Below, one piece after another: positions 1-64,000 of a stretch of DNA of 64,000 bases (within the stretch, counting starts at the first letter, position 1; each line of letters begins with the position of its first letter). The DNA comes from Phoronis australis. Lineage: Eukaryota; Animalia; Phoronida. Below the pieces are notes generated by a model that made no database searches, was not told the origin of the DNA, and was given only the letters and a program-made list of their open reading frames with translations. Where the stretch lies: assembly GCA_002633005.1 (NCBI GenBank), contig NMRA01000530.1, forward strand, positions 200,072 to 264,071. The letters are read 5' to 3'. Made by a program: the position numbers and the translations under genes.

Positions 1-1832
1 AATTGTCCACGAATATAGTAACCTTAGGTCTTTTGGGAATTTCTGGCCACCTGTCGAAGACTTGCACCAGGGAAATTAGCAGTAATAAGGCTTAGCGCGA
101 CGACGTATTTTGATAAAAATTCCATCTTTTACCAGTTGTTTACATGCAGACAGCTACGCATGCGCAATTTAATCACCACTAGTACAGCAGCGACACCGCG
201 AGGAGAATTCTCCGAATAGCCCCATTTCCGACCGGGCGACCAAAAATTCGTGATGTGTGCTGTACGGTAATACGTTAAGTATGACCTTATGCTATAAATA
301 TATTATTGAGAAATTGAAAAATCATTACTATTTTTAAACGTTGCGTTTGTGGAAACTGTTCATTGTGCAACATGGAAAGGGACAACATGTTATTTCATTG
401 AATACTTAAAAAAGATTTCTGTTTGAAGACACAATGTGTTGTAAAAAAAACTGTTAGAACACTTCCGTTCACAAAAGTGTCCGATGTGTAAGATGGGTTC
501 TAACCATGGCCCGGAAACATTTTTTGTGCTCAGCTGGTTTAGAGTGTGAATAACGGTCTGAATCTTGATTGCCTTATGCCTCGTACCCACTTACGTAGTA
601 ACCAATAGCTATTTAATAACAGATTGGGTCCACAAATTCTTTAGGTAGACATAAGCAGAGATGAACAGGTAAGGTAATAACATTAGGAGTGAAAAATTAA
701 TCAGTGATAAAAATACTAATTATATAACATAACATGATGCATGTGGTTAGCAAAATGACAGTGACTGTAATTAAAGTGATTATAATTACGTAACAGCGTT
801 CACACACTTGGCAATTGCGAACTTAATTGTGACCGCGCGGGGTCTGGAGAAATCAACGTGCCTAAAGGGTGTACGTGTAATGGGCAATGGCGGGGAAAAG
901 AAGATCTAATATTTCGAACAAGACGCCATTCAATAAGTACAAGATGTTCAGTTTGTGCATCACAATCACAAAGACGCTGACGGAACGCTGGTCAAAATAA
1001 CGGTGGCTTTTGGGTTTTAAATTATAAAAAAAAACGTATATTTAACCGTAATTTGGCAACAAGGGTTGTCGTTTGCTCAAACACCGACAAGGTTTTCGAT
1101 CCGAAACTGTTTAGGTAAGGTGAGCCAACTTTGCTTTCCGTTTATAACATTTCACCAATACCACACCACTTTAGGAATCAATGTGAACGGTTTCGCTGTA
1201 AATTGACCTCGTTGTATGCAATATCACTCAAATACTTACATTTTTGGCTGGTGTCTGTGACTTTTCCACTCAAAAGCAGACGATCACGCAGTAGAGGGTG
1301 CACTTAGCGCAGAAAATTATTTTTTATGTAATGCACAAGACAGGAGAGTTCCTTAGTAACTCGAGTATGATTTCGAGTCGACTCGAAAATGAACATTGGG
1401 CACGCAATTTCGAGTTCGACTCGACTGAGACAGATTTCGAGTAGAAATTTCCGAGTTCGAGTTCGAGTCTGACATTAGGCACCGGGCCCAGATCCCAGTG
1501 TCCTTGTATAATTAAAAAACAACTTTGGATTTTCAGAATGATTTTGTTTTTCTTCAGTATACTGTGCAACAAGAATTAAAGATTAGGATGACATAAAAAT
1601 GTAAAAAAGTCTAAGTTATTTTTTGTGTATCCACCAGCCTTAAAGGCTGAGTTTTACGATATGCTATACGTTGAGACATTCTAATTATAAAATCGTATAG
1701 TAAAGATATGAAATATGTATTTTACATAAACAGGCCTTAGGCACACATTACACACATTTAAATGATTTAACAAAGGCACTTCTAGAAAACTCCCCGAAGG
1801 CTTGCAGATGTGACGGTAACACTCAGATGTGC

Positions 1833-2310
1833 TCATGTGAATGAATCTTTAACGCGTGCGAAACACATATACATGTAGCGGGATAGGCGACAAGAGTTAA
1901 ATACTACTACTGCGATTACCCCCGACATAAAAGCAACTAAAGACTCACAGTAGCAACCACAGCCACGTTCGTCTTCAATCGCAGACTTGTCATCTGGTTG
2001 ATGGTGACTTATTAGCGCATCATCAACACAATCAGTCTGGTTTTGACGCGTGCTTCTAGTACCGCGTCTCCGCTTTCCGCAGCAAAGGCGTTTAGGCAAA
2101 GGAATTTGACCAAAGAAAACGTTGCCCAAAGGACCCATGGTTTTTTCGGCGTGATTCAATCCTTTCTGTCCACTGTCATTGTCCTCCGGGTGTTTGTACA
2201 CCAAGTAGTAGCCAACGTATATTTTAATGTCGTAATGCGTTAAGGCGAACTGTTTTATAAGGTCTGTGCAAGCCATACACGGTGACAATCTCGTGAAGAG
2301 GTGGATGGTC
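1833..2310 (-). CDS. Last coding exon of secreted AID/APOBEC-like (SNAD-type) Zn-dependent deaminase: SPCxxC motif, polybasic site, C-terminal hydrophobic segment
   Basis: Acceptor ctgttgcAG ends at 2311. The exon reads (R)TIHLFTRLSPCMACTDLIKQF...IKIYVGYYLVY, which is the beta-strand + SPCxxC + helix + strand pattern of the deaminase fold. It joins the 9560 donor in phase 2 (AG|G = Arg). Stop at 1833-1835. Confidence 0.85.
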
Positions 2311-2689
2311 CTGCAACAGATAGGCATTAAAGTGCTGCTTTCAAATTATTCTTTATGCAGTGAGTCGAGAAATGACGCTAACAAGGGAATTAGACCGTAT
2401 TACAAATTTATGTAGCACGTGAGCTCATTCTTAAGAATTTAAAAGTAATGTAATAGGCTTAAGCAGGGGGCGGATCCAGGATTTTNTTTTTTCCATCAAA
2501 TAGCTATAAAGCAGTCGTTGTTTTTCGACATTTCAACTGATAAAACATTTGAATATGATGCCAATAACACATAATTTTATTTCAAACAATTTGTTATATT
2601 GCCTCGAGTTTTTATGGCAAAAACAACTAAAAGATGAAATGATTGTCCCCTAAATTTTTCTTATTTCGAAATTATGATAAAAAAATAAA

Positions 2690-2910
2690 AAAATGCGTAG
2701 AAACCTTAAGAAATTGAAGTACTCAAAAATCCAGAAAATGATTACTTATGCTAACCTAAGAAAATCTGATAACAAGTGACTATAATTTAAGCGGTTAACG
2801 CATTAAATTGACATTGTATAGTAAAATTAATGCGTTTTCAAAAGGATTCAATCAGAACTGGCTCTTCGGTAACCCATGTAAACTTCACTTTTTTGCCCCA
2901 GGTGCCTTTG
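2690..2910 (+). repeat. Dispersed repeat, diverged copy of 38570-38800
   Basis: Colinear shared blocks: aaattgaagtactcaaaaatccagaaaa vs aaatttgaggtactcaaaacccagaaaa; cgttttcaaaaggatt vs cgttttcaaaatgatt; ggtaacccatgt...aggtgcct vs ggtaactcatgt...aggtgcct. Confidence 0.6.
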
Positions 2911-4399
2911 TTCAGGCGGCTGTTGCGGAAAAACTGTTTGATCCCCGCACTTGAACAAACTCAGTTTCGTAGGCAAACACAAAGCCACAAAGCATGAGCA
3001 ATTCCATATAAAAATCAGATGGTGGGCTATATATGCAAAATCACCAATTTTTTGAAACTTAGCACATCAGCTGACCTTGTCAAAAGAAACCTGAGCCTGA
3101 TTTTTTAAGAGTTTCTGAGTTTGTTTTAAACCTTTTTACGACCCCTTTGTACTTTTTCTGAAAAGTAGCAAATAAAAGACTGGGAAGTAGGTGACTTTTT
3201 GTCAACAACAACACATCTTCGCTTCACGCTATTGAAAAAATAACTATACAGCAGAAAGAAGAAAGAATAACATACAAGAAAATTAGTGCGGATGGATTTA
3301 TTGATTTTTATGTCCTCTCATTTTAGCCTACAAAAATGTCATTTTCACTGCTTATTATTAAGGCCATTTTTACGCATTTTTTATCGCTCTCCCAAATCTA
3401 TATCGGATTCTTTTGGAACATGAGTTAACTTCCATCTGTTACTGCTGTCTTTGTTCATTCCAACGCAAGAATAAAAAATCTTGTCTCTTTCATAGTTTTT
3501 GTACAATGAGTCTTTTACATAACTCTCACACTTTTCTGCCAATCTGTGACTGTCAGTTACAATAAAAGACTCTAGGAGGCGCTACTCGATTGTGCAATTA
3601 TCTATCGACCAAGATGCCAAATAGAACAAATATCATTCGTTTTGCTACATCAGTGAAGAAGGAGATCATGGGAAGCTGTATGAGATTTTTTCTTCGCGGT
3701 TTTTCAGTTTTGCTGGTGCAAAAATAAAAATCTATTATAGGATTACAGAACTTAAAAGTCAATTTTAATATACTGATGAGTTAATAATACAACCCCAATC
3801 ACCATCTCATACTTCAGAGAAGCAGGTTTTATTCTTATTAAGGGTGCCCATTACCCCTTGCTTGGTCAGTTAATGAACACCGGCGTAATGGACTAAGAAT
3901 CCCAGCACTGCCTGTAGGGCATGCTGGTCCATTTTCAGACCTCCTTGACAAGTCCCTGTATATGCGCTTGAAAAAGTCCTCTCAAACTATTTTAGCAGAG
4001 TTCATACTAAAACTAATCAAGATCTTCGAGATCACTAGTGAAAAGAGGACGGCGGATAGGAGCAGACGTATCGTGTTATTGGACATACAAAAGGTCACGC
4101 AATGCTTCTTGTACTACACAAAAGCTGCCGAGCATTGTGGCAGTGCGCCAGTGGAATTTGCAATTTCAGAAAAATAACAGTTACGGATATTTACGATTGA
4201 AAACATAGTAATTTCAGTGATATCCAAGTTACCAGCTTTCCAAACCAGTATTTAAACAATTAGATGCTGTTGCGACTTACCAGCTATAAACGTTTCATAA
4301 TATGTAAATTCCGTTCATGCAGCGGACTCAAAACCACAGTTTCTTGAAGGTATGCTAGGTTTAGTGTATGTACGCAACACTTCAAAAAACCGCAAAATA

Positions 4400-5440
4400 C
4401 ATCGAATCCATTCCAAAACAGGAACATGTCATTGTTTCTTTAATAGAAAGCTAGTTACCAAATCCAATAAAAATCCGTCAAGGAATTTAGAAGTAAAAGA
4501 GGAAAACAAAAAGAATGAAATTGCCACTAGGGGGCACAGATTCATTGGAAAGCCATCGTCGCCGGCGTTGTTAACTTCACATAAATACACTTACTAAAAT
4601 TAATCAAGATCCTGCAATGGGTTTAGGAGATACAGCTATGGGCGCAAAAACAAAACTGCCACTAACGGGTGCCACACTAGTCGATGTCGCTGGAAAATCA
4701 TCATTAACCATCCTCTTCACACAAAGAACATATATGCTAATTTTCAAAATTATGCTTAGAGTGGGTTTGGTTGGCAGAGGGGCGGACGCCAAAAACAGAC
4801 TAGGAAACAATACAAATGGCCCTTAGATAGCGTAAAATATGTCAAATCATCCAAAAACGCCGTTTCTGTAATAAAAAGCTGTTAACCAAATTTCATAAAA
4901 ATCCATCAAGGAACTTCAGAGAAACAGCTGAGAAAACGAAAAAAAAATGAAATTGCCACTAGGGGGCACAGTGTTTGTTGGATCCGTCAGAAAGTCGTAG
5001 TCGTCCGCTGTCAACTTCATATAAATACACTTGCTAAATTTAATATAGATCCTGCAATGGGTTTAGTAGAAACAGCCATGGGCGCTACAAAAAACAAAAC
5101 TGCCACTACGAGGAGTCAAAGTCGTCGGAAGGTTATCGTCAACCGTTCTCTTCACACTTAGAACATATATGCCAATTTTCACAATCATTCTATGAATGAT
5201 TTGTTTGATAGAGGGGCAGACTCGAAAACAGTAAAAATGGCCACTGGGTGGAACAAAATACCTCAAATACATCCGAAAATGCGCGAGGATAACGCCATCT
5301 CCCTAATAGATGGTTATTATCCAAATTTCATGAAAATCCGTTGAGGAGCTTTGAAGATACAGAGGTAAATGTATAAAACTAGGATTGTCACTAGGGGGCA
5401 CACCAGTTGTTGGATCCATCCGAAATTTGTCGTCATCTGT
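4400..5440. repeat. Tandem array, ~2.5 copies of a 432-bp unit (three ~144-bp subrepeats), Helentron/DINE-like internal satellite
   Basis: ttg(c/t)cactagggggcac recurs at 4521, 4953 and 5385. ccaaatttcat(a/g)aaaatcc and ataaatacactt...aaattaat...agatcctgcaatgggttta also repeat at the same period. Confidence 0.8.
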
Positions 5441-5989
5441 CATGTGGGCTCATAAAAACCCGGGTTCCATTCAGAAACTAATGAGGTGCACATCTGAATA
5501 CGACTGACCGACTGCATGGCAAAAAGTACTGAATAAGTGAAAATTATGATCAACTGCCATTACAATTTTAAAGGGAACTGAACTGCATTGTCAATTTTTG
5601 AGTCGTGGGGTATAATCATGAGTGGAGCTTCTTTCCATACTTAGAAAATATTTTGACGCAAATATTACAATACAAATTACGGCAAGCAATCACCTCAGGG
5701 ATGGTCGCCATCATTGCTCTGGCATAATCTACTAGCTTCAATGCGACCCGAGCAGACTAGTGGAATGGCAAATCTGGTGACGATTTCATCAGCTCTCACA
5801 AGTCATATGTACTAAAGATGTGTGTAAAGATGGGTCACCTTTTGTACAATTATGTTACATACTTTTTCGTGGTGTTTCGGTATAAACATGGGTCACACCT
5901 TTGAACCATTTGAATAAATGTGGATCACAATTTACAGACTTGCAAGGTATAACATTGTTGCAATTTTCAAAGTCCAGCAGCCCATACTA

Positions 5990-6570
5990 ACCCGCTAACC
6001 GGATAGGCCTATCAGGTTTGTGCACTTGGGCAGTCAGTAAGTCGAAAGTTGTCAGCGAGAGCTAATAAAATATTCTGAACTGAAGTCATGACCTCTTGAC
6101 TCAGGCCAACAGTTGTGATAAATATGAAGTAACTTTTTAGCAATTGCTACAAACATATTACTTGCACCAACAGGGACTAACAAATCAAACTGGCGAAAAA
6201 TCTTTTGCGACACGCGAAAGTCAACGCCCCGTTCAATCTTCCGCTTCGTTTTAGCTGTGTGTTCTGGATAACAGCACGTCAATTTTTGTCTAAAGCCAAG
6301 TCCAAACTCATGTCGATGTGTAAGACATATAACGGGAAATTTCCATTGGTTTGCCAGTCCAGCCTCCTCTCTCCAGCTCTGGCAAGAATCAACTGTAATT
6401 CCGATATACTTTCAAACTTCTGTGGCACTTTGCATGACATCAGATGACTTCTGACGTCTTTAACACAGCTAATGAAGGCCGAATTTCCTCCGCGATCCCC
6501 CTTTAGTAACGAAAATTGACCAAATGTACAAGAAGGAAATTCACGCCTCCCTATTCTTTGCAGTGACAGG
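5990..6570 (-). mobile_element. Decayed DNA-transposase N-terminus, Sola3-like
   Basis: Frameshifted peptides SELQLILARAGE, CCYPEH...ERGVDFRVSQKIFRQFDLLVPVG and ILLALADNF resemble, as I recall them, the Cys-rich N-terminus of invertebrate Sola3 transposases. Superfamily assignment is from memory. Confidence 0.5.
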
Positions 6571-7171
6571 AAGTCATAGGCGGATTTAGGAGGGGGGGCC
6601 AAAGAGCAGTTTTACTGACATGAAAAAATGCAAAATATGACTTTATAGTCAAATAGGTCATATCCCGGTAACCAAAGGTCATTGTGTGCAAATATTGCAG
6701 CAATGCATTTTGGGCCAGCATCCCAACACGTGCACAAAGTATTAGCTCTGTATGAATTTTTGAGTATATGGTGATTTTTCGTTTTCATATGGTTTTTATA
6801 TGGAATCATTCTTAAAAACTATTCAACGATAGCTGTGTCCGCACCCCTTAGGTCGTCTACATGTATTTCAATGGCCAATTTTGTTTTGTTTGATCTTGAT
6901 GTGTTTTAACACAATTAAAATTAGATGAACGACTTGCAGAAGGCGAGTTCAGTGAGTGTGACCACCGAACACCCCTGAGATAAAATGGTGTTCAGATGTC
7001 CTATAGCTCATATGTAATTTACGATGACGCCAATGCAAGTTAAGGTAACCTTACACTAAGGCGATGCTAAGGTGGTGCAGTTTTTCTAACGTCTTGTTAC
7101 TTACGAAACAATGTTTCAAATGTTTGAAATGTGCACAGGTTTTCACGTTCTAATAACTGCAAGGCACGTTT

Positions 7172-7887
7172 TCAGGTTTTGTTTCAAGGTTAAGAATCAT
7201 AAAATGAAATTTAACGCAAAGCAATAGGGCTCTTCCGTATTATACAGCGGCACTCTAATCTCGTCGTATTTACGCAAATTGGTGGGCGCAATATCTGCCT
7301 TACACTTAAATTTTCTATTTCGGGCCATTAAAGTACACGTGTTCTTTGTTGTTTTACTATTCCTTACCCTTTTTCCTCGCCTGAATTACTCTATTCGTCC
7401 TTCCAATGACAAGTAGCATTGGTATTATTAAAGGAACTTTTGATATTTTGTTTGCTGCTCTTGGTCTGTCAAATGCTTTGGAGAAATTATGAGATGCATT
7501 GGTAGGAAAGCTAAACTTTGAAGTGTCTAAGAAGTAGGTCACACCAGTGCAGTGTGCAGTTTTAAACCATATATAAATACCTCCAGCATGACCATGCTTA
7601 TGGGTAGACACAAAACAATGTCAATAACTGACATTCAACATTTGCGNTCAGGTTTTGTTTCAAGGTTAAGAATCATAAAATGAAATTTAACGCAAAGCAA
7701 TAGGGCTCTTCCGTATTACACAGCGGCACTCTAATCTCGTCGTATTTACGCAAATTGGTGGGCGCAATATCTGCCTTACACTTAAATTTTCTATTTCAGG
7801 CCATTAAAGTACACGTGTTCTTTGTTGTTTTACTATTCCTTACCCTTTTTTCTCGCCTGAATTACTCTATTCGTCCTTCAAATGACA
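7172..7887 (+). repeat. Near-identical ~240-bp direct duplication (7172-7411 and 7648-7887) across an N gap
   Basis: The two copies differ at only a few bases and the second starts right after the N at 7647. This suggests a haplotype overlap or scaffolding artefact. Confidence 0.85.
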
Positions 7888-8082
7888 ACGAAATATTACT
7901 GCTGTGCTGTGGGCTGCAACATTCCCCTGTACGAATTTGACAAATATCCGCAGATACGTGATGTAAATAATTTCGTCCCCTTCCCGACATCAAGCAAATG
8001 CAAGAAAATCCGGAGCGAGTGGATAAAACAAATTCGTCGGAATCCCTATTTTCTGCCTTTTCAATCTCGCACTATTCAGTGA
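7882..8082 (+). pseudogene. Truncated THAP DNA-binding domain (transposase N-terminus)
   Basis: MTTKYYCCAVGC...FVPFPT...RSEWIKQIRR...FLP matches the THAP CxxxxC, FP and W pattern. The final CxxHF is lost to a stop. Confidence 0.7.
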
Positions 8083-8342
8083 TTAAAATCGAGAATACTT
8101 CCACAGCCTTGCACCATGACGGTTTCAAACATAACCTATGTTTTGAAAATGTGCCTGCCTTTCCAAAACTGTGTTAATGGAAACGCGCGTTCTTAACTCT
8201 GTAACAAAGCAGGACGTATCGCTGTGTAATCCTAGACTGTCCTACCAACTGATGTGCTGACGATGTGACACTGATTCTCTTGAATTCACCTTTTGGATTT
8301 TTGGTAGTGTACCACAAAATAAATGACAGAAACTGCATTTAA

Positions 8343-9007
8343 AAGAGTCAAAATACTAAAATATGCGTTTTTACAAAATATGTTCTTTGATACACAAAAA
8401 GAACTGTTTCTTGGTGATGTCAGTGTGCCAAACTGTGTCACTTTCATAGAAACTTAGACAGTGACCGCCGTCTCTATTTGTCCAGTGGAGACGGTGTAGC
8501 TCCTAAAGGAGCTTCATACGCCGGAAGTTTTTCAGAGAATGTCTCGCACCTACTAAAACATCAAAGTCATGTTGTTAAATACCTTTTGTGCGTAGAGGAC
8601 ACCTTAGGAGGCCATCGATGTCTTTACTTCTCTCAAACTCGAACACATACTCCCGTTATGTAACTTTTTCTTTGGCAGTCCCTCGTCCACTTCCCAAAAT
8701 CGGTGACTGGACATTTTTACACTGCGCACGCTAAGGAATATGACGTCATACCATCTGCCGCACGCAAGTGGCCAGTTTGCGATTTTGGAAACTGAACGAG
8801 GGACTGCTCGAAGAAAAAAGTGATGACGGGAGTATTTGCCCAAGTTGGAAGTAAAAAGACTTTTTTCATCAGTGTGAGGCATAATTCGCCGAAAAGCTTC
8901 TGGCGTATGAAGCTGCTATCGCCGGGATGTTCTCTACTGAGACAGCTAAAGGCGGTGGTCACTGTATAATAAAAACGCAACACGTTAGTTTAGCCACCTC
9001 GCCTCTT
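8343..9007. mobile_element. MITE with long imperfect TIRs and TTAA target duplication (Kolobok-like termini)
   Basis: TTAA|AAGAG at 8339-8347 and CTCTT|TTAA at 9003-9011. Inverted blocks: acagtgaccgccgtct vs acagtgaccaccgcct, and gcttcatacgccggaagttttt vs gcttcatacgccagaagctttt. Confidence 0.75.
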
Positions 9008-9559
9008 TTAAAGTCCGCAATCTATATGGGCAGCCCTTGATTTTCACACAAAATTTTAAAGAAATATTGACGTGCATATAACACAGCTGTAGTGAACCGA
9101 ATTTTATTATTCGAACACCGATTTCGGTTACCTACTTCTTGCGTTTTACATATATCGGAAATCTTTTATTCTTATTTTTGTACTTTGAAATGCTAAGTTA
9201 TTTATTGCATTTTATGATCCTGCTTGCAAAGCTTGAGGGATGTGTTCTTGAAACATTATCACTAACCGATTTTAAGCCCAGACTCCTCTGGCCATGCGCA
9301 TAATAGTAGCCGGGATATCTGGGCATCGCCTGTTCATTAGGGTCAGTGCAACTGGTAAATCCACGCATAGCATTACTGATACTTGTTTTTACTGGCAAAT
9401 GACCTGAGTTGTCATTATCAGTTGAAATACTCGGAAATGTACACGTGACTCTCTAAGCGACAGTTCTCCTTATATTGTGGTACATCTGATGGCCTCGGCG
9501 GACTCAAAGAGAAAGCGCTCAAAATCACTGTTAGGATTGTGCAACATACTGAGACTTAC

Positions 9560-9945
9560 CTGACTTTCTCTCCAAGATTATTTACTAGCTGCCCAAGCGT
9601 AGAACCAAAAATCTGTTTCTCCGCATGTACGGCCGGGTTTTTTTTGCGCAGCCGCACCCAGTAGTTCATTTTCGTCTCAGGTTGAAGATCATCCCTATAC
9701 ATTTTGTTTTTGTTTACGGAATTCTCGTTTGTCCTGAAGCAGGGTTGGAATGGGTTCTCAATGGAGTTTCCAGCTTTGTTCAAGCTAACTGCTGCATACT
9801 GCGTGTTGCCATTGGTCCACAAATGAAAGAACTGTCCCATGAGAACAAGGAATTCACGATCTTCCTCTGCTAATTTATTGTGTCCTTCAGTAACAAGGAA
9901 AGACGCAGAAATCAGCGCACAGACGATAAGAATTCGCATGGCCAT
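9560..9945 (-). CDS. First coding exon of the secreted AID/APOBEC-like deaminase: signal peptide and HAE motif
   Basis: Acceptor ttctttcAG ends at 9952 and the ATG is at 9945. MAMRILIVCALISASFLVTEG is a signal peptide, followed by QYAAV, NYWVR and VHAEKQI. Consensus donor AG|GTAAGT at 9560/9559. Confidence 0.85.
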
Positions 9946-11030
9946 TGAACTCTGAAAGAAGAACATTATTTAAATTTACAAGAAACTCAGACTTGTTGGT
10001 ACAGCAAATTTTAAATTGTTAAATTAGGCAGTCACGTAGACAATTTGCAAAAGGTCCTCTTTTCTACAAACTGTAGAGGAGGGATTCATGACATTCTTTT
10101 CGTACGACTTTCCATTAAAGTATATCGAATCTCGAATATTGTACCAAACGAAACAAACTTCCACTAATACTCAGCCCCATAGCAAGATAACAACACCGGA
10201 ACAAGGCGCATACACGGCGCAACTTCAGCCACGTGAGATCAATGTTGGCGTAGAGTTGCACAAATAGGCTAGATCTTGAACCGTAACTTCAATTTATTTC
10301 AGTTGTGACCATGTCAGGGGTGCAATTTCGTTTATGTGGGTTCAGACTTTTATATATTAACAATTTTCACTCATTATGATTTGCGCATTTTTTGTGGAAA
10401 AGGAGATTTTCATGCCAATAACATAACAATTTTGAGCTTCAGGGGCGCATTATGCTTCCCTTCAGCCAGTCACAAGCTCAGAAGTCCAGAAGGTGCAGAA
10501 TATTTTCAATGCCCCCATTTGTGTTCTTGTGGGTTAATGCTTCATACTTTTTAAATTCGTCTGTCGAATGTTTTTTTTTTTCTTGCATATGGCATGGAAT
10601 ACTGACATTCTTCAAAAGATTAAATATCTTTTTACTTTATATTTCTAGCAGAAACATATCTAGATGATACACTGTGTAATACCTACATGTATCACCTAAT
10701 GAAGAAACAATGAAGCACAGAAAAATACTCCAAAATTGATACAAAATATCTACGTCACCACAAATATCTCGCAAGTGACATATTTTGTTGGTGAATATTT
10801 GTTTTCGATTTTACATTATGAGATATACCGTAGTCATATCAGAATATTGCTGGATAGTTGCTACCCGGGCCATATACATGTACATGTATCATCGTATTAT
10901 AGATGAGCAATCTATGGATACTACTGTAATGAGTAGCAACTAGAAAGGAAGAACGACTTATTGTGTTTGTGTCAGGAGCTGTCCTCTCGCGGTGCATGGA
11001 ATTCTTCTGCCTTTATTGAGTTATTGCTCG

Positions 11031-11560
11031 TCATTCACGTGGGAGGTCTTCAAGTATATAACATGATGATTGGTCCACTCCTGCATGACTTGCTTCTTTA
11101 AACATGTCTGCGTTTGACTGACGTGGATGGCGTACTGTTTTGCGACATTTGGTGATGAGTCTCAATCCATTGTTTGGAGTCAGATGGCAGAAGCCAGTTA
11201 TCCTGTGCTTTGCCGAATGAACGATGGTAATTGCTTCAGGTAACAGTCGCTGGTATGCTCAGCGTGAATGTAAATCGACACCGAACAGGAACGCTTTCCA
11301 GGATGAGTAGCCTATAAATCCATCCCAGGGTGGTGTGACCACATTGGTCTTGATACTTAATGATAGTGGCCTCGTCTTCTGCTGTGCAAGAGTTTGATGT
11401 TCCGCTTTGATTTCGGATTAACAGGCCGGGTGAGTTTTCTCGTATGCTCCATTGTAAGTTACGTTTACCCGCCAAGATTCCACAAGTTTCGATGCTTTTT
11501 CTTGTGTTGCTTAACTGATCTTGCCGATAGTTTAACCATATCAGATTGAATTACGATTTG
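11031..11560 (-). pseudogene. Intronless AMSH/STAMBP-like JAB1/MPN+ (JAMM) deubiquitinase domain, frameshifted with an internal stop
   Basis: Conceptual translation across frameshifts gives IETCGILAGK...NQSGTSNSCTAEDE...YQDQ...TLGWI(Y)/THP/AFLFGVDLHSR*AYQRLLPEAITIVHS...GFCHLT...GL..ITKC...HP. These are the diagnostic AMSH-family motifs. Confidence 0.85.
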
Positions 11561-14500
11561 ATCAAGCACTGGGATATACGTTAGTTAGTACATGAGATAT
11601 GTTGTTAGCTAACACGACAAGCTTCTGAGTTCATTTCTGTTTTCAACATCTGACTGTTTACTCTGTCCTGGAATAAGTGGTTCTTCATACTCGGTTACAT
11701 TAGTATGACTGTAAACACTTGCACAGGACTGTACATCTAAATCATGAGCATTCTTCCTGGCAGATTCTTTTAAGTTCATTCTCGTATTATTCGACGTTGT
11801 AGCGGTCTCTGGACAGGGCTGTTTATCTTCATCAGGAGTCATTGTCTTGGCCAAATTTTTCAATTTCAATTCCTGTCGTTCGTTGATACAGAGATCTCTT
11901 AAACTCTTAATTGATTTCGTAACGGACTCTCTCGAGTTCATTTCATTCGAACTCTCTGTAGAACAGCCGTCGATCAGGGGACAGAGGATACAGCACTTCA
12001 CCAATCGTTGTTAACAATGCCAATAAAACAGCAATTCTAGGCTATGCACTTACTTAAATTCTGGATTTTCGAATAACACCTGTCCATTACAACCAATGAA
12101 CGTTTTAATACTTGCATTACATCAATACAACATTTGTTATTTCATAAACTGTTAGCATTTTTGATTTAAAATAAAGGCGAAACTTAAAATTTCAAGATAC
12201 AATTCAAGCTTACTATCTTACCAAATGAATTGGCAATTGACACTTGTAGTTTTGAACATGCAACAACAGCATGTGTTGATTACTTGTAATATCGATTTCA
12301 TATTGTTTAAATGTTACTTTCTAAAAACAAAATTGATTGCAGTGGCGACAATAATGTTTGTCGGTAAATCTTCAGCCTTTTATTGTACCATTCTACATCT
12401 TCTCAGACGATGTGCCGCTATTGAGAAGATATGCGTCTAGGTTTTCCGGATCCACCATCATGTTCCCTCGGCTAGGTGTATCCCGATCCCAATGTTCACC
12501 AAGAGTGATGTCAACGTTTACCCATTGCTGAATGATGTTATTCTTCTCAAACAATTTTTCAAATAACTTGTCACATACTTTGAACATTATGTTTCAGGTT
12601 AAAGTGACCATGTAATTGTTAACTCCATAGAAGTAATGGCAAACATGTTCTTTTACTTCACTGACTTCTGCTCACGTTATTTACAAAAATAATAACACAT
12701 CCAATGAAGTGAAAAAACGGTTTAAAATTCAGGCAGCATTCACCCACAGCAACTTATCTGCAGTCATCCATATTCAAACAGTTCTACATCTTTTCAATTT
12801 CGGAAGTTGTGATTGGCTAAAAAGCAACTCCACAGTGGTGTACTAGGAGCCATAGAAATCCATTTTTTTTTACAAAAATATGCAACTTTTAAACTGAATT
12901 ACGCGGAGACTTACCGAATAACAAATGTTTGAAGGCATGTCTAGCCACATGCCTTCCTGGCATGGTAACGGGATAAAAAGACTGGAGCCACTGCCCATGG
13001 CCTACATGGAACAGAAATCATATCGCATGAAATAACGTGGTCAAGGATTCGTGTAGTTGCGACAAAGTATGGAGTAAAATTTGATAGTCACGGGCCCTTG
13101 TTCGTAAGTATTGCAGGAGATGTGTTATTACTCTCTGGTCAATAATATAACTAGATGCAAGTTTAAGAGAATGTAGGCTTAATAGGAGTGATAAATATTT
13201 TCAGTTATTCGTTTTGGTGTCGAATGAATATACTCGTGTCTCTAAACAGATAATTTCGGTTCAGAGGTATTTGTCAGTTACGGAAAGCATCCAAGTATCA
13301 ATGGCTGATAGATTTCTAGTGAGGTTTTAGCCAACTTCTGTCATACTAACTGTTCACCGGTCACTGCCTATATGTACGTGTTTCTGCAGCAAAACGGATA
13401 AATTCAAAGCCTCGATTGTTGCAACACATTATACTATAAACCTGCGCCGTCTGTCATAAGTTAACTTATAATTTAGACCACTTATTACTGTCAAATTTAT
13501 CTGACGTTGTTCCTTTCTCACATCATGAATAGGTTTCGAACCAACTTCAATTAACAGAGCCATTAAGTCGCTTGTCACGGCGGGTAACTTTAAAGAAGCA
13601 TGGAACGCGAATTATATGTCGCCAAAAATATATTTCAAACAACTCCTGACGAAAGTGCCACTTTCTGAAGAACACTGAATCAGCTATTCTTCCATTCTTT
13701 TCGTGGGAATTTTGGACCTTCGGGAATTCCAAGCTGTTACTAATCAGTTATTCTTTTGTCTCAGCCCACAGGCGTAGCAGTGTGCCCCCTTTTTCCTAGA
13801 AAAAAGTGGGATGGAACCATTTTTCCTAGAAAAAGTACGACTTAGTAGATCAGTCCAGACGTAGTGGTGTGTGCCTTCTTTTCCTAGAAAAAAGAGGGAG
13901 GGAACCACGTGTTCGTTAGGAGGAAGGAGGGGTGGGGAGGGTCGAACTTTGTTCCAAAAAGGCCGGGGCATGTCAAGAGCAGTTTTATTTCAAGGGATCC
14001 ATGTCTTTATTCTTTGCTCATCTCGAACATAGCTACTCAATGTGGTATAGAGAAATTGAAAAAACGTTTAGTATAAGACATGTTTTGTTAGCTAGTCTGG
14101 ACGTTGCATTTGCATTTAAAGAGGCCTGGAACAGACTAAATTGCAATATTGAAAGTGGTTCTCTGCCATTGAAACAGAATTCAACCAGCTCAACAGGTAT
14201 TTTAGGGTTTTTTTCATAAAGATTTTTAATTTTTGTTGATAATAAAGCAACTTTCTTTTAGTTTTGAATTTCAAAAAACGATCTGTCACCTGCTCCCCAC
14301 TTCGTCAGTTATTCTCACGCAAGGCAAAGCATGTCTCCTTTTTTGTATGACATGACATAGACGTAGCAAATTTCACTTATATGGAAATGTGACCTTTGAT
14401 TTCAAGCGACTTCAACTGAAGGTATAATAAACTATACGTCAATAATTGTAGTGGAATGTCGTGGTTAACTGATCAAATACAAAGCTCAAAGAACAGAACT

Positions 14501-16799
14501 AACGTTCTTGCATTGACAGTCTAGAGGCTAGGAATACATCGGAGTCGCTAGGTAAATATCTGGTCTATCGAGCACAGTCACATCGTTGAACTTGATCTGA
14601 TTTTTACACATCTATCCAGATACATGTACACTCAAGTGCAGTTCCTCAGACTTCTGGGTTGTTATTAAAATGATTTTACGAAAAAATAATAATAAGTGGT
14701 GTTAAGCCCAGAATTCACTAGAAAGAATTGCATCTGGTTCTAAACACAAACCAATGGAAATTGGCGATAAAAACTATGAAAAACTTAGAACGACATAAAG
14801 ATAGATAGTTTTTTTTTTGGAAAATCTCACATACATGTACAAGCGTACAGCAAACAGCCAAATGCATAAAAAGTAAATACAAAAGTCAAATACAGGAGCA
14901 CGAAATTATTTGAACGCAACAGTGAAACGCTGAGCAACAAATCTCGACTATGACTTTCCTTAAAAATTTGGAGCTTTCTGACATACATGTACATTGTAAT
15001 TCTGTATTCCCCAATCCCCGGACTTAGGTTAGGTTGATATTAAGTTAGAGTAATGAACAGCTATGGTGCAACAATCACACGAACGATCACTCGCCATAAC
15101 ACTATCCATGTAATTTGGCAGGTGTCAGTTATATGACTTACCTTTAGCCGTTTCAGTTCTAACCAAGTTAACTTCAGGACTGCCTGCAAGATCAATCAAT
15201 GGAACAATGCGTACTTCTGATTTCCCCCTCGTTTCGAGGTCACCACAAAGCGGCGCTCACTGTCCTTGATAAACATGATCTTAGGGGGAACTCTGCAGGA
15301 CTGAGTTTTTCACGGCAGTGCACACGTCACGTACTGGGCTTGCTGCCTTTCGTCAACTCCGCCGAAACTATGAAAAAATGAGGTGTTGTGTGCCGTTCCA
15401 TATCAAAGCCGCTACATCCACATAAACTTTATTCTGGTCTTGTATTTTGACCCTTTCACTTCCACCGAAATATGAAAGCGCCGAGCGAGACTCCGAAAAG
15501 TGTGGCAAAACGCATAATTGACAGTTTCCAGCACAAAACCATCGTGACCTCTTGCGAATACTCGACATAAGCCAACATTAGATTCATAACTCAAATTTCA
15601 TACATATTTCAAAAATGTGGCCGGAAATAAAAAGGGTTGATAATGCTGTATGTTTGGGGAATGGCCTAAGTGCAACCTTTTGCAAATCTAGTCCGCGTGC
15701 TTCTAAAATATAGACTTAAACACCTCTTACTCTCCCGCACAGTTATATGGGAAACTCACGCGAATTGGTTTGTTTATTGTAACTCATTGCGTATCCAAAA
15801 TGGTGGACGAAATCGTACTGGTCATCTGGTCACGGAAGCTTTTTCTTTGTAACCTGATGCCGGGGCAATTAATTGTCTCGAACACTGCAGCCATGAATCC
15901 AAACTCTAAAAATTCTAGTGTAGTTCCTTGACATTGGGTTCTTTATCGGTCAATCAAGAAGTTTACCCCCATCAAAAAGTAATTCTTAATAAAGGTTTGT
16001 CTATCATAAAAGCTGTGGATAATGTCCTTTTCCGCAAACAAGACATACTGAGGATTGAGAACAACGTCGCATAAGCGATTTTTGGGACTTGACAGACTGA
16101 TCCCACTATATTTAACCTCCTCTTGATCAATTAGTTTTGCTACTAGGATTGAAGTTCACCCCGGCGAACTGTTCCAAAAGCGTCTGTAGGTTGAGAAAGT
16201 GCGAATGACGCCGCAAACACATAAGACGAATGACTGAGCAGAAAAATAAACCTGGGATGCTTGGGGGATGCCGGAATCATGCTGACCGAATTCACGAGTT
16301 ACGTTAACCTATATAATGAAAACATATTGAATAACTTTTTACAGACTTCAACGTTCATTGATCTGATAAAATGTGGGGCCTCTCTCTGGTGAGGGATGAG
16401 TGGACTGCGAACTGCGAGACTGTTTTCAAATTTTGAAAAATGGCAAGGCTACTAGCCAATAATATTGCATTTTCCCTTTCACTATTTTTATTCAAAGTAA
16501 CGCAAACCATGCACACCAAAGGCATAGTCGCGTTAGTTTTTCGAACACGACCACCGAGTATGCATGTATTTATGCCCATGTGCCTGTATCGGGGATAATG
16601 CGTCGTATATAGATTAGATTAAAATAGTTTATTTCTTCAAAGCCCTTGTGCCCACAAGACATCAGTATAATGAAAAAATCTTACATGATAGGTGTGCCCA
16701 TAGATACTTACACACTCACCATTTGATTTCTTATTTCATATGCTTTGATAATAAATGTTGCCAGGTTTTAAGATAAATATATAAAAAATAATTGCAGGC

Positions 16800-17017
16800 A
16801 GTCTGATACACATTGTACCAGACGTGCGCAGGCCTCGCATGTGGGCCCATTGCACTGATCACCTGGAAATATGTTTATGCTTTATTAATACATAGTTAAA
16901 ACCGAGCTGAGGAGCTAGAAATTTGGCTCAAGGGTTTAGCAGTGTGACCTGGTGGGACTTGAAACCACGACTTCGAGTTAAGAAAGCGGGCACTTATCAA
17001 CCAGGCCACACTGCCTC
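16800..17017 (-). mobile_element. tRNA-derived SINE
   Basis: The minus strand has A-box-like gtggcctggttga and B-box-like ggtttcaagtccc about 45 bp apart, followed by a cccttgagc core-like block. The 3' boundary is approximate. Confidence 0.6.
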
Positions 17018-17138
17018 CTCAGGTTTTAAGATGGTGTCCTAATCTTTATTAAAGAACATTTGTTAATTATAACTAATAATAGATCTTTGTTTCAAGTAAT
17101 TACGTCTGAGACCGGCTAAAACTTGAAACAAAAAGACT

Positions 17139-17460
17139 CTATATGGCTTCTGCTTCTGACTGATTACAAATAGAACACAATCTTTGGGGGATACCATTTC
17201 TTCTGCCCAGTTCTATATTAAGTTGATTGGTTGAAAACCTTATGCTCGCTATCACAAAAACATGACCACGTGACAAATTTTCGAACAAGCACATGTATTT
17301 CTCACAAACCAGCTCTGACTTGATTGAATAGTAGAAATTACAATTCTCCATGCTTTCAATAGGTGGCCAACCATTTTTGAAAATTGAAAATGTTAATCTT
17401 TGCTTGAGTTCATACATAAATATCTGTTCATCACCGACCTCCTGGTATAGTCATACATAT
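17139..17460 (-). mobile_element. Non-LTR retrotransposon C-terminal remnant (RTE-X/L2-like)
   Basis: IKSELVCEKY...RFSTNQLNIELGR...RLCSIC is the typical post-RT region with a CCHC-like finger. Confidence 0.75.
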
Positions 17461-19499
17461 CAAGTGTCGGTGGTGAATAATTATGGGTTTTTACTCTAGT
17501 ACACCAGTTTTCCTTCCCAATTATATTCGTAATACACAGAAGTAGTAGGATTGCTTTGGTAGTCTTTTACTACCCATTTTGAGTGACTTATTTCAACTAT
17601 AATTATAAATGATAAATAACAGGCTTACACATGGTGATGCTATGTTGTACAACCCAAATTCACCTCGAGCCATTTGTTTTACTACCAGTAAGCAGTGGTT
17701 TTACTGAAACGTTTCGCGTATGACGCATGCGCTTTAAACTCCGGACACAAGCACAAACTAACATATAGGCACATCAACCTACACTCCTCTATCCCAGTGA
17801 TACAAGAGGTAGCACTGCGGTTTGTTCATATAGCATGAGTTCTTGTTGCTTAAGAGTACGAAGTGACGTTCGGACTTTCGATTGGCTGGAATATAACATC
17901 CAAACATCCGGATGTTGAAAAATGTTGTAGCATACTGCATCATCTATTGCAAATTTCTTTACAGCCGATTGCGCCAATTAAACCAATCAATGCATTCCAC
18001 ACAAGTTAGATAATTATCAAAACGTCAAAGAAAACAACAAAACGATTTTTGACAAAGGCAAAGAAGTCGTGAGTATATGTAATAACAAATTTATGAACGA
18101 ACTTGAACCATGTGCGGAATTTTTAAATTTTAAATAGCACACTTAATAGTGAGACAACTTCTACGCTAACGTTTGGTGTTTTATTACCCTCAACGCCTAA
18201 GCGAGTTTAGGACTAACCCGTGGCTTTAGATTTGCTTCTGAAAAAAATCTATTCGTTAATTTCTCCCATAACACATCGATTTTAATAGTTTCTTTTCAAT
18301 TTTAAAAATAGTCATGTTGTCCGTTTGCCTTACTTATTGTTAGTTTTTTCACTTTAAAACTGTTATGCTAAGCAGGCGGATTGGTTACGCCCGCAGTAAT
18401 CTCTTCCAATACACATTCGGCCAAGCCCATGAATATCCAAAAGCTTACTTCAATCTGTGACTGTGCTAAGGAATTCGCTGGATACACTGGGATGAACAGT
18501 GCACGCTTTCTTGTCCTCTTGCATGCATATCCTGTTAGTGTCAGATTTGCATAATGTATTATTTTTTATTGTGGGAATATAGATGCTAACAAACTAGCAT
18601 CAAGGGCTCTGCTTCATGAAAGTGACTTAATACTGAAAAATGGGATTACAGTCCCTCTTCACAATTGGTGAAAACAAGTTCAGCCATGTAGTTTAGAGCG
18701 CATCACAGACTGGATATGATTTACACATTTTTTCACTAGTAGTGTATATTCGCAGAGAATTGGCACAAGTGAGACACAATTATTTTTAAGGAATAGTTGT
18801 GTGGCCCGTACGACCAAATTTCATAAAACAAGACTTTAGGAAGACAGCACCAGAGCTACAAGCACACACTGAAAACTATCGTGTGAGACACTGTAATACT
18901 GCTCCATGTGAAAGTTTCAATCAAACAAGAGAGAGAATTGAGAACCACTGTATCCTTAGCGCCCAACAAAGCAGAACTACCGCTTTCGTCTGTTCAAATA
19001 CCAACTGATATTTTCTCCTGTTTCGGTCATCTTTGGGCGTGAAGAACGAACAACATGAAATAAAAAAATAAGTTGATGAAGCATATCGAAATGGATGTAT
19101 GAAGTTCTTCTTACGTAGCATTGTTTTTTATTTTGTTTTGCTCAACCAAACAAAAGGAAATGCTGTTTTAACTCAATCGTGTGACGTGTTGTGTTGTGCT
19201 ATTGTATGAATGACTAGCAAACACAGAGTACCATGCCTTCTTCCACCCCCACGAACCGCTCAGGTGGTGCTGTTGATTACATTTATTCCCATGAACACAA
19301 TTATTTTCTCACAAACTGCTTTTACCACGAACTGCTGTTTTATTCTCACGAGGTGTATTACTCACAACTGTAGCTCTACTTATAGTTGATAATAAAAAGG
19401 TAATTGTTTGTAAAAAAGCGAAATTATGGTTCATAAAAGAAAAGGATTAATAAAACCAACGTTTCCCTTTTTGACTAATGAAGCCGCTGGATCCCCTGC

Positions 19500-21150
19500 T
19501 GAGTTTCAAAAAACTTTCCAAGAACCTTGGTTAGTTGGCGTACATGAAGTTGTACAAAACTCGGAGCCAAATGAAGTTTGACAACCCGTGTAAGTCTGAT
19601 AATTATAGATGGTAATCTATGAAGTATTGGAAGTAACTATTTCTAGTGTACAACGTGCTGTCGCCGAACGCGTAACTTGCAATTCTGCAGACAACAGACG
19701 CAACAGTTTGACTGACGTGACGCCAGCAAACCAGAGTAAGAATTAAGGATTTTGTCATTTCAGTCCATGTGCCCGTGTCAGCACGCAGCTCTGTAGTAAC
19801 TTACTTTGTATTTGTGGAAACGATTACCAGAACAGTCGTAGGTCATCTCCCGACAATGCATGTTGATGACTTTTCATACGCTTTGTTGGATTGCGTTAAT
19901 GCTCATGATCGTTGACCACAACGTTTTTAATTTGACGAACCGCCATAAGCAACCTCTCCGCTTCACAACTTAGTGATGGGTATCCCCAGGAAGAGATAAC
20001 CATTCCTGGTGTCACACAGTTGATCTGCAGTAATACCTGCACATTCACCAACTGTTCCTCCGGACACTGCTTTAATAGCGAAAATAATTAATGTAGGGAC
20101 CACCGATATCCTTCAATCTTGCTCGCCATATCTCACACTCCGCCGTAAGGTATTTCTAGACTCTCCACAATCGAAGGCAGTTCATTGAGATACGTTTTTA
20201 ATTAATGTCAGATGGTAAAAGTGAAATACAGACAGCTGTGGTTGATTGACCGTTCTTGAATATTTAAAACATTTATTGTACTCTAGATACGCAGAGATAC
20301 AGTGTGCTTTTTGCCTTGTCGTCTGCAATTATTATACTAAATGAGCATCATTCGTCGATGATTTGTTCTTGAAATAGATTTCTTAAATGTCGTTTGGAAT
20401 GGTGTTCGAGAAATACGTCGCATTTGTCGGACAACTGTTCTGAATTGTCTTCAACTTCTCGTCAGCAAACAAAATCAGTTCTTTTAAATTTCGTATCATA
20501 GTCTGAAGGGCATTGTTTTTCTTTTCTTATTCATTTTGACGATGTCACGGCTGCAAATTCTGAAATAAAGATCTTCCCTTTTGTAATCGTTGAGTGTAAG
20601 CGGCAACAGCAGCCTTGTGATACGGATTTGATTTGTGTCTTGGCAAAATCCTGTCTTTTGCGAGGGCTCTTCAAAAATTATTAAACGGTTTTTACATTAG
20701 CACCGCGAATTGACAGCCGCGCCTGATAGACGTAGTGACCAATAACACAAACTGTGAAAAGTAACCACCATTCTTTCTCTTAGAGTAAACAAGACATGAA
20801 AAAATATCGAACCAATTAAATTTGCTGTTTGTTTCTGCTGCCGATTTGGAAAAAATTAAGTTTTATTCGGGTAAAATGCGTCTTCATAATTCTCACGACT
20901 TCTCGTCTTTTATATTTGTCCAATTAAATGTTCCTACTCGTGCGTTGGAATAACTGCAGTCCACTATGTCCTCCTTAAAGTCACTAGATTCAGCTCATTC
21001 GCAACTTCATGTTGTGCGACTGGGGTTTCTACACAACACGAAGCTGACAAATTCGTAGCATGAGAACACGTCGCTATTCCAGGTGTTTCAGCTGCTGCCT
21101 TATTAGCCTTTTCGTCTGAAGGCTTTGTTTCTTTTCAAAAATGTTTCCAA
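19500..21150 (-). mobile_element. Decayed hAT transposase (THAP12/ZMYM1-like, DUF4371)
   Basis: Minus-strand peptides with stops and frameshifts: NWFDIFSCLVYSKRKNGGY...KPFNNF...H...YHKAA, NATYFSNTI, FSII(A)D and QLCDTR. Boundaries are approximate. Confidence 0.75.
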
Positions 21151-21539
21151 GGCGGACAGTCATTGGTTACTTTATTCAGCGTGCATTTTGAGAGTTTGAG
21201 ACCACCGGCGCAGGAAGCATAATTAGATCCCCATTTTAATTGTTAAAACATTTAGACGGTGTAATAGTTGTATCTTTTAGCGTAAAGGAGATTCCCGCCA
21301 AAGATTAGTAGTCATCTCGAATACTTAACCGAAGTACTCTGGGGATTTAAAAACATTACTACGTTAATATATGAGCCTGACTCACTGTTGATTGAACCAA
21401 CAACTCATGATCAAGCCATGGGCAATGCGTACACGCGCCAGTGTCGTATTCTCGACTGCACCTGTTACACGACATCAATGGTAACCGTAGCTAATTCATG
21501 TGGATCAGAAAAACGAAACAAAAACGATACGTGTGAAAG

Positions 21540-21830
21540 CATAGGCGGATTTAGGGGGGGGGCCCAGGGGGCCCGGGCCCCCCCCCCTTGGCTGCNTGGG
21601 GGGCTCAGATCCAATTTCAAGTGTCACATTCGGAACACGGCTCAATCGTAACGAAACTATGGCTAAGTTTAGGCTCTCTCGCGATATCCCGGGCGACCGG
21701 CAGTGTCGCTGCGCACTGCGACTCCGTTTCCGTCGTCTGCTTCATTGTGCAATGAAGAAAATTACTTCATTTTTTAAAGAAAATGGAATTTGAGTGACGA
21801 TGAAAAAACAGAACCTGCTGGTAAGATGCG
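21540..21830 (+). mobile_element. 5' end of a hAT-type element (TIR plus first transposase exon relic)
   Basis: TIR cataggcggatttagg(G)n, also seen at 6575. It is followed by MKKITSFFK and a GTAAG donor at ~21821. Confidence 0.55.
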
Positions 21831-22122
21831 AATTTTAATCGAAGCCTTTGTGAATCACTCAGAAACTCATAATTCTCTCTTTGTTAAACATTATAAGACG
21901 ATTTCCAAAACAATCACGTCATTAATGCCAACACAAAAAAACGGATTTGGTCTTTTGGACAATTGAAGACTATTTTGAATACGACAAATTTGTTACGAAC
22001 CGATTGCACAAAATATAAAAGGTGAAATAAGCATTACATAATGAAGTAGGTTTCGCGCGCAAACGCTGTGGACCATAAACAAATACATATGTAGGTCTCT
22101 TATTACCATACTGCGAGTGAAA

Positions 22123-22185
22123 TCGTGGTGGTGCACTGGTAAAGCATGCGCGCACTATCCGCCAGGTCGTGAGTTCGAGTCTTTA
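22123..22185 (+). mobile_element. tRNA-derived SINE head
   Basis: A box tggtgcactgg and B box gagttcgagtc. There is no intact cloverleaf acceptor stem. Confidence 0.5.
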
Positions 22186-23898
22186 GAAATTTCAGTTTTT
22201 CATGTTTGACACGTTCTCCGCGTTTTTTCTTTGCCTTGTGGTTTGCAGATAAAGATGACATTAAAGCGCCATATTTTAGTGCAATCTGCCAATTAGTTTG
22301 TTACTCTTATCGTATATTAACGATATTTGGTTTCGCGTGTCTGACTGTAGGCAGGTTTGTACTATACAGCACTGTACTGTGAAGATCTGCACCATTTTCT
22401 GATCAATCGGGATTAAATTAGAATGGAATCGTAAAAGATGTATAGAGACAATGAAATCAGGACTCAATCTTGGTGCAGTTAGGACTGAAATTATTTAAAT
22501 AACAACCCTAGCAGCTACTCCATATTCAACAAACAATAGCCTATTCATTTACACTTACAAATGTGTAACTTTTTAAAATAACAAGCTCATGTCGAAGGAT
22601 CTGTGAATCGATTAGCATATCGGTCATATTTTTCCATAACCGAAGATTTTCTGGTGACAACTTTTGATCCAATGTAATTTCTCACAGAAATCGTGGGAAG
22701 ATTTAGAATCAAGGTGGCGGAATCTCAGTCTTGTGACGTCACACTGTATGGCCCTATTGCTCGGAATGTTGGTTAATTTTTGAAAATTCGAATTATACTC
22801 TTTGAACAAGTCCTCTTCTGACTGATGGTGTTGTGTTGCAAAAACCAAAGGAATTTTCACTAGGCTACATGTAATTAAAAATGACTTGTAGACACTGCGA
22901 CATAAAAATTACAAGTGTATAACCAGTAGTTTGGTATTGCAAAGCTGTATGTAACAACAGGATTGAGAACGAAATCATGATAATGTTACTTAGAGGTCTG
23001 AAGTGTCCAGGTCATTACATTAGTGAACCGGTTCAAAGCGAGGAAAAACAACTCTTGTTCCCGATTTAGAAGCACACAAAACTTTATTAGACACAACCGT
23101 AAAGCAATAACAAAATAGTTGATATTACACACTCATAGGAAAGTCAAGGGCCCTGTCATTCCCATGTAGTTCTTAGAACGGACTCGCACAGGGAGGAAAA
23201 GGGAGTGGGAACCGACATTGTGTTGTCGCATTCTAAGCATGTTTTTACCAAAGTTGACCGTTTTCACCATGCCTAGCCTGTTTCTGCGAAGTATTACTGG
23301 CTTCCGTGAACGCACTTTAATCTGTTATTTTGTATGTTTTGAACTACATGTAGCCATGTAGTCTCAATAATACTTTAGCAACAAAACTAAGAAAAAAGGG
23401 TTCAATCACCGAAATGAAGGCTCGTAAAATGGTACGCAGTAGCCGTTTCGCGCCATAACGTTTAACCTCGAGAATACAGAAGGAGGAAAGAATGGCCGAA
23501 AGTAGTCGTTGTATTGAAGAGGAGTCTGAGTAGAACACCATATAAGTATTCCCGCGGTGACATGGACCGACATAACCAAGTGAGCCTAACCTTTCATTAC
23601 GTTTGGCAATAAATGACCTTGGTGAATTCAAGATGATGCTCTGAACATGATTGTAGCAATCAAATTCAAGTGATTGTGTTACCGTTCAAGGCTTTAATGC
23701 GAGTTCGGAAGTTCTGAGAACATTTTTGGTGTGACAGGGCCTAGTATGAAATTAGACATAAACGTTATCATATACATGTAGGTCAAGTATATCGTTCAAA
23801 TCTTTTAACACATGTAGAATTTAGTTTGTGATGTAAATGACACTGATAATGAAATGATTGGTTTATGAAACTGCTTAGGAGAGGTCCGTTATAAGCCC

Positions 23899-23902
<4 letters not shown>

Positions 23903-23978
<76 letters not shown>
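23903..23978. repeat. (CA)n microsatellite
   Basis: Uninterrupted AC dinucleotide run of ~76 bp. Confidence 0.98.
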
Positions 23979-23983
<5 letters not shown>

Positions 23984-26032
23984 TATAGAACGAGGCCAAA
24001 CTGACGCTCTCTTATCTATATAATCTGTTTTGACGATAGCAAACAATTGTTATGCTGATAAGGAAAGATTTTCATCTTTGATTCAGCTATTCCATTAATT
24101 GAATATTAAGGCAGTGAGTAGGGAGGGCACGGCGTTTTAAAAGCAACTAATGGGTCGTCAATTAAGACGCGCAGTTCGTGTAAGCATGTATATACAGTTT
24201 GAATTTCAATTTTTAAAAACAGACGTTTATAGAACGTATAACAAAGTTTTTGTCCGACCGGTCGAAAACGAGACGGCGACTATTGGTCGTCGATGACAAT
24301 GGCAAATAAATGTTTGCACAGACTAGCTCTCTCATTCTCTGCTTTCATTTGATAAGCTCACGTAATCCAGCAATTATGTTGTAAACAGAGCGCCTGACGC
24401 TAGCTGATATTTAAAAATACTTTTTGCAAATGACTTTCAACAAATGTCATGAAGCAGATGTGTTTTGCATGAAATACTTCACCAAAAAACTTATAGAGAA
24501 AAACTGTTGAATTTTAGAGACATATGACTCAACTTTCACCTGTTGATTCCTTTGTGCGACCGTAAGCTCTGACCAGCTTAACAACAGCATTGTGTACCAT
24601 CACATAAGGCTGGCTTGACAAGTCTAATGGAGCGTGATTCTAAATTAGCCTGTGATAGTGGGATTTTTTTCAATTTTTACACTCCAGGAGAACGGTACAT
24701 GTATGTAAAGAAATAGGTGGTTGTTCTGCTTAGCCTTAGCAAACTACATTATTTTTGAAAACAGCTGTTGTCGTGCCACTAGCAGGGTAATTTGCTGCTT
24801 GTCCCGCATTCCCAATCCAAGTTACAACCGCAGCTGTGACTGAGCAACCGTGATTCATTCTCGGGATCTGCCAATTAGCTAGCCAGCCAACTAGCTGTAG
24901 GAATACTAGCAGCAAAATACAACTATATGTAGAAGTCGATGTTTGTAAATTTTATTCAGACCTAATAATTTCGCAGCACCTCAGTAGTTCTGCTTGTGAC
25001 CGTATTAACATGTAGAGATAAAGAATGAACGGAGTACTTGCCCAACGTGAGCTCACAAATGACGTTTGTCGTTTGCTATGTATTAAAAACGACCACTGCC
25101 TGCATGGAAATTATCTTTTTAAAATATGATCGACATATGATCCATATCCCAAATTTAGCCTCCTTTGACGAATTGATTATCTGATAAAATCATCAAATCA
25201 AGCAATTTCTGAATTTCATACTCCACCCCGAAAATGTGCTCTGCCTCGGTCACACCTCTGTGGTCTGAAAACCAACATATTGATCTCGGTGAAAGAAAAT
25301 GGTTGTATATCAGCAAGTCTTTTGCGTGAAAGATTCTCACGATGAAGTCAAATTTCACCACCTAAGAACTAAATTATGAATCGAATTACATGTCCGTATG
25401 TTATCTATTGTATGTTATCAATGTGACAACCGCCCTGCAGTGCACTTTAAAAACAACAGCTGCGCAGCAGATGAAATCCCCCATATTAGTGAACCAAATT
25501 ATTTTCGTTTTAATTTTAGTATATTCAGGATATTTACTAATTTATTTATTGACGTATGCGCTCAAAAGTACATGGCTAAATGTTTATTCAGCAGTTGTTA
25601 AGTGGTAGCCACATTTCTCTTTTAGATTTCAGCCACTAATCTTAAAAATCCGTCGAGGTATTGAAAATTAAGCTACATTATTATTCAGAAAATATGACGT
25701 GACCCATAAACTATAAAAATATACATGCGAAGACACACACACGCACGTGCGCACGCACGCACAAACACTTGCAAACGCACACCTATTTGTTTCTGATAAA
25801 CTTAGCTTTTACCATCAACCTCAACATTTGAAACTGCAAAGTTCACCAGTGTCTAGATTCGTAACTGAAAGCACATATGGTGTTCAGGCAACTTGAGTTT
25901 CCAACCACTCAATCAATTTCCGAGACTGGGGCGTAGTGCTTATACATGTATGAACAGAACATTCTGTCACAAGACTTTAAGCCATTTCTAGCTTTAATAG
26001 TCCGGAATAGGTAATGAGCTTATAGATTTATT

Positions 26033-29000
26033 CTAAAATATAGACATACTTCGATTGTTTAAATTCCCCTGAGATAAGTTTATTTTTGGCTGTGTTCTAT
26101 CGTCTGCCATGTCTACACTTGACTGAACTTTATGCCATATCATCTGCGACTCATGAAAGCTCTCATAAGCTAACCTTTCTTTCTTCAAATGCTTGTACAT
26201 TTCACTCTTTTTAGATAAACAAATCGCAATTTCAGGATGATTGGAGTCATTTCTGTAGACCCTTGACCATTCCCTCAACGATTTGTCGTAGTGCTCTGCG
26301 GCTTCTTCGAATTTTCCCATGTCTTCGAGCTCGTTTGCAATCTGATACAAACATTCTGCGATACTAGCGTGATTTTGATTGTGATGAATCTTCCTCAGTG
26401 TTTCTAAACATTGCTGAAATTTCTTTTCAGCTTCTTGGTGTTTGTCCATTTTGCTGCAAACACGTCCTATGCCATGTAAGCACGATACAATGTGAGGATT
26501 ACCCAATTTTCCGTAAATTTTCTTCATAAAACGTAACGATTTTTGGTAGTAGCTCTCGGCCAATGGGTATTCTCCCAGCTCATAGCAAACATTGCCAGCG
26601 TTATGCAAACAGAAGGCTACTTCAGGATGAGGTACATCACCGTTAATACGTTTCATCATGTCCAACGAATCTTGGTAGTATTTTAAAGCCACGTTTTTCT
26701 CGCCTTTTTCACTATACACGTTCCCAATGTTGTTCAACCTGGATGCAATTTCGGGATGATCAATGTCACCGTAAATTCTTTTCACCATTTCCATCGAGTC
26801 TTTGTAGTATCGTAAGGAGGAGTCGACCTGACTCATTCGACTGTGCACACTAGCAATGTTGGACAAACTCGATGCAATGTCGGGATGATCTATATTTCCA
26901 AGAATCCTCTTCCTCATTTCCCAAGACTTTTCAAAGTATTCCAAAGCTGACGTGTACTTACCCATGTCATAATACACACCCCCAATGTTGTTTAAACACG
27001 ATGCAATTTCACTGTGGTCTTCTACACCATAAGTGGTGTGCATTACTTGCAACGATTCTGTCAGGTGTTGCAATGCTGACGCATGCTGACCCATCGTGTT
27101 ATACACATTTCCAATGTTATTCAAACAAGGTGCTGTCTTAGCTTGATGTCCATCACCGGGAAGTCTTTTCCACATACTGAGCGCATCTTTGTAGTGTTTT
27201 AAGGCTAGCTCGTACTCATTCATCTTCATGTACATACTTCCAATGTTGCTAAGACTGGATGCAATGTCGGTGTGATCGATATCTCCAAGAATCCTCTTCC
27301 TCATTGTCCACGATTCCACGAAGTATTGCGTGGCTGAAACGTAATCACCCATCTCGCTGTACACACTTCCAATGTTATTCAAACACGACGCTATTTCATG
27401 GTGATCTGCGCCATAGCTCATTTTCATTAAATCAACCGCTTGCTTGAGTTGTTGTAAGGCTATGACGTGCTTACCCATCTTGCTGTACACATTTCCAATG
27501 TTATTCAAACAAGATGCTATGTGAGCTTGATTTCCATCACTGGGGAGCCTCCGCCACATATTCAGCGCATCTTGGTGATATCGTAAAGCTGATTCGAAGT
27601 CATTTAACTCACTGTATACATTACCAATGTTACAGGAACACGAAGCGATATCACGGTGGTCAGAACCATGAGCAATCCTCTTTCTCATGGCTATGGACTG
27701 GTTATAATATTCCAATGCTTGTTTGTATCTTTTCATCTCTTGGTATGCATTACCGACGTTATTAAAACCTGACGCAATGTCAGGATGATCACTTTCGCCG
27801 TGAATTCTTTTCAGCATGTTCAAAGAGTCATGGCAGTACCGCAAAGCTGACTCGTATTCACCCATGCCAATGTATGAACTACCAATGTTATTCAAAAATG
27901 ATGCAATTTTAGGGTGATCTTCACTATAAACCCGTTGCATTAAATGCAACGATTCTTCGTGGTGCTGTAAGGCTAACGCATTCCTGCCCAGGCTGTTATA
28001 CGCAGTGCCAATGTTACTCAAACAAGCTGCGATGTCAGCTTCATTCTCATCAGCAGGATGGTTGTGCCACATATCTAGGGCCTCTTGGTAGTATTGCAAA
28101 GCTGACTCATACTCATTCATCTCATTGAACCCATTACCGAGATTACTGAGGCATGATGCAATTTCAGAATAATTTGTTTCTCCTTCAGCACTCTTCATTA
28201 AACGCAATGATTCTTGGCAGTGTTCTATGGCTAAATCAAATCGTTGCATTTTGAAGTATGTACTCCCAATATTATTCAAGAGAGGTGCAAACTCTAGACT
28301 ATCTGTATCGCCGTGAATTCTTTTCTTCATACTCAATGAGTCTTGAAAGTATTTTAAAGCCAGATCGTATTGACCTTTGTCACTGTACACGGTTCCAATG
28401 TTGCTCAAACACGATGCAATTTCCGGGTGTTCTTCCCCATAACTCTTTTGCATTAAGCGCAACGATTCGTTGAAATGCTGTAAGGCTAGCGCATGTTTAC
28501 CCGTCTTTCTATACACATTGCCAATGTTATTCATACAGGGTGCTGCTTCTGTTTGATTTCCATCACTGGAAAGTCTTTGCCACATACTGAGCGCGTCTTG
28601 GTAGTGTCGCAGTGCTGACTGATAGTCAACTAATTCACTGTACACATTACCAATGTTACTTAAACACGACGCGATGTCACGATGGTCAGCGTCTCCAGCC
28701 ATCCTCTTTCTCATATCTAAAGACACTTTATGTTGCTCCAGCGCTTGTTTGTATTTTCTCATCAATTGATATACATTACCAATGTTATTAAATGCCGACG
28801 CAATATCAGGATGATCATTTTCACCGTGAATCCTTTTCATCATGGTCAATGAGTCTTGATAGTACTGCATGGCCGATTCGTATTTACCCATATCACTGTA
28901 CGCACTACCAATGTTGTTTAAACACGACGCAATTTCAGGGTGATCATCAGTGCCATAAGCTTTTTTCATCAAATTCAACGATTCTACGAGGTGCTGTAGG

Positions 29001-31239
29001 GCTAATGCTTGCTTACCCATCTTTTGATATACAGTGCCGATGTTGTTTAAACACGATGCCATGGTGCCTTGACTGGAACTTCCATGAAGTCGTTTTATCA
29101 TAGAAAGCGAGTCTGTGTGATACACCAAGGCGGTTTCGTAGTCGCACATATTACTGTACGCGTTCCCAATGTTATTCAAACATGAAGCAACGGTGTCGCG
29201 ATCCGCACCACCACAAATTCGTTTTTGCATGCTCAAAGACTCTTCGTAGTGTTTCAACGCTAAAGCAGGGGAGCACATTTTACTATGCACATTTCCAATG
29301 TTATTCAAACATGACGCTACGTCGTTGTCATCTCCATTTCCTATGATACGTCGTCTCATATCTAAGGAGTGTTGGCAGTATTCCAGGGCAACTTTGTAGT
29401 TACCAACATTTAAGTGTGCACAGCCGATCTTGTTCAAGCACGACGCAATTTCTGGGTGGTCACTTTCTTTATAAATCGTTTTCATTAAGCTCAAGGACCT
29501 TTCGTAGTATGTTAAGGCCATGTCATGCTTGCCAACTTTGCTGTACATATCAGCAAAGCTGCACAGAAGTGACGCAACGGTACGTTGTCTAATACCATGT
29601 ATACCTGAAGGTTCGATGACTATCGAGGTTTGTGCTGACGTATCACAACTTTCAGCTATACTGTCAATCAAATGCGTTGATTCACCCAGCCATTCCAATG
29701 CTTTTTTCTGCACGACGTCATCTATGGGGGCATCTAGTAAGCTCAAGTAATTAAGGAGCTTTTCAATATCATGAAAGCTTTTCTCTGTTGTAGATTGTGG
29801 CGAAATGAAAAGTTTGCCAGCCCTCAAAAGGTCTTCGTCAAAAAACTGCTGTTTGTTCGTGTCAAACGCAAAATCAGGACCTTGTGTACACAGAAAGACC
29901 AAGAGTGGAAAAACCGTGCAATGGTATCTCATGATCAGAAGATTGTAGTTGCTGTTCTCAGGCTCATCGCCAGTCAAGATTTGGTTCAACGTAAGCAGTG
30001 CAACTTGCTGGTTATCATTGTGACCAACCACCCTCAACAGTGTGTTTATTGAAAACGCCACTTGCAGATTATGCTTTGCTTTTTCTGACAACATTTCCTT
30101 AGATTCCATTTCATCAAGCGCGTCCCAAATGTTGTCGTTTTCCAGGCAAAATAGGGATTTTAATGCGGCAAAGAGCCCATCAGGGCAATTTTTTATTACC
30201 TTCGTCGGTTCCTTGTCTTCTTCCTCCAGGTGTCCACGCACCATCAACCTGTATGTTTCAAGTAATACGTCTCCACCTTCACTACCATCTATTTGTAGAA
30301 CATGAGTTAACCCATGACCACTTGGCAATGATAACCTATCACCGAATACACCTGCCATGTAACTGGGAGTCCCGACTAATGTGCAGCTTTCTCGTTTTGT
30401 TGTGCGAGAGTTGGGAGGAGTACTATCTAGTGAAAACCCGCTACCAACAGCGTCATCCACAAACCAATTTCCACCAGGTACATCAAGGTCATTTAGTGAC
30501 GTGATATTCAAAGTACTGACGTCTGTTTCTCCCATGTTCAGGCCAATCATGTGGACAAGTTTCAGCGTGTTTTTGAAGTAGTCAATATCTTTGCAGTCAT
30601 CGTCTAAAAGAATTCCCAACTTAATTTCGGAATATGTTGTAGCATCGCCTCTTGCCAAAGACCCAAAGGCAAGTGTAGCATAGTCGCAATTCGCTGGGCC
30701 TAATATTTCTCTAGTCTGGGAGCAGAAATTCTTACACAAAGTCTTCACTTCAGAGTTCAAATTTTCAAGGAGTTTTCTAGTTTCTTCGACAAACATTTTT
30801 TCAAACTCAATTCGTTCATCCGTTGGTGCATCAAGTGTGAATTTGGCTTCAAAGTCGTCTAGTATCTGTTTGGCCTTAGAGGTTATGTCACGCCTACATG
30901 TTTCAAGCCTTTCTTTATTGTTAGGCTTGAAGTCAATGGGCAGCGTATCTTGATCTTTTGATATGGCTCGGCAGAATGTGGCTTCATTTTCTCTCAACAA
31001 CATTTCAAGATCCCGTTCGAGACTTGAATCTTTTACCCTAACTAAAGCAGCGTTATATAACGCAGAAGCGGTTACAAAGTGTTGCGTGGACTTAGTCAGC
31101 AAACCTCGTTCTTTGTGAACACTTCCTATTTTCTGAAGTATTTCACCAACAGACACCGAACTCCCCTCAGTTGATGAGAGTTCTTTAAGTGATGCTGCGA
31201 GTTTTTTTTCCATGGCATCCAGCCGTGCGAGTCGTTTTT
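26033..31239 (-). CDS. Giant terminal exon: degenerate GlnD/DUF294-like nucleotidyltransferase, helical domain and ~27 TPR repeats (42-43 aa, kinesin-light-chain/NPHP3 type)
   Basis: Open frame of 5.2 kb with motif AFGSLARGDATTYSEIKLGIL and repeats of IASCLNNIGxVY...ALxYYxxSLxM.KRI.G..DHP. Phase-1 acceptor gtatttcAG ends at 31240. An alternative internal start gccATGg lies at 31213. Confidence 0.93.
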
Positions 31240-33810
31240 CTGAAATACAGCAACGTTCGGGATATATCAAGTGATGAAAGATAGTTTAGATTTGAGACGC
31301 CATGTTTTTATCGAAAGGTAGTAGAGGTATCCCATCAAATTTTCAGAACATGAAAACGAGTATAAATCACGAAACCAAGTTTTCTTCGGACCTAGAAAAG
31401 CTGAAAAATTTTGATATTTCTTAAAAACGTAAAAAAGAAGACCAATGGATACGTCATGATGGACCCAGCTCATGATTTTTTATTGTCTGTACGTGATCAC
31501 GGTACCAGTTATCACGACTACATGTAATTTTGATCCGAATTCAAAATGAATCTGAGGGGTTATGGGCACGTAATTTGTTCAAATCTCTGAAATAATACAT
31601 GTCGATTGGACCGGGCCCGCCAACATGTAGGTACCTGTCTTTATATATTGGCGCACTGCTGTTGCATTGCATTTTTGTTCTTCCGAAAGTACCTCCAATG
31701 TTATGTGTTTTCTTTTTGATAAAATCGGTAGGCTGGATCTTGATTCCACAGAAAACCTGATTTGAATTCCCTGCCACAGGCTGCTATCGGCGAGTTACCC
31801 GGTCGAGGTTTAAATGTTTCCAAATGATGCCGATTAAGGATCAGAATTTGAAATGCCAGGCCTGAAACGTCGCGGAGGTATGTCCCGAGGAAGGCGGGCT
31901 CATCATTGACTGTCGACAGTGCTTTTTTCTCCTGCAATCATCACTGCTCCACCTGTACATTATTTAGTAGTATCATAACGTATGATGTCATAATTTAAGA
32001 ATGCCATAAAACAGTATGTGTATATCGTATCCTGAGAGTTTGAGAGTAAATTACCACAAACAGCGATTCTAGAGCACCATTAGTGATTGCACCCTTCATG
32101 ATATATGTACATGTACTCAAAACGTATATGGTTTTAGCAAACGCAGCTCCAAAAACGTGCACGGAAACAATCTATTCAGCAGATGCTGTATACTGCGTGT
32201 AAGGGGAATGTGTCAATTTTGATCGCTGTATACACACTGTGGTCCGAAAAGTATCATATTTAGTACGTAACCTATGTCCATATTTTTCGAAAGGTGTACA
32301 CAATAGGCCAGCTAGTATCTTTTGACATCATCGTGAAGCAACTTAGACAGCCCACTAAACAGCAATAGATAATTAAAATTTATCCCGATAGGAGCTAAAA
32401 GCGGTCCACCTTTTTTAATCATAACTCCCACTCCCTCTGGGAATTGCCCACTTCCATTTCAAATCCTATAATCTCGACTGTTTCAGTTTTCTGACATATT
32501 TCGGACAATATGCTGGTCGTTCTGCTCTGCAAAATATTTGTGTAATTAAACGGCAAAAAATCTTGCTTGTGAAAGACAGTGAGTTGATTTTGCCTTGGAA
32601 ATTCTTAGACACTCCTCACGAAGTCTCGATATTGTTGGGAGATCTGACTGAAAGAGGGCCTACGGCTGTGACCATTATTTGAATTAGCTACATTTCCGGT
32701 CTCCAGATATGTGACAACCAAACGTTCACTTGTTTCGGGCACACCATATTTGTGGAAAACTATACCTCAACGATTTAATCTGCTGCTGTTTACCATACTG
32801 TCCAGGACGATTCATGAATATGTCAAAAACTTTGGTTGCATTTTCCCACTCCCTGAATTCGCTCCCATTCTCCCTTTTAATCTTATATTCTAAAGGGGGG
32901 GGGGGACGATTCTTAATAGAAAATCTGGCAAAACGTGAAAATTGCTTTTTGGTGTATTTTTCTCACCTTGCTTTAACTCATTTGTTTGTCTTTTTTGCAT
33001 GGGTAATAAATTGGATATACTGACCAATTAACAAAATCTGATAAATCATGAGTCTCTGGAGGTTCAGATTCTGTAGTTCCTTGAGAAATTTGACTTTTAA
33101 CTTCTCCTGTCAAATAACTGACAATGCGGGCACTTGTCTCGGGCCACCTCTCAAAGAAAGGATCCCGTCTGAGAGTTTGCCCTTGACACGGCAGGCATGC
33201 TTCGTAAATACTGTACTCCAAATATGAAAGGCTATACCAATCAATATGGAAAGGAATGACGGTTGATACTGTAACCGGGTCAACTAACGTCCATCATACG
33301 ACTTCATAAAAACAAAATCAGAATGGAAATTGACCCCATCTTTGGGTCTTTCCGTGAGTAGCTCCTTCAGAAAAAGAGTGCCTTCAGTTACCTCAGCAAC
33401 AGCTGGGATTCACATCAAATTCTATACATTGAACTGAAAAAGAGAAAGCATCTCTTATGGGAGAGGATTTAAAAATATGTGCAATACCAGTTTTCGGCAT
33501 TTTTCGAAGTATATGCTATTAATTGCTCAAGCAACGACCCATGCTGCATTATTTTATATTTGTGGTCTACAAAAAATTCCCGGCTAGGGTCCCCAAAGCG
33601 TAAATTGACAGTGTTATCTACATTTTTAGATACTTCCTTGTGTTTTCTTTCTCCGAATGTTTCTGTTCTACGGCTTGTCGCTACACAGGTTCCATTCTCA
33701 CGTTTGCGCTTAGTCTACGCCCACCCTCTTTCCATGCCTCCCCCAACGCCACCGAATCTCCCCCGCGTCCCCCTCTTTCTACGCATATGCACTTGCCATC
33801 TATACTGTAC

Positions 33811-33960
33811 CTGTTGCTTCAGACAGTTCTACGTCAGGCAGCTTAGTTCCCTTTAGTAGTTTACAACTTGCCATTCTTAGAGTGTCATGCGATGCAGAGA
33901 GAGCTGTGAGTGCACGCTCGAGGTCGGCTTCTGCATCGTCTAATTTCTTTAAAAGGTCGC
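33811..33960 (-). CDS. Internal exon (coiled coil) of the TPR gene
   Basis: ttttgtcttttAG acceptor, AG|GTACAG donor, 150 nt, phase 1-1. Reads DLLKKLDDAEADLERALTALSAS... Confidence 0.65.
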
Positions 33961-35322
33961 CTAAAAGACAAAATCGTGATTTATGTAGCTATTACTATCA
34001 ATGGACCCAAACGTGTGTTTTCAGTAACACGTTGTAAAATATAGCAGTTTAAACCCTCCCCAATACATGTCAATTGTCCCTTATTCATTATGATATTCAT
34101 CTTTGAATTTGTACTCAAACAATACCGTAAAAGCAGAGGGGGTTATTAGTAAGCACTCGATCATTCCAAACATAAAAGTTCTATTCTAAGGCTGAAACAG
34201 GAAATTTGTCACAATTTGGCTACATTTGGAACAAAAAAGATCAGAAGTGGCTGTTGAAATGCGTACGAACGTTCAGATATTATACTTTGGGCAAAGCTCT
34301 CTATACATTATTTTGTTTAAAATATCACTTTTGCTTAAAGTGCTATCAAAATTTATACTTTGAAGAATATTCAGAGAATAAAATAACAGTGATATTTAAC
34401 AAGATGAATAAATACTAGAGAACTGTTGTGGAAATTCTGACTTCAACATTTGTCGAATTTTCCTGATACCAATTTTGCAAAGAAAATACTAGTAGTTTTT
34501 GCTGAACTTTACTGAAAATGTTGTCACGAGACCAATCAATGGTGGTTGGGTACGGAGTCGAAAATTAAATTCTACGCATTTTCTACTTCCAGGATTGTTT
34601 ATATTTCTACTGATCAAGTTAAGCAATTAAGTACATATCTGTAAATATGCAAAGACATGCTGAGAAGGTTACCATCAGCGTTAACTTGAATTTTCGTGTT
34701 TGAGGAGTTCCTAGCTTGATGTAGCTGTAATCAAATCCGCCCAAAGATTAGACACTCATTTGCGTAATCCATGATGAACGTGAGCTCAAAATCAAAACAA
34801 ACATTTTCAGTGTATACATACAAAATGTGTATGCCGATTAATTTGACGTTTTATTTCGAGTTCGGACATTTAATTTCATGCCTGAGGTTCCGTTTCATGA
34901 ACAATATTTTTGTTTCGCGTAAGCTTTTCCACAACTGCTTCCCATGACCAACGGATTGTCGTTGTGCAAAGCCCATCAATGAGTTCTCACCTAGCATTTT
35001 CTTAGTTTCTGAGGTTACAGTTAGATGATATGAAATACATGTAAATAGCTTAAAACTAAATATACACTTCTGATGCCAAACAGTGGCAATTTTTTTAATT
35101 TTGAAAAAATTAGTTATGTCCAAGTTTCTCCCAAAATGATGTATTGGGTGGAAGACGTTTGGTCACTTGACAGTTAATTGCAGTGGAGTACACAGCAGAT
35201 CAGAAGACGAGGACGATTTTAAGCGAGAACTGGACAATTAATTTGCAGACTTAGCAGAAAGTGGATGCTGCATCATTCCACACTCTCGTGCGGCGCACAA
35301 ACCGTTGCCATTTCTGTGCAAC

Positions 35323-37944
35323 CAGTGGCGGATCTACGGAGGGGGTTCGGGGGGGTTTAACCCCCCCTAGGCCAGGACCCAAAAATTAAAAAAAAACGTC
35401 TCCAGCAAAACAAAAACGGTAAACCCAAAGTAAACCAACTTGGAAAAAAATGAGGGGGGGGGTTCACTCTGAAAATATACTTTTTTGCATTGTGAATTGC
35501 TGTTATGAAAATCAAAGCATTTCGAGTCTTCGTGGCTCATCGGCAAAACCCCTGAGATCAGTTGTGCGGGCGCTTCTGTCGACACTTCTGTAGTAGCCAA
35601 GCATTTTAGACGGATGCACCTCTGAAAGGGCAGCTCTATAGCTGATTTCTTCAGGTAACTAGAAGTTTCTTTACTCTAAGATATGTTTTGATTTGATTAG
35701 GGGAAATACTGTGGTGCCGCAACCCTGATATTCAGGCGACTTGACGTGCCACGTTTTTACCTAATCTGTCATGCCGTGTCATCCTATTACATCCCACACG
35801 TTTGTAACTCGAATTTGACTGGTGTATATTAAAGATGTCCTGCGCAATATCATACAGTGTAAATGTGCATGTAATACTTTTGAAAAAAAAATGTTTTCCA
35901 AAGAATTGCTATTGTGGCAAGCGTCGTGGTCTGGTCGCAAGTCTGAAGATGCACTCTAACAGGTTATGTCTATTCAAGGAATAACCAAGGGGGCACTCAC
36001 ATTGACAAAGCAACCGCATTCGCGAACAGTGTACAGTGCCAGAAGTTGCGAGGAGGCTGTATTTTCACAACAAAGTCTTGCGGGACTCGTGCGATGTTCA
36101 ATAGGCCTAGGCTTCCTAAAGAGCCCTAGTGCCGACCTCAACACCTACCGTCTTTCTACCTGCAATAAGCACCACTGCCGTTTTCTATACTGGGAATTTC
36201 CGCAGAAAGGCCAACCCGACAAAACGCCCATGCCCATGGGCATTTATTTGATGTTAGTACTTCGGGTTTCAAGCGTTCAGACATTGGGACGCTTATTTCG
36301 AAAATTGCAAGAGATGCAAATGGGTCCTGGGATACATCGTCAAGGTTTGAAGTAGTCCATGATGAACGGATCAAATTTAGTTGCGCATGCTGTAAGTCTT
36401 TTGAATGGACTTGGTAACCTCAGGGGGCTTAGTACCAACTGAGCTGCGAAACGAGATGCTGACTTTGTAGGGGCGTACAAGCTCATTGACACAGCAGTTG
36501 ACGAAGTGCAAGTGTTGGGAACAAACGTCGAAGATGTCTGGGTAGAATGGTTCCAAGAGGAGCAAACCATTGGATCCGATATACAGATTCCTCGGCAGTC
36601 TAGACAACAGAAAGATAGGACCAACGTTCCCGGAGAAACACCCAGATAATAAGTCATAATTCTACACAGTTTGTAACAATGTCGGTTTTTTATGCATGTG
36701 TACAATGAAAACGAAAAGAAATGGTTTTGGACATGCCAAATTTACCACGTACAGCAGAGGGTCTACGAGCGCACAGAAACTGATTCTGATTTGTATTTCC
36801 ACTTGAGTTTATCTGCTTCATATCCAAAATCTAGTTCACGTAGTGCGTAGTTAAATCTGTACTCAATACTTCTTTCTTCCAGTGAGTACTACAGAACGGT
36901 GCGAAAACCCTTCCTAGACAAGCTCTCGCAGCAGTTGACCACCATATGTGTAAACTACACGTATGAGCAACCACTGGGGATTAAAAAGTGTCTAGAGAGA
37001 AGTTTTCAATTCACAATTTTTTGCAAAGTACGCTTTAGGTCTCGCGACGGACCAGGCCAGCTTGATTTGTGTAGATATCGAGTTTCAGTGTACTTCTGGT
37101 CCCTCGACGAACTTGTCTCGTGATGTTTTTTTTAACAAAGTGTGCTTTGTAAAACTATTTATCTCAGCCAGTAGTGTTTGGTCCCGCGACACATCGACTA
37201 TTTTTATAGGGATAATAAGCACAGGTGTACTTTTAGTCTCGTGACGGACCAGGCCAGAATTTTTGTGTACTCTCAGTGTACATCTGGTCCCTCTGCGAAC
37301 TGGTCCTGTTATCTTTTCACCACGGTGTACAAAATGTTTTGGTTTCGTGAAAATGTTTTCCGATTATTTGTTTCCTGATATATTTGACGTTTTTCAATTG
37401 TTTGCAACGTGATTCAGCTTAATGAAGTGATACTTATTTGTTTATTGTCGCTTTCAATAATAGACTATGAGCTGAGAGCACCATCGTTCACCAGTTTTTT
37501 TCGTAACGAGACAGAACACATATTTATTTCCGGACTAACAGTACAGGTCTTTGTTCGTAAACAGCTTGAGCCTGTTGCGGTCATCTGATATTCAAGTTTT
37601 TACGCCTCGTCGGTGCTCCTTATGCTCTTGAATAATTGGTAGTTGCCTAAGCCCCTGTATACACATCACACTTTTTCGTATGCTAAAAAGGTGTGTGTAA
37701 GCAAATGTTCCAACAAAAATTTTTGCTGGTGGTGTGACTCATACACAGATGTGCACAAACTTATGAGCCAAGTTCATGTGACGAAATCGAGAAGGGCTTT
37801 CAATTATCTTATGACATGTTAAGTGCCAGAAACGTACCAGGATGCATGGAAATTTCACTGTTTGGCTACAAAAACAAAAAGTTTACCCCCCTCCCGTGCA
37901 AGACANTATCCTAACCCCCTCTTACTGAAAACGTAGATCCGCCA
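35323..37944 (+). mobile_element. Internally deleted hAT transposon with TIRs and decayed transposase
   Basis: TIRs cagtggcggatctacg and cgtagatccgcca. Flanks tgtgcaac and taggcaac match at 6 of 8 positions (probable TSD). Relic peptides SSIADFF and LRGLS...KRDADFVGAYKLI...IPRQSRQQKDRTNVPGETP are THAP12-like hAT. Subterminal direct repeats at ~37039-37120 and ~37236-37310. Confidence 0.85.
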
Positions 37945-39249
37945 TAGGCAACTTTCACGTATTTAGAAAATTTGAACACAGAGACGTTCTCAATCAAGTT
38001 GTTGTTACTACAGCCTCCACAAACGCACCTTTTCATGTATGAAAAAGGCGACTCTGTGCAGACTTTCCTCACAACTCCTCAGTATTGCACTGGTGAAAAC
38101 AACAATGGTGAAGGCGGTCTTCCAACCATTACGTACATGTACAACCTCGATAACAGAAAAATATTTTTCTGTAATTTTTGGCTTTTTTCTTAGCAACAGG
38201 TATACTAAAGGCAAGTAGATCTCTTAAGAGGTATTACTAAAATTGTTTGTGAGACACAGGGTCATGGTGGGAACTCTTTAAGTCTAATTGCTAAATAATG
38301 AATTGTATAAAGTATATATACAATTACACCATACTGTATACGCACCCCTAAGTGTGGAAACCAGATGTCGCCTAATCCGATTGCCAAAACTATGTCTGAC
38401 CTTCATTAAAGGTAAAACTTCTCGTCTCAGATTATTTACATCAACTAGACTTAGTACACAATCCCAGCAACATTTTATAACGGCGATTTATTGAAACGCA
38501 TCGGCGTCGGTGACCCCCATGCTTGTTATTTTACAGAACACACGACCCGCATCAAAATAAAAATTATTAACGTAGAAACTAGAATTCCAAAATTTGAGGT
38601 ACTCAAAACCCAGAAAAACGTTTACTCACTCCGACGTGACATAATTAATAAAATGCGAATTTTGATCTAAGCCGTTTAAACATTAAAATGGCATCGAGCA
38701 ACGGAAATGATCCGTTTTCAAAATGATTTAAATTATTGATATATTTGTAGGTGAATTTTCAGGTAACTCATGTTCATTTCACACTTTAACAGAGGTGCCT
38801 CTTGTTGTGATGTTATAATTTTCTATGACGTCATCCTTTTGTGACGTCATTCTTAAATCCTGTCAATATATTTTACAGTTCTTTTATACGTTTCTGCTTC
38901 ATTCTATTAGAAAAACATAGCACCTCTAACGGAAAAAAATAATTCCGTGAGCCTGTATTTTTGTGGATTTGTAGTTGGCAAGTACTAATATACAAAATAT
39001 TACTTTAAAAGCAGCGACAAATTTAAAACTGTCCAACCCCCAATAAGCTTGAAGTATTCTGTTCTTGTAATGAACCAAAAGTCGCAAAATAATGATTATA
39101 CCAGACGTTACCTATCGAACTGGTGATAACAACGTTAAGATACATTTGAACACATGCAGTGAACTGTGTAGCTAAGAATTGTCAGCCAGTTTGCAAAAGT
39201 CAAATGAGCGCATTCAATTATTCGAGTCAAACAAAAAGAGTATTCTTAC

Positions 39250-39363
39250 TGTCTTTCTTCTCTGATGCATTAAACTTTTTCCTAATTTCGTCGTTATTCT
39301 TTCGTAAGTCCTCATATTCCTTTTGTAGCTCGTCAACCTGTTTCTCAAAATCGTCGGATTGAT
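39250..39363 (-). CDS. Internal exon (coiled coil) of the TPR gene
   Basis: catttcAG acceptor, GTAAGA donor, 114 nt, phase 1-1. Reads QSDDFEKQVDELQKEYEDLRKNNDEIRKKF. Confidence 0.75.
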
Positions 39364-40682
39364 CTGAAATGAGTGTCACGTAATTTTGTAACAAAATCTT
39401 CATTATAGCATACCGGAAAGCAACGGAATCACAACATAAAGCAGGGCTATGGTGAATTCATCTGTCCGTCATCCGGTGAATTTAGAGATACACATCAAGT
39501 GATTGCAAATAAATTGTTCAGCTTTAGTGTATCTGATTTTGAAGATTTGTAAACAGTGGTAAGAGTGTCATTGCACCGCATTTAAGCGAATTTAAGGGCG
39601 AAGTAGAGGGTTGCCCCAGCCAATGCCCCTACTGGTACGGTCAAAGAAGAAAAACAAAGCAACAGGCATTCCGTTTTGGGCGTGCTAGAGGATATTTTTC
39701 CATTTCGACTGGGCCTCTTTTTGACATTTTAATTATTGGTGCACCGTGTTCCAGAGCTTTATAACTGTTTTGCATTTGTCTGCATTATTTCGTTTAATTT
39801 TAAACTCATCCTTTCCAATTGAAACATAAAGATTCGCCCCAGTAAATAAATGGAGTCTTGGTTGTTTTAGTACCAACTTTGTACTTCGAGTTTACTCTAT
39901 AACATCAAAACAACCTTCCCACAGACACTACATTAGACAGCAAAACAATGTTAGCGACCTTACATTTGGCATATTTCATTCTTGGTGACCAATACTTAAC
40001 AATAGCACTACTGGTTGCTCGACTCGTTTGTATTGTGAGACGTATTATCAGCGCCCGCGGTTTCGAGGCCCAAATGTAAAAGTATACCAAACCTTGTTTT
40101 GATGATTTCAACCAATTCTCGTTCTGTCACCTGCAACTACATCATTAGCGCTAATCTTCCAAGTTAAAGACAGGAATCAACTAAAAACTCATACTCTCGA
40201 CCCTATCTCAAAATTAGACGCGATGGTCCTTGGTTTGGGGTCCTTTCCCACAGTTGCCGTGTGGTTAAAAAAATTTAGGTCACGCTTGCCCCTTAAGCAG
40301 ACATTGAAAGGAGTTTTCAAATTTTGCTCCAAATTTTGAGGGTGTTACGGTTACAGAGCATTATTTTGTTGCAGAGAATTGTATGGGAAATTCAATTTTA
40401 GTATTTCTTAATGGGACAAACCGAGCTTGGTATTGACCATAGAGTATGTGAAATTCACGTAGCACTAAAGAGACTTTATTTGAGAATACTTACAGAGGTT
40501 GGCGGAGTCAAGTTGTAATGTAATGATTTTCATAATAGAGTTTTATTAAGGATATGAAACAATGAAGGAAAAAGGTCATTTTGCAAAACGCTGAAAATGC
40601 CTTTGTATTAATATAAGCACATCCAATATTCCCATGTATTCCTAAGGGAGAATGACTAAAAAGGATGTCATTTCAAAAGACT

Positions 40683-40888
40683 AAAAATAGTTAATATAGC
40701 AAAAATAACAGGACGAGCGTCAGTAATAAATTGTATTAAAATATTCCCGATGTTTCGAGCGATGCGCTCTTTGATGGGATTATTTTAATATATTTTAGTA
40801 CCGACGCTCGTCATTTTATATTTACTATTTTTACTTGTTTATATTCTTATCCCTGGATAACTGCACGGCATTCAAGCACCTTTTTGGT
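40683..40888 (-). mobile_element. 206-bp hairpin insertion with 15-bp TSD carrying a degenerate hammerhead-ribozyme motif (Penelope pLTR/retrozyme-like)
   Basis: tcatttcaaaagact is duplicated at 40668-40682 and 40889-40903. Inverted arms gacgagcgtcagta/taccgacgctcgtc and tattaaaata/tattttaata. The minus-strand core reads cccatcaaa-gagc-gcatc-gctc-gaaacatcggg. Confidence 0.7.
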
Positions 40889-41342
40889 TCATTTCAAAAG
40901 ACTTTTATTCGAAAGTGGTTCTAAAATATTTCGAGGGAGATATTTATCTAAACCAAACTACAGTATGATGAAATAAAAATATTTCATCGTCAAGACGAGA
41001 ACTTTTTGGCATTCTCTGTAACATGCCACCTATTAATTTATGCAATATTTTGTTAAGCTGAGGTAAAATTGCAGATTTCATCAACATATGGGAATATTGG
41101 ATATGAAGAAATTCATACAAAAACATTTTAATTTCTTTAAAATTACGTTTCTTTTATTATTTCATATCCTTAGTAAAATCCCGTTGTCATATTCCATGAA
41201 TTGTAACATGACTCGGCCAACATTTTTCGGTTTTGCATGTTTTCGTATATAATGCCTCTTAATTATCTTGAAAACTTGAAGCAATGCGGAAAAGTTGCTC
41301 CAGATTACGAAATATACAAATATACCAAACCTGAAATCTCAC

Positions 41343-41663
41343 CCTTCTCCATATCTTCGACGGTAAAGCTCAACTCTAAGGGAGACCCACTTGTCATCTG
41401 TTTTATCTTGTCGGTTAGCAGAGCGTTTTTTATTCCTTCAGTCAAAAGTCCTCCGCATAGCTTTTGCTTAAACTGCTCCATAGCTTCTTCACTGTCGGAT
41501 GCTATCACGAGTTCAATGCACCCCTTTTTGATACATACTACTTTGACTTTACCACCAGACACGCTTAGTAAATATTGTTTTAAGGTCGAGTCATCTGTTC
41601 GTTGTTCTTCAATGATTTTCCATTCCACGAAGTCGCCAAGCTCACTTTCAATCTTCAATTTTG
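41343..41663 (-). CDS. Internal exon of the TPR gene, TRADD-N-like domain
   Basis: tttgttctAG acceptor, G|GTGAGA donor, 321 nt, phase 1-1. VKVVCIKKGCIELVIASDSEEAMEQFKQKLCGGLLTEGIKNALL resembles the GS/CIxLxV..S.EAL..L....SG.L signature of TRADD-N-like domains. The domain call is from recall. Confidence 0.7.
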
Positions 41664-42639
41664 CTAGAACAAACATGGATACAAAAGAGATTGAATACCA
41701 TAGTTAACAACAATTGCTGCATTTGACAGACGTCACCGGTTCTGCAGGGTAAACCGGCTACTAAGACATCAGAAGAGCGTTAGGTAGATCTTGCTTCGTG
41801 AGAGAAAAGTAAGACTTCACAAGACCTTGCAAAATAAGAACAAAAACGAGTTTTTCTCAAGCATTCTTAGGAGTCTAATATCATATTAATGTATCCTACC
41901 AGAATGGCGGCCACTGAACTGAATGATCGGTGAAGTTAGATCGTTTATCTGTGTGGTTGGATTCACTGGGTTAAATAGTAAAGGTTTTTCAAGCTGGTGT
42001 CTTGCGGTCTACGGAGCTCAGCTGAGCATCAATCGGTTGTCAATGACGACTTCCGGTGTATGGATCAATCAGGTGCCATGAATAAAACCCTCTGTTGACA
42101 TCCTAACCGGTTGAGGTTGGGCAATTTGACCTATTCGTATACGTTCAACCCTGCCGGTATTGATTGAAGACACCATGCTGTTGCAGTTAACTATATCGCC
42201 TCAGGCTGCTGATGTGGGCGTTATCTAAATAATCAGACCCACCATAAACACATAATTTTTAGTTTTAAAAGTTTTTCAATAACATGGTTGAATAGCTCGT
42301 CAAAAGTACAAGTGAGTAGGCTTTTGAATTTTGAGAATCAAACAAAAATGTGACATTTACTATCTATAATGTTCGTGTAATAGAGTTGTAATTTTATGTT
42401 CATTATTAAATCTGCAGGGTGTGCAACTCAATTAGGCCAATTTTCAAACCCTCAGGCCCTTGTTTAAGTTTAACATGAGCCAAGTGTAATCGTACAATTC
42501 TTGCCATGACTTACCTGGTTGAGCCAGCGGAACCGGTCAAGACAAAGATAATTAACATAGTGTAAAAGGATATCATTGAGAACGTACAGTAGATACACTG
42601 TAGATGCGAAAAATACAATTTTTGGGACTTAGTATAAAA

Positions 42640-43060
42640 TAATTTCCCGATATTGTGGATCCGCCTGGCTCCTTCTTCTGAGGATTAATGATTGAATGGT
42701 TCCCGCTAAACCTTTGTGGCCTTCTGACTGTCTTCAAGGACGTGAGTGAGGCGACTTAAATCTGACCCCGCACCGTCTTTTCAAAGGGGGATGTTTGCTT
42801 TAACCCATGTAGCCTCTTTGACACCTCGATCAAACCAAGAACTTTCTATGACCAGTACCCCCATACCCGCTGTCTCGAACGCACGTGTGCCCGTGTCACT
42901 AAGGTGATCAAAAACAGCAGAGGTTAAACCAGTCACTCATCAAAGCCCAGTGTAAGGAGCGAGGCGGCTCTTCATCGTCGGAAAATTTATTTTAAAGCAA
43001 GCTCCACAAGTTGTCGTTGATTGTTTTCCGCATCTAGTTATTCACTTGGATGAACGACCT
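42640..43060 (-). mobile_element. Penelope-like element 3' remnant (GIY-YIG C-terminus and degenerate hammerhead)
   Basis: SAVFDHLSDTG...VLVIESSWFDRGVKEATWV matches the Penelope endonuclease tail. Downstream cagaagaaggagccaggcggatccacaatatcggg resembles a decayed CTGANGA...GAAA core. Confidence 0.7.
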
Positions 43061-43446
43061 TTTAGAAATGTGGTAACGCATACAGTAGAAATTTTGTGCC
43101 AAGAATATTTTTCTGTAAGCTGTAACGAGGTTTTTGAGATTTCATCTTGAGACATTTATAGAAAACGAAATTTGGTCATGTCATTGAAACCTTGTTTTGC
43201 TATTAATTAAATTCTTTTATTTTTGCTTAAATTTAGTGCACAGTATCCTGAAACTCAATTATTGGTATATACATGTAGGTATGAAGCAAAAATCAAATTT
43301 TATAGGATTTCTTCATTCAGCAAATATGTACTTTTACTTTGTGAACTCAATCTTTTTAGACTCAATTCACAGACCTTCAACGATAAGATCTTACACAGAC
43401 GTAAAAATAAACATAGAATTCTAAATCAATAACCCAAACAACTCAC

Positions 43447-43512
43447 CGATGTGATTATATTCATTTTCTTCTATTTCTAGAAGTCGCTGGCGCTTGAGAT
43501 TGAGCAGATGTA
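43447..43512 (-). CDS. Small internal exon of the TPR gene
   Basis: ttatttccAG acceptor, G|GTGAGT donor, 66 nt, phase 1-1. Reads HLLNLKRQRLLEIEENEYNHI. Confidence 0.7.
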
Positions 43513-44210
43513 CTGGAAATAAGATTTCTAAGTCTAGTGAAGGCAGCCGTCTACATGTGTGTCAGGGGTAGACTGACAATGGGTTTATTTGTTAAAACTG
43601 CACTTCCTGAGTGTTTAACTGCCAAAAAACACGAAACTTAAACGGGGGCTCTTAAGGTAATAAACTTAGTATCATAATGATCGTTACTGGACAATCACGT
43701 TGAAATTACCAGCTACCCAAGACAATGATATAGAGTTTATTGGCCTTAGCCAATGCCAGCATTTCGAATTTGAAATTGGCTCTTACACGCATTGCCAGAG
43801 ATATGTGTTGCCGAATCAGTCGGAAACCATTTAACATAGAATAAGCATGACAATGTTTTTCTCTAAAATTGAGACTTTATAAACAGTGGCGAAATGTTGT
43901 TTTAGGAATTATTTGTCTGCGCTAGTTGTTTAGTGTCAGGAAAAGATAGAGTCAACCTAAACGGATTTCAGCCACAATTCTTGAGAAAAATCCCGTAAGT
44001 TCTACATGTAGCATAGATAGTGAATGATATATTTTAGCTATCTGACTTCCCTCACTTTTCTCCTGTCGAAGTAATTTGTCGCTTTAGTTCTTCTCCCTTA
44101 AAACCCGGCACTGTCGATAGTTTTCAACAAATGTTTGGATTTCACAGCACATGTGCAACCAACCACTATACTGCATACATTTAGAAATTCTGTGTACGAA
44201 AACAACTTAC

Positions 44211-44279
44211 ATCTTTTCCTTTGGAGATCCAGAACTCGGCTTGTTACAGATCTACAATTCTTAGTTTGGCGATAAATCT
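44211..44279 (-). CDS. Small internal exon of the TPR gene
   Basis: tattacAG acceptor, GTAAGT donor, 69 nt, phase 1-1. Reads IYRQTKNCRSVTSRVLDLQRKR. Confidence 0.65.
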
Positions 44280-45399
44280 CTGTAATAGGATATTTACATG
44301 TATTTTTTAAATTTTATATTTGTTACATATTTTCTATAAGTACACTGTACATGGTGACTCAATCAAAAAATACCCACGTTTTGTCTTATTACATAATCAT
44401 TCCTAAAGAAATCCTTAGCTGTCTTATCAAATGAAAACTACTACGATTGGATGACATTTCCTCCAAATTACAAAAGATGTTGATTCGCTACCGTGTAATT
44501 GCGTGACAACAATTGCTCAAGTATATAACAATTATTCATTACCGGTTGGTCATTCGTAACCTCGACCCAGTAAGTGCCAATAACGTCATGTTTTCGTGTG
44601 GCTGCTCAAACTGTGGCGTTTTAGGAGTGCAACAGTCTCTATAACACATAATTAGAAGGTAATCTGACCCCAAAGACATAATTATTTTAGTATCCATGAC
44701 ATTTGCAACAAAATGGGGGCACTTGAACAATATTTTAACAAGGCATCAAACGGTCATGAATCAGCGATATTTTGTGAATAGACAGAAATGTCATCATCCA
44801 CTAATGAAACTCTCATTGTTTAAACTTAATAGCGATTTATAAAGGAAAAATTTGCAGAACCCAAACCGTGAGTAATTCTGGGCGTCCGTGTGAGTAATCT
44901 ATTTTTTGTTTTCTGCAATTATAATGTAACTTGTTAACATTCAACCAATTTTCCTGGTTGTTTCAACTAAATCAAGAATATACAATGATTGTGGCTCTAA
45001 ACGATACAAAATCCAATTCTAAACCGTGAACAGTCGTAGTCAAGGCCAATTTTCTTGTTCCATACATGAAACGCAAATAGACACAAGCGGTGTTTGTACA
45101 TCCTTCCACAACATGTTGGTAATTAGTTTATAGCCCCAAACATGTAACCCACTATGTTAACATGTAGTAATTGACTTATTGCAAGCTCCGCCCCCTTGCG
45201 TAGTGTCTACTAACAAACATTATGTTTTACCCGGCAAAGTGTTGCTTGGTGGGTAAAATGGCGGCTTGGAAACGAAGGTGTGTCAAGAATGATGAGTTCT
45301 AAAGGTCAGTTAAGTAAGCCGTCACTCAAAATCCTGGCGACAGGTCAATTGTGTCAGACGACCATCATTCTATGGAGATGGCTCATTGTTCTTTGATAT

Positions 45400-45620
45400 G
45401 AAGGTTCTTTTTAGGCAAGCACAACACAGCTTTGTCTGCAAGTGCTGCTGGATGTACTCAGAGTATTTCTATCAAAGAATCACGGTTGATTCAGGACACG
45501 AGGCCCAATACCCTTTTCATCACCAATATTACATCAACACACAGTTTGCTGTGGAACCATTCATTGTTTGTATAGTAACTGACGATGCTTGACTGAAGTT
45601 AAGCGAAACGTCTGTGTATA
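45400..45620 (+). mobile_element. Penelope-like remnant ending in a minimal type I hammerhead ribozyme motif
   Basis: IKESRLIQDTRP is GIY-YIG tail-like. It is followed by ctgacga-t-gcttgac-tgaa-gttaagc-gaaa-cgtc at 45579-45612. Confidence 0.65.
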
Positions 45621-45744
45621 TATGTATATATGCGAAAGTAAACGTAATGTTAAAACTTTTTGCTGTTTCATTTTCATTAGTTTATATAAATAAATAAATA
45701 AATAAAAAAATTTAAATGACATATTTGAGTAAATGTTAGTTCAC

Positions 45745-45963
45745 CTTCGCTCAGGTTGATATGGTCATTGCTGTCTGCCGTTGGTTCTTCTGTTCTGCGA
45801 TATAGTTGTTTGACCTCGGTTAACTCAGGCTCAATTACAGAGGACTCAGCTATAGAAGCATCATCGCTGCACTGCACTGGTTTGTCTTTCTCATAGACGT
45901 TAGACAGGTGTGTCGTAAGTGAGTTATTTTCGCTTGTTCTGTCTTCAGGTGGCGAGTTGTTGT
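45745..45963 (-). CDS. Internal low-complexity exon of the TPR gene
   Basis: ttccctttcAG acceptor, AG|GTGAAC donor, 219 nt, phase 1-1. Acidic and Ser/Thr-rich. Confidence 0.7.
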
Positions 45964-46152
45964 CTGAAAGGGAAATAATGCTGATTATATCTCCAAAATC
46001 AAATCTCAATAGACAGCGATGCTTTAATTTAAGAAAAAGTATTACAAAAGACGTAAATAGATGCAAATGAAAGTACTATTAAAGTTTTGTTAGACGTACA
46101 CGTGACATGACACGAGGATCTAAATTTACAACGCCCTCAAACAGATGTTCAC

Positions 46153-47010
46153 CTGTTCCAGTACCTAGGAAGCTAATAGCACACTGCTTAGAATGTACGA
46201 GGGTCTGTTCATCTTCGTCACCAGTTGCCGTTGACGACAGCGGGTCTCCAAACCGGCTTGAAAACGCATAGTCTCCACTGCTTGACTTGATAACTTTCCG
46301 ATTCCTTTCATCTTCTTTTGACGTTTGATCTTTTCTTGAAGACAGTTCTTCAGACTCCTTGTCTAGAGAAGCTCCGCCATCAGTGTTTGATTCGAGAACT
46401 TTGGTTTTTGTCTTGTCCTCTTCCGATGTTCTACCATGCCTCTCCTCATCTCGGTAGACCCTTGATTTTGTTTTTAGGGTTTCAGACCGACGTGTTTTCC
46501 GGAATGGAGAATCTTGGTTTCCAGTGCCTAACTCGGAAACATCGCGATTTGTTTGATCTTCGTCAGATAAGCTAGTGCCTTCCCCCAATTTATCTCTTCT
46601 TGGCGACAGTTCTTCAGACTCCCTGTCTAGAGAAGCTCCGTCATCAGTGTTTGATTCGAGAACTTCGGTTTTTGTCTTGTCCTCTTCCGATATTCTACCA
46701 TGCGTCTCCTCATCTTGGTAGACACTTGCTTTTGTTTTTAGGCTTTCAGACGGACGTGTTTTCCGGAATGGAGAATCTCGGTTTCCAGTGCCTAACTCGG
46801 AAACATTGCGATTTGTTTGATCTTCGTCAGATGAACTACGACTTTCCGCCATTTTATCTCTTCTTGACGGCAGTTCTCCGGCCGAGATTTCTGTGCTATA
46901 CGAAGATTTCCCAATCCTAGGTTTTGTTTTAAATTCTTCCGCTATTGCATCTACGTCCGCTCTTGTTCTCATTATATTAATTCGATACACAATTCGTTCA
47001 GTGCAAAGAT
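46153..47010 (-). CDS. Internal charged low-complexity exon with a 264-bp (88-aa) tandem duplication; most 5' exon identified
   Basis: taatttcAG acceptor ends at 47011. Phase-1 donors at 46165 or 46153. The frame is open throughout and DEDQTNR.VSELGTGN.DSPFRKTR...ESEELS occurs twice. Confidence 0.75.
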
Positions 47011-48959
47011 CTGAAATTAGACAATTTGAATAACAGCGTTACGTTGTGTGTTACACATATAAGCAAGCATGCATTTAGTCACGACCAAGAGCTTGTTACT
47101 CAAGCGTGATACGAAGGATCACAGCGGTCTATTTTTGGGACTATGGACACAGTTTGCAGGTGGTACGCGCATTTTTTTCCTTTTGTTGTACTCTCAATCG
47201 AACTAATGAGGGAGCTTGAGCTGCGCAAATATGATTCAACCTGCTCAAAACCAGTTCCACTCTCATATTGCACATCTGCGATTACTAACCCTAAAGTCGC
47301 CGACGGTTTCGATTTTCTCGTCGGTATTGGAAATGTAAAAGACCTACATGTAATTGGATTTTGGGCCAGTTTTACCTGAGCTTCCCGGGTACCTTTTGTA
47401 GGGCTTTAAATTCCAATTATCTACCACGCATGAAAGAGTATACCAGTGAAGCTATAGCTATTGTAATAGTAGCGTTGTTCTGTGCAAAAGTATCAGGGTT
47501 CGTAATGTTAATTGTAGCCTGTCGATTTTAAAAGTTTCCCATAAGCTGTCTAATAGTTTTGCTATTGTCAGGGAACATACAATTAAAAACACGGTGCTTT
47601 GTATTTTGACAATAGATTTGTCGGTAAGAGGCATGTTTTTAAGTGAATCTGATCTAAGGTCTCATTCGCTACTTGCACGAATTTGACGCTTAAAAATGAG
47701 GTGTTGTGTCCAAACTACATGTACAAATGGTCATGCATGTTTGGAACGCGCGTTTAACATTTGCGTTGCTAAAATTGATACAAAAACCAGGCATTGTGTC
47801 CTAAATAACGATGCACAACAATCATGTTTGAGCAGTGCTGTACTGGTAAAGTTATAGGTAAGTAAGCGCCCAAAGCCCACAGTATCACCTTGAGCAGTGG
47901 ATTTTAAAAGTGTATTGAGTTTTCAAAACCTGATTCACAAACATGTAGGCCTATTTTTGACTCACGAGTAGGTATTTTTTCGAGTCCACAGGGGCAAATC
48001 CAGGATGTCGCAGAAACGGAGCCCAACCAAACTTGGAAGGCAAAGGGAAGCGTTCCAAGTGGTCTCTGAAGGGGGACCAGACACAATTATAAAAGAAAAT
48101 AGCCACGTAGGTCGAACGCCAAGAAACGATATGCTGGCGGCGTTTTTAGTCGCCAGTGGGGTGTGTCCTCGGGGCCCTTCGATCGTTTATTACTAACCAA
48201 TTCAATTCACTGAGTCATCCTCCACATTCAGCTGTACTTCATGGAAGAGTTTTAAAAGCTAAGTATGGTGCCATAATGACTATTTTTACATCTAAAATAC
48301 ATTTATTGATGAAAAACATCAAAGTACTGTGTCATAGCATACCCCAGTCTTTAATTAAGTAGGCCAACGACAATACAGTAGCCCCATCACGAACCCCATT
48401 TAGCGTCAAAAAAAAGCTTGAGACGGCGCTCGCGCCAATCGAAGTGTACATGTACATGTACGACATCATCGTTTCCACGAATTTGGCTTTCACCGTGTCT
48501 CCACAGTATTGGAATCAGCGATGACTGGCCATTTAATTTAGTGCAAAATACGTGGAAAATCAAGGAAACACATTAATTTTTCATTTCATATCAGTTAATA
48601 TTAAAATTGATCAAAATCATTACCTTTAGAAATTTTTATTCAATTATTTAGCACATATTCTAATACGAGCCGGTATGGGAATCCCCGGGAGAGTGACTGG
48701 GGCCGTCGAAACAGCCGGAAAAATAAAACGTTTCCTCTGAATTGTTTTCAGCAATTTCACAATGTTTATTATAAATAGTAGTTTGCTTGATACAAAAACT
48801 TTGAAGTTAGAAACTTTGCATTCATGTCTTTTTCAGTGAAGCCGAAGGTGTGAAGGCTGCGCGATTCCAATACGGGCGGCTGTCGAGTGTGTGTGTCCCG
48901 TATTGGTATAGGCGACAATAGGCCGTTTAATTTGGTGCAAAATACTTGGAAACGTTACA

Positions 48960-51935
48960 ACACGTTACACGGCGTGACAATAATGGACTCTGCGTGTGCG
49001 TATTACTGAAATTGTTTTGGGAAGTTAATGACAGCAGCCCGTTTACCAATATGAAAAAGGAATTCTTTAAAAATGTAGGAGAAATTACATGTTAATACTT
49101 TGATGACCTTTCCACCATTTGACCTCTTCCAGTGCATTATGAACCCCGACGAGGGACTAATTGTAAACTCGATTTAAAGTGTGGTTAATGCTAAGAATCA
49201 CAGATTTTTTACTTCAAGCAGTTCAGAAGACAAGGTGAATGAATTGGTCAAACTTTCAGAAGAAAAATGCACCTAATGACCCATGGGTGCACCAAATGAC
49301 CTGGAAATTTAGAATTCAAACTCCATTGCATTTACCAAACAGATATGTAATTTTGAAGTCTCTAGCTCAAAATTTTAGTTTGCACTTAATGACCTTTCAC
49401 CTATATCTTCTGACTGGTTGAGCCCATTGCTTAGTAAAGTGGGGGTATTTGATTGGCATGTTAGTTTACACCAGTGTGCTGAAATTGAAAACAATTCCTT
49501 GAAAAATGGAGGAGATATAAAATTTTGAACGTTAAATGACATTTGCACTAATTGACCCGATCCGGTGCATTATACGCATCTTAAGGAGAATTTTTGCAAA
49601 GCCCGTAAAAAGTGTGAGAATCACAGTTGTCTAACAGTTGACACATCAGGATACTTGGGGAATAAAAAAGACAAATTTTCAGAAGAAAAATGCACCTAAT
49701 TACCCCCATGGTTGGACTAAATGACCTGAAACTTTGCATTACGAATTGAATTTGATGTACCAATCAATACTTGTGAATTTGAAGTGTCTAGCTCAAAATT
49801 TTAGTTTGCACTCAATGACCTTCGACCTATTTCCTTTGATTGGATGACGCTATTGCTTAGTATAGTAGGGTATTTCATTGGCATGTAGGTTTACACGAAT
49901 ATGCTGAAATTGAATAGAATTAATTGATAAATGTAGAAAAAATAAAATTTTGAAAAGTAGATGACTTTTGCACTAATTGACCCTATCCAGTGCATTACAA
50001 GCCCTTTTAGTAGAACTATTGCAAAGTCCGTGAAAAGTATATTTAATGCTGAGAATCACAGTTGTATAACGGTTGACACATGACTACTTGGTGAATGAAA
50101 AGGACAAATTTTCAGAAGAAAAATGCACCTAATGACCCATGGTTGCACTAAATGACCCGAAACTTTGTATTTCGAATTGAATTAGACGTACCAATCAGAC
50201 TTGTGATTTTGAAGTGTCTAGCTGAAAATTTTAGTCTGCTCTCAACGGCCTTTGACCTATTTTCTCTGATTGGGTGGCCCTATTGCTTAGCAAAGTAGGG
50301 TATTTCACTGGCATGTAGGTTTACACCAAGTGCTGGAATTGAAGAGAATTCCTTGAAAAATATAGGAGAAATAATCTTTTCAATTGTAGGTGACCTTTGT
50401 AGTAATTGACCCTATCCAGTGCATTACAAGCCCTTTTAGTAGAACTAACTGCAAGGTCTGTGAAAAGAATATTTATTGCTGAGAATCAGAGTTGTCTAAC
50501 GGTTGACACATGAGAATACTTGGTGAATGAAAAGTACAAATTTTGTGAAGAAAAATGCACCTAATGACCCCATGTTTGCCCTAAATGACCTGAAACTTTG
50601 GACTTCGAATTAAATTACCTGTGCAAATCAGACTTGTGAATTTGAAGTGTCTAGCTTAAAATTTTAGTTTGCACCTATTGATCTTTGACCTGTTTTATCT
50701 GATTGGATGATTCGATTACTTAGAAAAGTAATTTTTAAATTGTCATGTTGAATTATACCTGTGCACCTAATTTGAAAAAGATTGCTTTTGAAATAAAGAA
50801 GGAGTAGCATTTTGAAAAATACACGATCTTTGCACCAAATGACCTCTTTCGGTGCATTAAGGAATATGAATATATAATGAATCAAAATTTATATACTGCC
50901 TAACATCATATTTTAAATTTGAAGAACATACTTGCAACCATTTTGGTGTTATTAAAAGTCAAAGTTTGTCAGAAGAAGAATAAGAATAAGAATAAGAAGA
51001 AGAATAAGAAGAATAAAATTGAAGAAAACCCAGGAACAACTGTACTCTGCGCTTGCACGCAGATACGTAATTCTGAAGTCTCTAGCTCAAAATTTTAGTT
51101 TGCACTCAATGACCTTTGACTTATTTTTCTGATTCGTTAGGCCTATTGCGAAGTAAAGTAGGGTATTCAATTGGCATGTTGACTTACACCAGTGTGCTAA
51201 AATTGAAAAGAATTCCTTGAAAAACCTAAGAGATATAACATTTTGAACGTTACATGACCTTTGCACTAATTGACCTTATCCGGTACATTTTAAGCATCTT
51301 TAGGAGAATTATTGCAAAGCCCATGGAAAATGTGTTTAACGCTGAGAATCACAGTTGTCTAACGATTGACACATCAGAATACTTGCTGATTGAAAAGGTC
51401 AAATTTTCAGGAGAAAAATGCACCTAATGACCCCATGTTCGCACTAAATAACCTAAAACTTTGGATTCCGATTTGATTTACCTGTGGCAATCAGACCTGT
51501 CAATTTGAAGTGTCTAGCTCAAAATTTTAGTTTGCACCTAATGCCCTTTGACCTATTTCACCTGATTACTTAGAAAAATAATTTATAAAATTGTCCTGTT
51601 TGACTTATACCTGTGCACCGAATTTGAAAAAGATAGCTTTAAAACTGAAGGAGATGTAGCATTTTGAAAATTATATGACCTTTGCACCAAGCGACCTCTT
51701 CCGGTGCAACATGGAATATGATTATATAACCAATCAAAATTTATATACTGTCAAAAGTCATATGCTGAATTTAAAGACCGTACCTGCACCCAATTTGGAG
51801 TTATTAAGCCTCAAAGTTGGTCGGAAGAAGAATAAGAATAAGAATAAAATTGAAGAAACCCCATTAACAACAGTACTCTGCGCTTACACGTGCAGAGTAA
51901 TAAAATTGAAAAAACCCAGGAACAACAGTACTGTC
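48960..51935 (-). mobile_element. Non-autonomous Helentron/DINE-1-like element with ~430-bp internal tandem repeats, partly duplicated head-to-tail
   Basis: aaaaatgcacctaat recurs at ~49263, 49687, 50119, 50551 and 51414. (AAGAAT)n microsatellites at ~50971 and ~51825 are each followed by a hairpin (tctgcg..cgcaga; actctgc..gcagagt). A matching sub-TIR actctgcgtg lies at ~48987. Confidence 0.75.
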
Positions 51936-53439
51936 CAGGACGTAGGGTCATGCGCGCCGTATTATTCGGAAACAATGAAGTCGTCAACGTAGCATGCATT
52001 TATACCGCAATCTATCGTATCAAGTTTACGCCCCACTATACCTTCACTTACATGTACTATGCGTAGGCGATACGTTAAGATGTAAAAAGATGGTTGGCAG
52101 CGCCTATGTGCGCCTACGCCCCACTATAACAGTTACTTAACTTACGGTGCGTAGGCGCTACATGTACGTGCAAATGCCAAAAGATGGTTGGCTGCGCCGA
52201 CGTGCGCCTACCTGCCATTACAGCACTGTGTTTGAGCGTTACCAAGGTAGTGTAAACAGCAAAAAACAAATAATTTCCCCATGAACCAATTTGAAATGTA
52301 CACGCACACAAAAATACCCCAAAATGCACGAATAAAACTCACTTATTAAAAAATAACATGACCAAAAGTTGCAAAAAATCCAATGTAAACGGCGGACAAA
52401 GAGATCATTAATACAAGAACACACGTGTAAACATTAGCTGTAAAGAATTATAATGCATAATGTATAGTGTATCACTGAAAACTGCTGTACACAGATTGAC
52501 ACATTACTGAAAGCAAGCAATGTTACTAGTTCTGTGTGCAAAAGGATCCAACCGACTTTCCGTTGAAAAGGAAATTGAACAACTGAATTTTAAACTATTC
52601 TTTTATATTCGCTAACTGCGAAGCAATACCGAAGATAGTTTACAGTGAAACAATACGTTAGGTGAGATAAAAGGTCATATAGATTATGACAAACTAAACT
52701 ACTACATATATCGATAAATACGTAAGTTATATAATATGTTGAGCTGTAAAGGTGGGTCACAATCTGCCACAGATGCAGCAGGATGCATCCGCCCACCCAA
52801 TCTTTTACGCACATTTCCGATGAGCAAGCAAAGGAGGACAAAGCTACACAATCAAATCTGATTGGATGTCAATCAAAGTCAAACATCTTAGCCAGCCAAT
52901 GAGATGTAAGCACTCGGTCGTGATCAATGGTCAAGTCTGGCGCATGTACAGTAGTTGTTTTCCATTGGCTCGTCGCGCTAACTAATAATGCGACAGCATT
53001 GGCCTGACCGTCGGCTAACACTAAGTGGAAATTGAAGTTTGAAGACACGGAGATGGTTTTGATTTTCTCAATTCACTGCTAAACACGTGAATAGGAGAAA
53101 CAAAGCAACTCAATTTTTGATCTGTGGATATAAGCTGCAATTCGGGTCACATTTTTGATCATTCAATACTCGTTTCATTTTCAATTTTTGATATTCAGAG
53201 AAAATGAATTACGAAAATTTGAAAATATAAAAATGCCTCGATTTCCTGAATTTTCGAGTCGAACGAAATAGCGTACTTTGTTACCTAAAGGCTTAGAGAA
53301 ATTGACCGAAATGAGGCGTTTTACCGACTTACAGCTGCTTCAAAACATTTGTATTTTGATGCACTTATCTTTGAAAACTGTTATATAGTTATCATATGAT
53401 ACCACGAGGTACATGTACATAATAAGACCTAATATTCAT

Positions 53440-54430
53440 GATGCCAGTTATTTGATATCTCACAATTTGAATTGGCGATACGCATCCTAAGCTGTATGAC
53501 GATCTATACCACAGAACGTTGCACAAAATTCAAATCAATGTTTGTAAAAAGCATCTTTTTAAGACTTCATCATGTAAATAGTTACTTGAATTACCCAAGA
53601 TCGTTAAAACCATAATGTCTGTAAAAGGTAAGTATATAATATTTACTATCGTTGCCGTTAACATCGTTCAGGAAGGCATTTGTCTCTTAGATCACTGTAA
53701 AAAGGGGCATTCTAAATAAGGGTGAAACTTGAATCTAATGTTAGGATAAACATAATAGTGCCTCATTAATGAATGCGCTGAACATCGATGTTTTGCAACT
53801 TGAACTCTAATGAACCCTATTCATCACTGAAGGTAACTTTAAAAACATAGATTGAAAACTACAAAAAATATCATCCTCAAGACATGTATTTAGTCGTTCT
53901 TCTAGACTAAAACCTGACACCCTGATTGTTCCATACTTCAGTAAATCCGAAACAAATAACACTCTTAACCCAGCAGGTCTTGACGTTGGTTTCAACCACA
54001 TGAATTGCCATGTATAACAGTGAAAATCAACTTATTTTCATCTAATTTCAATAACTTAAGCCAATACTTGATTATTCTTGGCAATGTTATTGAAACTAAC
54101 GAATACCTGTCAAATTCACTTCTCATGACAGCACCAACTGATGACTTTAAAATGTCTTTGAAGTATCGTGCATGTACATGTACATCAATTCCTTCATTAT
54201 ACCTCAATATTTCAAAACAACTGTGTAGCATTGGTAGGATTTTACAATCAAATAAAAAGTCAACTTCAGACTTACTAGGAATGCGTCACCCATGTTTAAG
54301 AAATATGTCCGAAAGCCACGGCAACGGCAGTTTTCGAGCCATTCTGCGTAGAATTCTAGTAACCGCTGTATAAAACGATTTGATATGGCAGTTTGCCAGC
54401 AGTTTCGATATACTAAATACCCCACGCGAT
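53440..54430 (-). mobile_element. Decayed non-LTR retrotransposon (RTE-X/L2-like) post-RT region
   Basis: FKDILKSSVGAVMRSEFDRYSL...RIIKYWLKLL matches the conserved ..GELGRYPL....RIIKYWLKL block. Confidence 0.75.
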
Positions 54431-56399
54431 GTACCTTGTTCAGTATTCGAAACTCGATTTAATAACTGACCAATTGCATGTTACGCATCGAGTGAACTTA
54501 CAAACTGGTCCTGGAACCACGCTTCATGCTTGGTAGAGTTTCGTAGAGTAGATCCTGGTACTAAGTGCGCCACAATTGCTTTATTGCAACTTGGCACACA
54601 TCGTTCACGATACAGATTGCACGAGGCGTTGGTGGACTTCATGAATTTTGCCAGTTACCTTAATATGATTCATAGGTAAAATTCACTTTTTTTAAAAGAT
54701 GTGGAGTTTAGAGAACTCGAATTTTGAAAGTCACTTCTGTCGCGTAAGACAACAATTCTGTTTCATCAAATTTGAAGCAGAAAGAATTGTTTCGCCCAGG
54801 GAACGAGCTCGGGTCACTTACAGCTAAAAAATTGAGATCGACTTGATTTTTAGATTTATTATGCGTGGCACATAGAATGACAAACAGGGTGAAGCTAAAT
54901 AAGGACCCATGGTCTCAAGCAATTATAACGATACATGTATGTCAGTTCTTTCCAAGAAATGAAATCAGGGTTTTACAGTTAAAGGCGAGTCTGTAGCCAC
55001 TAAACAGCCTGTGTAGACTCTGCGAAGGGACCCAAAGAGTCCTCAGGCAAAGGAGATACCACTGAAGATATGGGAAAATCAAGAGTTTAATTTCACTTTC
55101 GTTTTAAAGTCGGATAACCAGTAGTCAATACAAGTGACAAACGTGTTGGCAAATTACCAACTTAGTGGCGCGAACTAGAATTAATTATTAAAGTAGAGAA
55201 CAGAGAGCAATGAATACGAACATTGAGGTGGAAAATGGTTGTCAAAGCAAATAACTGTGTTCGTTACTCTGAAAAAATGTTGAACAAAAGAAAGAAATTA
55301 CCTCATAGGAAGCAATTGTTTACTTTGTCTGTTACGGCTGAGCGGCAGGTAAACACTAATTTTTTATAACCATTCTTCTTACGATTGAGCTTGTAAAACC
55401 GTAAAGTCGTGTGAGTGCATTTTTCCGATTATGAAGGTCTTATTTGTTCAGACTGACGCTTTCTGAAGACCAGCTAGCATAAGTAGTCCCCAAACCTGGC
55501 AACTATTGACAGAATATAAGCTATGCAAGTCAAAGTTCTGAAAGAACTCAGACTTCAACGTTTCTCAACAATAATTTAATATTGAATTTTTATCAGAACA
55601 CTTGCAAATTAATTCACAATCGAGTCAAAATGAAAGATGGTCACAAAGAAAAATAGTATTTCTGATTCCACATGTCCAGCATTACAACAATGACATAGTC
55701 TCACCTTCTTTTGAACACCAAAAATCTTTATTTTAACAATAAGAGTGCGCCTTAGAAAATCTAAATGCATCTATAGTAACCCTTCTCTCAACTCGCAGTG
55801 CCAATAAAGGTCGAATAATAAAAATGCTGTGTAGAGCACGGCAGTAAAAACATGAATAGTGTGATGTTTTCGGAATTAGTTTTATGTAAGTGAATCATTT
55901 TAAGAATCTTTATGTACATGTACGTGTAGAGGAGCGAACCAAAAACCATCTTTGAACTTTCGTGCACTGTCATCAGTTAAAGCCATTAGAGGCGGATCCA
56001 CCATGGGGTCTTTTCGGTATTATGAGTGTGTCCTGCTATTTTGATATTCAACTACCACTTTGATTTGGATGTTTGTAAGTGTCAATGTCACAAAAGAAAT
56101 TAAGATGCAAATGATTCCAGTGCCCTTTCAACATACAACGAGAGACCGGCACATCGATTCGATCATGAACAAATCAAAGCAACCGTTTGAAATAATGCCG
56201 CGCGTGCATCAAATGACTCAAGAACATGCTGCCGGTTGATGAAATGTAAAGCAAATAGACTAATGCAAATCATAGGAACATCATATCGGACAGCGAGCAG
56301 ACGACTAATTTTGTTCATTACTCAAAGCTTATCATGAGATTCTGATCCTGCATTTGATTATATCACAACTGGAAACTGCAAACCCACTTTGACAGAGAG

Positions 56400-56670
56400 G
56401 ATATATTTTCATTTAACAAAGATATTTCAGAAGAAGTTAGTGAATCGCTTAAAAGTATGCAAAGCGGTAAAAGTCTAGGTGTAGACCAAATACCACTATT
56501 TCATAAATTTTTGATAAAGACAAAATGAAAGGTGAGCTGTGTAAATATTTTAAATGTGTACTTTCAAATGGTACTTTTCCTGAAAATTGGTTAACTTTTA
56601 CTTTTATTTAAAGTTGTTGATGAATTAAAATGTGAACATTGCAGGGGTATTTTTTCTTTTTCTAACATTA
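56400..56670 (+). mobile_element. LINE reverse-transcriptase N-terminal fragment
   Basis: NKDISEEVSESLKSMQSGKSLGVDQIP...GTFPENW...CEHCRGI corresponds to RT domains 0-1. Confidence 0.7.
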
Positions 56671-56699
56671 ACCAAAGTACAACCATCTAGAGATTATAA

Positions 56700-58050
56700 T
56701 ATTCGTATTACATTGTAAAATTCTCTAGAATTTTTGTTTTTAGTCGATCTAAACTGACGTGGGCAATTCTATAGTACGCTTTCTTACTTGTAAAATTCAG
56801 TTAAGGATTTAATACGAGCACAAAGCCAATAAAGATGGAATTAATCTTCAGATTCCTGTTTTAAAAAAGTGCATGTATCCCACTCCTTGACTAAAAGTTT
56901 ATGTGAAATTGAATTACATCTTCTGATTCTATTTGATAATCTAAATTGAAACCATTTAAGTTTTATATCAGAAGTAAAACAAAAAGATGAATTATAGAGT
57001 TTTTCCAAACACTCCTGCATTGGCGAAATGTTTTTGCCATTTAAATTCAGATTTTGTTGTTTATAGTAACCGTTACTTTTGTGAGTATAAGTTTTTTATT
57101 TGAATACTCACTAATTAATTCTGTTGAAGAATTGGGAAAATACTTTAAAGTAACAAACACAGAATTTAGGCCAAAGCAAACAAAATATCTTCATATAGAA
57201 TGAAAAAATCCAAACTAAGAGTATATAAAACATTAGTCCAACGATTTGAAAGAGTCATCAAGTATCAAAATCCTATCATCGGCATATTGCGCGAATTTGC
57301 ACATACGCTTTCCTGCTGTGCTATCCAATTTTAATTTCACTTTTTTGTAAAAATAACATGCCTAAAATTTCCCCACAAAGGGCATATAAACAGGGAGATA
57401 TTGGGTCACCTTGACGACGACCTCTTAAAATATCAAAGTTTTCCGAGGTGAACCCATGTTGTAGTACGCAGAGCATAGAACCATTATTCACAAGGCTAAC
57501 CCAATGTACAAACTCTTTAGGAAAATTTAAAAAGTATTGCGTTATATAAAAAATCCAAAACATACTGTCAGACGCTTTTTTAAAATCGGCAGACTAACAG
57601 TCCTGTAATGTTTTTTCGTAAATTCCCTTACATCATATACTAGTGGCGTATTTTCTCCAATAAAAACATTTTAAAATTCCGTTTTAGTTTTCATAAAAAG
57701 TTTAATAATTATATTATTATTCAACTGCTTAAATTTTTAAACTTAAATTGAGCAAAGATAGAGCCCTCCAATTTTTAAATACTCTCTTTGTATGCCTGGC
57801 TTAAGGATAATACCTATATCTCCTTGGTGTAACGACTACAGCAATGACTGAATCGTATTGCTAAATTAAGTGCTCGAACGAGAAAATCACTTCAAAAGAA
57901 CTTGTAGATTTCGCCTGTAAATCAGTCTAGGCCAGGAAACTTGTTGTTTTTTCATTTCTTAACAGCATTTTGAGCTTCATTGACTGTAATTTTTCCAAAT
58001 TTTCATAGTTTGATAGCCTGTCTTTGTTTTTGTAGAGCGACTGAATTTTC
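56700..58050 (-). mobile_element. Decayed L1/Tx1-type reverse transcriptase
   Basis: RGRRQGDPISPCLYALCGEIL and QYADD motifs, with many stops. Confidence 0.8.
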
Positions 58051-58280
58051 AAATTTATGCAGAAAACTAAAACACATCTCAAACAAGTGAACGATTCTGA
58101 AAAGTAAGACTGTGTCGTCTGACATACGGACATGTACTGGATAAGTTTCCTAACTTATGATCTGTCTGTCACATATACACTGATTCAGTTGTTACATTTC
58201 TTGACCATTAATTTAACATATGAGTTATGACCTAAGCAGTAAAAATTCAAATACATTTCTCTCGATGCCGTTTAGACACG

Positions 58281-58283
<3 letters not shown>

Positions 58284-58331
<48 letters not shown>
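58284..58331. repeat. (CA)n(TA)n microsatellite abutting an N gap
   Basis: Directly visible; N at 58332. Confidence 0.95.
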
Positions 58332-61229
58332 NCTCATAAATGAATGGCGTGACAAAATTAGCAAAAAAAAATCAATTGAAATGTATACAGTTAGTAAACA
58401 AAATGATCGCCAGACATTATTGTAAAAACACATGTAAATACATAATGTAATGAAATATAATCCAAAATGTACATGTGACAGTGAAACCTACCTTAAAAAG
58501 TTGGGATCATTTCTTAGTGTCTGTAGTTAAGGATACATTTAATGTTAGACAAACAAAACGAATAACGCTGTATAAGGCTACGTTGACGTTTAATAATGAG
58601 CTGTTTTATCGTGATATATCTGTTTTAAAAACACCCACTTTTGGTACACTTACCCTAAAAACCATTTTATAGTTATTTTATGATACCGATTAGAAATGTA
58701 AGTTGCGATACATATCATAAGCGTAAGGAAGAACTACACGAAGTCCACTGCAAAAACGTTATACAAACTTCAATGCTGGAAAAAGTTTGTTTCAGGGCGG
58801 TACTGATGCTTTTTTGAAAGTTCCGTAAATCTACCTTTATCACTTGGGGTCTTTGAACCGACAACGTCTTTCAACACAGTAACTACGGCGTCTCCCGGAC
58901 GTCTCTCCCGTTTAACCGATACGTGTCTCACGTTTGATCCATACGTCTCCCACGTTCACGAAAACAGCCATTCCCCGCGCTTTTCTGTGTGTGTGTATTT
59001 CGCGGAACAGTACAACGCAAACGCAATCCTCTGATACTAAATAATCTTGGCACTTTCCACTATAGTTGTGATATACTAAAAACACTCAGGCACTTTATTT
59101 CTTTACTCGAAAGTTGACCAATCGCAACACAAGCATCGGGTGAACATACAGGATGCACTCGATAATGTCACGTGATCGGTTGTTTTTTAGTATAAGTTAG
59201 ATGATTGGATCTTGGAACGCTCCTCCGCAGCTTCTCTATGTGGTGACAGTGGCTGAAGCAAGGCACTGTGTATAACGTAAGATCTTTGTGTTACACGCCA
59301 CAACGATTTTTTGGTAATTGACAGAATCTATTCATTATATATATTAACAAATACAATTTGAAAATACCTTAAGTCTATGGGACCATAGAGTTTGTCGACC
59401 ACGGAGCTGTCGACAAAAAGTACGTTTCAGAAGAAGAAAAAGAAAAGTCAGCGGTCAATTTCAGGGCTTTTTACAATTTTCCCACTGCATGTGAAAGTAG
59501 GATATCAGGGTTCATTAGACATACAGTAAAACAGGTGATGACTGACTGGCATGTTACAGACGAATCACTCGACTAGTTGTTCAAAGTGAAAGATAAACAG
59601 ACGTTTTTTTCTAAAACCCGGAGGCGTAGGGAGAATGAATTGGAAACATGATGTCAAAGAAAACACCGTTGTTGTTTCGGTAAAAGCGAACACTGAATAA
59701 CAGAAACAAATGACATCGTGTGAAAATCTTATTCGCTATGGCATGCTATGCGTTGACACACTTTGAGGATCAGCATATACATATACGTAGTCTTAAACTG
59801 ACTGGTCACAAAAGTTGGGAGACCATTTCTTTCATGTTTGTTACGAAAATACATTGTGCCATAATAAGATTTATGTTCAGAAAGCGCACGAAAGCATTAT
59901 ATATGGGAGACCATTGACTAGCAAACCGTACATCTTATTATGCATTATAGGATAAAATATTTCATCAAATTTGTAACATTTATGGCACAAAAGTCAATGT
60001 TTAAAATGGTTTAAGCTTCATTTCGAGTAGGACTTCAGTCCACATTACTGATACAAAATGTACAAAGTGTATCTAAGACAAAATTGTTTTTAAGGAACCC
60101 ATAAAAAGAATGCCTATCTGAATGCAGCTATAGTTTCCTTCCCCCCAGTTAATGATGCCATCAGAGGTAAGGCAACCAGAGGACGGGTGTTTTCGGCATA
60201 ATGAGTTTGTCCTTTTGTTTGACATCCAAATGCTAATGTGAAATAGCTTGTTTTTCATTGCTGATATTGGTAAAATGAAAGAAATTAAGACGCAATTAAT
60301 TTCCTAACTCATTAGAGAGTGAGAGTCCTCCAAATCCTATGCAAACACGTAGGAATGGGAATAGGGGACAAGTCCCCCCTCCAGGGAGGGCAGACTACCC
60401 ACTAAACTGGGACATAGGAAACGTGGAGGCCAGGAGAGGCATCCCCCAGTAATTTGCAGGAGCATGCATGTAGGTGAAACTTGCATGGTGTAGGGCGGAG
60501 CCAGGGCCAGCCAAGGAAAAACATTCAAAGCGAAACATGTGCAAAAGAGAACATTTTAGAGAACATAAATCAACTGCTAGTGTGTGTTGGATTTGACAAG
60601 ACAGAATTGTTAGGTGGGGGAGGGGCAATTTTGCATCATGTATCGTGTACCCTTGAAACCATGATCTTATTCATACATACTTCAAATGACTCCGCAAAAT
60701 CATGTTATGCACAAATTTTCTTGAACAAACTGACTGAGATATTTAAATTCAAGAAGACAATTTTAGGGCATGTTAGGCTGCATTTCTTCAATAACTCCTA
60801 ATCTAATGCTCTATTTACGTTTTTGTGCCATTTGATATAAATCTCAGCACTTGGAGGAGGCCCGTTGATGGCATTCACCTTTATTTTAAAAGGAAACAAA
60901 ACCCGGATTTGGCCTATTATCAGATACTGAAAACGACTTTCCCATCCAGTTCTCTGAAATAAAATAATCTGTAACCCTCGGTAACCCTCAAACGTTCGAA
61001 GGGAAATTTGAAAACTCCTTTCAAAGTGTGCTACTCTTTTGGCGAATTACTCGGCAACTGTGGGACAAGACCGCCCACCAAGGACCATAATGTTTAACCT
61101 GTGGCGTAGGGAGTACGAGTATTTAGTTGATTCCTGCCTTTAACTTGGAAGATTTACGTCAATGATGCAATAGCAGGTGACTGGACGAGGAATGGTTGAA
61201 AACGTCAAAACAGGGTTTATTATCCTTCT

Positions 61230-61800
61230 AATTTAAAGACCACTTACGAAGGGGGGAATGATGGTATCGGTTGTTTCTTTTCTCTTGTTTTATATTTTTT
61301 TTGTTCTTTTTAATTTCCTCCAGTTCAGATGAGCAAGGACAAAGATTTGGAATTCCCTTGCCTAACTTTACTATTCTTTTGTATAATTTATCTAAAATAA
61401 AATAAACATCCAAGCGGTGTCTTAATAAATAAAAAAACATGTAACAAGGAGTATCTAGTATAGTTTGTAATAAACAATTTCTGGAGAAGACAATCCTTTT
61501 TGTTAACATGTCCAATTCTAAAATTATTTGAATAAATGCATTTCTCGGAACAGTGATAGAAATGTAATCCTTTTTGCAATTTGTTAAATTTGGAAGTTTA
61601 CCTCTTGGGCGTTGTTTATATAAGTGAAATTTGCAAAGGCATGAAATTAAGTTTTGCACTGGGTAGTTTCAACATCTGTTGCCGGATAGAACTGTTATTA
61701 CTAGCCACAGAGATATTGTCTCTATTTCTAAACCAGTTTTACATTGCAATCAAAAAGTCTGAACAACATCAGGCTGACAATATGAATGAAGCGAAGTCCC
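61230..61800 (-). mobile_element. L1/Tx1 ORF2 C-terminal remnant
   Basis: NLISCLCKFHLYKQR...PNL resembles the terminal NL.I...K..IYK.R block of Tx1/L1 ORF2. Confidence 0.55.
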
Positions 61801-62019
61801 TGATTCCGTTCTAGAGAAAGTGCACAGGGAGGAATTACTAACACCAATTTTTGCGAGATTAAATTACAATTGACAGTTCTATGAGATAACATAAACAGAA
61901 ACCACCGACGCTTCACTTCAAGGCTAAAGTTCACATAGTAGGCATTTCCACCGATCAGAACCCTAGGTGACAAAATATACTTTGGCAATAAAAGTAAGAA
62001 AAAGACTTTTGCAAGGGTC

Positions 62020-62195
62020 TTAATTGTATAATTGTATAATTGTATAATTGTTTTGGTTATCTCAGTAGCACGTTCGTCTGTATTTATTGGCCGTGAGCGT
62101 CATTGTGAAATTGAGTAATAAATAATAATAATAATAATAATAATAATAAGAAGAAGAAGAAGAAATATAGTTATAGTAATAGTAATAGTAATAAA
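62020..62195. repeat. Simple repeats (TTGTATAA)n, (AAT)n, (AAG)n, (AGTAAT)n
   Basis: Directly visible. Confidence 0.9.
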
Positions 62196-63228
62196 ACAGT
62201 TAGTATTCAAAGACTGACCACAATATTTAGCGAAAGCTTTTTTATTTTGCTGGTCATCCAAGGTTCACACCGCTGATGAATAATCACCAGTGGATGTAAT
62301 ATTAAGTAAAATAAATGGAAACAGATGACATGTACTCCCAGAAAGCATGAATTTTTGGGCGCAGTGACTTGGACATGTATAACTATTAATTTGAACATGG
62401 TACCTTTTACCAAAGCAGAATTCAATATTTTTTGAAATAATGAAAGAAGTCTAGTGGAGACCAAGTTGTTATTTTACGGAGACTGTAGGTAAATTGTAGA
62501 AATTCAGAAGCTAAGGAATTCGTGGAACACGAAGCTGAATAATTGATGTACATACGTCATTACTTCGATTTCCTATTTTTTCTGTGCCTCAGTGTAGACA
62601 CAAGACTTTGTACCCGTTTAGGGGCTATTGATTAACCGATATCATTAATACATCTTAAATAAACACCATAGACAATTGCCACGTTACGCTATTGTTGAAA
62701 GTGAAAGAAAAACACTACATTTAACATTTTGGAAAAAAAGCTTTATTCCGGGAAAAGAAACCTGTTCAACGAAAATGAGACCGCTGGGAAAAGAAGTACC
62801 TCAAGGCGACAGTAAACTGTTGACAATGCAAGTACGTTCAATGTCCCGTATTACATGTAAAGTGTGGTCGTACCCATGCGTAAAACGGCTTGTGTAGATC
62901 TGTCAGAATTGTACTTGGCGGAAAGAATAAACCAATGCACCAGAATGAGGATGGCGATGATAACATCTTCGGTGTGCTGTCAAATATTTGACAAATAGCG
63001 TAGGCATGATAATTCTTTTGCAACACTGAATATTTTTACTGAAGTGATAATAATCATATTCATTATTGGACAACCGTGTTTTTAGATTTGTTATTCAGGG
63101 GAAATAATCTGACAAGGTAATTCAATGCAAGAGCGCCACCTTGCATACGGTATTGATTCCCTTGGTGACTATGTTTTCTGTCCCTTTTCCTGTTTACGTG
63201 AGATTACGTGCACTTCAGACAGGCGCTT

Positions 63229-64000
63229 ATAAGTAAGTAAAGTAAGTAAGTAAGTAATTTTTATTATAGTGACATGTGTTCAAATGAATTTAAACAATGA
63301 ATACGCTACAAAGACTAGGAACACCCAGCCCTCCACGGGACTTATAAGTCACTTTAGATACATGATACAAAAAAGAAAATACAAGAGTACACGCATTGCA
63401 AGAGGACCAGAAATCGAAGAATGAGATAAAAGTGATCATTAATAAATATAATTTTTCCTTACTTCAAAAATATTTTTGATGAAAACTGAAGTTTTTCTAA
63501 TAACACCTTTTTGCATGATTGTAATTAATTTACTTTCACAGCTTTTTGCACGGAATCGTGGATGTTTAATCTCAACTTGACAGTAAAAGGTGTTTCTGGC
63601 ATCTAAGAAAAACGGACACTCAAACAGAAAATGTAGTTCAGTTTCGACCTGACCAGTGTGACAAAGACAGCGAATTCTGTCATCAAAATCTAAAGAACGA
63701 AAACGCCCAACCTCAACCAATAGCAGTAGGGCTCCGGTTCCAATTTGAGCAAGAATTGACCTACTAGGCCGAGTTAAGTCTAGAAGCACGTAAGGCTTAA
63801 CTTCAAACACATTCGTAAGTTATGAAAACAATCCGGAATCCCTAATTCTTCAAAAATGCTCAAAACTTCAGAAGACCAATTATTAGTACAAGTAGTGTAG
63901 TCCCACGAAAATATTCGGTATGTTAGTCTATCATCCTCGAAATTAATAATGCGATTCCACATCCTCAAAAGCTCAATTTTCCGCCTAATACTGGGGAATT
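63229..64000 (-). mobile_element. 3' end of an RTE-X/L2-like LINE with AATAAA and a (TTAC)n tail; continues beyond the window
   Basis: RMWNRII...RIFSWD...NW and RSILAQIGTGALLLLVEVGRF...CLCHTGQVETELHFLFECP. Microsatellite tail at 63229-63256. Confidence 0.85.

What the first reader, a model, noticed from the sequence alone, without database searches (positions are those of the whole stretch)
1833..9945. Hidden secreted AID/APOBEC-like (SNAD-type) deaminase whose active site is split by a 7.25-kb intron
Seen in sequence: two short ORFs that look unrelated join via GT-AG in phase 2 into a 287-aa protein with a signal peptide and an intact H-A-E-x29-P-C-x2-C zinc motif (VHAEKQIFGSTLGQLVNNLGEKVR/TIHLFTRLSPCMAC), plus QYAAV and NY upstream motifs. 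Established: HxE...PCxxC is the cytidine-deaminase active site, and secreted novel AID/APOBEC-like deaminases (SNADs) are a fast-evolving metazoan clade with proposed immune roles. Inference: this is a catalytically intact, divergent invertebrate extracellular nucleic-acid deaminase that ORF-level annotation would miss.
Basis: partly seen in the sequence, partly recalled or inferred. Interest (0 to 1): 0.92.

Follow-up and report, generated by a model that had tools for sequence, protein, structure and literature searches.

The report
Hypervariable, membrane-tailed APOBEC-like animal deaminase
This is a real spliced animal gene, seen in RNA, for a protein with the zinc motif of APOBEC-type DNA/RNA-editing enzymes, a predicted export signal and a predicted membrane anchor; its versions differ almost only by amino-acid-changing letters, so it is likely a cell-surface or shed defence enzyme in an arms race.

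Summary
Coding exons 9945-9560 and 2310-1833 (minus strand) join over a 7,249-nt GT-AG intron into 287 aa with HAE-x29-PCxxC. In RNA run X3, 9 reads cross exactly this junction. Runs X1 and X2 have no reads on exon B. The reads are mostly 90-95% alike, so they are other alleles or young paralogues. Exon B matches deaminase Pfam families below cut-off; no relative was found in any search. It works like a SNAD and shares SNAD1-like N-terminal marks by eye, but fails defining marks of SNAD1/2 and SNAD4. Activity, fold of the whole protein, localisation and the animal group were not established. The long intron itself is ordinary.

The parts
9952..9965 (-). Probable 3' splice site (pyrimidine tract + AG) 6 nt before the ATG; implies an unseen upstream exon
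   Evidence: Sequence. X3 bin depth implies about 14x right up to 9951, equal to exon depth, and 0 from 10216 to 12500. Inferred; the upstream exon was not found.
9560..9945 (-). Coding exon A (aa 1-129): signal-peptide-like segment, QYA strand-1 motif, about 38-aa insert, HAE zinc/catalytic motif
   Evidence: covered by X3 reads; no Pfam match
9883..9945 (-). Predicted signal peptide aa 1-21 (uncharged 5-19; candidate cleavage after G21)
   Evidence: Kyte-Doolittle 19-mer 2.16, highest in the protein; -3/-1 rule. SignalP not available.
9619..9627 (-). H107-A-E109
   Evidence: Sequence
2311..9559 (-). GT-AG intron, 7,249 nt, phase 2, rich in dispersed repeats
   Evidence: 9 junction reads in X3
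1833..2310 (-). Coding exon B (aa 129-287): strand 3, SPCxxC, helix 3, strand 4, loop 7 with Y167, helix 4, strand 5, polybasic linker, hydrophobic segment, tail, stop
   Evidence: 12 deaminase-type Pfam families, best E 1.2e-5; reads run through the stop without a further joint
2268..2282 (-). P139-C140-x2-C143
   Evidence: Sequence; no read difference listed at about 15x depth
2046..2093 (-). Polybasic linker aa 202-217 (dibasic sites, two R-x-x-R), predicted convertase site
   Evidence: Motif scan; K208 is Q in 11 of 11 reads and R217 is H in 3 of 11, the RRR and R214 show no listed change. Inferred function.
1890..1943 (-). Uncharged hydrophobic segment aa 252-269, followed by basic residues and an 18-aa tail; predicted transmembrane anchor
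   Evidence: KD 19-mer 2.03; 5 of 5 read changes inside it stay apolar, P about 0.045, depth only 3-6
1680..1832 (-). 3' untranslated region, end not defined
   Evidence: X3 depth 1-3 down to about 1680; no AATAAA/ATTAAA in 1500-1833

Best explanation
A spliced, transcribed two-coding-exon gene encodes a protein with an intact HxE..PCxxC zinc motif that is likely an AID/APOBEC-like cytosine deaminase, predicted to be exported by a signal peptide and held in the membrane by a C-terminal anchor, and likely under pathogen-driven diversifying selection. Steps: (shown) exons, splice, motif, excess of amino-acid changes. (Inferred from sequence) import into the secretory pathway, type I topology with the deaminase outside the cell or in the endolysosomal lumen, optional release at the polybasic linker. 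(Inferred from family knowledge) His107, Cys140 and Cys143 bind zinc, Glu109 shuttles the proton, loop-7 Tyr167 restricts the pocket to cytosine in single-stranded nucleic acid. (Inferred) the target is foreign nucleic acid, and the variable loop 7 and flanking surface track changing targets or inhibitors. It is best seen as an undescribed branch near the SNADs, not a member of SNAD1-4.
For: Splice and expression. Family: the exon-B core hits 12 deaminase-type Pfam families and nothing else at E<=10; the AID/APOBEC-type profiles align over residues 2-53/58. 0 of 220 other frames of the window hit Pfam at E<=0.001. A low-confidence model gives strand-helix-strand-helix, the Helix-4 order. Selection: 34 of 36 differences non-synonymous, pN 0.093 vs pS 0.018; neutral mean 8.9 silent, P=0.003; main read type alone 33 differences, 2 silent, P=0.004; core aa 130-200: 22 differences, 0 silent, P=0.007. 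This frame is the only one of six without stops. 6 of 12 loop-7 residues change while V166, Y167 and SPCxxC do not. Two read types coexist in X3. SNAD-like marks by eye: Q-Y-A opens strand 1 in 3 of 3 SNAD1 rows and 1 of 2 SNAD3 rows seen, and in none of the other rows seen; a long strand-1/2 insert is shared with SNAD1/2 (PMC5889660 supplement). Topology.
Against: All Pfam scores are below curated cut-offs, and the best is the bacterial BURPS668_1122 family (25.9 bits vs SNAD4 22.8), as are the ten best Atlas hits with a family (top score 0.76, lead only). Exon A matches no family. No homologue was found, so there is no alignment, tree or conserved-anchor test. The anchor is short (18 uncharged residues with Ser and Asn) and judged by simple hydropathy only; the tail region alone does not reject neutrality (P=0.09). 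An unseen upstream exon could extend the N-terminus in frame. No activity has been reported for SNADs as of PMC11004436 (passages).
Confidence: 0.55

Rival explanations
1. A plainly secreted (or GPI-type) SNAD-like deaminase: same enzyme and immune role, but aa 252-269 is not a lasting membrane anchor.
For: All described SNADs are soluble; SNAD1 was found in fish and shark plasma. The segment is short. The polybasic linker would release the domain anyway.
Against: The segment is nearly as hydrophobic as the signal peptide (2.03 vs 2.16), is followed by basic residues and an 18-aa charged tail unlike a GPI signal (recalled rule), and stays apolar in 5 of 5 read changes.
Confidence: 0.2
2. A polymorphic surface recognition protein (gamete or self/non-self recognition) that keeps the zinc site; the fast change is driven by a partner protein, not by pathogens.
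For: Reads in only one of three raw-read runs. Changes also cover helix 4, strand 5 and the C-terminal part. Carp SNAD1 occurs in seminal plasma. Gamete-recognition proteins evolve fast (recalled).
Against: All four catalytic residues and the loop-7 Tyr are present, and the densest change is in the loop that sets target choice in AID/APOBEC enzymes.
Confidence: 0.13
3. An independent capture of a bacterial polymorphic-toxin deaminase (BURPS668_1122-like) that gained an intron and export signals, unrelated to SNADs by descent.
For: Best Pfam hit and the ten best Atlas hits with a family are this family. Gln two residues after the catalytic Glu fits a mark of that clade (PMC3239186 passages). 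No animal relative was found.
Against: That clade has DxE and a C-terminal hairpin or truncation; this protein has HxE, and the Pfam match stops at exon-B residue 33 while AID/APOBEC-type profiles extend through the predicted helix 4.
Confidence: 0.1
4. The window's copy is a decaying paralogue, and the excess of amino-acid changes is an artefact of comparing different copies.
For: Only 1 of 38 reads is 99% alike or better. A degenerate AMSH-like gene lies 1.3 kb upstream.
Against: The frame and both splice sites are intact. Decay predicts about 9 silent changes of 36, not 2; relaxed selection cannot push dN/dS far above 1.
Confidence: 0.04

Closest known systems
[quoted passage not shown] 2018, PMC5889660)
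   Same: [quoted passage not shown] All by eye against supplement Fig. S1.
   Different: No C---CxxC---C signature; Cx2C rather than SNAD1's Cx3C; no SNAD1/2/3 Pfam hit on either half; polybasic linker, hydrophobic segment and tail instead; apparently not a vertebrate locus.
SNAD4 (sponges; Pfam PF18750)
   Same: Signal peptide, Cx2C, basic residue four before the first Cys; best AID/APOBEC-type Pfam hit (22.8 bits, E 1e-4, cut-off 27, half protein).
   Different: Tyr not Trp in loop 7 (one SNAD4 row seen also has Tyr), no Trp after strand 5; has a long strand-1/2 insert that the two SNAD4 rows seen lack; C-terminal hydrophobic segment.
Classical invertebrate AID/APOBEC-like deaminases (sea urchin SpAIDL, Lingula; PMC5956068, PMC5889660)
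   Same: Compact helix 3/strand 4 region, loop-7 Tyr, many alleles or paralogues between individuals.
   Different: No signal peptide is described for them (0 occurrences in the main text of PMC5956068); clade marks WP and NYS are absent here.
BURPS668_1122 bacterial toxin deaminases (Pfam PF14424; PMC3239186)
   Same: Best local match over strand 3, CxxC, helix 3, strand 4; Gln at Glu+2.
   Different: HxE not DxE; sequence continues into a predicted helix 4; spliceosomal intron, animal signal peptide.

Membership tests
Zinc-dependent deaminase superfamily | HxE-x25-30-PCx2-4C | tested here: met
   H107, E109, 29-aa spacer, C140, C143; definition in PMC11004436
Zinc-dependent deaminase superfamily | Deaminase fold bringing the four residues together | tested here: inconclusive
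   Only the halves could be folded: pLDDT 40 and 49; no significant fold match
Zinc-dependent deaminase superfamily | Deaminase activity | not testable with these tools
   Needs an assay
AID/APOBEC-like (Helix-4 division) | Helix 4 between strands 4 and 5, with extended loop 7 | tested here: inconclusive
   Helix predicted at exon-B residues 46-58 in a low-confidence model; AID/APOBEC-type profiles align to residue 52-58, below cut-off
AID/APOBEC-like (Helix-4 division) | Aromatic residue (Tyr) in loop 7 | tested here: met
   Y167 in L-V-Y, placed by eye against Fig. S1; no read change at 166-167 while 164, 165, 168 change
SNAD (all) | N-terminal signal peptide | tested here: met
   Hydropathy and -3/-1 rule only; true start not proven because of a probable upstream exon
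SNAD (all) | Placement in the SNAD clade of a tree | not testable with these tools
   No homologous sequences were returned
SNAD1/SNAD2 | [quoted passage not shown] | tested here: inconclusive
   An insert of about 38 aa is present by eye; its structure is not resolved
SNAD1/SNAD2 | C---CxxC---C signature after strand 5 | tested here: not met
   Cys at 205, 206, 223, 246, 248, 250, 269, 278; no CxxC; C246 and C250 are Arg in most reads
SNAD1 | Cx3C active-site motif | tested here: not met
   Cx2C
SNAD3 | Loss of signal peptide; alpha+beta insert after strand 5 | tested here: not met
   Signal-like segment present; polar linker follows strand 5
SNAD4 | Cx2C and charged residue before it | tested here: met
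   R136 (K in 15 of 15 reads), Cx2C
SNAD4 | Trp in loop 7 and Trp at the end of strand 5 | tested here: not met
   No Trp in exon B of the window's copy; definition; one SNAD4 row has Tyr in loop 7
Dictyosteliid secreted AADs | Trp in loop 7; four-cysteine C-terminal domain | tested here: not met
   Tyr in loop 7; C-terminal Cys not kept between versions
BURPS668_1122 toxin deaminases | DxE in helix 2 | tested here: not met
   HAE
BURPS668_1122 toxin deaminases | Lys or Gln two residues after the catalytic Glu | tested here: met
   Q111

The most novel reading that the evidence does not exclude
An undescribed branch of the SNAD lineage in a bilaterian invertebrate, filling the gap between sponge SNAD4 and vertebrate SNAD1-3 (possibly in cephalochordates or hemichordates, which are blank in the 2018 survey), built as a type I membrane ecto-deaminase that is shed at a polybasic site and diversifies between alleles as fast as an immune receptor: nucleic-acid editing at the cell surface.
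Probability: 0.3. Interest if true: 0.82.

Novelty: new variant of a known kind. Interest (0 to 1): 0.64.

Why it matters
What exported AID/APOBEC-like enzymes do outside the cell is open; the 2024 SNAD1 paper calls their activity and role unknown. Described SNADs occur only in sponges and vertebrates and are soluble. A membrane-tethered version would place the enzyme where microbes or viruses dock or are taken up, which suggests how it meets a substrate. Naturally differing versions with loop-7 changes give a ready panel to test target choice and selection. It also shows that such genes escape protein databases: neither half has a detectable relative there.

Tried and rejected
No whole genome is held, so paralogues and taxon could not be checked. 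Homologue searches were blank: exon A against longer proteins, 111 candidates, none at E<=1; exon B against near-length proteins, 1 candidate, none; mature exon A against 1.84 billion representatives gave 1 hit, P0003, a tandem-repeat artefact, rejected; metagenome scans 0 of 183 and 0 of 188; genome scan 1 of 115, L001, a 29-aa match inside an unrelated 654-aa ORF, rejected. Atlas: exon A no lead; exon B leads under 0.9. PDB sequence search of the exon-B core: nothing significant. Folding of halves: low confidence. Foldseek lists APOBEC3G at ranks 3-4 with E 1.4, not significant; VIA-align best Z 4.4, no deaminase in the 50 rows. Complex prediction of the two halves with zinc: no verdict. No RNA holder was listed by the index; the raw-read runs were laid instead. 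A suspected extra donor (GTGAGT near 1948) was rejected: reads pass it without joint or loose end. A wrong-frame explanation of the non-synonymous excess was rejected: the other five frames have 6-12 stops. No second copy in the window (tblastn). Attempts to learn the animal group from the TPR neighbour gave nothing. No Rfam match in 1-26000. Earlier scan notes held nothing on this genome or sequence; those listed concern other genomes and were not used.
Full report
1. Observation. On the minus strand an ATG at 9945 opens exon A, which ends at 9560 before GTAAGT; exon B starts at 2310 after TTGCAG and stops at 1833. Joined in phase 2 they give 287 aa with H107-A-E109, 29 residues, then P-C140-x2-C143; the intron is 7,249 nt. 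The window holds only two [ST]PCxxC words in six frames, and 4 of 507 downstream AG sites complete the motif, all in one frame.

2. RNA. No indexed holder was listed, but three raw-read RNA runs and one contig set with the same species label were offered. About a fifth of each raw run was read. In X3, depth outside repeats is confined to the exon bins (6.4, 5.9, 9.3, 4.3; zero in 2536-2919, 9064-9447 and 10216-12500), all first mates on +, which in most stranded libraries means minus-strand RNA. On 1640-2900, X3 laid 38 reads and X1, X2, X4 none. Nine reads leave at 2313 with 30 letters that match 9563-9592 with one mismatch. This fixes the junction at 9560/2310. Reads run through the stop to about 1680 with no further joint. 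Depth implies exon A begins at an AG acceptor at 9952, so an upstream exon is likely and unseen. The reads are 1/11/26 at 99+/95-99/90-95% likeness, so they come from other alleles or young paralogues; at least two read types are present.

3. Variation. One search lists 39 substitutions, 36 in the coding part of exon B. 34 change the amino acid and 2 are silent (pN 0.093, pS 0.018). Placing the same substitution types at random gives 8.9 silent on average, P=0.003. The result holds for differences in 5 or more reads (30, 2 silent, P=0.015), for the main read type (33, P=0.004) and for the core aa 130-200 (22, 0 silent, P=0.007), but not for linker plus tail alone (14, 2 silent, P=0.09). The other five frames carry 6-12 stops. 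Changed residues: 3 of 22 around the zinc cysteines, 6 of 12 in loop 7, 7 of 25 in helix 4/strand 5, 3 of 44 in the linker. S-P-C-x2-C, V166 and Y167 show no listed change.

4. Family. The 76-aa core of exon B hits 12 Pfam families at E<=10, all deaminase-type: BURPS668_1122 (E 1.2e-5, residues 1-33), SNAD4 (1e-4, 2-53), NAD1, APOBEC_N, APOBEC1/2/4; none reaches its cut-off. Control: 0 of 220 other frames (219 of the 241 listed, plus the N-terminal 500 aa of the TPR ORF) hit at E<=0.001. Exon A hits nothing. The whole protein could not be scanned or folded. A model of the exon-B core (pLDDT 49) has the order strand-helix-strand-helix; fold searches were not significant. No homologue was found.

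5. Topology. Residues 1-19 are the most hydrophobic window (2.16), with a candidate cleavage after G21. After predicted strand 5 come a polybasic stretch (aa 202-217), a polar linker, an uncharged run aa 252-269 (2.03), basic residues and an 18-aa tail. Five read changes inside the run all stay apolar (P about 0.045). This suggests a type I membrane protein, perhaps shed; the convertase and positive-inside rules are recalled, and no dedicated predictor was available.

6. Comparison. Krishnan et al. 2018 (PMC5889660; passages, parts 2-3 of 8, section 12, supplement parts 1, 5, 6, 7 of 56) restrict SNAD1-3 to vertebrates and SNAD4 to sponges, and leave cephalochordates and hemichordates blank. 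The supplement was cut when stored and I did not see the clade alignments S15-S19, which may bear on the by-eye comparison. By eye the N-half resembles SNAD1 (Q-Y-A, long strand-1/2 insert) and the C-half is compact like classical or SNAD4 enzymes; the SNAD1/2 cysteine signature and the SNAD4 tryptophans are absent. The same paper reports high loop variability in SNADs and individual-specific paralogues in invertebrates, so fast change is expected for the family; the measured excess here is unusually direct. Iyer et al. 2011 (PMC3239186, passages) define BURPS668_1122 by DxE and a hairpin; not met, although Gln at Glu+2 is met. PMC11004436 (passages) says SNAD activity is unknown; PMC9207270 (passages) extends SNAD1 to sharks. 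PMC5956068, PMC7768089, PMC13402138 and PMC8195603 were seen as passages. 'Transmembrane' occurs 0 times in the main texts of PMC5889660, PMC11004436 and PMC13402138. Searches listed no title or abstract start on a membrane-anchored AID/APOBEC-like enzyme or a SNAD in a bilaterian invertebrate; the library lacks most subscription papers.

7. Organism. Not established. GC 39%, CpG o/e 0.87, 31 TACATGTA words and a neighbouring nucleotidyltransferase-like/TPR gene fit a marine invertebrate by my recall only.

8. Verdict. A real, expressed, orphan-level divergent AID/APOBEC-like gene that works most likely as an exported, membrane-tethered cytosine deaminase in defence (0.55). It is a new variant near the SNADs, not a filed member. 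The long intron is ordinary; the anchor and the non-synonymous excess are the findings. Interest 0.64.

Noticed in passing
window 11034-11550 (-): Intronless, degenerate AMSH/STAMBP-like JAB domain 1.3 kb upstream of exon A (PDB sst2 E 5e-10); the HxH zinc motif is missing in this frame and X1-X3 give no reads over 10984-11751. Probably a pseudogene.
   Followed up: partly
window 26033-31285 (-): Single 1,750-aa ORF: weak nucleotidyltransferase-like N-terminal part (DUF294 E 0.003, Polbeta E 0.012) plus about 25 TPR repeats; no relative at E<=1e-10 for residues 20-520.
   Followed up: partly
window 4500-5450 (intron): Array of diverged repeats with spacings near 147, 285 and 432-440 nt, with a CTCF-like word (label recalled) at 4524 and 4956; related RNA is abundant and strand-biased in X1-X3 (depth 70-136, mostly from other copies).
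   Followed up: partly
window 41305-41703 (-): 132-aa exon-like ORF that resembles a TRADD-N-type domain by recall only; no convincing Pfam hit.
   Followed up: no
window 45677-47038 (-): Two adjacent acidic, Ser-rich ORFs (132 and 319 aa), the longer with an internal duplication; no Pfam hit.
   Followed up: no
window 7172-7888 and 8507-8917: A 241-nt direct duplication at 98% and nested inverted repeats like a small transposon, both in the intron.
   Followed up: no
window 3304-4071: X1 and X2 have reads on both strands here (depth 2-9) while X3 has almost none, the reverse of the exons. Unexplained.
   Followed up: no
window 2142-2156 (-): A second N-H-A-E-K word in predicted helix 4; its N and K change in 10 of 11 reads, so likely chance.
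   Followed up: partly

Follow-up and report, generated by a model that had tools for sequence, protein, structure and literature searches.

Does a deaminase whose catalytic fold is followed by a basic run, an acidic spacer and a hydrophobic segment leave the cell as a soluble enzyme, or is it made as a membrane-tethered precursor that a protease releases? This question arises at one end of the 64,000-nucleotide stretch of DNA analysed here (the window). The initial annotation had listed a series of motifs behind the deaminase fold, all of which we found on the minus strand, inside 1836-2100 or at its border: CCGKRRRGTRS (aa 205-215, 2084-2052), DCVDD (2033-2019), DDKSAIEDE (1994-1968), GCGCYC (1964-1947), the hydrophobic 15-mer SLVAFMSGVIAVVVF (1943-1899), and a short basic tail, which comprises 21 aa with four K/R and one D and is closed by the stop codon at 1835-1833 (tail and stop, 1833-1898).

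The tail motifs end a spliced and expressed gene

The motifs are the end of a two-exon minus-strand gene (9945-9560 joined to 2310-1833) that encodes 287 aa. Exon 2 sits in a 170-codon minus-strand frame whose start is intronic, and a phase-2 GT-AG intron of 7249 bp (2311-9559) separates its acceptor (TTGCAG, at 2311) from the exon-1 donor (GTAAGT, at 9559). Nine RNA reads of run X7 exit exon 2 at 2313 and run on into exon-1 letters from 9563, and the depth at the exon-2 acceptor falls from 11.9 to 0 in this run (48 reads placed, about 19% of its reads being used). Exon 1 (9560-9945, aa 1-129) carries a predicted signal peptide, the QYAA strand-1 landmark (9801-9790), C69 and the HAE triplet with zinc ligand and catalytic Glu (9627-9619), and exon 2 supplies SPCMAC (2285-2268) and the second half of the deaminase domain (aa 130-206, 2079-2310), which extends over strand 4 and loop 7 to the IPLPKRLCC end. 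Both exons were covered in one of the three RNA runs (X7, depth 7.8-9.8; 7.8-8.1 over exon 1, and 4-8 reads over 1840-2050), with first mates on the plus strand only, which in a usual stranded library means RNA from the minus strand. Runs X5 and X6 had zero depth over either exon, a silence that may reflect tissue, condition or presence/absence of the gene. Three DNA runs from one sample showed 0, 1 and 3 differences from the window coding sequence and no coding indel, and the tail frame is thus not an assembly error. Gene model, splicing and stranded expression are demonstrated by these data.

The N-terminal leader (aa 1-21, 9883-9945) reaches a mean hydropathy (KD) of 2.66 over the 15 residues aa 5-19 and has small residues at -3 and -1 for G21; by this heuristic, it would likely be cleaved after G21 and possibly after T19. 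Atlas support for a signal peptide is weak, since exon 1 returned only prepro-peptide look-alikes, all scoring below 0.9. An acceptor-like TTTCAG lies 8 bases upstream of the ATG, with a branch point, a pyrimidine run and the CAG in 9946-9975 on the minus strand, suggesting an additional 5' exon that is probably untranslated.

A SNAD-like deaminase assigned to neither SNAD1 nor SNAD4

The zinc motif, which is demonstrated across the confirmed splice, consists of H107-A-E109, 29 residues and P139-C140-x2-C143, in agreement with the definition of AID/APOBEC-like deaminases (AADs), HxEx25-30PCx2-4C, in PMC11004436, and the catalytic residues are intact. A second HAE (aa 182-184, 2153-2145, minus strand) was rejected as zinc ligand, since it comes after PCxxC, in the wrong order, and probably arose by chance. 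Exon 2 alone matched eight deaminase Pfam families weakly (E 4e-5 to 0.03, all below curated cut-offs), led by Toxin-deaminase (4e-5) and SNAD4 (5e-4) and followed by NAD1/APOBEC (2e-3 to 3e-2); exon 1 scanned alone matched no Pfam family, and Pfam SNAD1 was absent on either exon. These scans, like the AF2 models, were run exon by exon. BLASTP of exon 2 against an insect AAD gave 9e-8, and the succession of strand 4, aromatic loop 7, helix 4 and strand 5 matches by eye; the single-exon AF2 models had pLDDT values of 44.6 and 40.0, too low for a fold search.

Searches for homologues brought almost nothing to light. HMMER with exon 2 against 1.84 billion representatives gave a single hit, KAJ9578442.1 (E 2.9e-4), and word-index searches returned 0 hits for exon 2 (93-298 aa), for exon 1 (225-2000 aa) and for the second repeat of KAJ9578442.1 (142-454 aa). 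Metagenome scans with each exon and a viral scan yielded no homologue, exact look-up matched 0 of 8 window ORFs, Atlas held no usable match for exon 2, phmmer against PDB gave nothing below E 0.15, and tblastn detected no paralogue within the window. SNAD1 sequences were returned by none of the homologue searches, and neither an orthologue nor a paralogue turned up among proteins, metagenomes or viruses.

The domain resembles that of SNAD1, a secreted AID/APOBEC-like deaminase. QYA[AVY] and IP..RC stand, by eye, at the same places as in three SNAD1 rows of Fig. S1 of PMC5889660; these patterns, chosen after looking, occur once and 11 times, respectively, in the window's 127,996 six-frame residues. 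With the landmarks in place, the fold would end at C205/206, leaving the basic site just outside it. The protein also shares with SNAD1 the signal peptide (here predicted), the HxE...PC order, a long insert before HxE (58 residues from QYA to HAE, with room for a SNAD1-type helical insert, although the model is unreliable here), a core end with Cys without evident classical helices 5-6, rapid amino-acid change, and few exons (2-4 in fish SNAD1). In contrast, the SNAD1 Cx3C active site is absent, CMAC being Cx2C, and the CxxC hairpin after strand 5 is missing: from the C---CxxC---C signature of the neomorphic strands 6-7 only the first Cys (C205/206) is there, and the sole CxxC is catalytic. 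Where SNAD1 has this hairpin, the present protein carries a tail of 81 aa that is made up of the basic site, the acidic stalk and the hydrophobic segment. From the SNAD1 Cys pair (loop after strand 1 and start of strand 3), C69 is present and the strand-3 Cys is missing, and the host is likely an invertebrate whereas SNAD1 was reported from jawed vertebrates. The SNAD4 traits of a (predicted) signal peptide and Cx2C are present, but the Trp traits in loop 7 and at the end of strand 5 are not; loop 7 has Tyr, window exon 2 is Trp-free, and the same residues set the protein apart from the secreted AADs of sponges (SNAD4) and dictyosteliids. Since it lacks both the SNAD1 Cx3C and hairpin and the SNAD4 Trp features, we filed it in neither family, although it looks like a SNAD and probably functions as one.

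A basic site, an acidic stalk and a marginal predicted anchor follow the fold

The basic linker (aa 207-217, 2046-2078, minus strand) contains R-X-X-R at aa 211-214 and 214-217, and the full consensus R-X-[KR]-R occurs nowhere in the 287-aa protein. The best predicted convertase site is R214/S215 (2057-2055), with Arg at P1, P4, P5 and P6, Ser at P1', and a location beyond the last fold residues. An accessible part of PMC12547723 describes furin as TGN-resident and R-X-X-R as its minimal site, for which upstream basic residues compensate, and this arrangement is found here as R211-x-x-R214 with R209 and R210 upstream, outside the fold. A loose furin rule flags R84, within the fold, too. The R214 site also satisfies Nakayama's two-of-three rule for furin. 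The R-X-X-R site of the initial annotation can thus be narrowed to R214/S215 with its extra upstream basics, which the expressed variant keeps, and we consider cleavage by a convertase at R214 moderately probable from these sequence features. Behind it, the acidic stalk (aa 218-251, 1944-2045, net charge -7) bears the sequon N219, C223 and the GCGCYC cluster. The acidic spacer of the initial annotation was borne out, with a pI of 4.4 for aa 215-251 against 9.5 for the cationic enzyme part, aa 22-214 (22.3 kDa).

The hydrophobic segment (1890-1943, minus strand) has a 15-aa core (aa 252-266), immediately preceded by E251, and reaches 18 residues (to aa 269) with N-S-C. Its mean hydropathy (2.56 over 15 residues, 2.03 over 19) makes it a marginal predicted transmembrane anchor, and the Hessa sum, computed without position weighting, was -0.8 for 15 aa, +2.3 for 19 aa and +1.1 to +2.9 for 17-21-mers. 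The flank charge over aa 267-273 is +2 in the window and +3 in X7, against -2 and 0 before the segment, i.e., the positive C-terminal flank of type I proteins is present. A terminal hydrophobic signal without charged tail, as GPI anchoring would have it, was not found; 14-21 residues with four basics come after the segment, and the tail end for this reason appears to fit type I better than GPI. The strands into which single-sequence AF2 folds the segment have a pLDDT of about 55 and carry no information. We lean slightly towards the insertion of aa 252-269 into a membrane. The proposal of a type I membrane deaminase therefore holds in part: the N-terminal signal-peptide-like segment makes the layout possible, but the anchor is marginal (19-mer KD 2.03, Hessa +2.3). 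For the same reason, shedding from the cell surface, also proposed initially, is not implied, and cutting in the trans-Golgi fits equally well; short membrane anchors often remain in ER or Golgi, so release need not occur at the surface.

To judge how readily such a tail could arise by chance, we compared it with 8000 noncoding-like stop-free 81-mers and with 8000 shuffles of the tail, using thresholds set from the observed values, which makes the rates optimistic. The basic site by itself is weak, because R-X-X-R is common in shuffled tails (61%, and 22% of noncoding-like peptides); a furin-type site was present in 28.5% and 13.8%, respectively. Among noncoding-like peptides, 2.0% contained a 15-mer with KD of at least 2.56 and 4.9% a 19-mer of at least 2.03; for shuffled tails, the 15-mer rate was 0.01%. 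Site plus downstream hydrophobic segment dropped to 0.09% of noncoding-like peptides and 0 of the shuffled tails, and the complete ordered pattern was seen in 0/8000 and 0/8000. The order of the tail elements is demonstrated by the sequence, and by these rates the ordered arrangement is not one that chance would yield.

The expressed variant diverges in the catalytic half and retains the site

The transcript in run X7 differs from the window at 43 positions in 1600-2484, 38 of them shown, and 36 are coding, in 33 exon-2 codons; 31 of these codons are non-synonymous (one a stop) and 2 synonymous, at a nucleotide divergence of about 8%. This list pools the major form with a minority change, Q149K (5/17 reads; also in DNA runs X2 and X3). 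In the core (aa 130-204, 2085-2310, minus strand), 20 of 75 codons changed, all non-synonymously and none synonymously, with clusters around helix 3, strand 4 and loop 7. Over aa 130-282, pN came to about 0.09 against a pS of about 0.02 (binomial test, p 0.003-0.015, depending on the assumed ts/tv), an excess that loses significance (p 0.16-0.39) if the five hidden differences are all synonymous. The pattern suggests diversifying selection on the catalytic half, and the excess of amino-acid changes there points to an immune arms race; the 20-to-0 ratio of codons would suggest one of the APOBEC3 kind, outside the cytosol. RNA editing was rejected as the origin of the differences, since all 12 kinds of change occur.

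Residues R209-R217 are protein-identical in X7, and K208Q weakens the R211 site, not R214. Throughout aa 209-244, there are 0 non-synonymous and 2 synonymous changes; because two changes in 108 nt (about 2%) match the synonymous background, this constancy is no proof of constraint, and purifying selection on the spacer was rejected. The GCGCYC cluster undergoes C246R, Y249H and C250R, by which two of its three cysteines are lost, and it was discarded as a conserved tether; both window codons have TG where X7 carries CpG, so these differences are probably CpG decay in the window. The idea of a tether in the Cys-containing stalk survives in another form, C205/C206-C223, on either side of the basic site, being better candidates, and C205, C206, C223, C248 and C269 have no listed amino-acid change. 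In the hydrophobic segment, L253I, V254A and S268F keep or lengthen the run, aa 255-266 have no listed change, and L271R adds a positive charge after it. Behind the segment, X7 has lost 6 nt in frame and meets its stop earlier, which leaves 14 aa with four Arg, and the frame remains open over 76-81 codons of the tail in window and X7. Site, stalk and anchor segment outlast the divergence of X7; the GCGCYC cluster does not. A YxxΦ sorting motif in the tail was rejected as conserved, for in X7 it is either lost or changed by the 6-nt deletion, according to where the gap is put.

About one-third of the X7 reads match the window at 2195-2263, all differ at 2290, and nearly all differ at 2075-2154. 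We read the pattern over 2177-2290 as mosaic alleles or paralogues, which available portions of PMC5889660 describe for SNAD3.

A possible tethered precursor and its alternatives

The reading that we tentatively put forward, as possible but short of probable, is a predicted secretory cytidine deaminase of AID/APOBEC-like (SNAD1-like) type, made as a tethered single-pass type I precursor and cut by a furin-like convertase at R214 to free a cationic enzyme of about 22 kDa. The predicted signal peptide would take the deaminase into the ER, aa 252-269 would span the membrane with the Arg-rich end in the cytosol, and a convertase in the trans-Golgi, in an endosome or at the surface would cut at R214, upon which the cationic enzyme would leave the acidic stalk and the short anchor behind. 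In line with what has been suggested for SNADs, the freed enzyme would then have an immune role, acting in a lumen or outside the cell on the nucleic acid or cytidine of invaders. Of these steps, entry into the secretory path is the one in which we place most confidence. The weakest are a masking of the basic enzyme by the acidic stalk and a putative C205/206-C223 disulfide across the 16-residue basic loop, which would hold the nicked enzyme until reduced.

The segment's marginal hydrophobicity leaves room for a secreted pro-enzyme without stable anchor, in which aa 215-287 would be a C-terminal propeptide, acidic and containing a segment for sorting or transient stop-transfer, that is removed at R214. 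The charge complementarity of enzyme and stalk and the basic site retained in X7 speak for it, known SNADs are soluble in body fluids, and cationic defence peptides can have anionic C-terminal pro-pieces. However, such a hydrophobic 15-mer followed by Arg-rich residues is rare by chance, and X7 makes the segment longer (S268F) and more positive-inside (L271R); we regard a soluble pro-enzyme as unlikely. Conversely, the enzyme could be anchored and never cut, residing as an ecto- or lumenal enzyme in an ER, Golgi, endosome, vesicle or surface membrane, with the basic run serving as a nucleic-acid-binding or flexible linker. The full furin consensus is missing, SNAD1 rows have basic residues directly after the strand-5 Cys, glycosylation at the sequon (N219) or at nearby Ser/Thr could block cleavage, and the insect AAD ends hydrophobic too, without a site common to its two repeats. 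This reading seems unlikely to us given the Arg residues at P1, P4, P5 and P6 and the Ser at P1' of R214, outside the fold, and given that the residues of this site are unchanged in X7 while neighbouring regions changed heavily.

GPI anchoring would place an omega region at G245-x-G247 and make aa 252-266 the GPI signal, with release by furin or phospholipase. Small residues seven positions ahead of a moderately hydrophobic 15-mer, together with a signal peptide, recall the general plan of GPI precursors as outlined in an available section of PMC6726743. But the hydrophobic stretch is not terminal, since 21 aa (window) or 14 aa (X7) with four basics come after it, and omega-to-end would measure 43 or 36 aa. 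Such a distance exceeds the usual length, and we judge GPI anchoring improbable. Finally, the tail may be a recent extension, from read-through or drift, that took the place of the cysteine hairpin of SNAD1 and plays no part in processing or anchoring. No homologue carrying it was found, its end varies freely (deletion, earlier stop), and one in about twenty noncoding-like peptides (4.9%) reaches its 19-residue hydropathy, yet both versions keep 76-81 codons open, the indel preserves the frame, and none of the 8000 null peptides reproduced the ordered pattern, which makes mere drift quite improbable.

The delivery of SNADs, the protection of the producer and the targets of the enzymes count as open questions in the field (PMC5889660, PMC11004436). 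The combination of site, stalk and anchor offers a testable answer on delivery, namely a precursor that is tethered, perhaps masked, and activated when cleaved. Should the host prove to be a non-sponge invertebrate, the gene would bridge the present gap from sponge SNAD4 to vertebrate SNAD1. A bolder version, which we hold to be speculative and unlikely, is that of an invertebrate sister lineage of SNAD1 made as a tethered zymogen, with a furin loop closed by a C205/206-C223 disulfide and the basic enzyme silenced by the stalk, from which nick and reduction would release a mutagenic deaminase in the target compartment alone; if true, SNAD1-like genes would predate vertebrates and a host would be using A-B-toxin-like activation logic in an editing enzyme that is under strong diversifying selection.

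Comparison with known deaminases and processed proteins

A-B toxins have disulfide-closed furin loops, and type I pro-proteins are shed. The succession of a catalytic domain, a basic furin loop (about 16 aa) between two Cys, and an acidic plus hydrophobic part resembles both, in layout and by analogy only; unlike a toxin, the present protein is host-encoded and has a (predicted) signal peptide, and neither a receptor-binding nor a translocation domain was seen in it.

According to available parts of the literature, SNAD1 proteins occur in shark plasma and fish fluids, and secreted AADs are known from vertebrates, sponges and slime moulds (dictyosteliids) (PMC5889660). Majewska et al. 2024 (PMC11004436) predicted membrane anchors in 6 of 38 SNAD1 proteins, N-terminal and not C-terminal, and the available sections of that paper report no GPI, transmembrane, furin or cleavage for SNAD1. 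Krishnan 2018 (PMC5889660) has SNADs only from vertebrates and sponges in its accessible part, and transmembrane, furin and GPI are absent from its main text, a comparison confined to that text (the SNAD alignments S15-S19 may be informative on C-termini); its Table S1 lists neither membrane anchor nor convertase site for SNAD4 and dictyosteliid AADs. The available text of PMC13402138 contains none of six anchor- or cleavage-type terms, and that of Liu 2018 (PMC5956068) neither signal peptide nor transmembrane. Consistently with the initial remark that the tail is atypical for AID/APOBECs, our literature search, whose coverage mostly excluded subscription journals, found no C-terminally anchored or convertase-processed member. 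On the evidence of one locus and a single divergent transcript, the SNAD-like gene is real, expressed and evolving fast, and its tail architecture is undescribed.

This gene is not alone in pairing an AAD with a C-terminal anchor, because both tandem deaminase repeats of KAJ9578442.1, from the cockroach Diploptera punctata, end in a strong hydrophobic segment (aa 242-260 and 497-515, KD over 15 residues 2.9 and 3.0, stronger than here). This protein differs in that the classical helices after strand 5 are kept, the model is partial and without signal peptide, its tails cannot be aligned with the present one, and only one of the two repeats has a furin-type site; to judge from its sequence, it is probably tail-anchored with a cytosolic enzyme. 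The available Table S1 of PMC5889660 does not list a hydrophobic repeat end for the arthropod clade. AADs may thus have acquired anchors at the C-terminus on more than one occasion.

Neighbourhood of the gene

The window has a CpG o/e of 0.87 and few microsatellites, which points to an invertebrate animal as the likely host. A 1750-codon minus-strand frame at 26036-31285 encodes about 25 TPR repeats, presumably preceded by a nucleotidyltransferase-like motif, with no Pfam match over 29500-31285. The translation of an exon at 41308-41703 (minus strand) looks TRADD-N-like to us, again with no Pfam match, and the TPR gene and this exon together suggest an immune-type neighbourhood. [quoted passage not shown] Within the intron of the deaminase gene, a high-copy repeat at 4480-5440 is heavily covered by strand-biased RNA in each of the three RNA runs, with about 80-140 first mates on the plus strand, and a block of about 220 bp is duplicated (7170-7400 and 7650-7870), followed by a weak THAP-domain fragment (7861-8079, plus strand, E 0.009).

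What the first reader, a model, noticed from the sequence alone, without database searches (positions are those of the whole stretch)
26033..47010. Modular gene of at least ~2330 aa built only from phase-1 exons: TRADD-N-like + coiled coil + pseudo-nucleotidyltransferase + ~27 TPRs
Seen: seven upstream exons (858, 219, 69, 66, 321, 114 and 150 nt) are all multiples of 3, all phase 1-1 with canonical splice sites, and the 5.2-kb TPR exon also opens with a phase-1 acceptor. Established: symmetric phase-1 exons are the signature of exon shuffling and allow in-frame skipping. Inference: an NLR-analogous sensor (adaptor domain, NTase-like core, TPR sensor array) with combinatorial isoforms. The true first exon was not identified.
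Basis: partly seen in the sequence, partly recalled or inferred. Interest (0 to 1): 0.7.

Follow-up and report, generated by a model that had tools for sequence, protein, structure and literature searches.

The report
Dead AMPylase-fold TPR sensor with TRADD-N
This animal gene has a long repeat arm and an enzyme-shaped core that lacks the active-site residues its relatives keep, and is likely spliced to an upstream immune adaptor domain, so it is predicted to be a non-catalytic sensor or scaffold; the same domain layout is already catalogued in lancelets.

Summary
Seven 3n exons with AG/GT sites join a 5,207-nt exon into a 2,333-aa frame with about 27 TPRs. The core folds like GlnE and DrrA (Z about 20) and belongs to a large DUF294+TPR family of lancelets, acorn worms, an annelid, Hydra and intracellular bacteria. 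This copy looks catalytically dead: the second catalytic acid is Lys (0 of 159 homologs), and two further family motifs are lost. The long exon stays open and its repeats show dN/dS 0.2-0.4. The 321-nt exon is TRADD-N-like. The layout is not new: Kaur 2021 supplementary data list lancelet CARD+FN3+TRADD-N+NTase+HEPN+TPR proteins, and four homologs here carry a TRADD-N-like domain. No junction was confirmed: four RNA runs gave no reads on the exons, only short pieces of paralogs. The 69-nt exon is doubtful, the first exon may hold the start codon, and nothing supports combinatorial skipping. Verdict: a probably pseudoenzyme variant of a catalogued but unstudied immune-type architecture.

The parts
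46153..47010 (-). Exon 1 (858 nt): acidic low-complexity region with a 264-nt internal duplication; in-frame ATG at 46972 may be the start
   Evidence: no Pfam hit; the two copies differ at 20 nonsynonymous and 3 synonymous sites, so no sign of amino-acid constraint
45745..45963 (-). Exon 2 (219 nt): acidic linker
   Evidence: no Pfam hit
44211..44279 (-). Candidate exon 3 (69 nt), doubtful
   Evidence: worst codon score, weakest acceptor
43447..43512 (-). Candidate exon 4 (66 nt): short helical peptide
   Evidence: good donor; codon score within the null range
41343..41663 (-). Exon 5 (321 nt): TRADD-N-like domain with a Gly-Cys turn
   Evidence: Atlas features 0.94 and 0.92 to TRADD-like_N clusters; profile of four homolog segments E=5e-6, best of 1,244 window peptides; Pfam negative
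39250..39363 (-). Exon 6 (114 nt): coiled-coil-like
   Evidence: codon score 0.145, above the null 95th percentile of 0.099
33811..33960 (-). Exon 7 (150 nt): coiled-coil-like, then linker
   Evidence: codon score 0.10
33391..33433 (-). Rival acceptor and short stop-containing exon inside the last intron
   Evidence: pyrimidine share equal to that of the 31239 acceptor
29880..31239 (-). Exon 8, 5' part: TPR-like cap, helical stalk, GlnE/DrrA-type nucleotidyltransferase fold and HEPN-like helical bundle
   Evidence: model pLDDT 88.1; Z 20.3 to 3k7d_B and 20.1 to 6yx5_B; DUF294 E=0.0015, below the cut-off
30620..30664 (-). Degenerate G-X11-[DE]-X-[DE] motif: Gly kept, first acid Glu, second position Lys
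26033..29590 (-). Exon 8, 3' part: about 27 TPR units of 42-44 aa with a four-unit higher-order repeat; stop at 26035-26033
   Evidence: dN/dS 0.43, 0.30 and 0.20 between internal blocks

Best explanation
The gene encodes a DUF294-family protein with a predicted GlnE/DrrA-type fold that lacks the family's active-site residues, followed by about 27 TPRs, and it is likely spliced to an upstream TRADD-N-like exon and coiled coil, so it probably works as a non-catalytic immune sensor or adaptor. Proposed steps: (1) the TPR superhelix binds a foreign or host protein (inferred); (2) the dead enzyme fold and its helical bundle act as a scaffold or switch, perhaps holding the substrate or an active paralog without modifying it (fold predicted, residue loss shown, role inferred); (3) the coiled coil oligomerises and TRADD-N recruits a TRAF-type MATH-domain partner through its Gly-Cys turn (inferred from the TRADD-TRAF2 precedent in PMC8195603). 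The upstream modules were probably added by shuffling of 1-1 phase exons onto an intronless core.
For: Fold: Z 20.3 (rmsd 3.3, 279 aligned) to the GlnE adenylylation domain and 20.1 (4.1, 290) to DrrA; best unrelated row 11.9; Foldseek E 1.9e-5 and 3.2e-5. Family: 895 representatives at E<=1e-3. Loss of catalysis: D-x-[DE] in 152 of 159 homologs; Lys at the second position in 0 of 159; K-x-P-x-G in 140 of 159, deleted here; K..[YFL]R in 136 of 153, lost here. Both Asp residues are needed in DrrA (PMC8097203, passages). The scaffold is kept: 64 of 101 well-conserved columns match. Constraint: 1,735 open codons; dN/dS 0.2-0.4 between repeat blocks; 15 of 24 differences to paralog reads lie at third codon positions. 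TRADD-N. Precedent for the fusion: two lancelet entries CARD+FN3+TRADDN-DEDD2+NTase+HEPN+TPRs, and P0062, P0044, P0039 and P0055 carry a TRADD-N-like segment before the core.
Against: No RNA read supports any exon or junction. Depth was 0, or at most 0.22 from stray partial reads, in the bins holding exons 1 and 3-8, and 0 in the bin holding nearly all of exon 2, in 4 of 4 runs. The long exon drew only partial paralog matches. 86 of 151 scored homologs start within 80 aa of the core, so exon 8 read from ATG 31213 is already a family-typical protein. TRADD-N has no Pfam hit, two word searches found no homolog, and its single-sequence model is uninformative (pLDDT 44.6). Three of the four profile seeds were chosen for resembling exon 5. 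No upstream death-fold exon was found (71 peptides and 4; CARD profile). No ligand, partner or immune role was tested.
Confidence: 0.5

Rival explanations
1. Two units or alternative ends: the upstream exons form a short TRADD-N plus coiled-coil adaptor ending at 33433, and the core-TPR exon is translated from ATG 31213 behind a non-coding exon.
For: The 33433 acceptor scores as well as 31239 and gives a stop after 13 codons. Most homologs begin at about this point. No junction reads.
Against: Phase 1 donor at 33811 and phase 1 acceptor at 31239 fit with no stop. The same domain order exists in single lancelet protein models. The first AATAAA after 33433 lies at 31484; ATTAAA occurs at 32881, 32779 and 32419.
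Confidence: 0.18
2. A decaying or silent paralog: the active site eroded after duplication and the gene is turning into a pseudogene or is absent from many individuals.
For: Long branch (1.76) and at most about 31% identity to any homolog. No reads while a paralog is transcribed. Transposon copies in the introns. Exon 1 duplication unconstrained.
Against: 5.2 kb without stop or frameshift, canonical splice sites, structural motifs kept while catalytic ones are gone, dN/dS 0.2-0.4 in the repeats (though this averages over past history).
Confidence: 0.12
3. An atypical active enzyme or nucleotide-binding switch: Glu at the first acid fits the degenerate motif, and the Lys might replace one metal.
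For: Gly-Ser, Thr-x-Tyr-Ser and the GET motif are kept. The published motif allows Glu.
Against: Charge reversal at the second acid is seen in 0 of 159 homologs, and two more Lys/Arg motifs are lost.
Confidence: 0.1
4. One reading: a receptor diversified by combinatorial skipping of symmetric exons.
For: All seven upstream exons are 3n and 1-1, so skipping would keep the frame.
Against: No transcript data. The skippable exons are mostly linkers, while the sensor array sits in one exon. [quoted passage not shown]
Confidence: 0.1

Closest known systems
[quoted passage not shown]
   Same: TRADD-N before a nucleotidyltransferase, helical bundle and TPR array. Homolog P0062 has this domain order and matches the core at E=4.7e-27.
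   Different: P0062 keeps all three active-site motifs and has CARD and FN3. The window gene has lost the motifs, has an acidic N-terminus with no death fold found, and has about 27 TPRs. The main text passages read do not discuss these proteins.
Neochlamydia NEX2 family, F-box(+OTU)+DUF294+TPR (PMC4209131, passages); also loci in Holosporaceae and Rickettsiaceae genomes
   Same: DUF294 domain followed by TPRs with a variable N-terminal module. P0070 shows F-box+DUF294+TPR.
   Different: Predicted bacterial host-directed proteins; the window gene is a spliced animal gene with a dead core. Direction of any transfer was not tested.
GlnE adenylyltransferase (3k7d, 1v4a) and DrrA/SidM N-terminal domain (6yx5, 3nku)
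   Same: Predicted fold of nucleotidyltransferase plus helical bundle, Z 18-20; G-X11 spacing.
   Different: 10-14% identity; catalytic D-x-D not kept; no GEF or lipid-binding domain detected; substrate unknown.
Other degenerate family members: P0057 (Ptychodera), P0102 (Branchiostoma, cluster of 7 records from several species), P0111, P0151; P0069 (Saccoglossus) borderline
   Same: Fail all three motif tests yet keep core and TPRs.
   Different: A tree holding the window protein with the three acorn-worm proteins is rejected (p-AU 0.014), which favours separate losses; no TRADD-N profile match in them.
NLR / STAND-TPR receptors
   Same: Adaptor, core, repeat order.
   Different: The core is not a P-loop ATPase; no NACHT or NB-ARC evidence.

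Membership tests
DUF294 (GlnE/DrrA-like NTase)+helical+TPR family | Sequence homology over cap, NTase and helical bundle | tested here: met
   E to 8.7e-39; 895 representatives; Atlas first hit 0.95, DUF294 in 71% of members
DUF294 (GlnE/DrrA-like NTase)+helical+TPR family | Pfam DUF294 at the curated cut-off | tested here: not met
   18.8 bits against 21, E=0.0015, as expected for a degenerate copy
DUF294 (GlnE/DrrA-like NTase)+helical+TPR family | C-terminal 42-44-aa TPR array | tested here: met
Active GlnE/DrrA-type AMPylase | Pol-beta fold with helical bundle | tested here: met
   predicted model, Z 20.3 and 20.1
Active GlnE/DrrA-type AMPylase | G-X11-[DE]-X-[DE] metal-binding motif | tested here: not met
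   second acid is Lys, 0 of 159 homologs
Active GlnE/DrrA-type AMPylase | NMP transfer to a protein | not testable with these tools
   no assay; none found in print for the animal family
TRADD-N (DEDD2/TRADD-like clade) | Tiny residue plus Ser or Cys in the beta2-beta3 turn | tested here: met
   Gly-Cys aligned with the GC/GS of four homolog segments; definition in PMC8195603 section 8
TRADD-N (DEDD2/TRADD-like clade) | Profile match to TRADD-N models | tested here: inconclusive
   Pfam PF20694 not hit; Atlas features 0.92-0.94; own four-sequence profile E=5e-6
TRADD-N (DEDD2/TRADD-like clade) | RRM-like fold | tested here: inconclusive
   single-sequence model pLDDT 44.6; not searched
TRADD-N (DEDD2/TRADD-like clade) | Binds a TRAF MATH domain | not tested
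   no partner sequence from this species was held
NLR / STAND receptor | NACHT or NB-ARC P-loop ATPase core | tested here: not met
   the core folds as a nucleotidyltransferase; the 559-aa core had no Pfam hit at E<=0.001
HEPN RNase | R-x4-6-H motif in the helical bundle | tested here: inconclusive
   GlnD/GlnE/DUF294_C-type HEPN domains are listed as lacking it (PMC3710099 table); the window has Arg402 and His406 where homologs have Arg and Tyr, a spacing too short for the motif

The most novel reading that the evidence does not exclude
Marine invertebrates carry an undescribed third class of animal protein AMPylases (GlnE/DrrA fold, TPR-guided, shared with intracellular bacteria), and dead copies have arisen repeatedly and been kept as decoys or regulators; this gene is one such decoy, wired to TRAF/cell-death signalling through TRADD-N.
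Probability: 0.2. Interest if true: 0.75.

Novelty: new variant of a known kind. Interest (0 to 1): 0.4.

Why it matters
A 2021 review names only two classes of metazoan AMPylase, Fic and SelO (PMC8097203, abstract and passages). If the intact members of this family transfer AMP, they add a third class tied to immune domains. A retained dead copy with an adaptor domain would show the fold also serves as a sensor or scaffold, and gives a natural negative control. The exon-phase pattern by itself is ordinary.

Tried and rejected
No whole genome was held, so no paralog survey or ortholog dN/dS was possible. The run search listed no RNA holder of the stretch; four runs with the same species label were laid anyway. 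No control gene was laid, so it is not shown that those individuals carry this locus; 18-19% of each raw-read run was read. A joint to 30899 in X2 (8 reads, from a transposon end) was set aside as an artefact. PDB sequence search of the core gave only E 1.3 and 2.4. Exon 5 homolog searches were empty; its model was too poor to search. Upstream coding exon: no Pfam hit at E<=0.02 in 71 minus-strand peptides of 45 aa or more above 47000; the other 4 of 75 were scanned and gave only weak zf-RVT and GN3L hits. One ancient dead clade with the acorn-worm copies: rejected, p-AU 0.014; the group was picked after a FastTree run, P0102 was left out of the test, and the query is a long branch. Placement near annelid proteins is unsupported (58/90). 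Trees used 75 and then 32 of 156 rows. Papers without mention of this family in the terms searched: PMC13350694, PMC3482391, PMC12373286. No complex prediction was run. In PMC8195603, supplement 4 was cut when stored and file 13 was not searched, so more matching architectures may exist.
Full report
Observation. The window is eukaryotic DNA of 32-42% GC in 2-kb windows; no genome was held. On the minus strand, exons 47010-46153, 45963-45745, 44279-44211, 43512-43447, 41663-41343, 39363-39250, 33960-33811 and 31239-26033 have canonical sites and give 2,333 aa in phase 1. The last exon alone holds 1,735 codons with 26 motif-matched TPR units plus a degenerate one. The large exons stand out under strict splice criteria or by codon use. 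The 69-nt exon does not, and chance 1-1 pseudo-exons are frequent (22 against 15 on the opposite strand). Exon 1 has an in-frame ATG at 46972, so its phase may be meaningless. No upstream domain exon was found.

The core. Residues 1-560 of the last exon hit lancelet proteins annotated with DUF294 or 'PII uridylyltransferase N-terminal', a Hydra protein and a metagenome protein (10 hits). A full HMMER search gave 895 representatives at E<=1e-3, of which the best 150 were examined. Named members come from Branchiostoma, Saccoglossus, Ptychodera, Owenia and a Holosporaceae bacterium (30 of the 160 looked up). A pattern scan of bacterial genomes found 6 loci among 61 candidates, in Holosporaceae, Rickettsiaceae and an unclassified genome. 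Neochlamydia's 50-member NEX2 family has the same DUF294+TPR plan (PMC4209131, passages). A model from 86 sequences (pLDDT 88.1, pTM 0.88) matches the GlnE adenylylation domain (Z 20.3), DrrA (20.1) and the GlnE N-terminal domain (18.1); the best unrelated row is 11.9. The helical bundle corresponds to the non-catalytic HEPN-like DUF294_C group (PMC3710099, passages).

Dead active site. GlnE and DrrA use G-X11-[DE]-X-[DE], and both Asp residues are needed in DrrA (PMC8097203, passages). Here the Gly is kept (160 of 160 homologs), the first acid is Glu (Asp in 154 of 159) and the second is Lys (Glu in 155, Lys in 0 of 159). The K-x-P-x-G motif (140 of 159) is deleted, and K..[YFL]R (136 of 153) loses Tyr and Arg; its Lys may survive by a one-residue shift. 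That these Lys/Arg motifs bind triphosphate is my recollection and inference, not a call result. 64 of 101 well-conserved columns still match. Five homologs also fail all three tests, one of them (P0069) only narrowly. One (P0102) belongs to a 90%-identity cluster of 7 records from several Branchiostoma species and hybrids, so dead copies can be kept. The query's place in the tree is unresolved, and grouping it with the acorn-worm copies is rejected at p-AU 0.014.

TRADD-N and precedent. Exon 5 has no Pfam hit, but its nearest Atlas clusters carry TRADD-like_N (0.94 with 18% of members, 0.92 with 58%). It has the Gly-Cys turn that Kaur et al. define (PMC8195603 sections 8 and 11). [quoted passage not shown] Homolog P0062 has CARD, FN3, a TRADD-N-like segment, an intact core and TPRs. 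P0044, P0039 and P0055 have similar segments, P0055 with weak TRADD-like_N (E 0.058) and RHIM (E 0.03) hits. A profile of these four ranks exon 5 first among 1,244 window peptides (E 5e-6, next 0.25); three seeds were chosen for resemblance. Other homologs carry CARD, IRF, Death, Roc-COR, GT4-conflict, HEPN_DZIP3, OTU or ankyrin domains (41 distinct homologs scanned), which points to immune or conflict roles.

Expression and selection. Four runs labelled with the same species gave essentially no depth on the exons and no listed joint at a predicted junction (14 weaker joints not shown); reads fell on intronic repeats. At 85% likeness only short partial matches appeared on the long exon. Nine and eleven reads in X1 and X2 match 30437-30479, and their loose ends, translated by hand, continue the family's motif, so at least one paralog is transcribed. 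Of 24 listed differences inside the frame, 15 are third-position. Repeat blocks show dN/dS 0.43, 0.30 and 0.20; the exon 1 duplication shows no constraint. Without a control gene the absence of reads is weak evidence, but it leaves the fusion unproven.

Mechanism. Shown: open frame, loss of motifs, family membership, TPR array. Predicted: fold. Inferred: splicing to TRADD-N, ligand binding by TPRs, scaffold role of the dead core, TRAF recruitment. I put 0.5 on a non-catalytic sensor or adaptor, 0.18 on two units, 0.12 on decay, 0.1 on atypical activity and 0.1 on splice-diversified receptors. The 1-1 phases fit shuffling, which is established for lancelets (PMC4284660, passages), but they do not show skipping.

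Novelty. The architecture is catalogued in a supplement, and earlier notes of this scan describe the intact family in an annelid and a sea squirt (unchecked AI notes). Six literature searches listed no paper on the animal family's function or on dead copies; the library lacks most subscription journals. PMC12409994 (passages) did not add one. What is new here is a dead core combined with TRADD-N and evidence of repeated inactivation. Interest 0.4.

Noticed in passing
window 9559-9969 and 1836-2345 (-): Likely two-exon secreted AID/APOBEC-like deaminase: signal-peptide-like start and HAE motif in the first frame, PCxxC in the second; weak SNAD4/NAD1/APOBEC_N hits below cut-off. Resembles SNADs (PMC5889660, search listing only).
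   Followed up: partly
window about 35305-37948: Multi-copy element of about 2.6 kb with short inverted ends in the intron between exons 6 and 7; heavily covered by RNA reads at 90-99% likeness, with joints that skip it or parts of it.
   Followed up: partly
window 49234-51567: Tandem array of a 433-nt unit, 5.4 copies, 72% matches, CpG-poor.
   Followed up: no
window about 58655-59020 (-): CpG-rich stretch followed by a strong donor; a possible non-coding first exon of this gene. Speculative.
   Followed up: no
window 40077-40262 and 61049-61230: Two inverted copies of a dispersed repeat, about 80% alike, 20.8 kb apart.
   Followed up: no
window 7172-7888 and 7861-8079 (+): 241-nt direct repeat at 98% identity next to a THAP-like remnant.
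   Followed up: no
window 63442-63998 and 56844-57593 (-): Fragments that look like decayed LINE reverse-transcriptase sequence; only a weak zf-RVT hit, E 0.08.
   Followed up: no
P0102 and its cluster: Lancelet protein with HEPN_DZIP3 before a degenerate DUF294 core and TPRs, in a 90%-identity cluster of 7 records from several species and hybrids: a candidate conserved pseudoenzyme.
   Followed up: partly
P0011-P0015: Protein models with two or three tandem intact cores; may be read-through models of tandem arrays.
   Followed up: no
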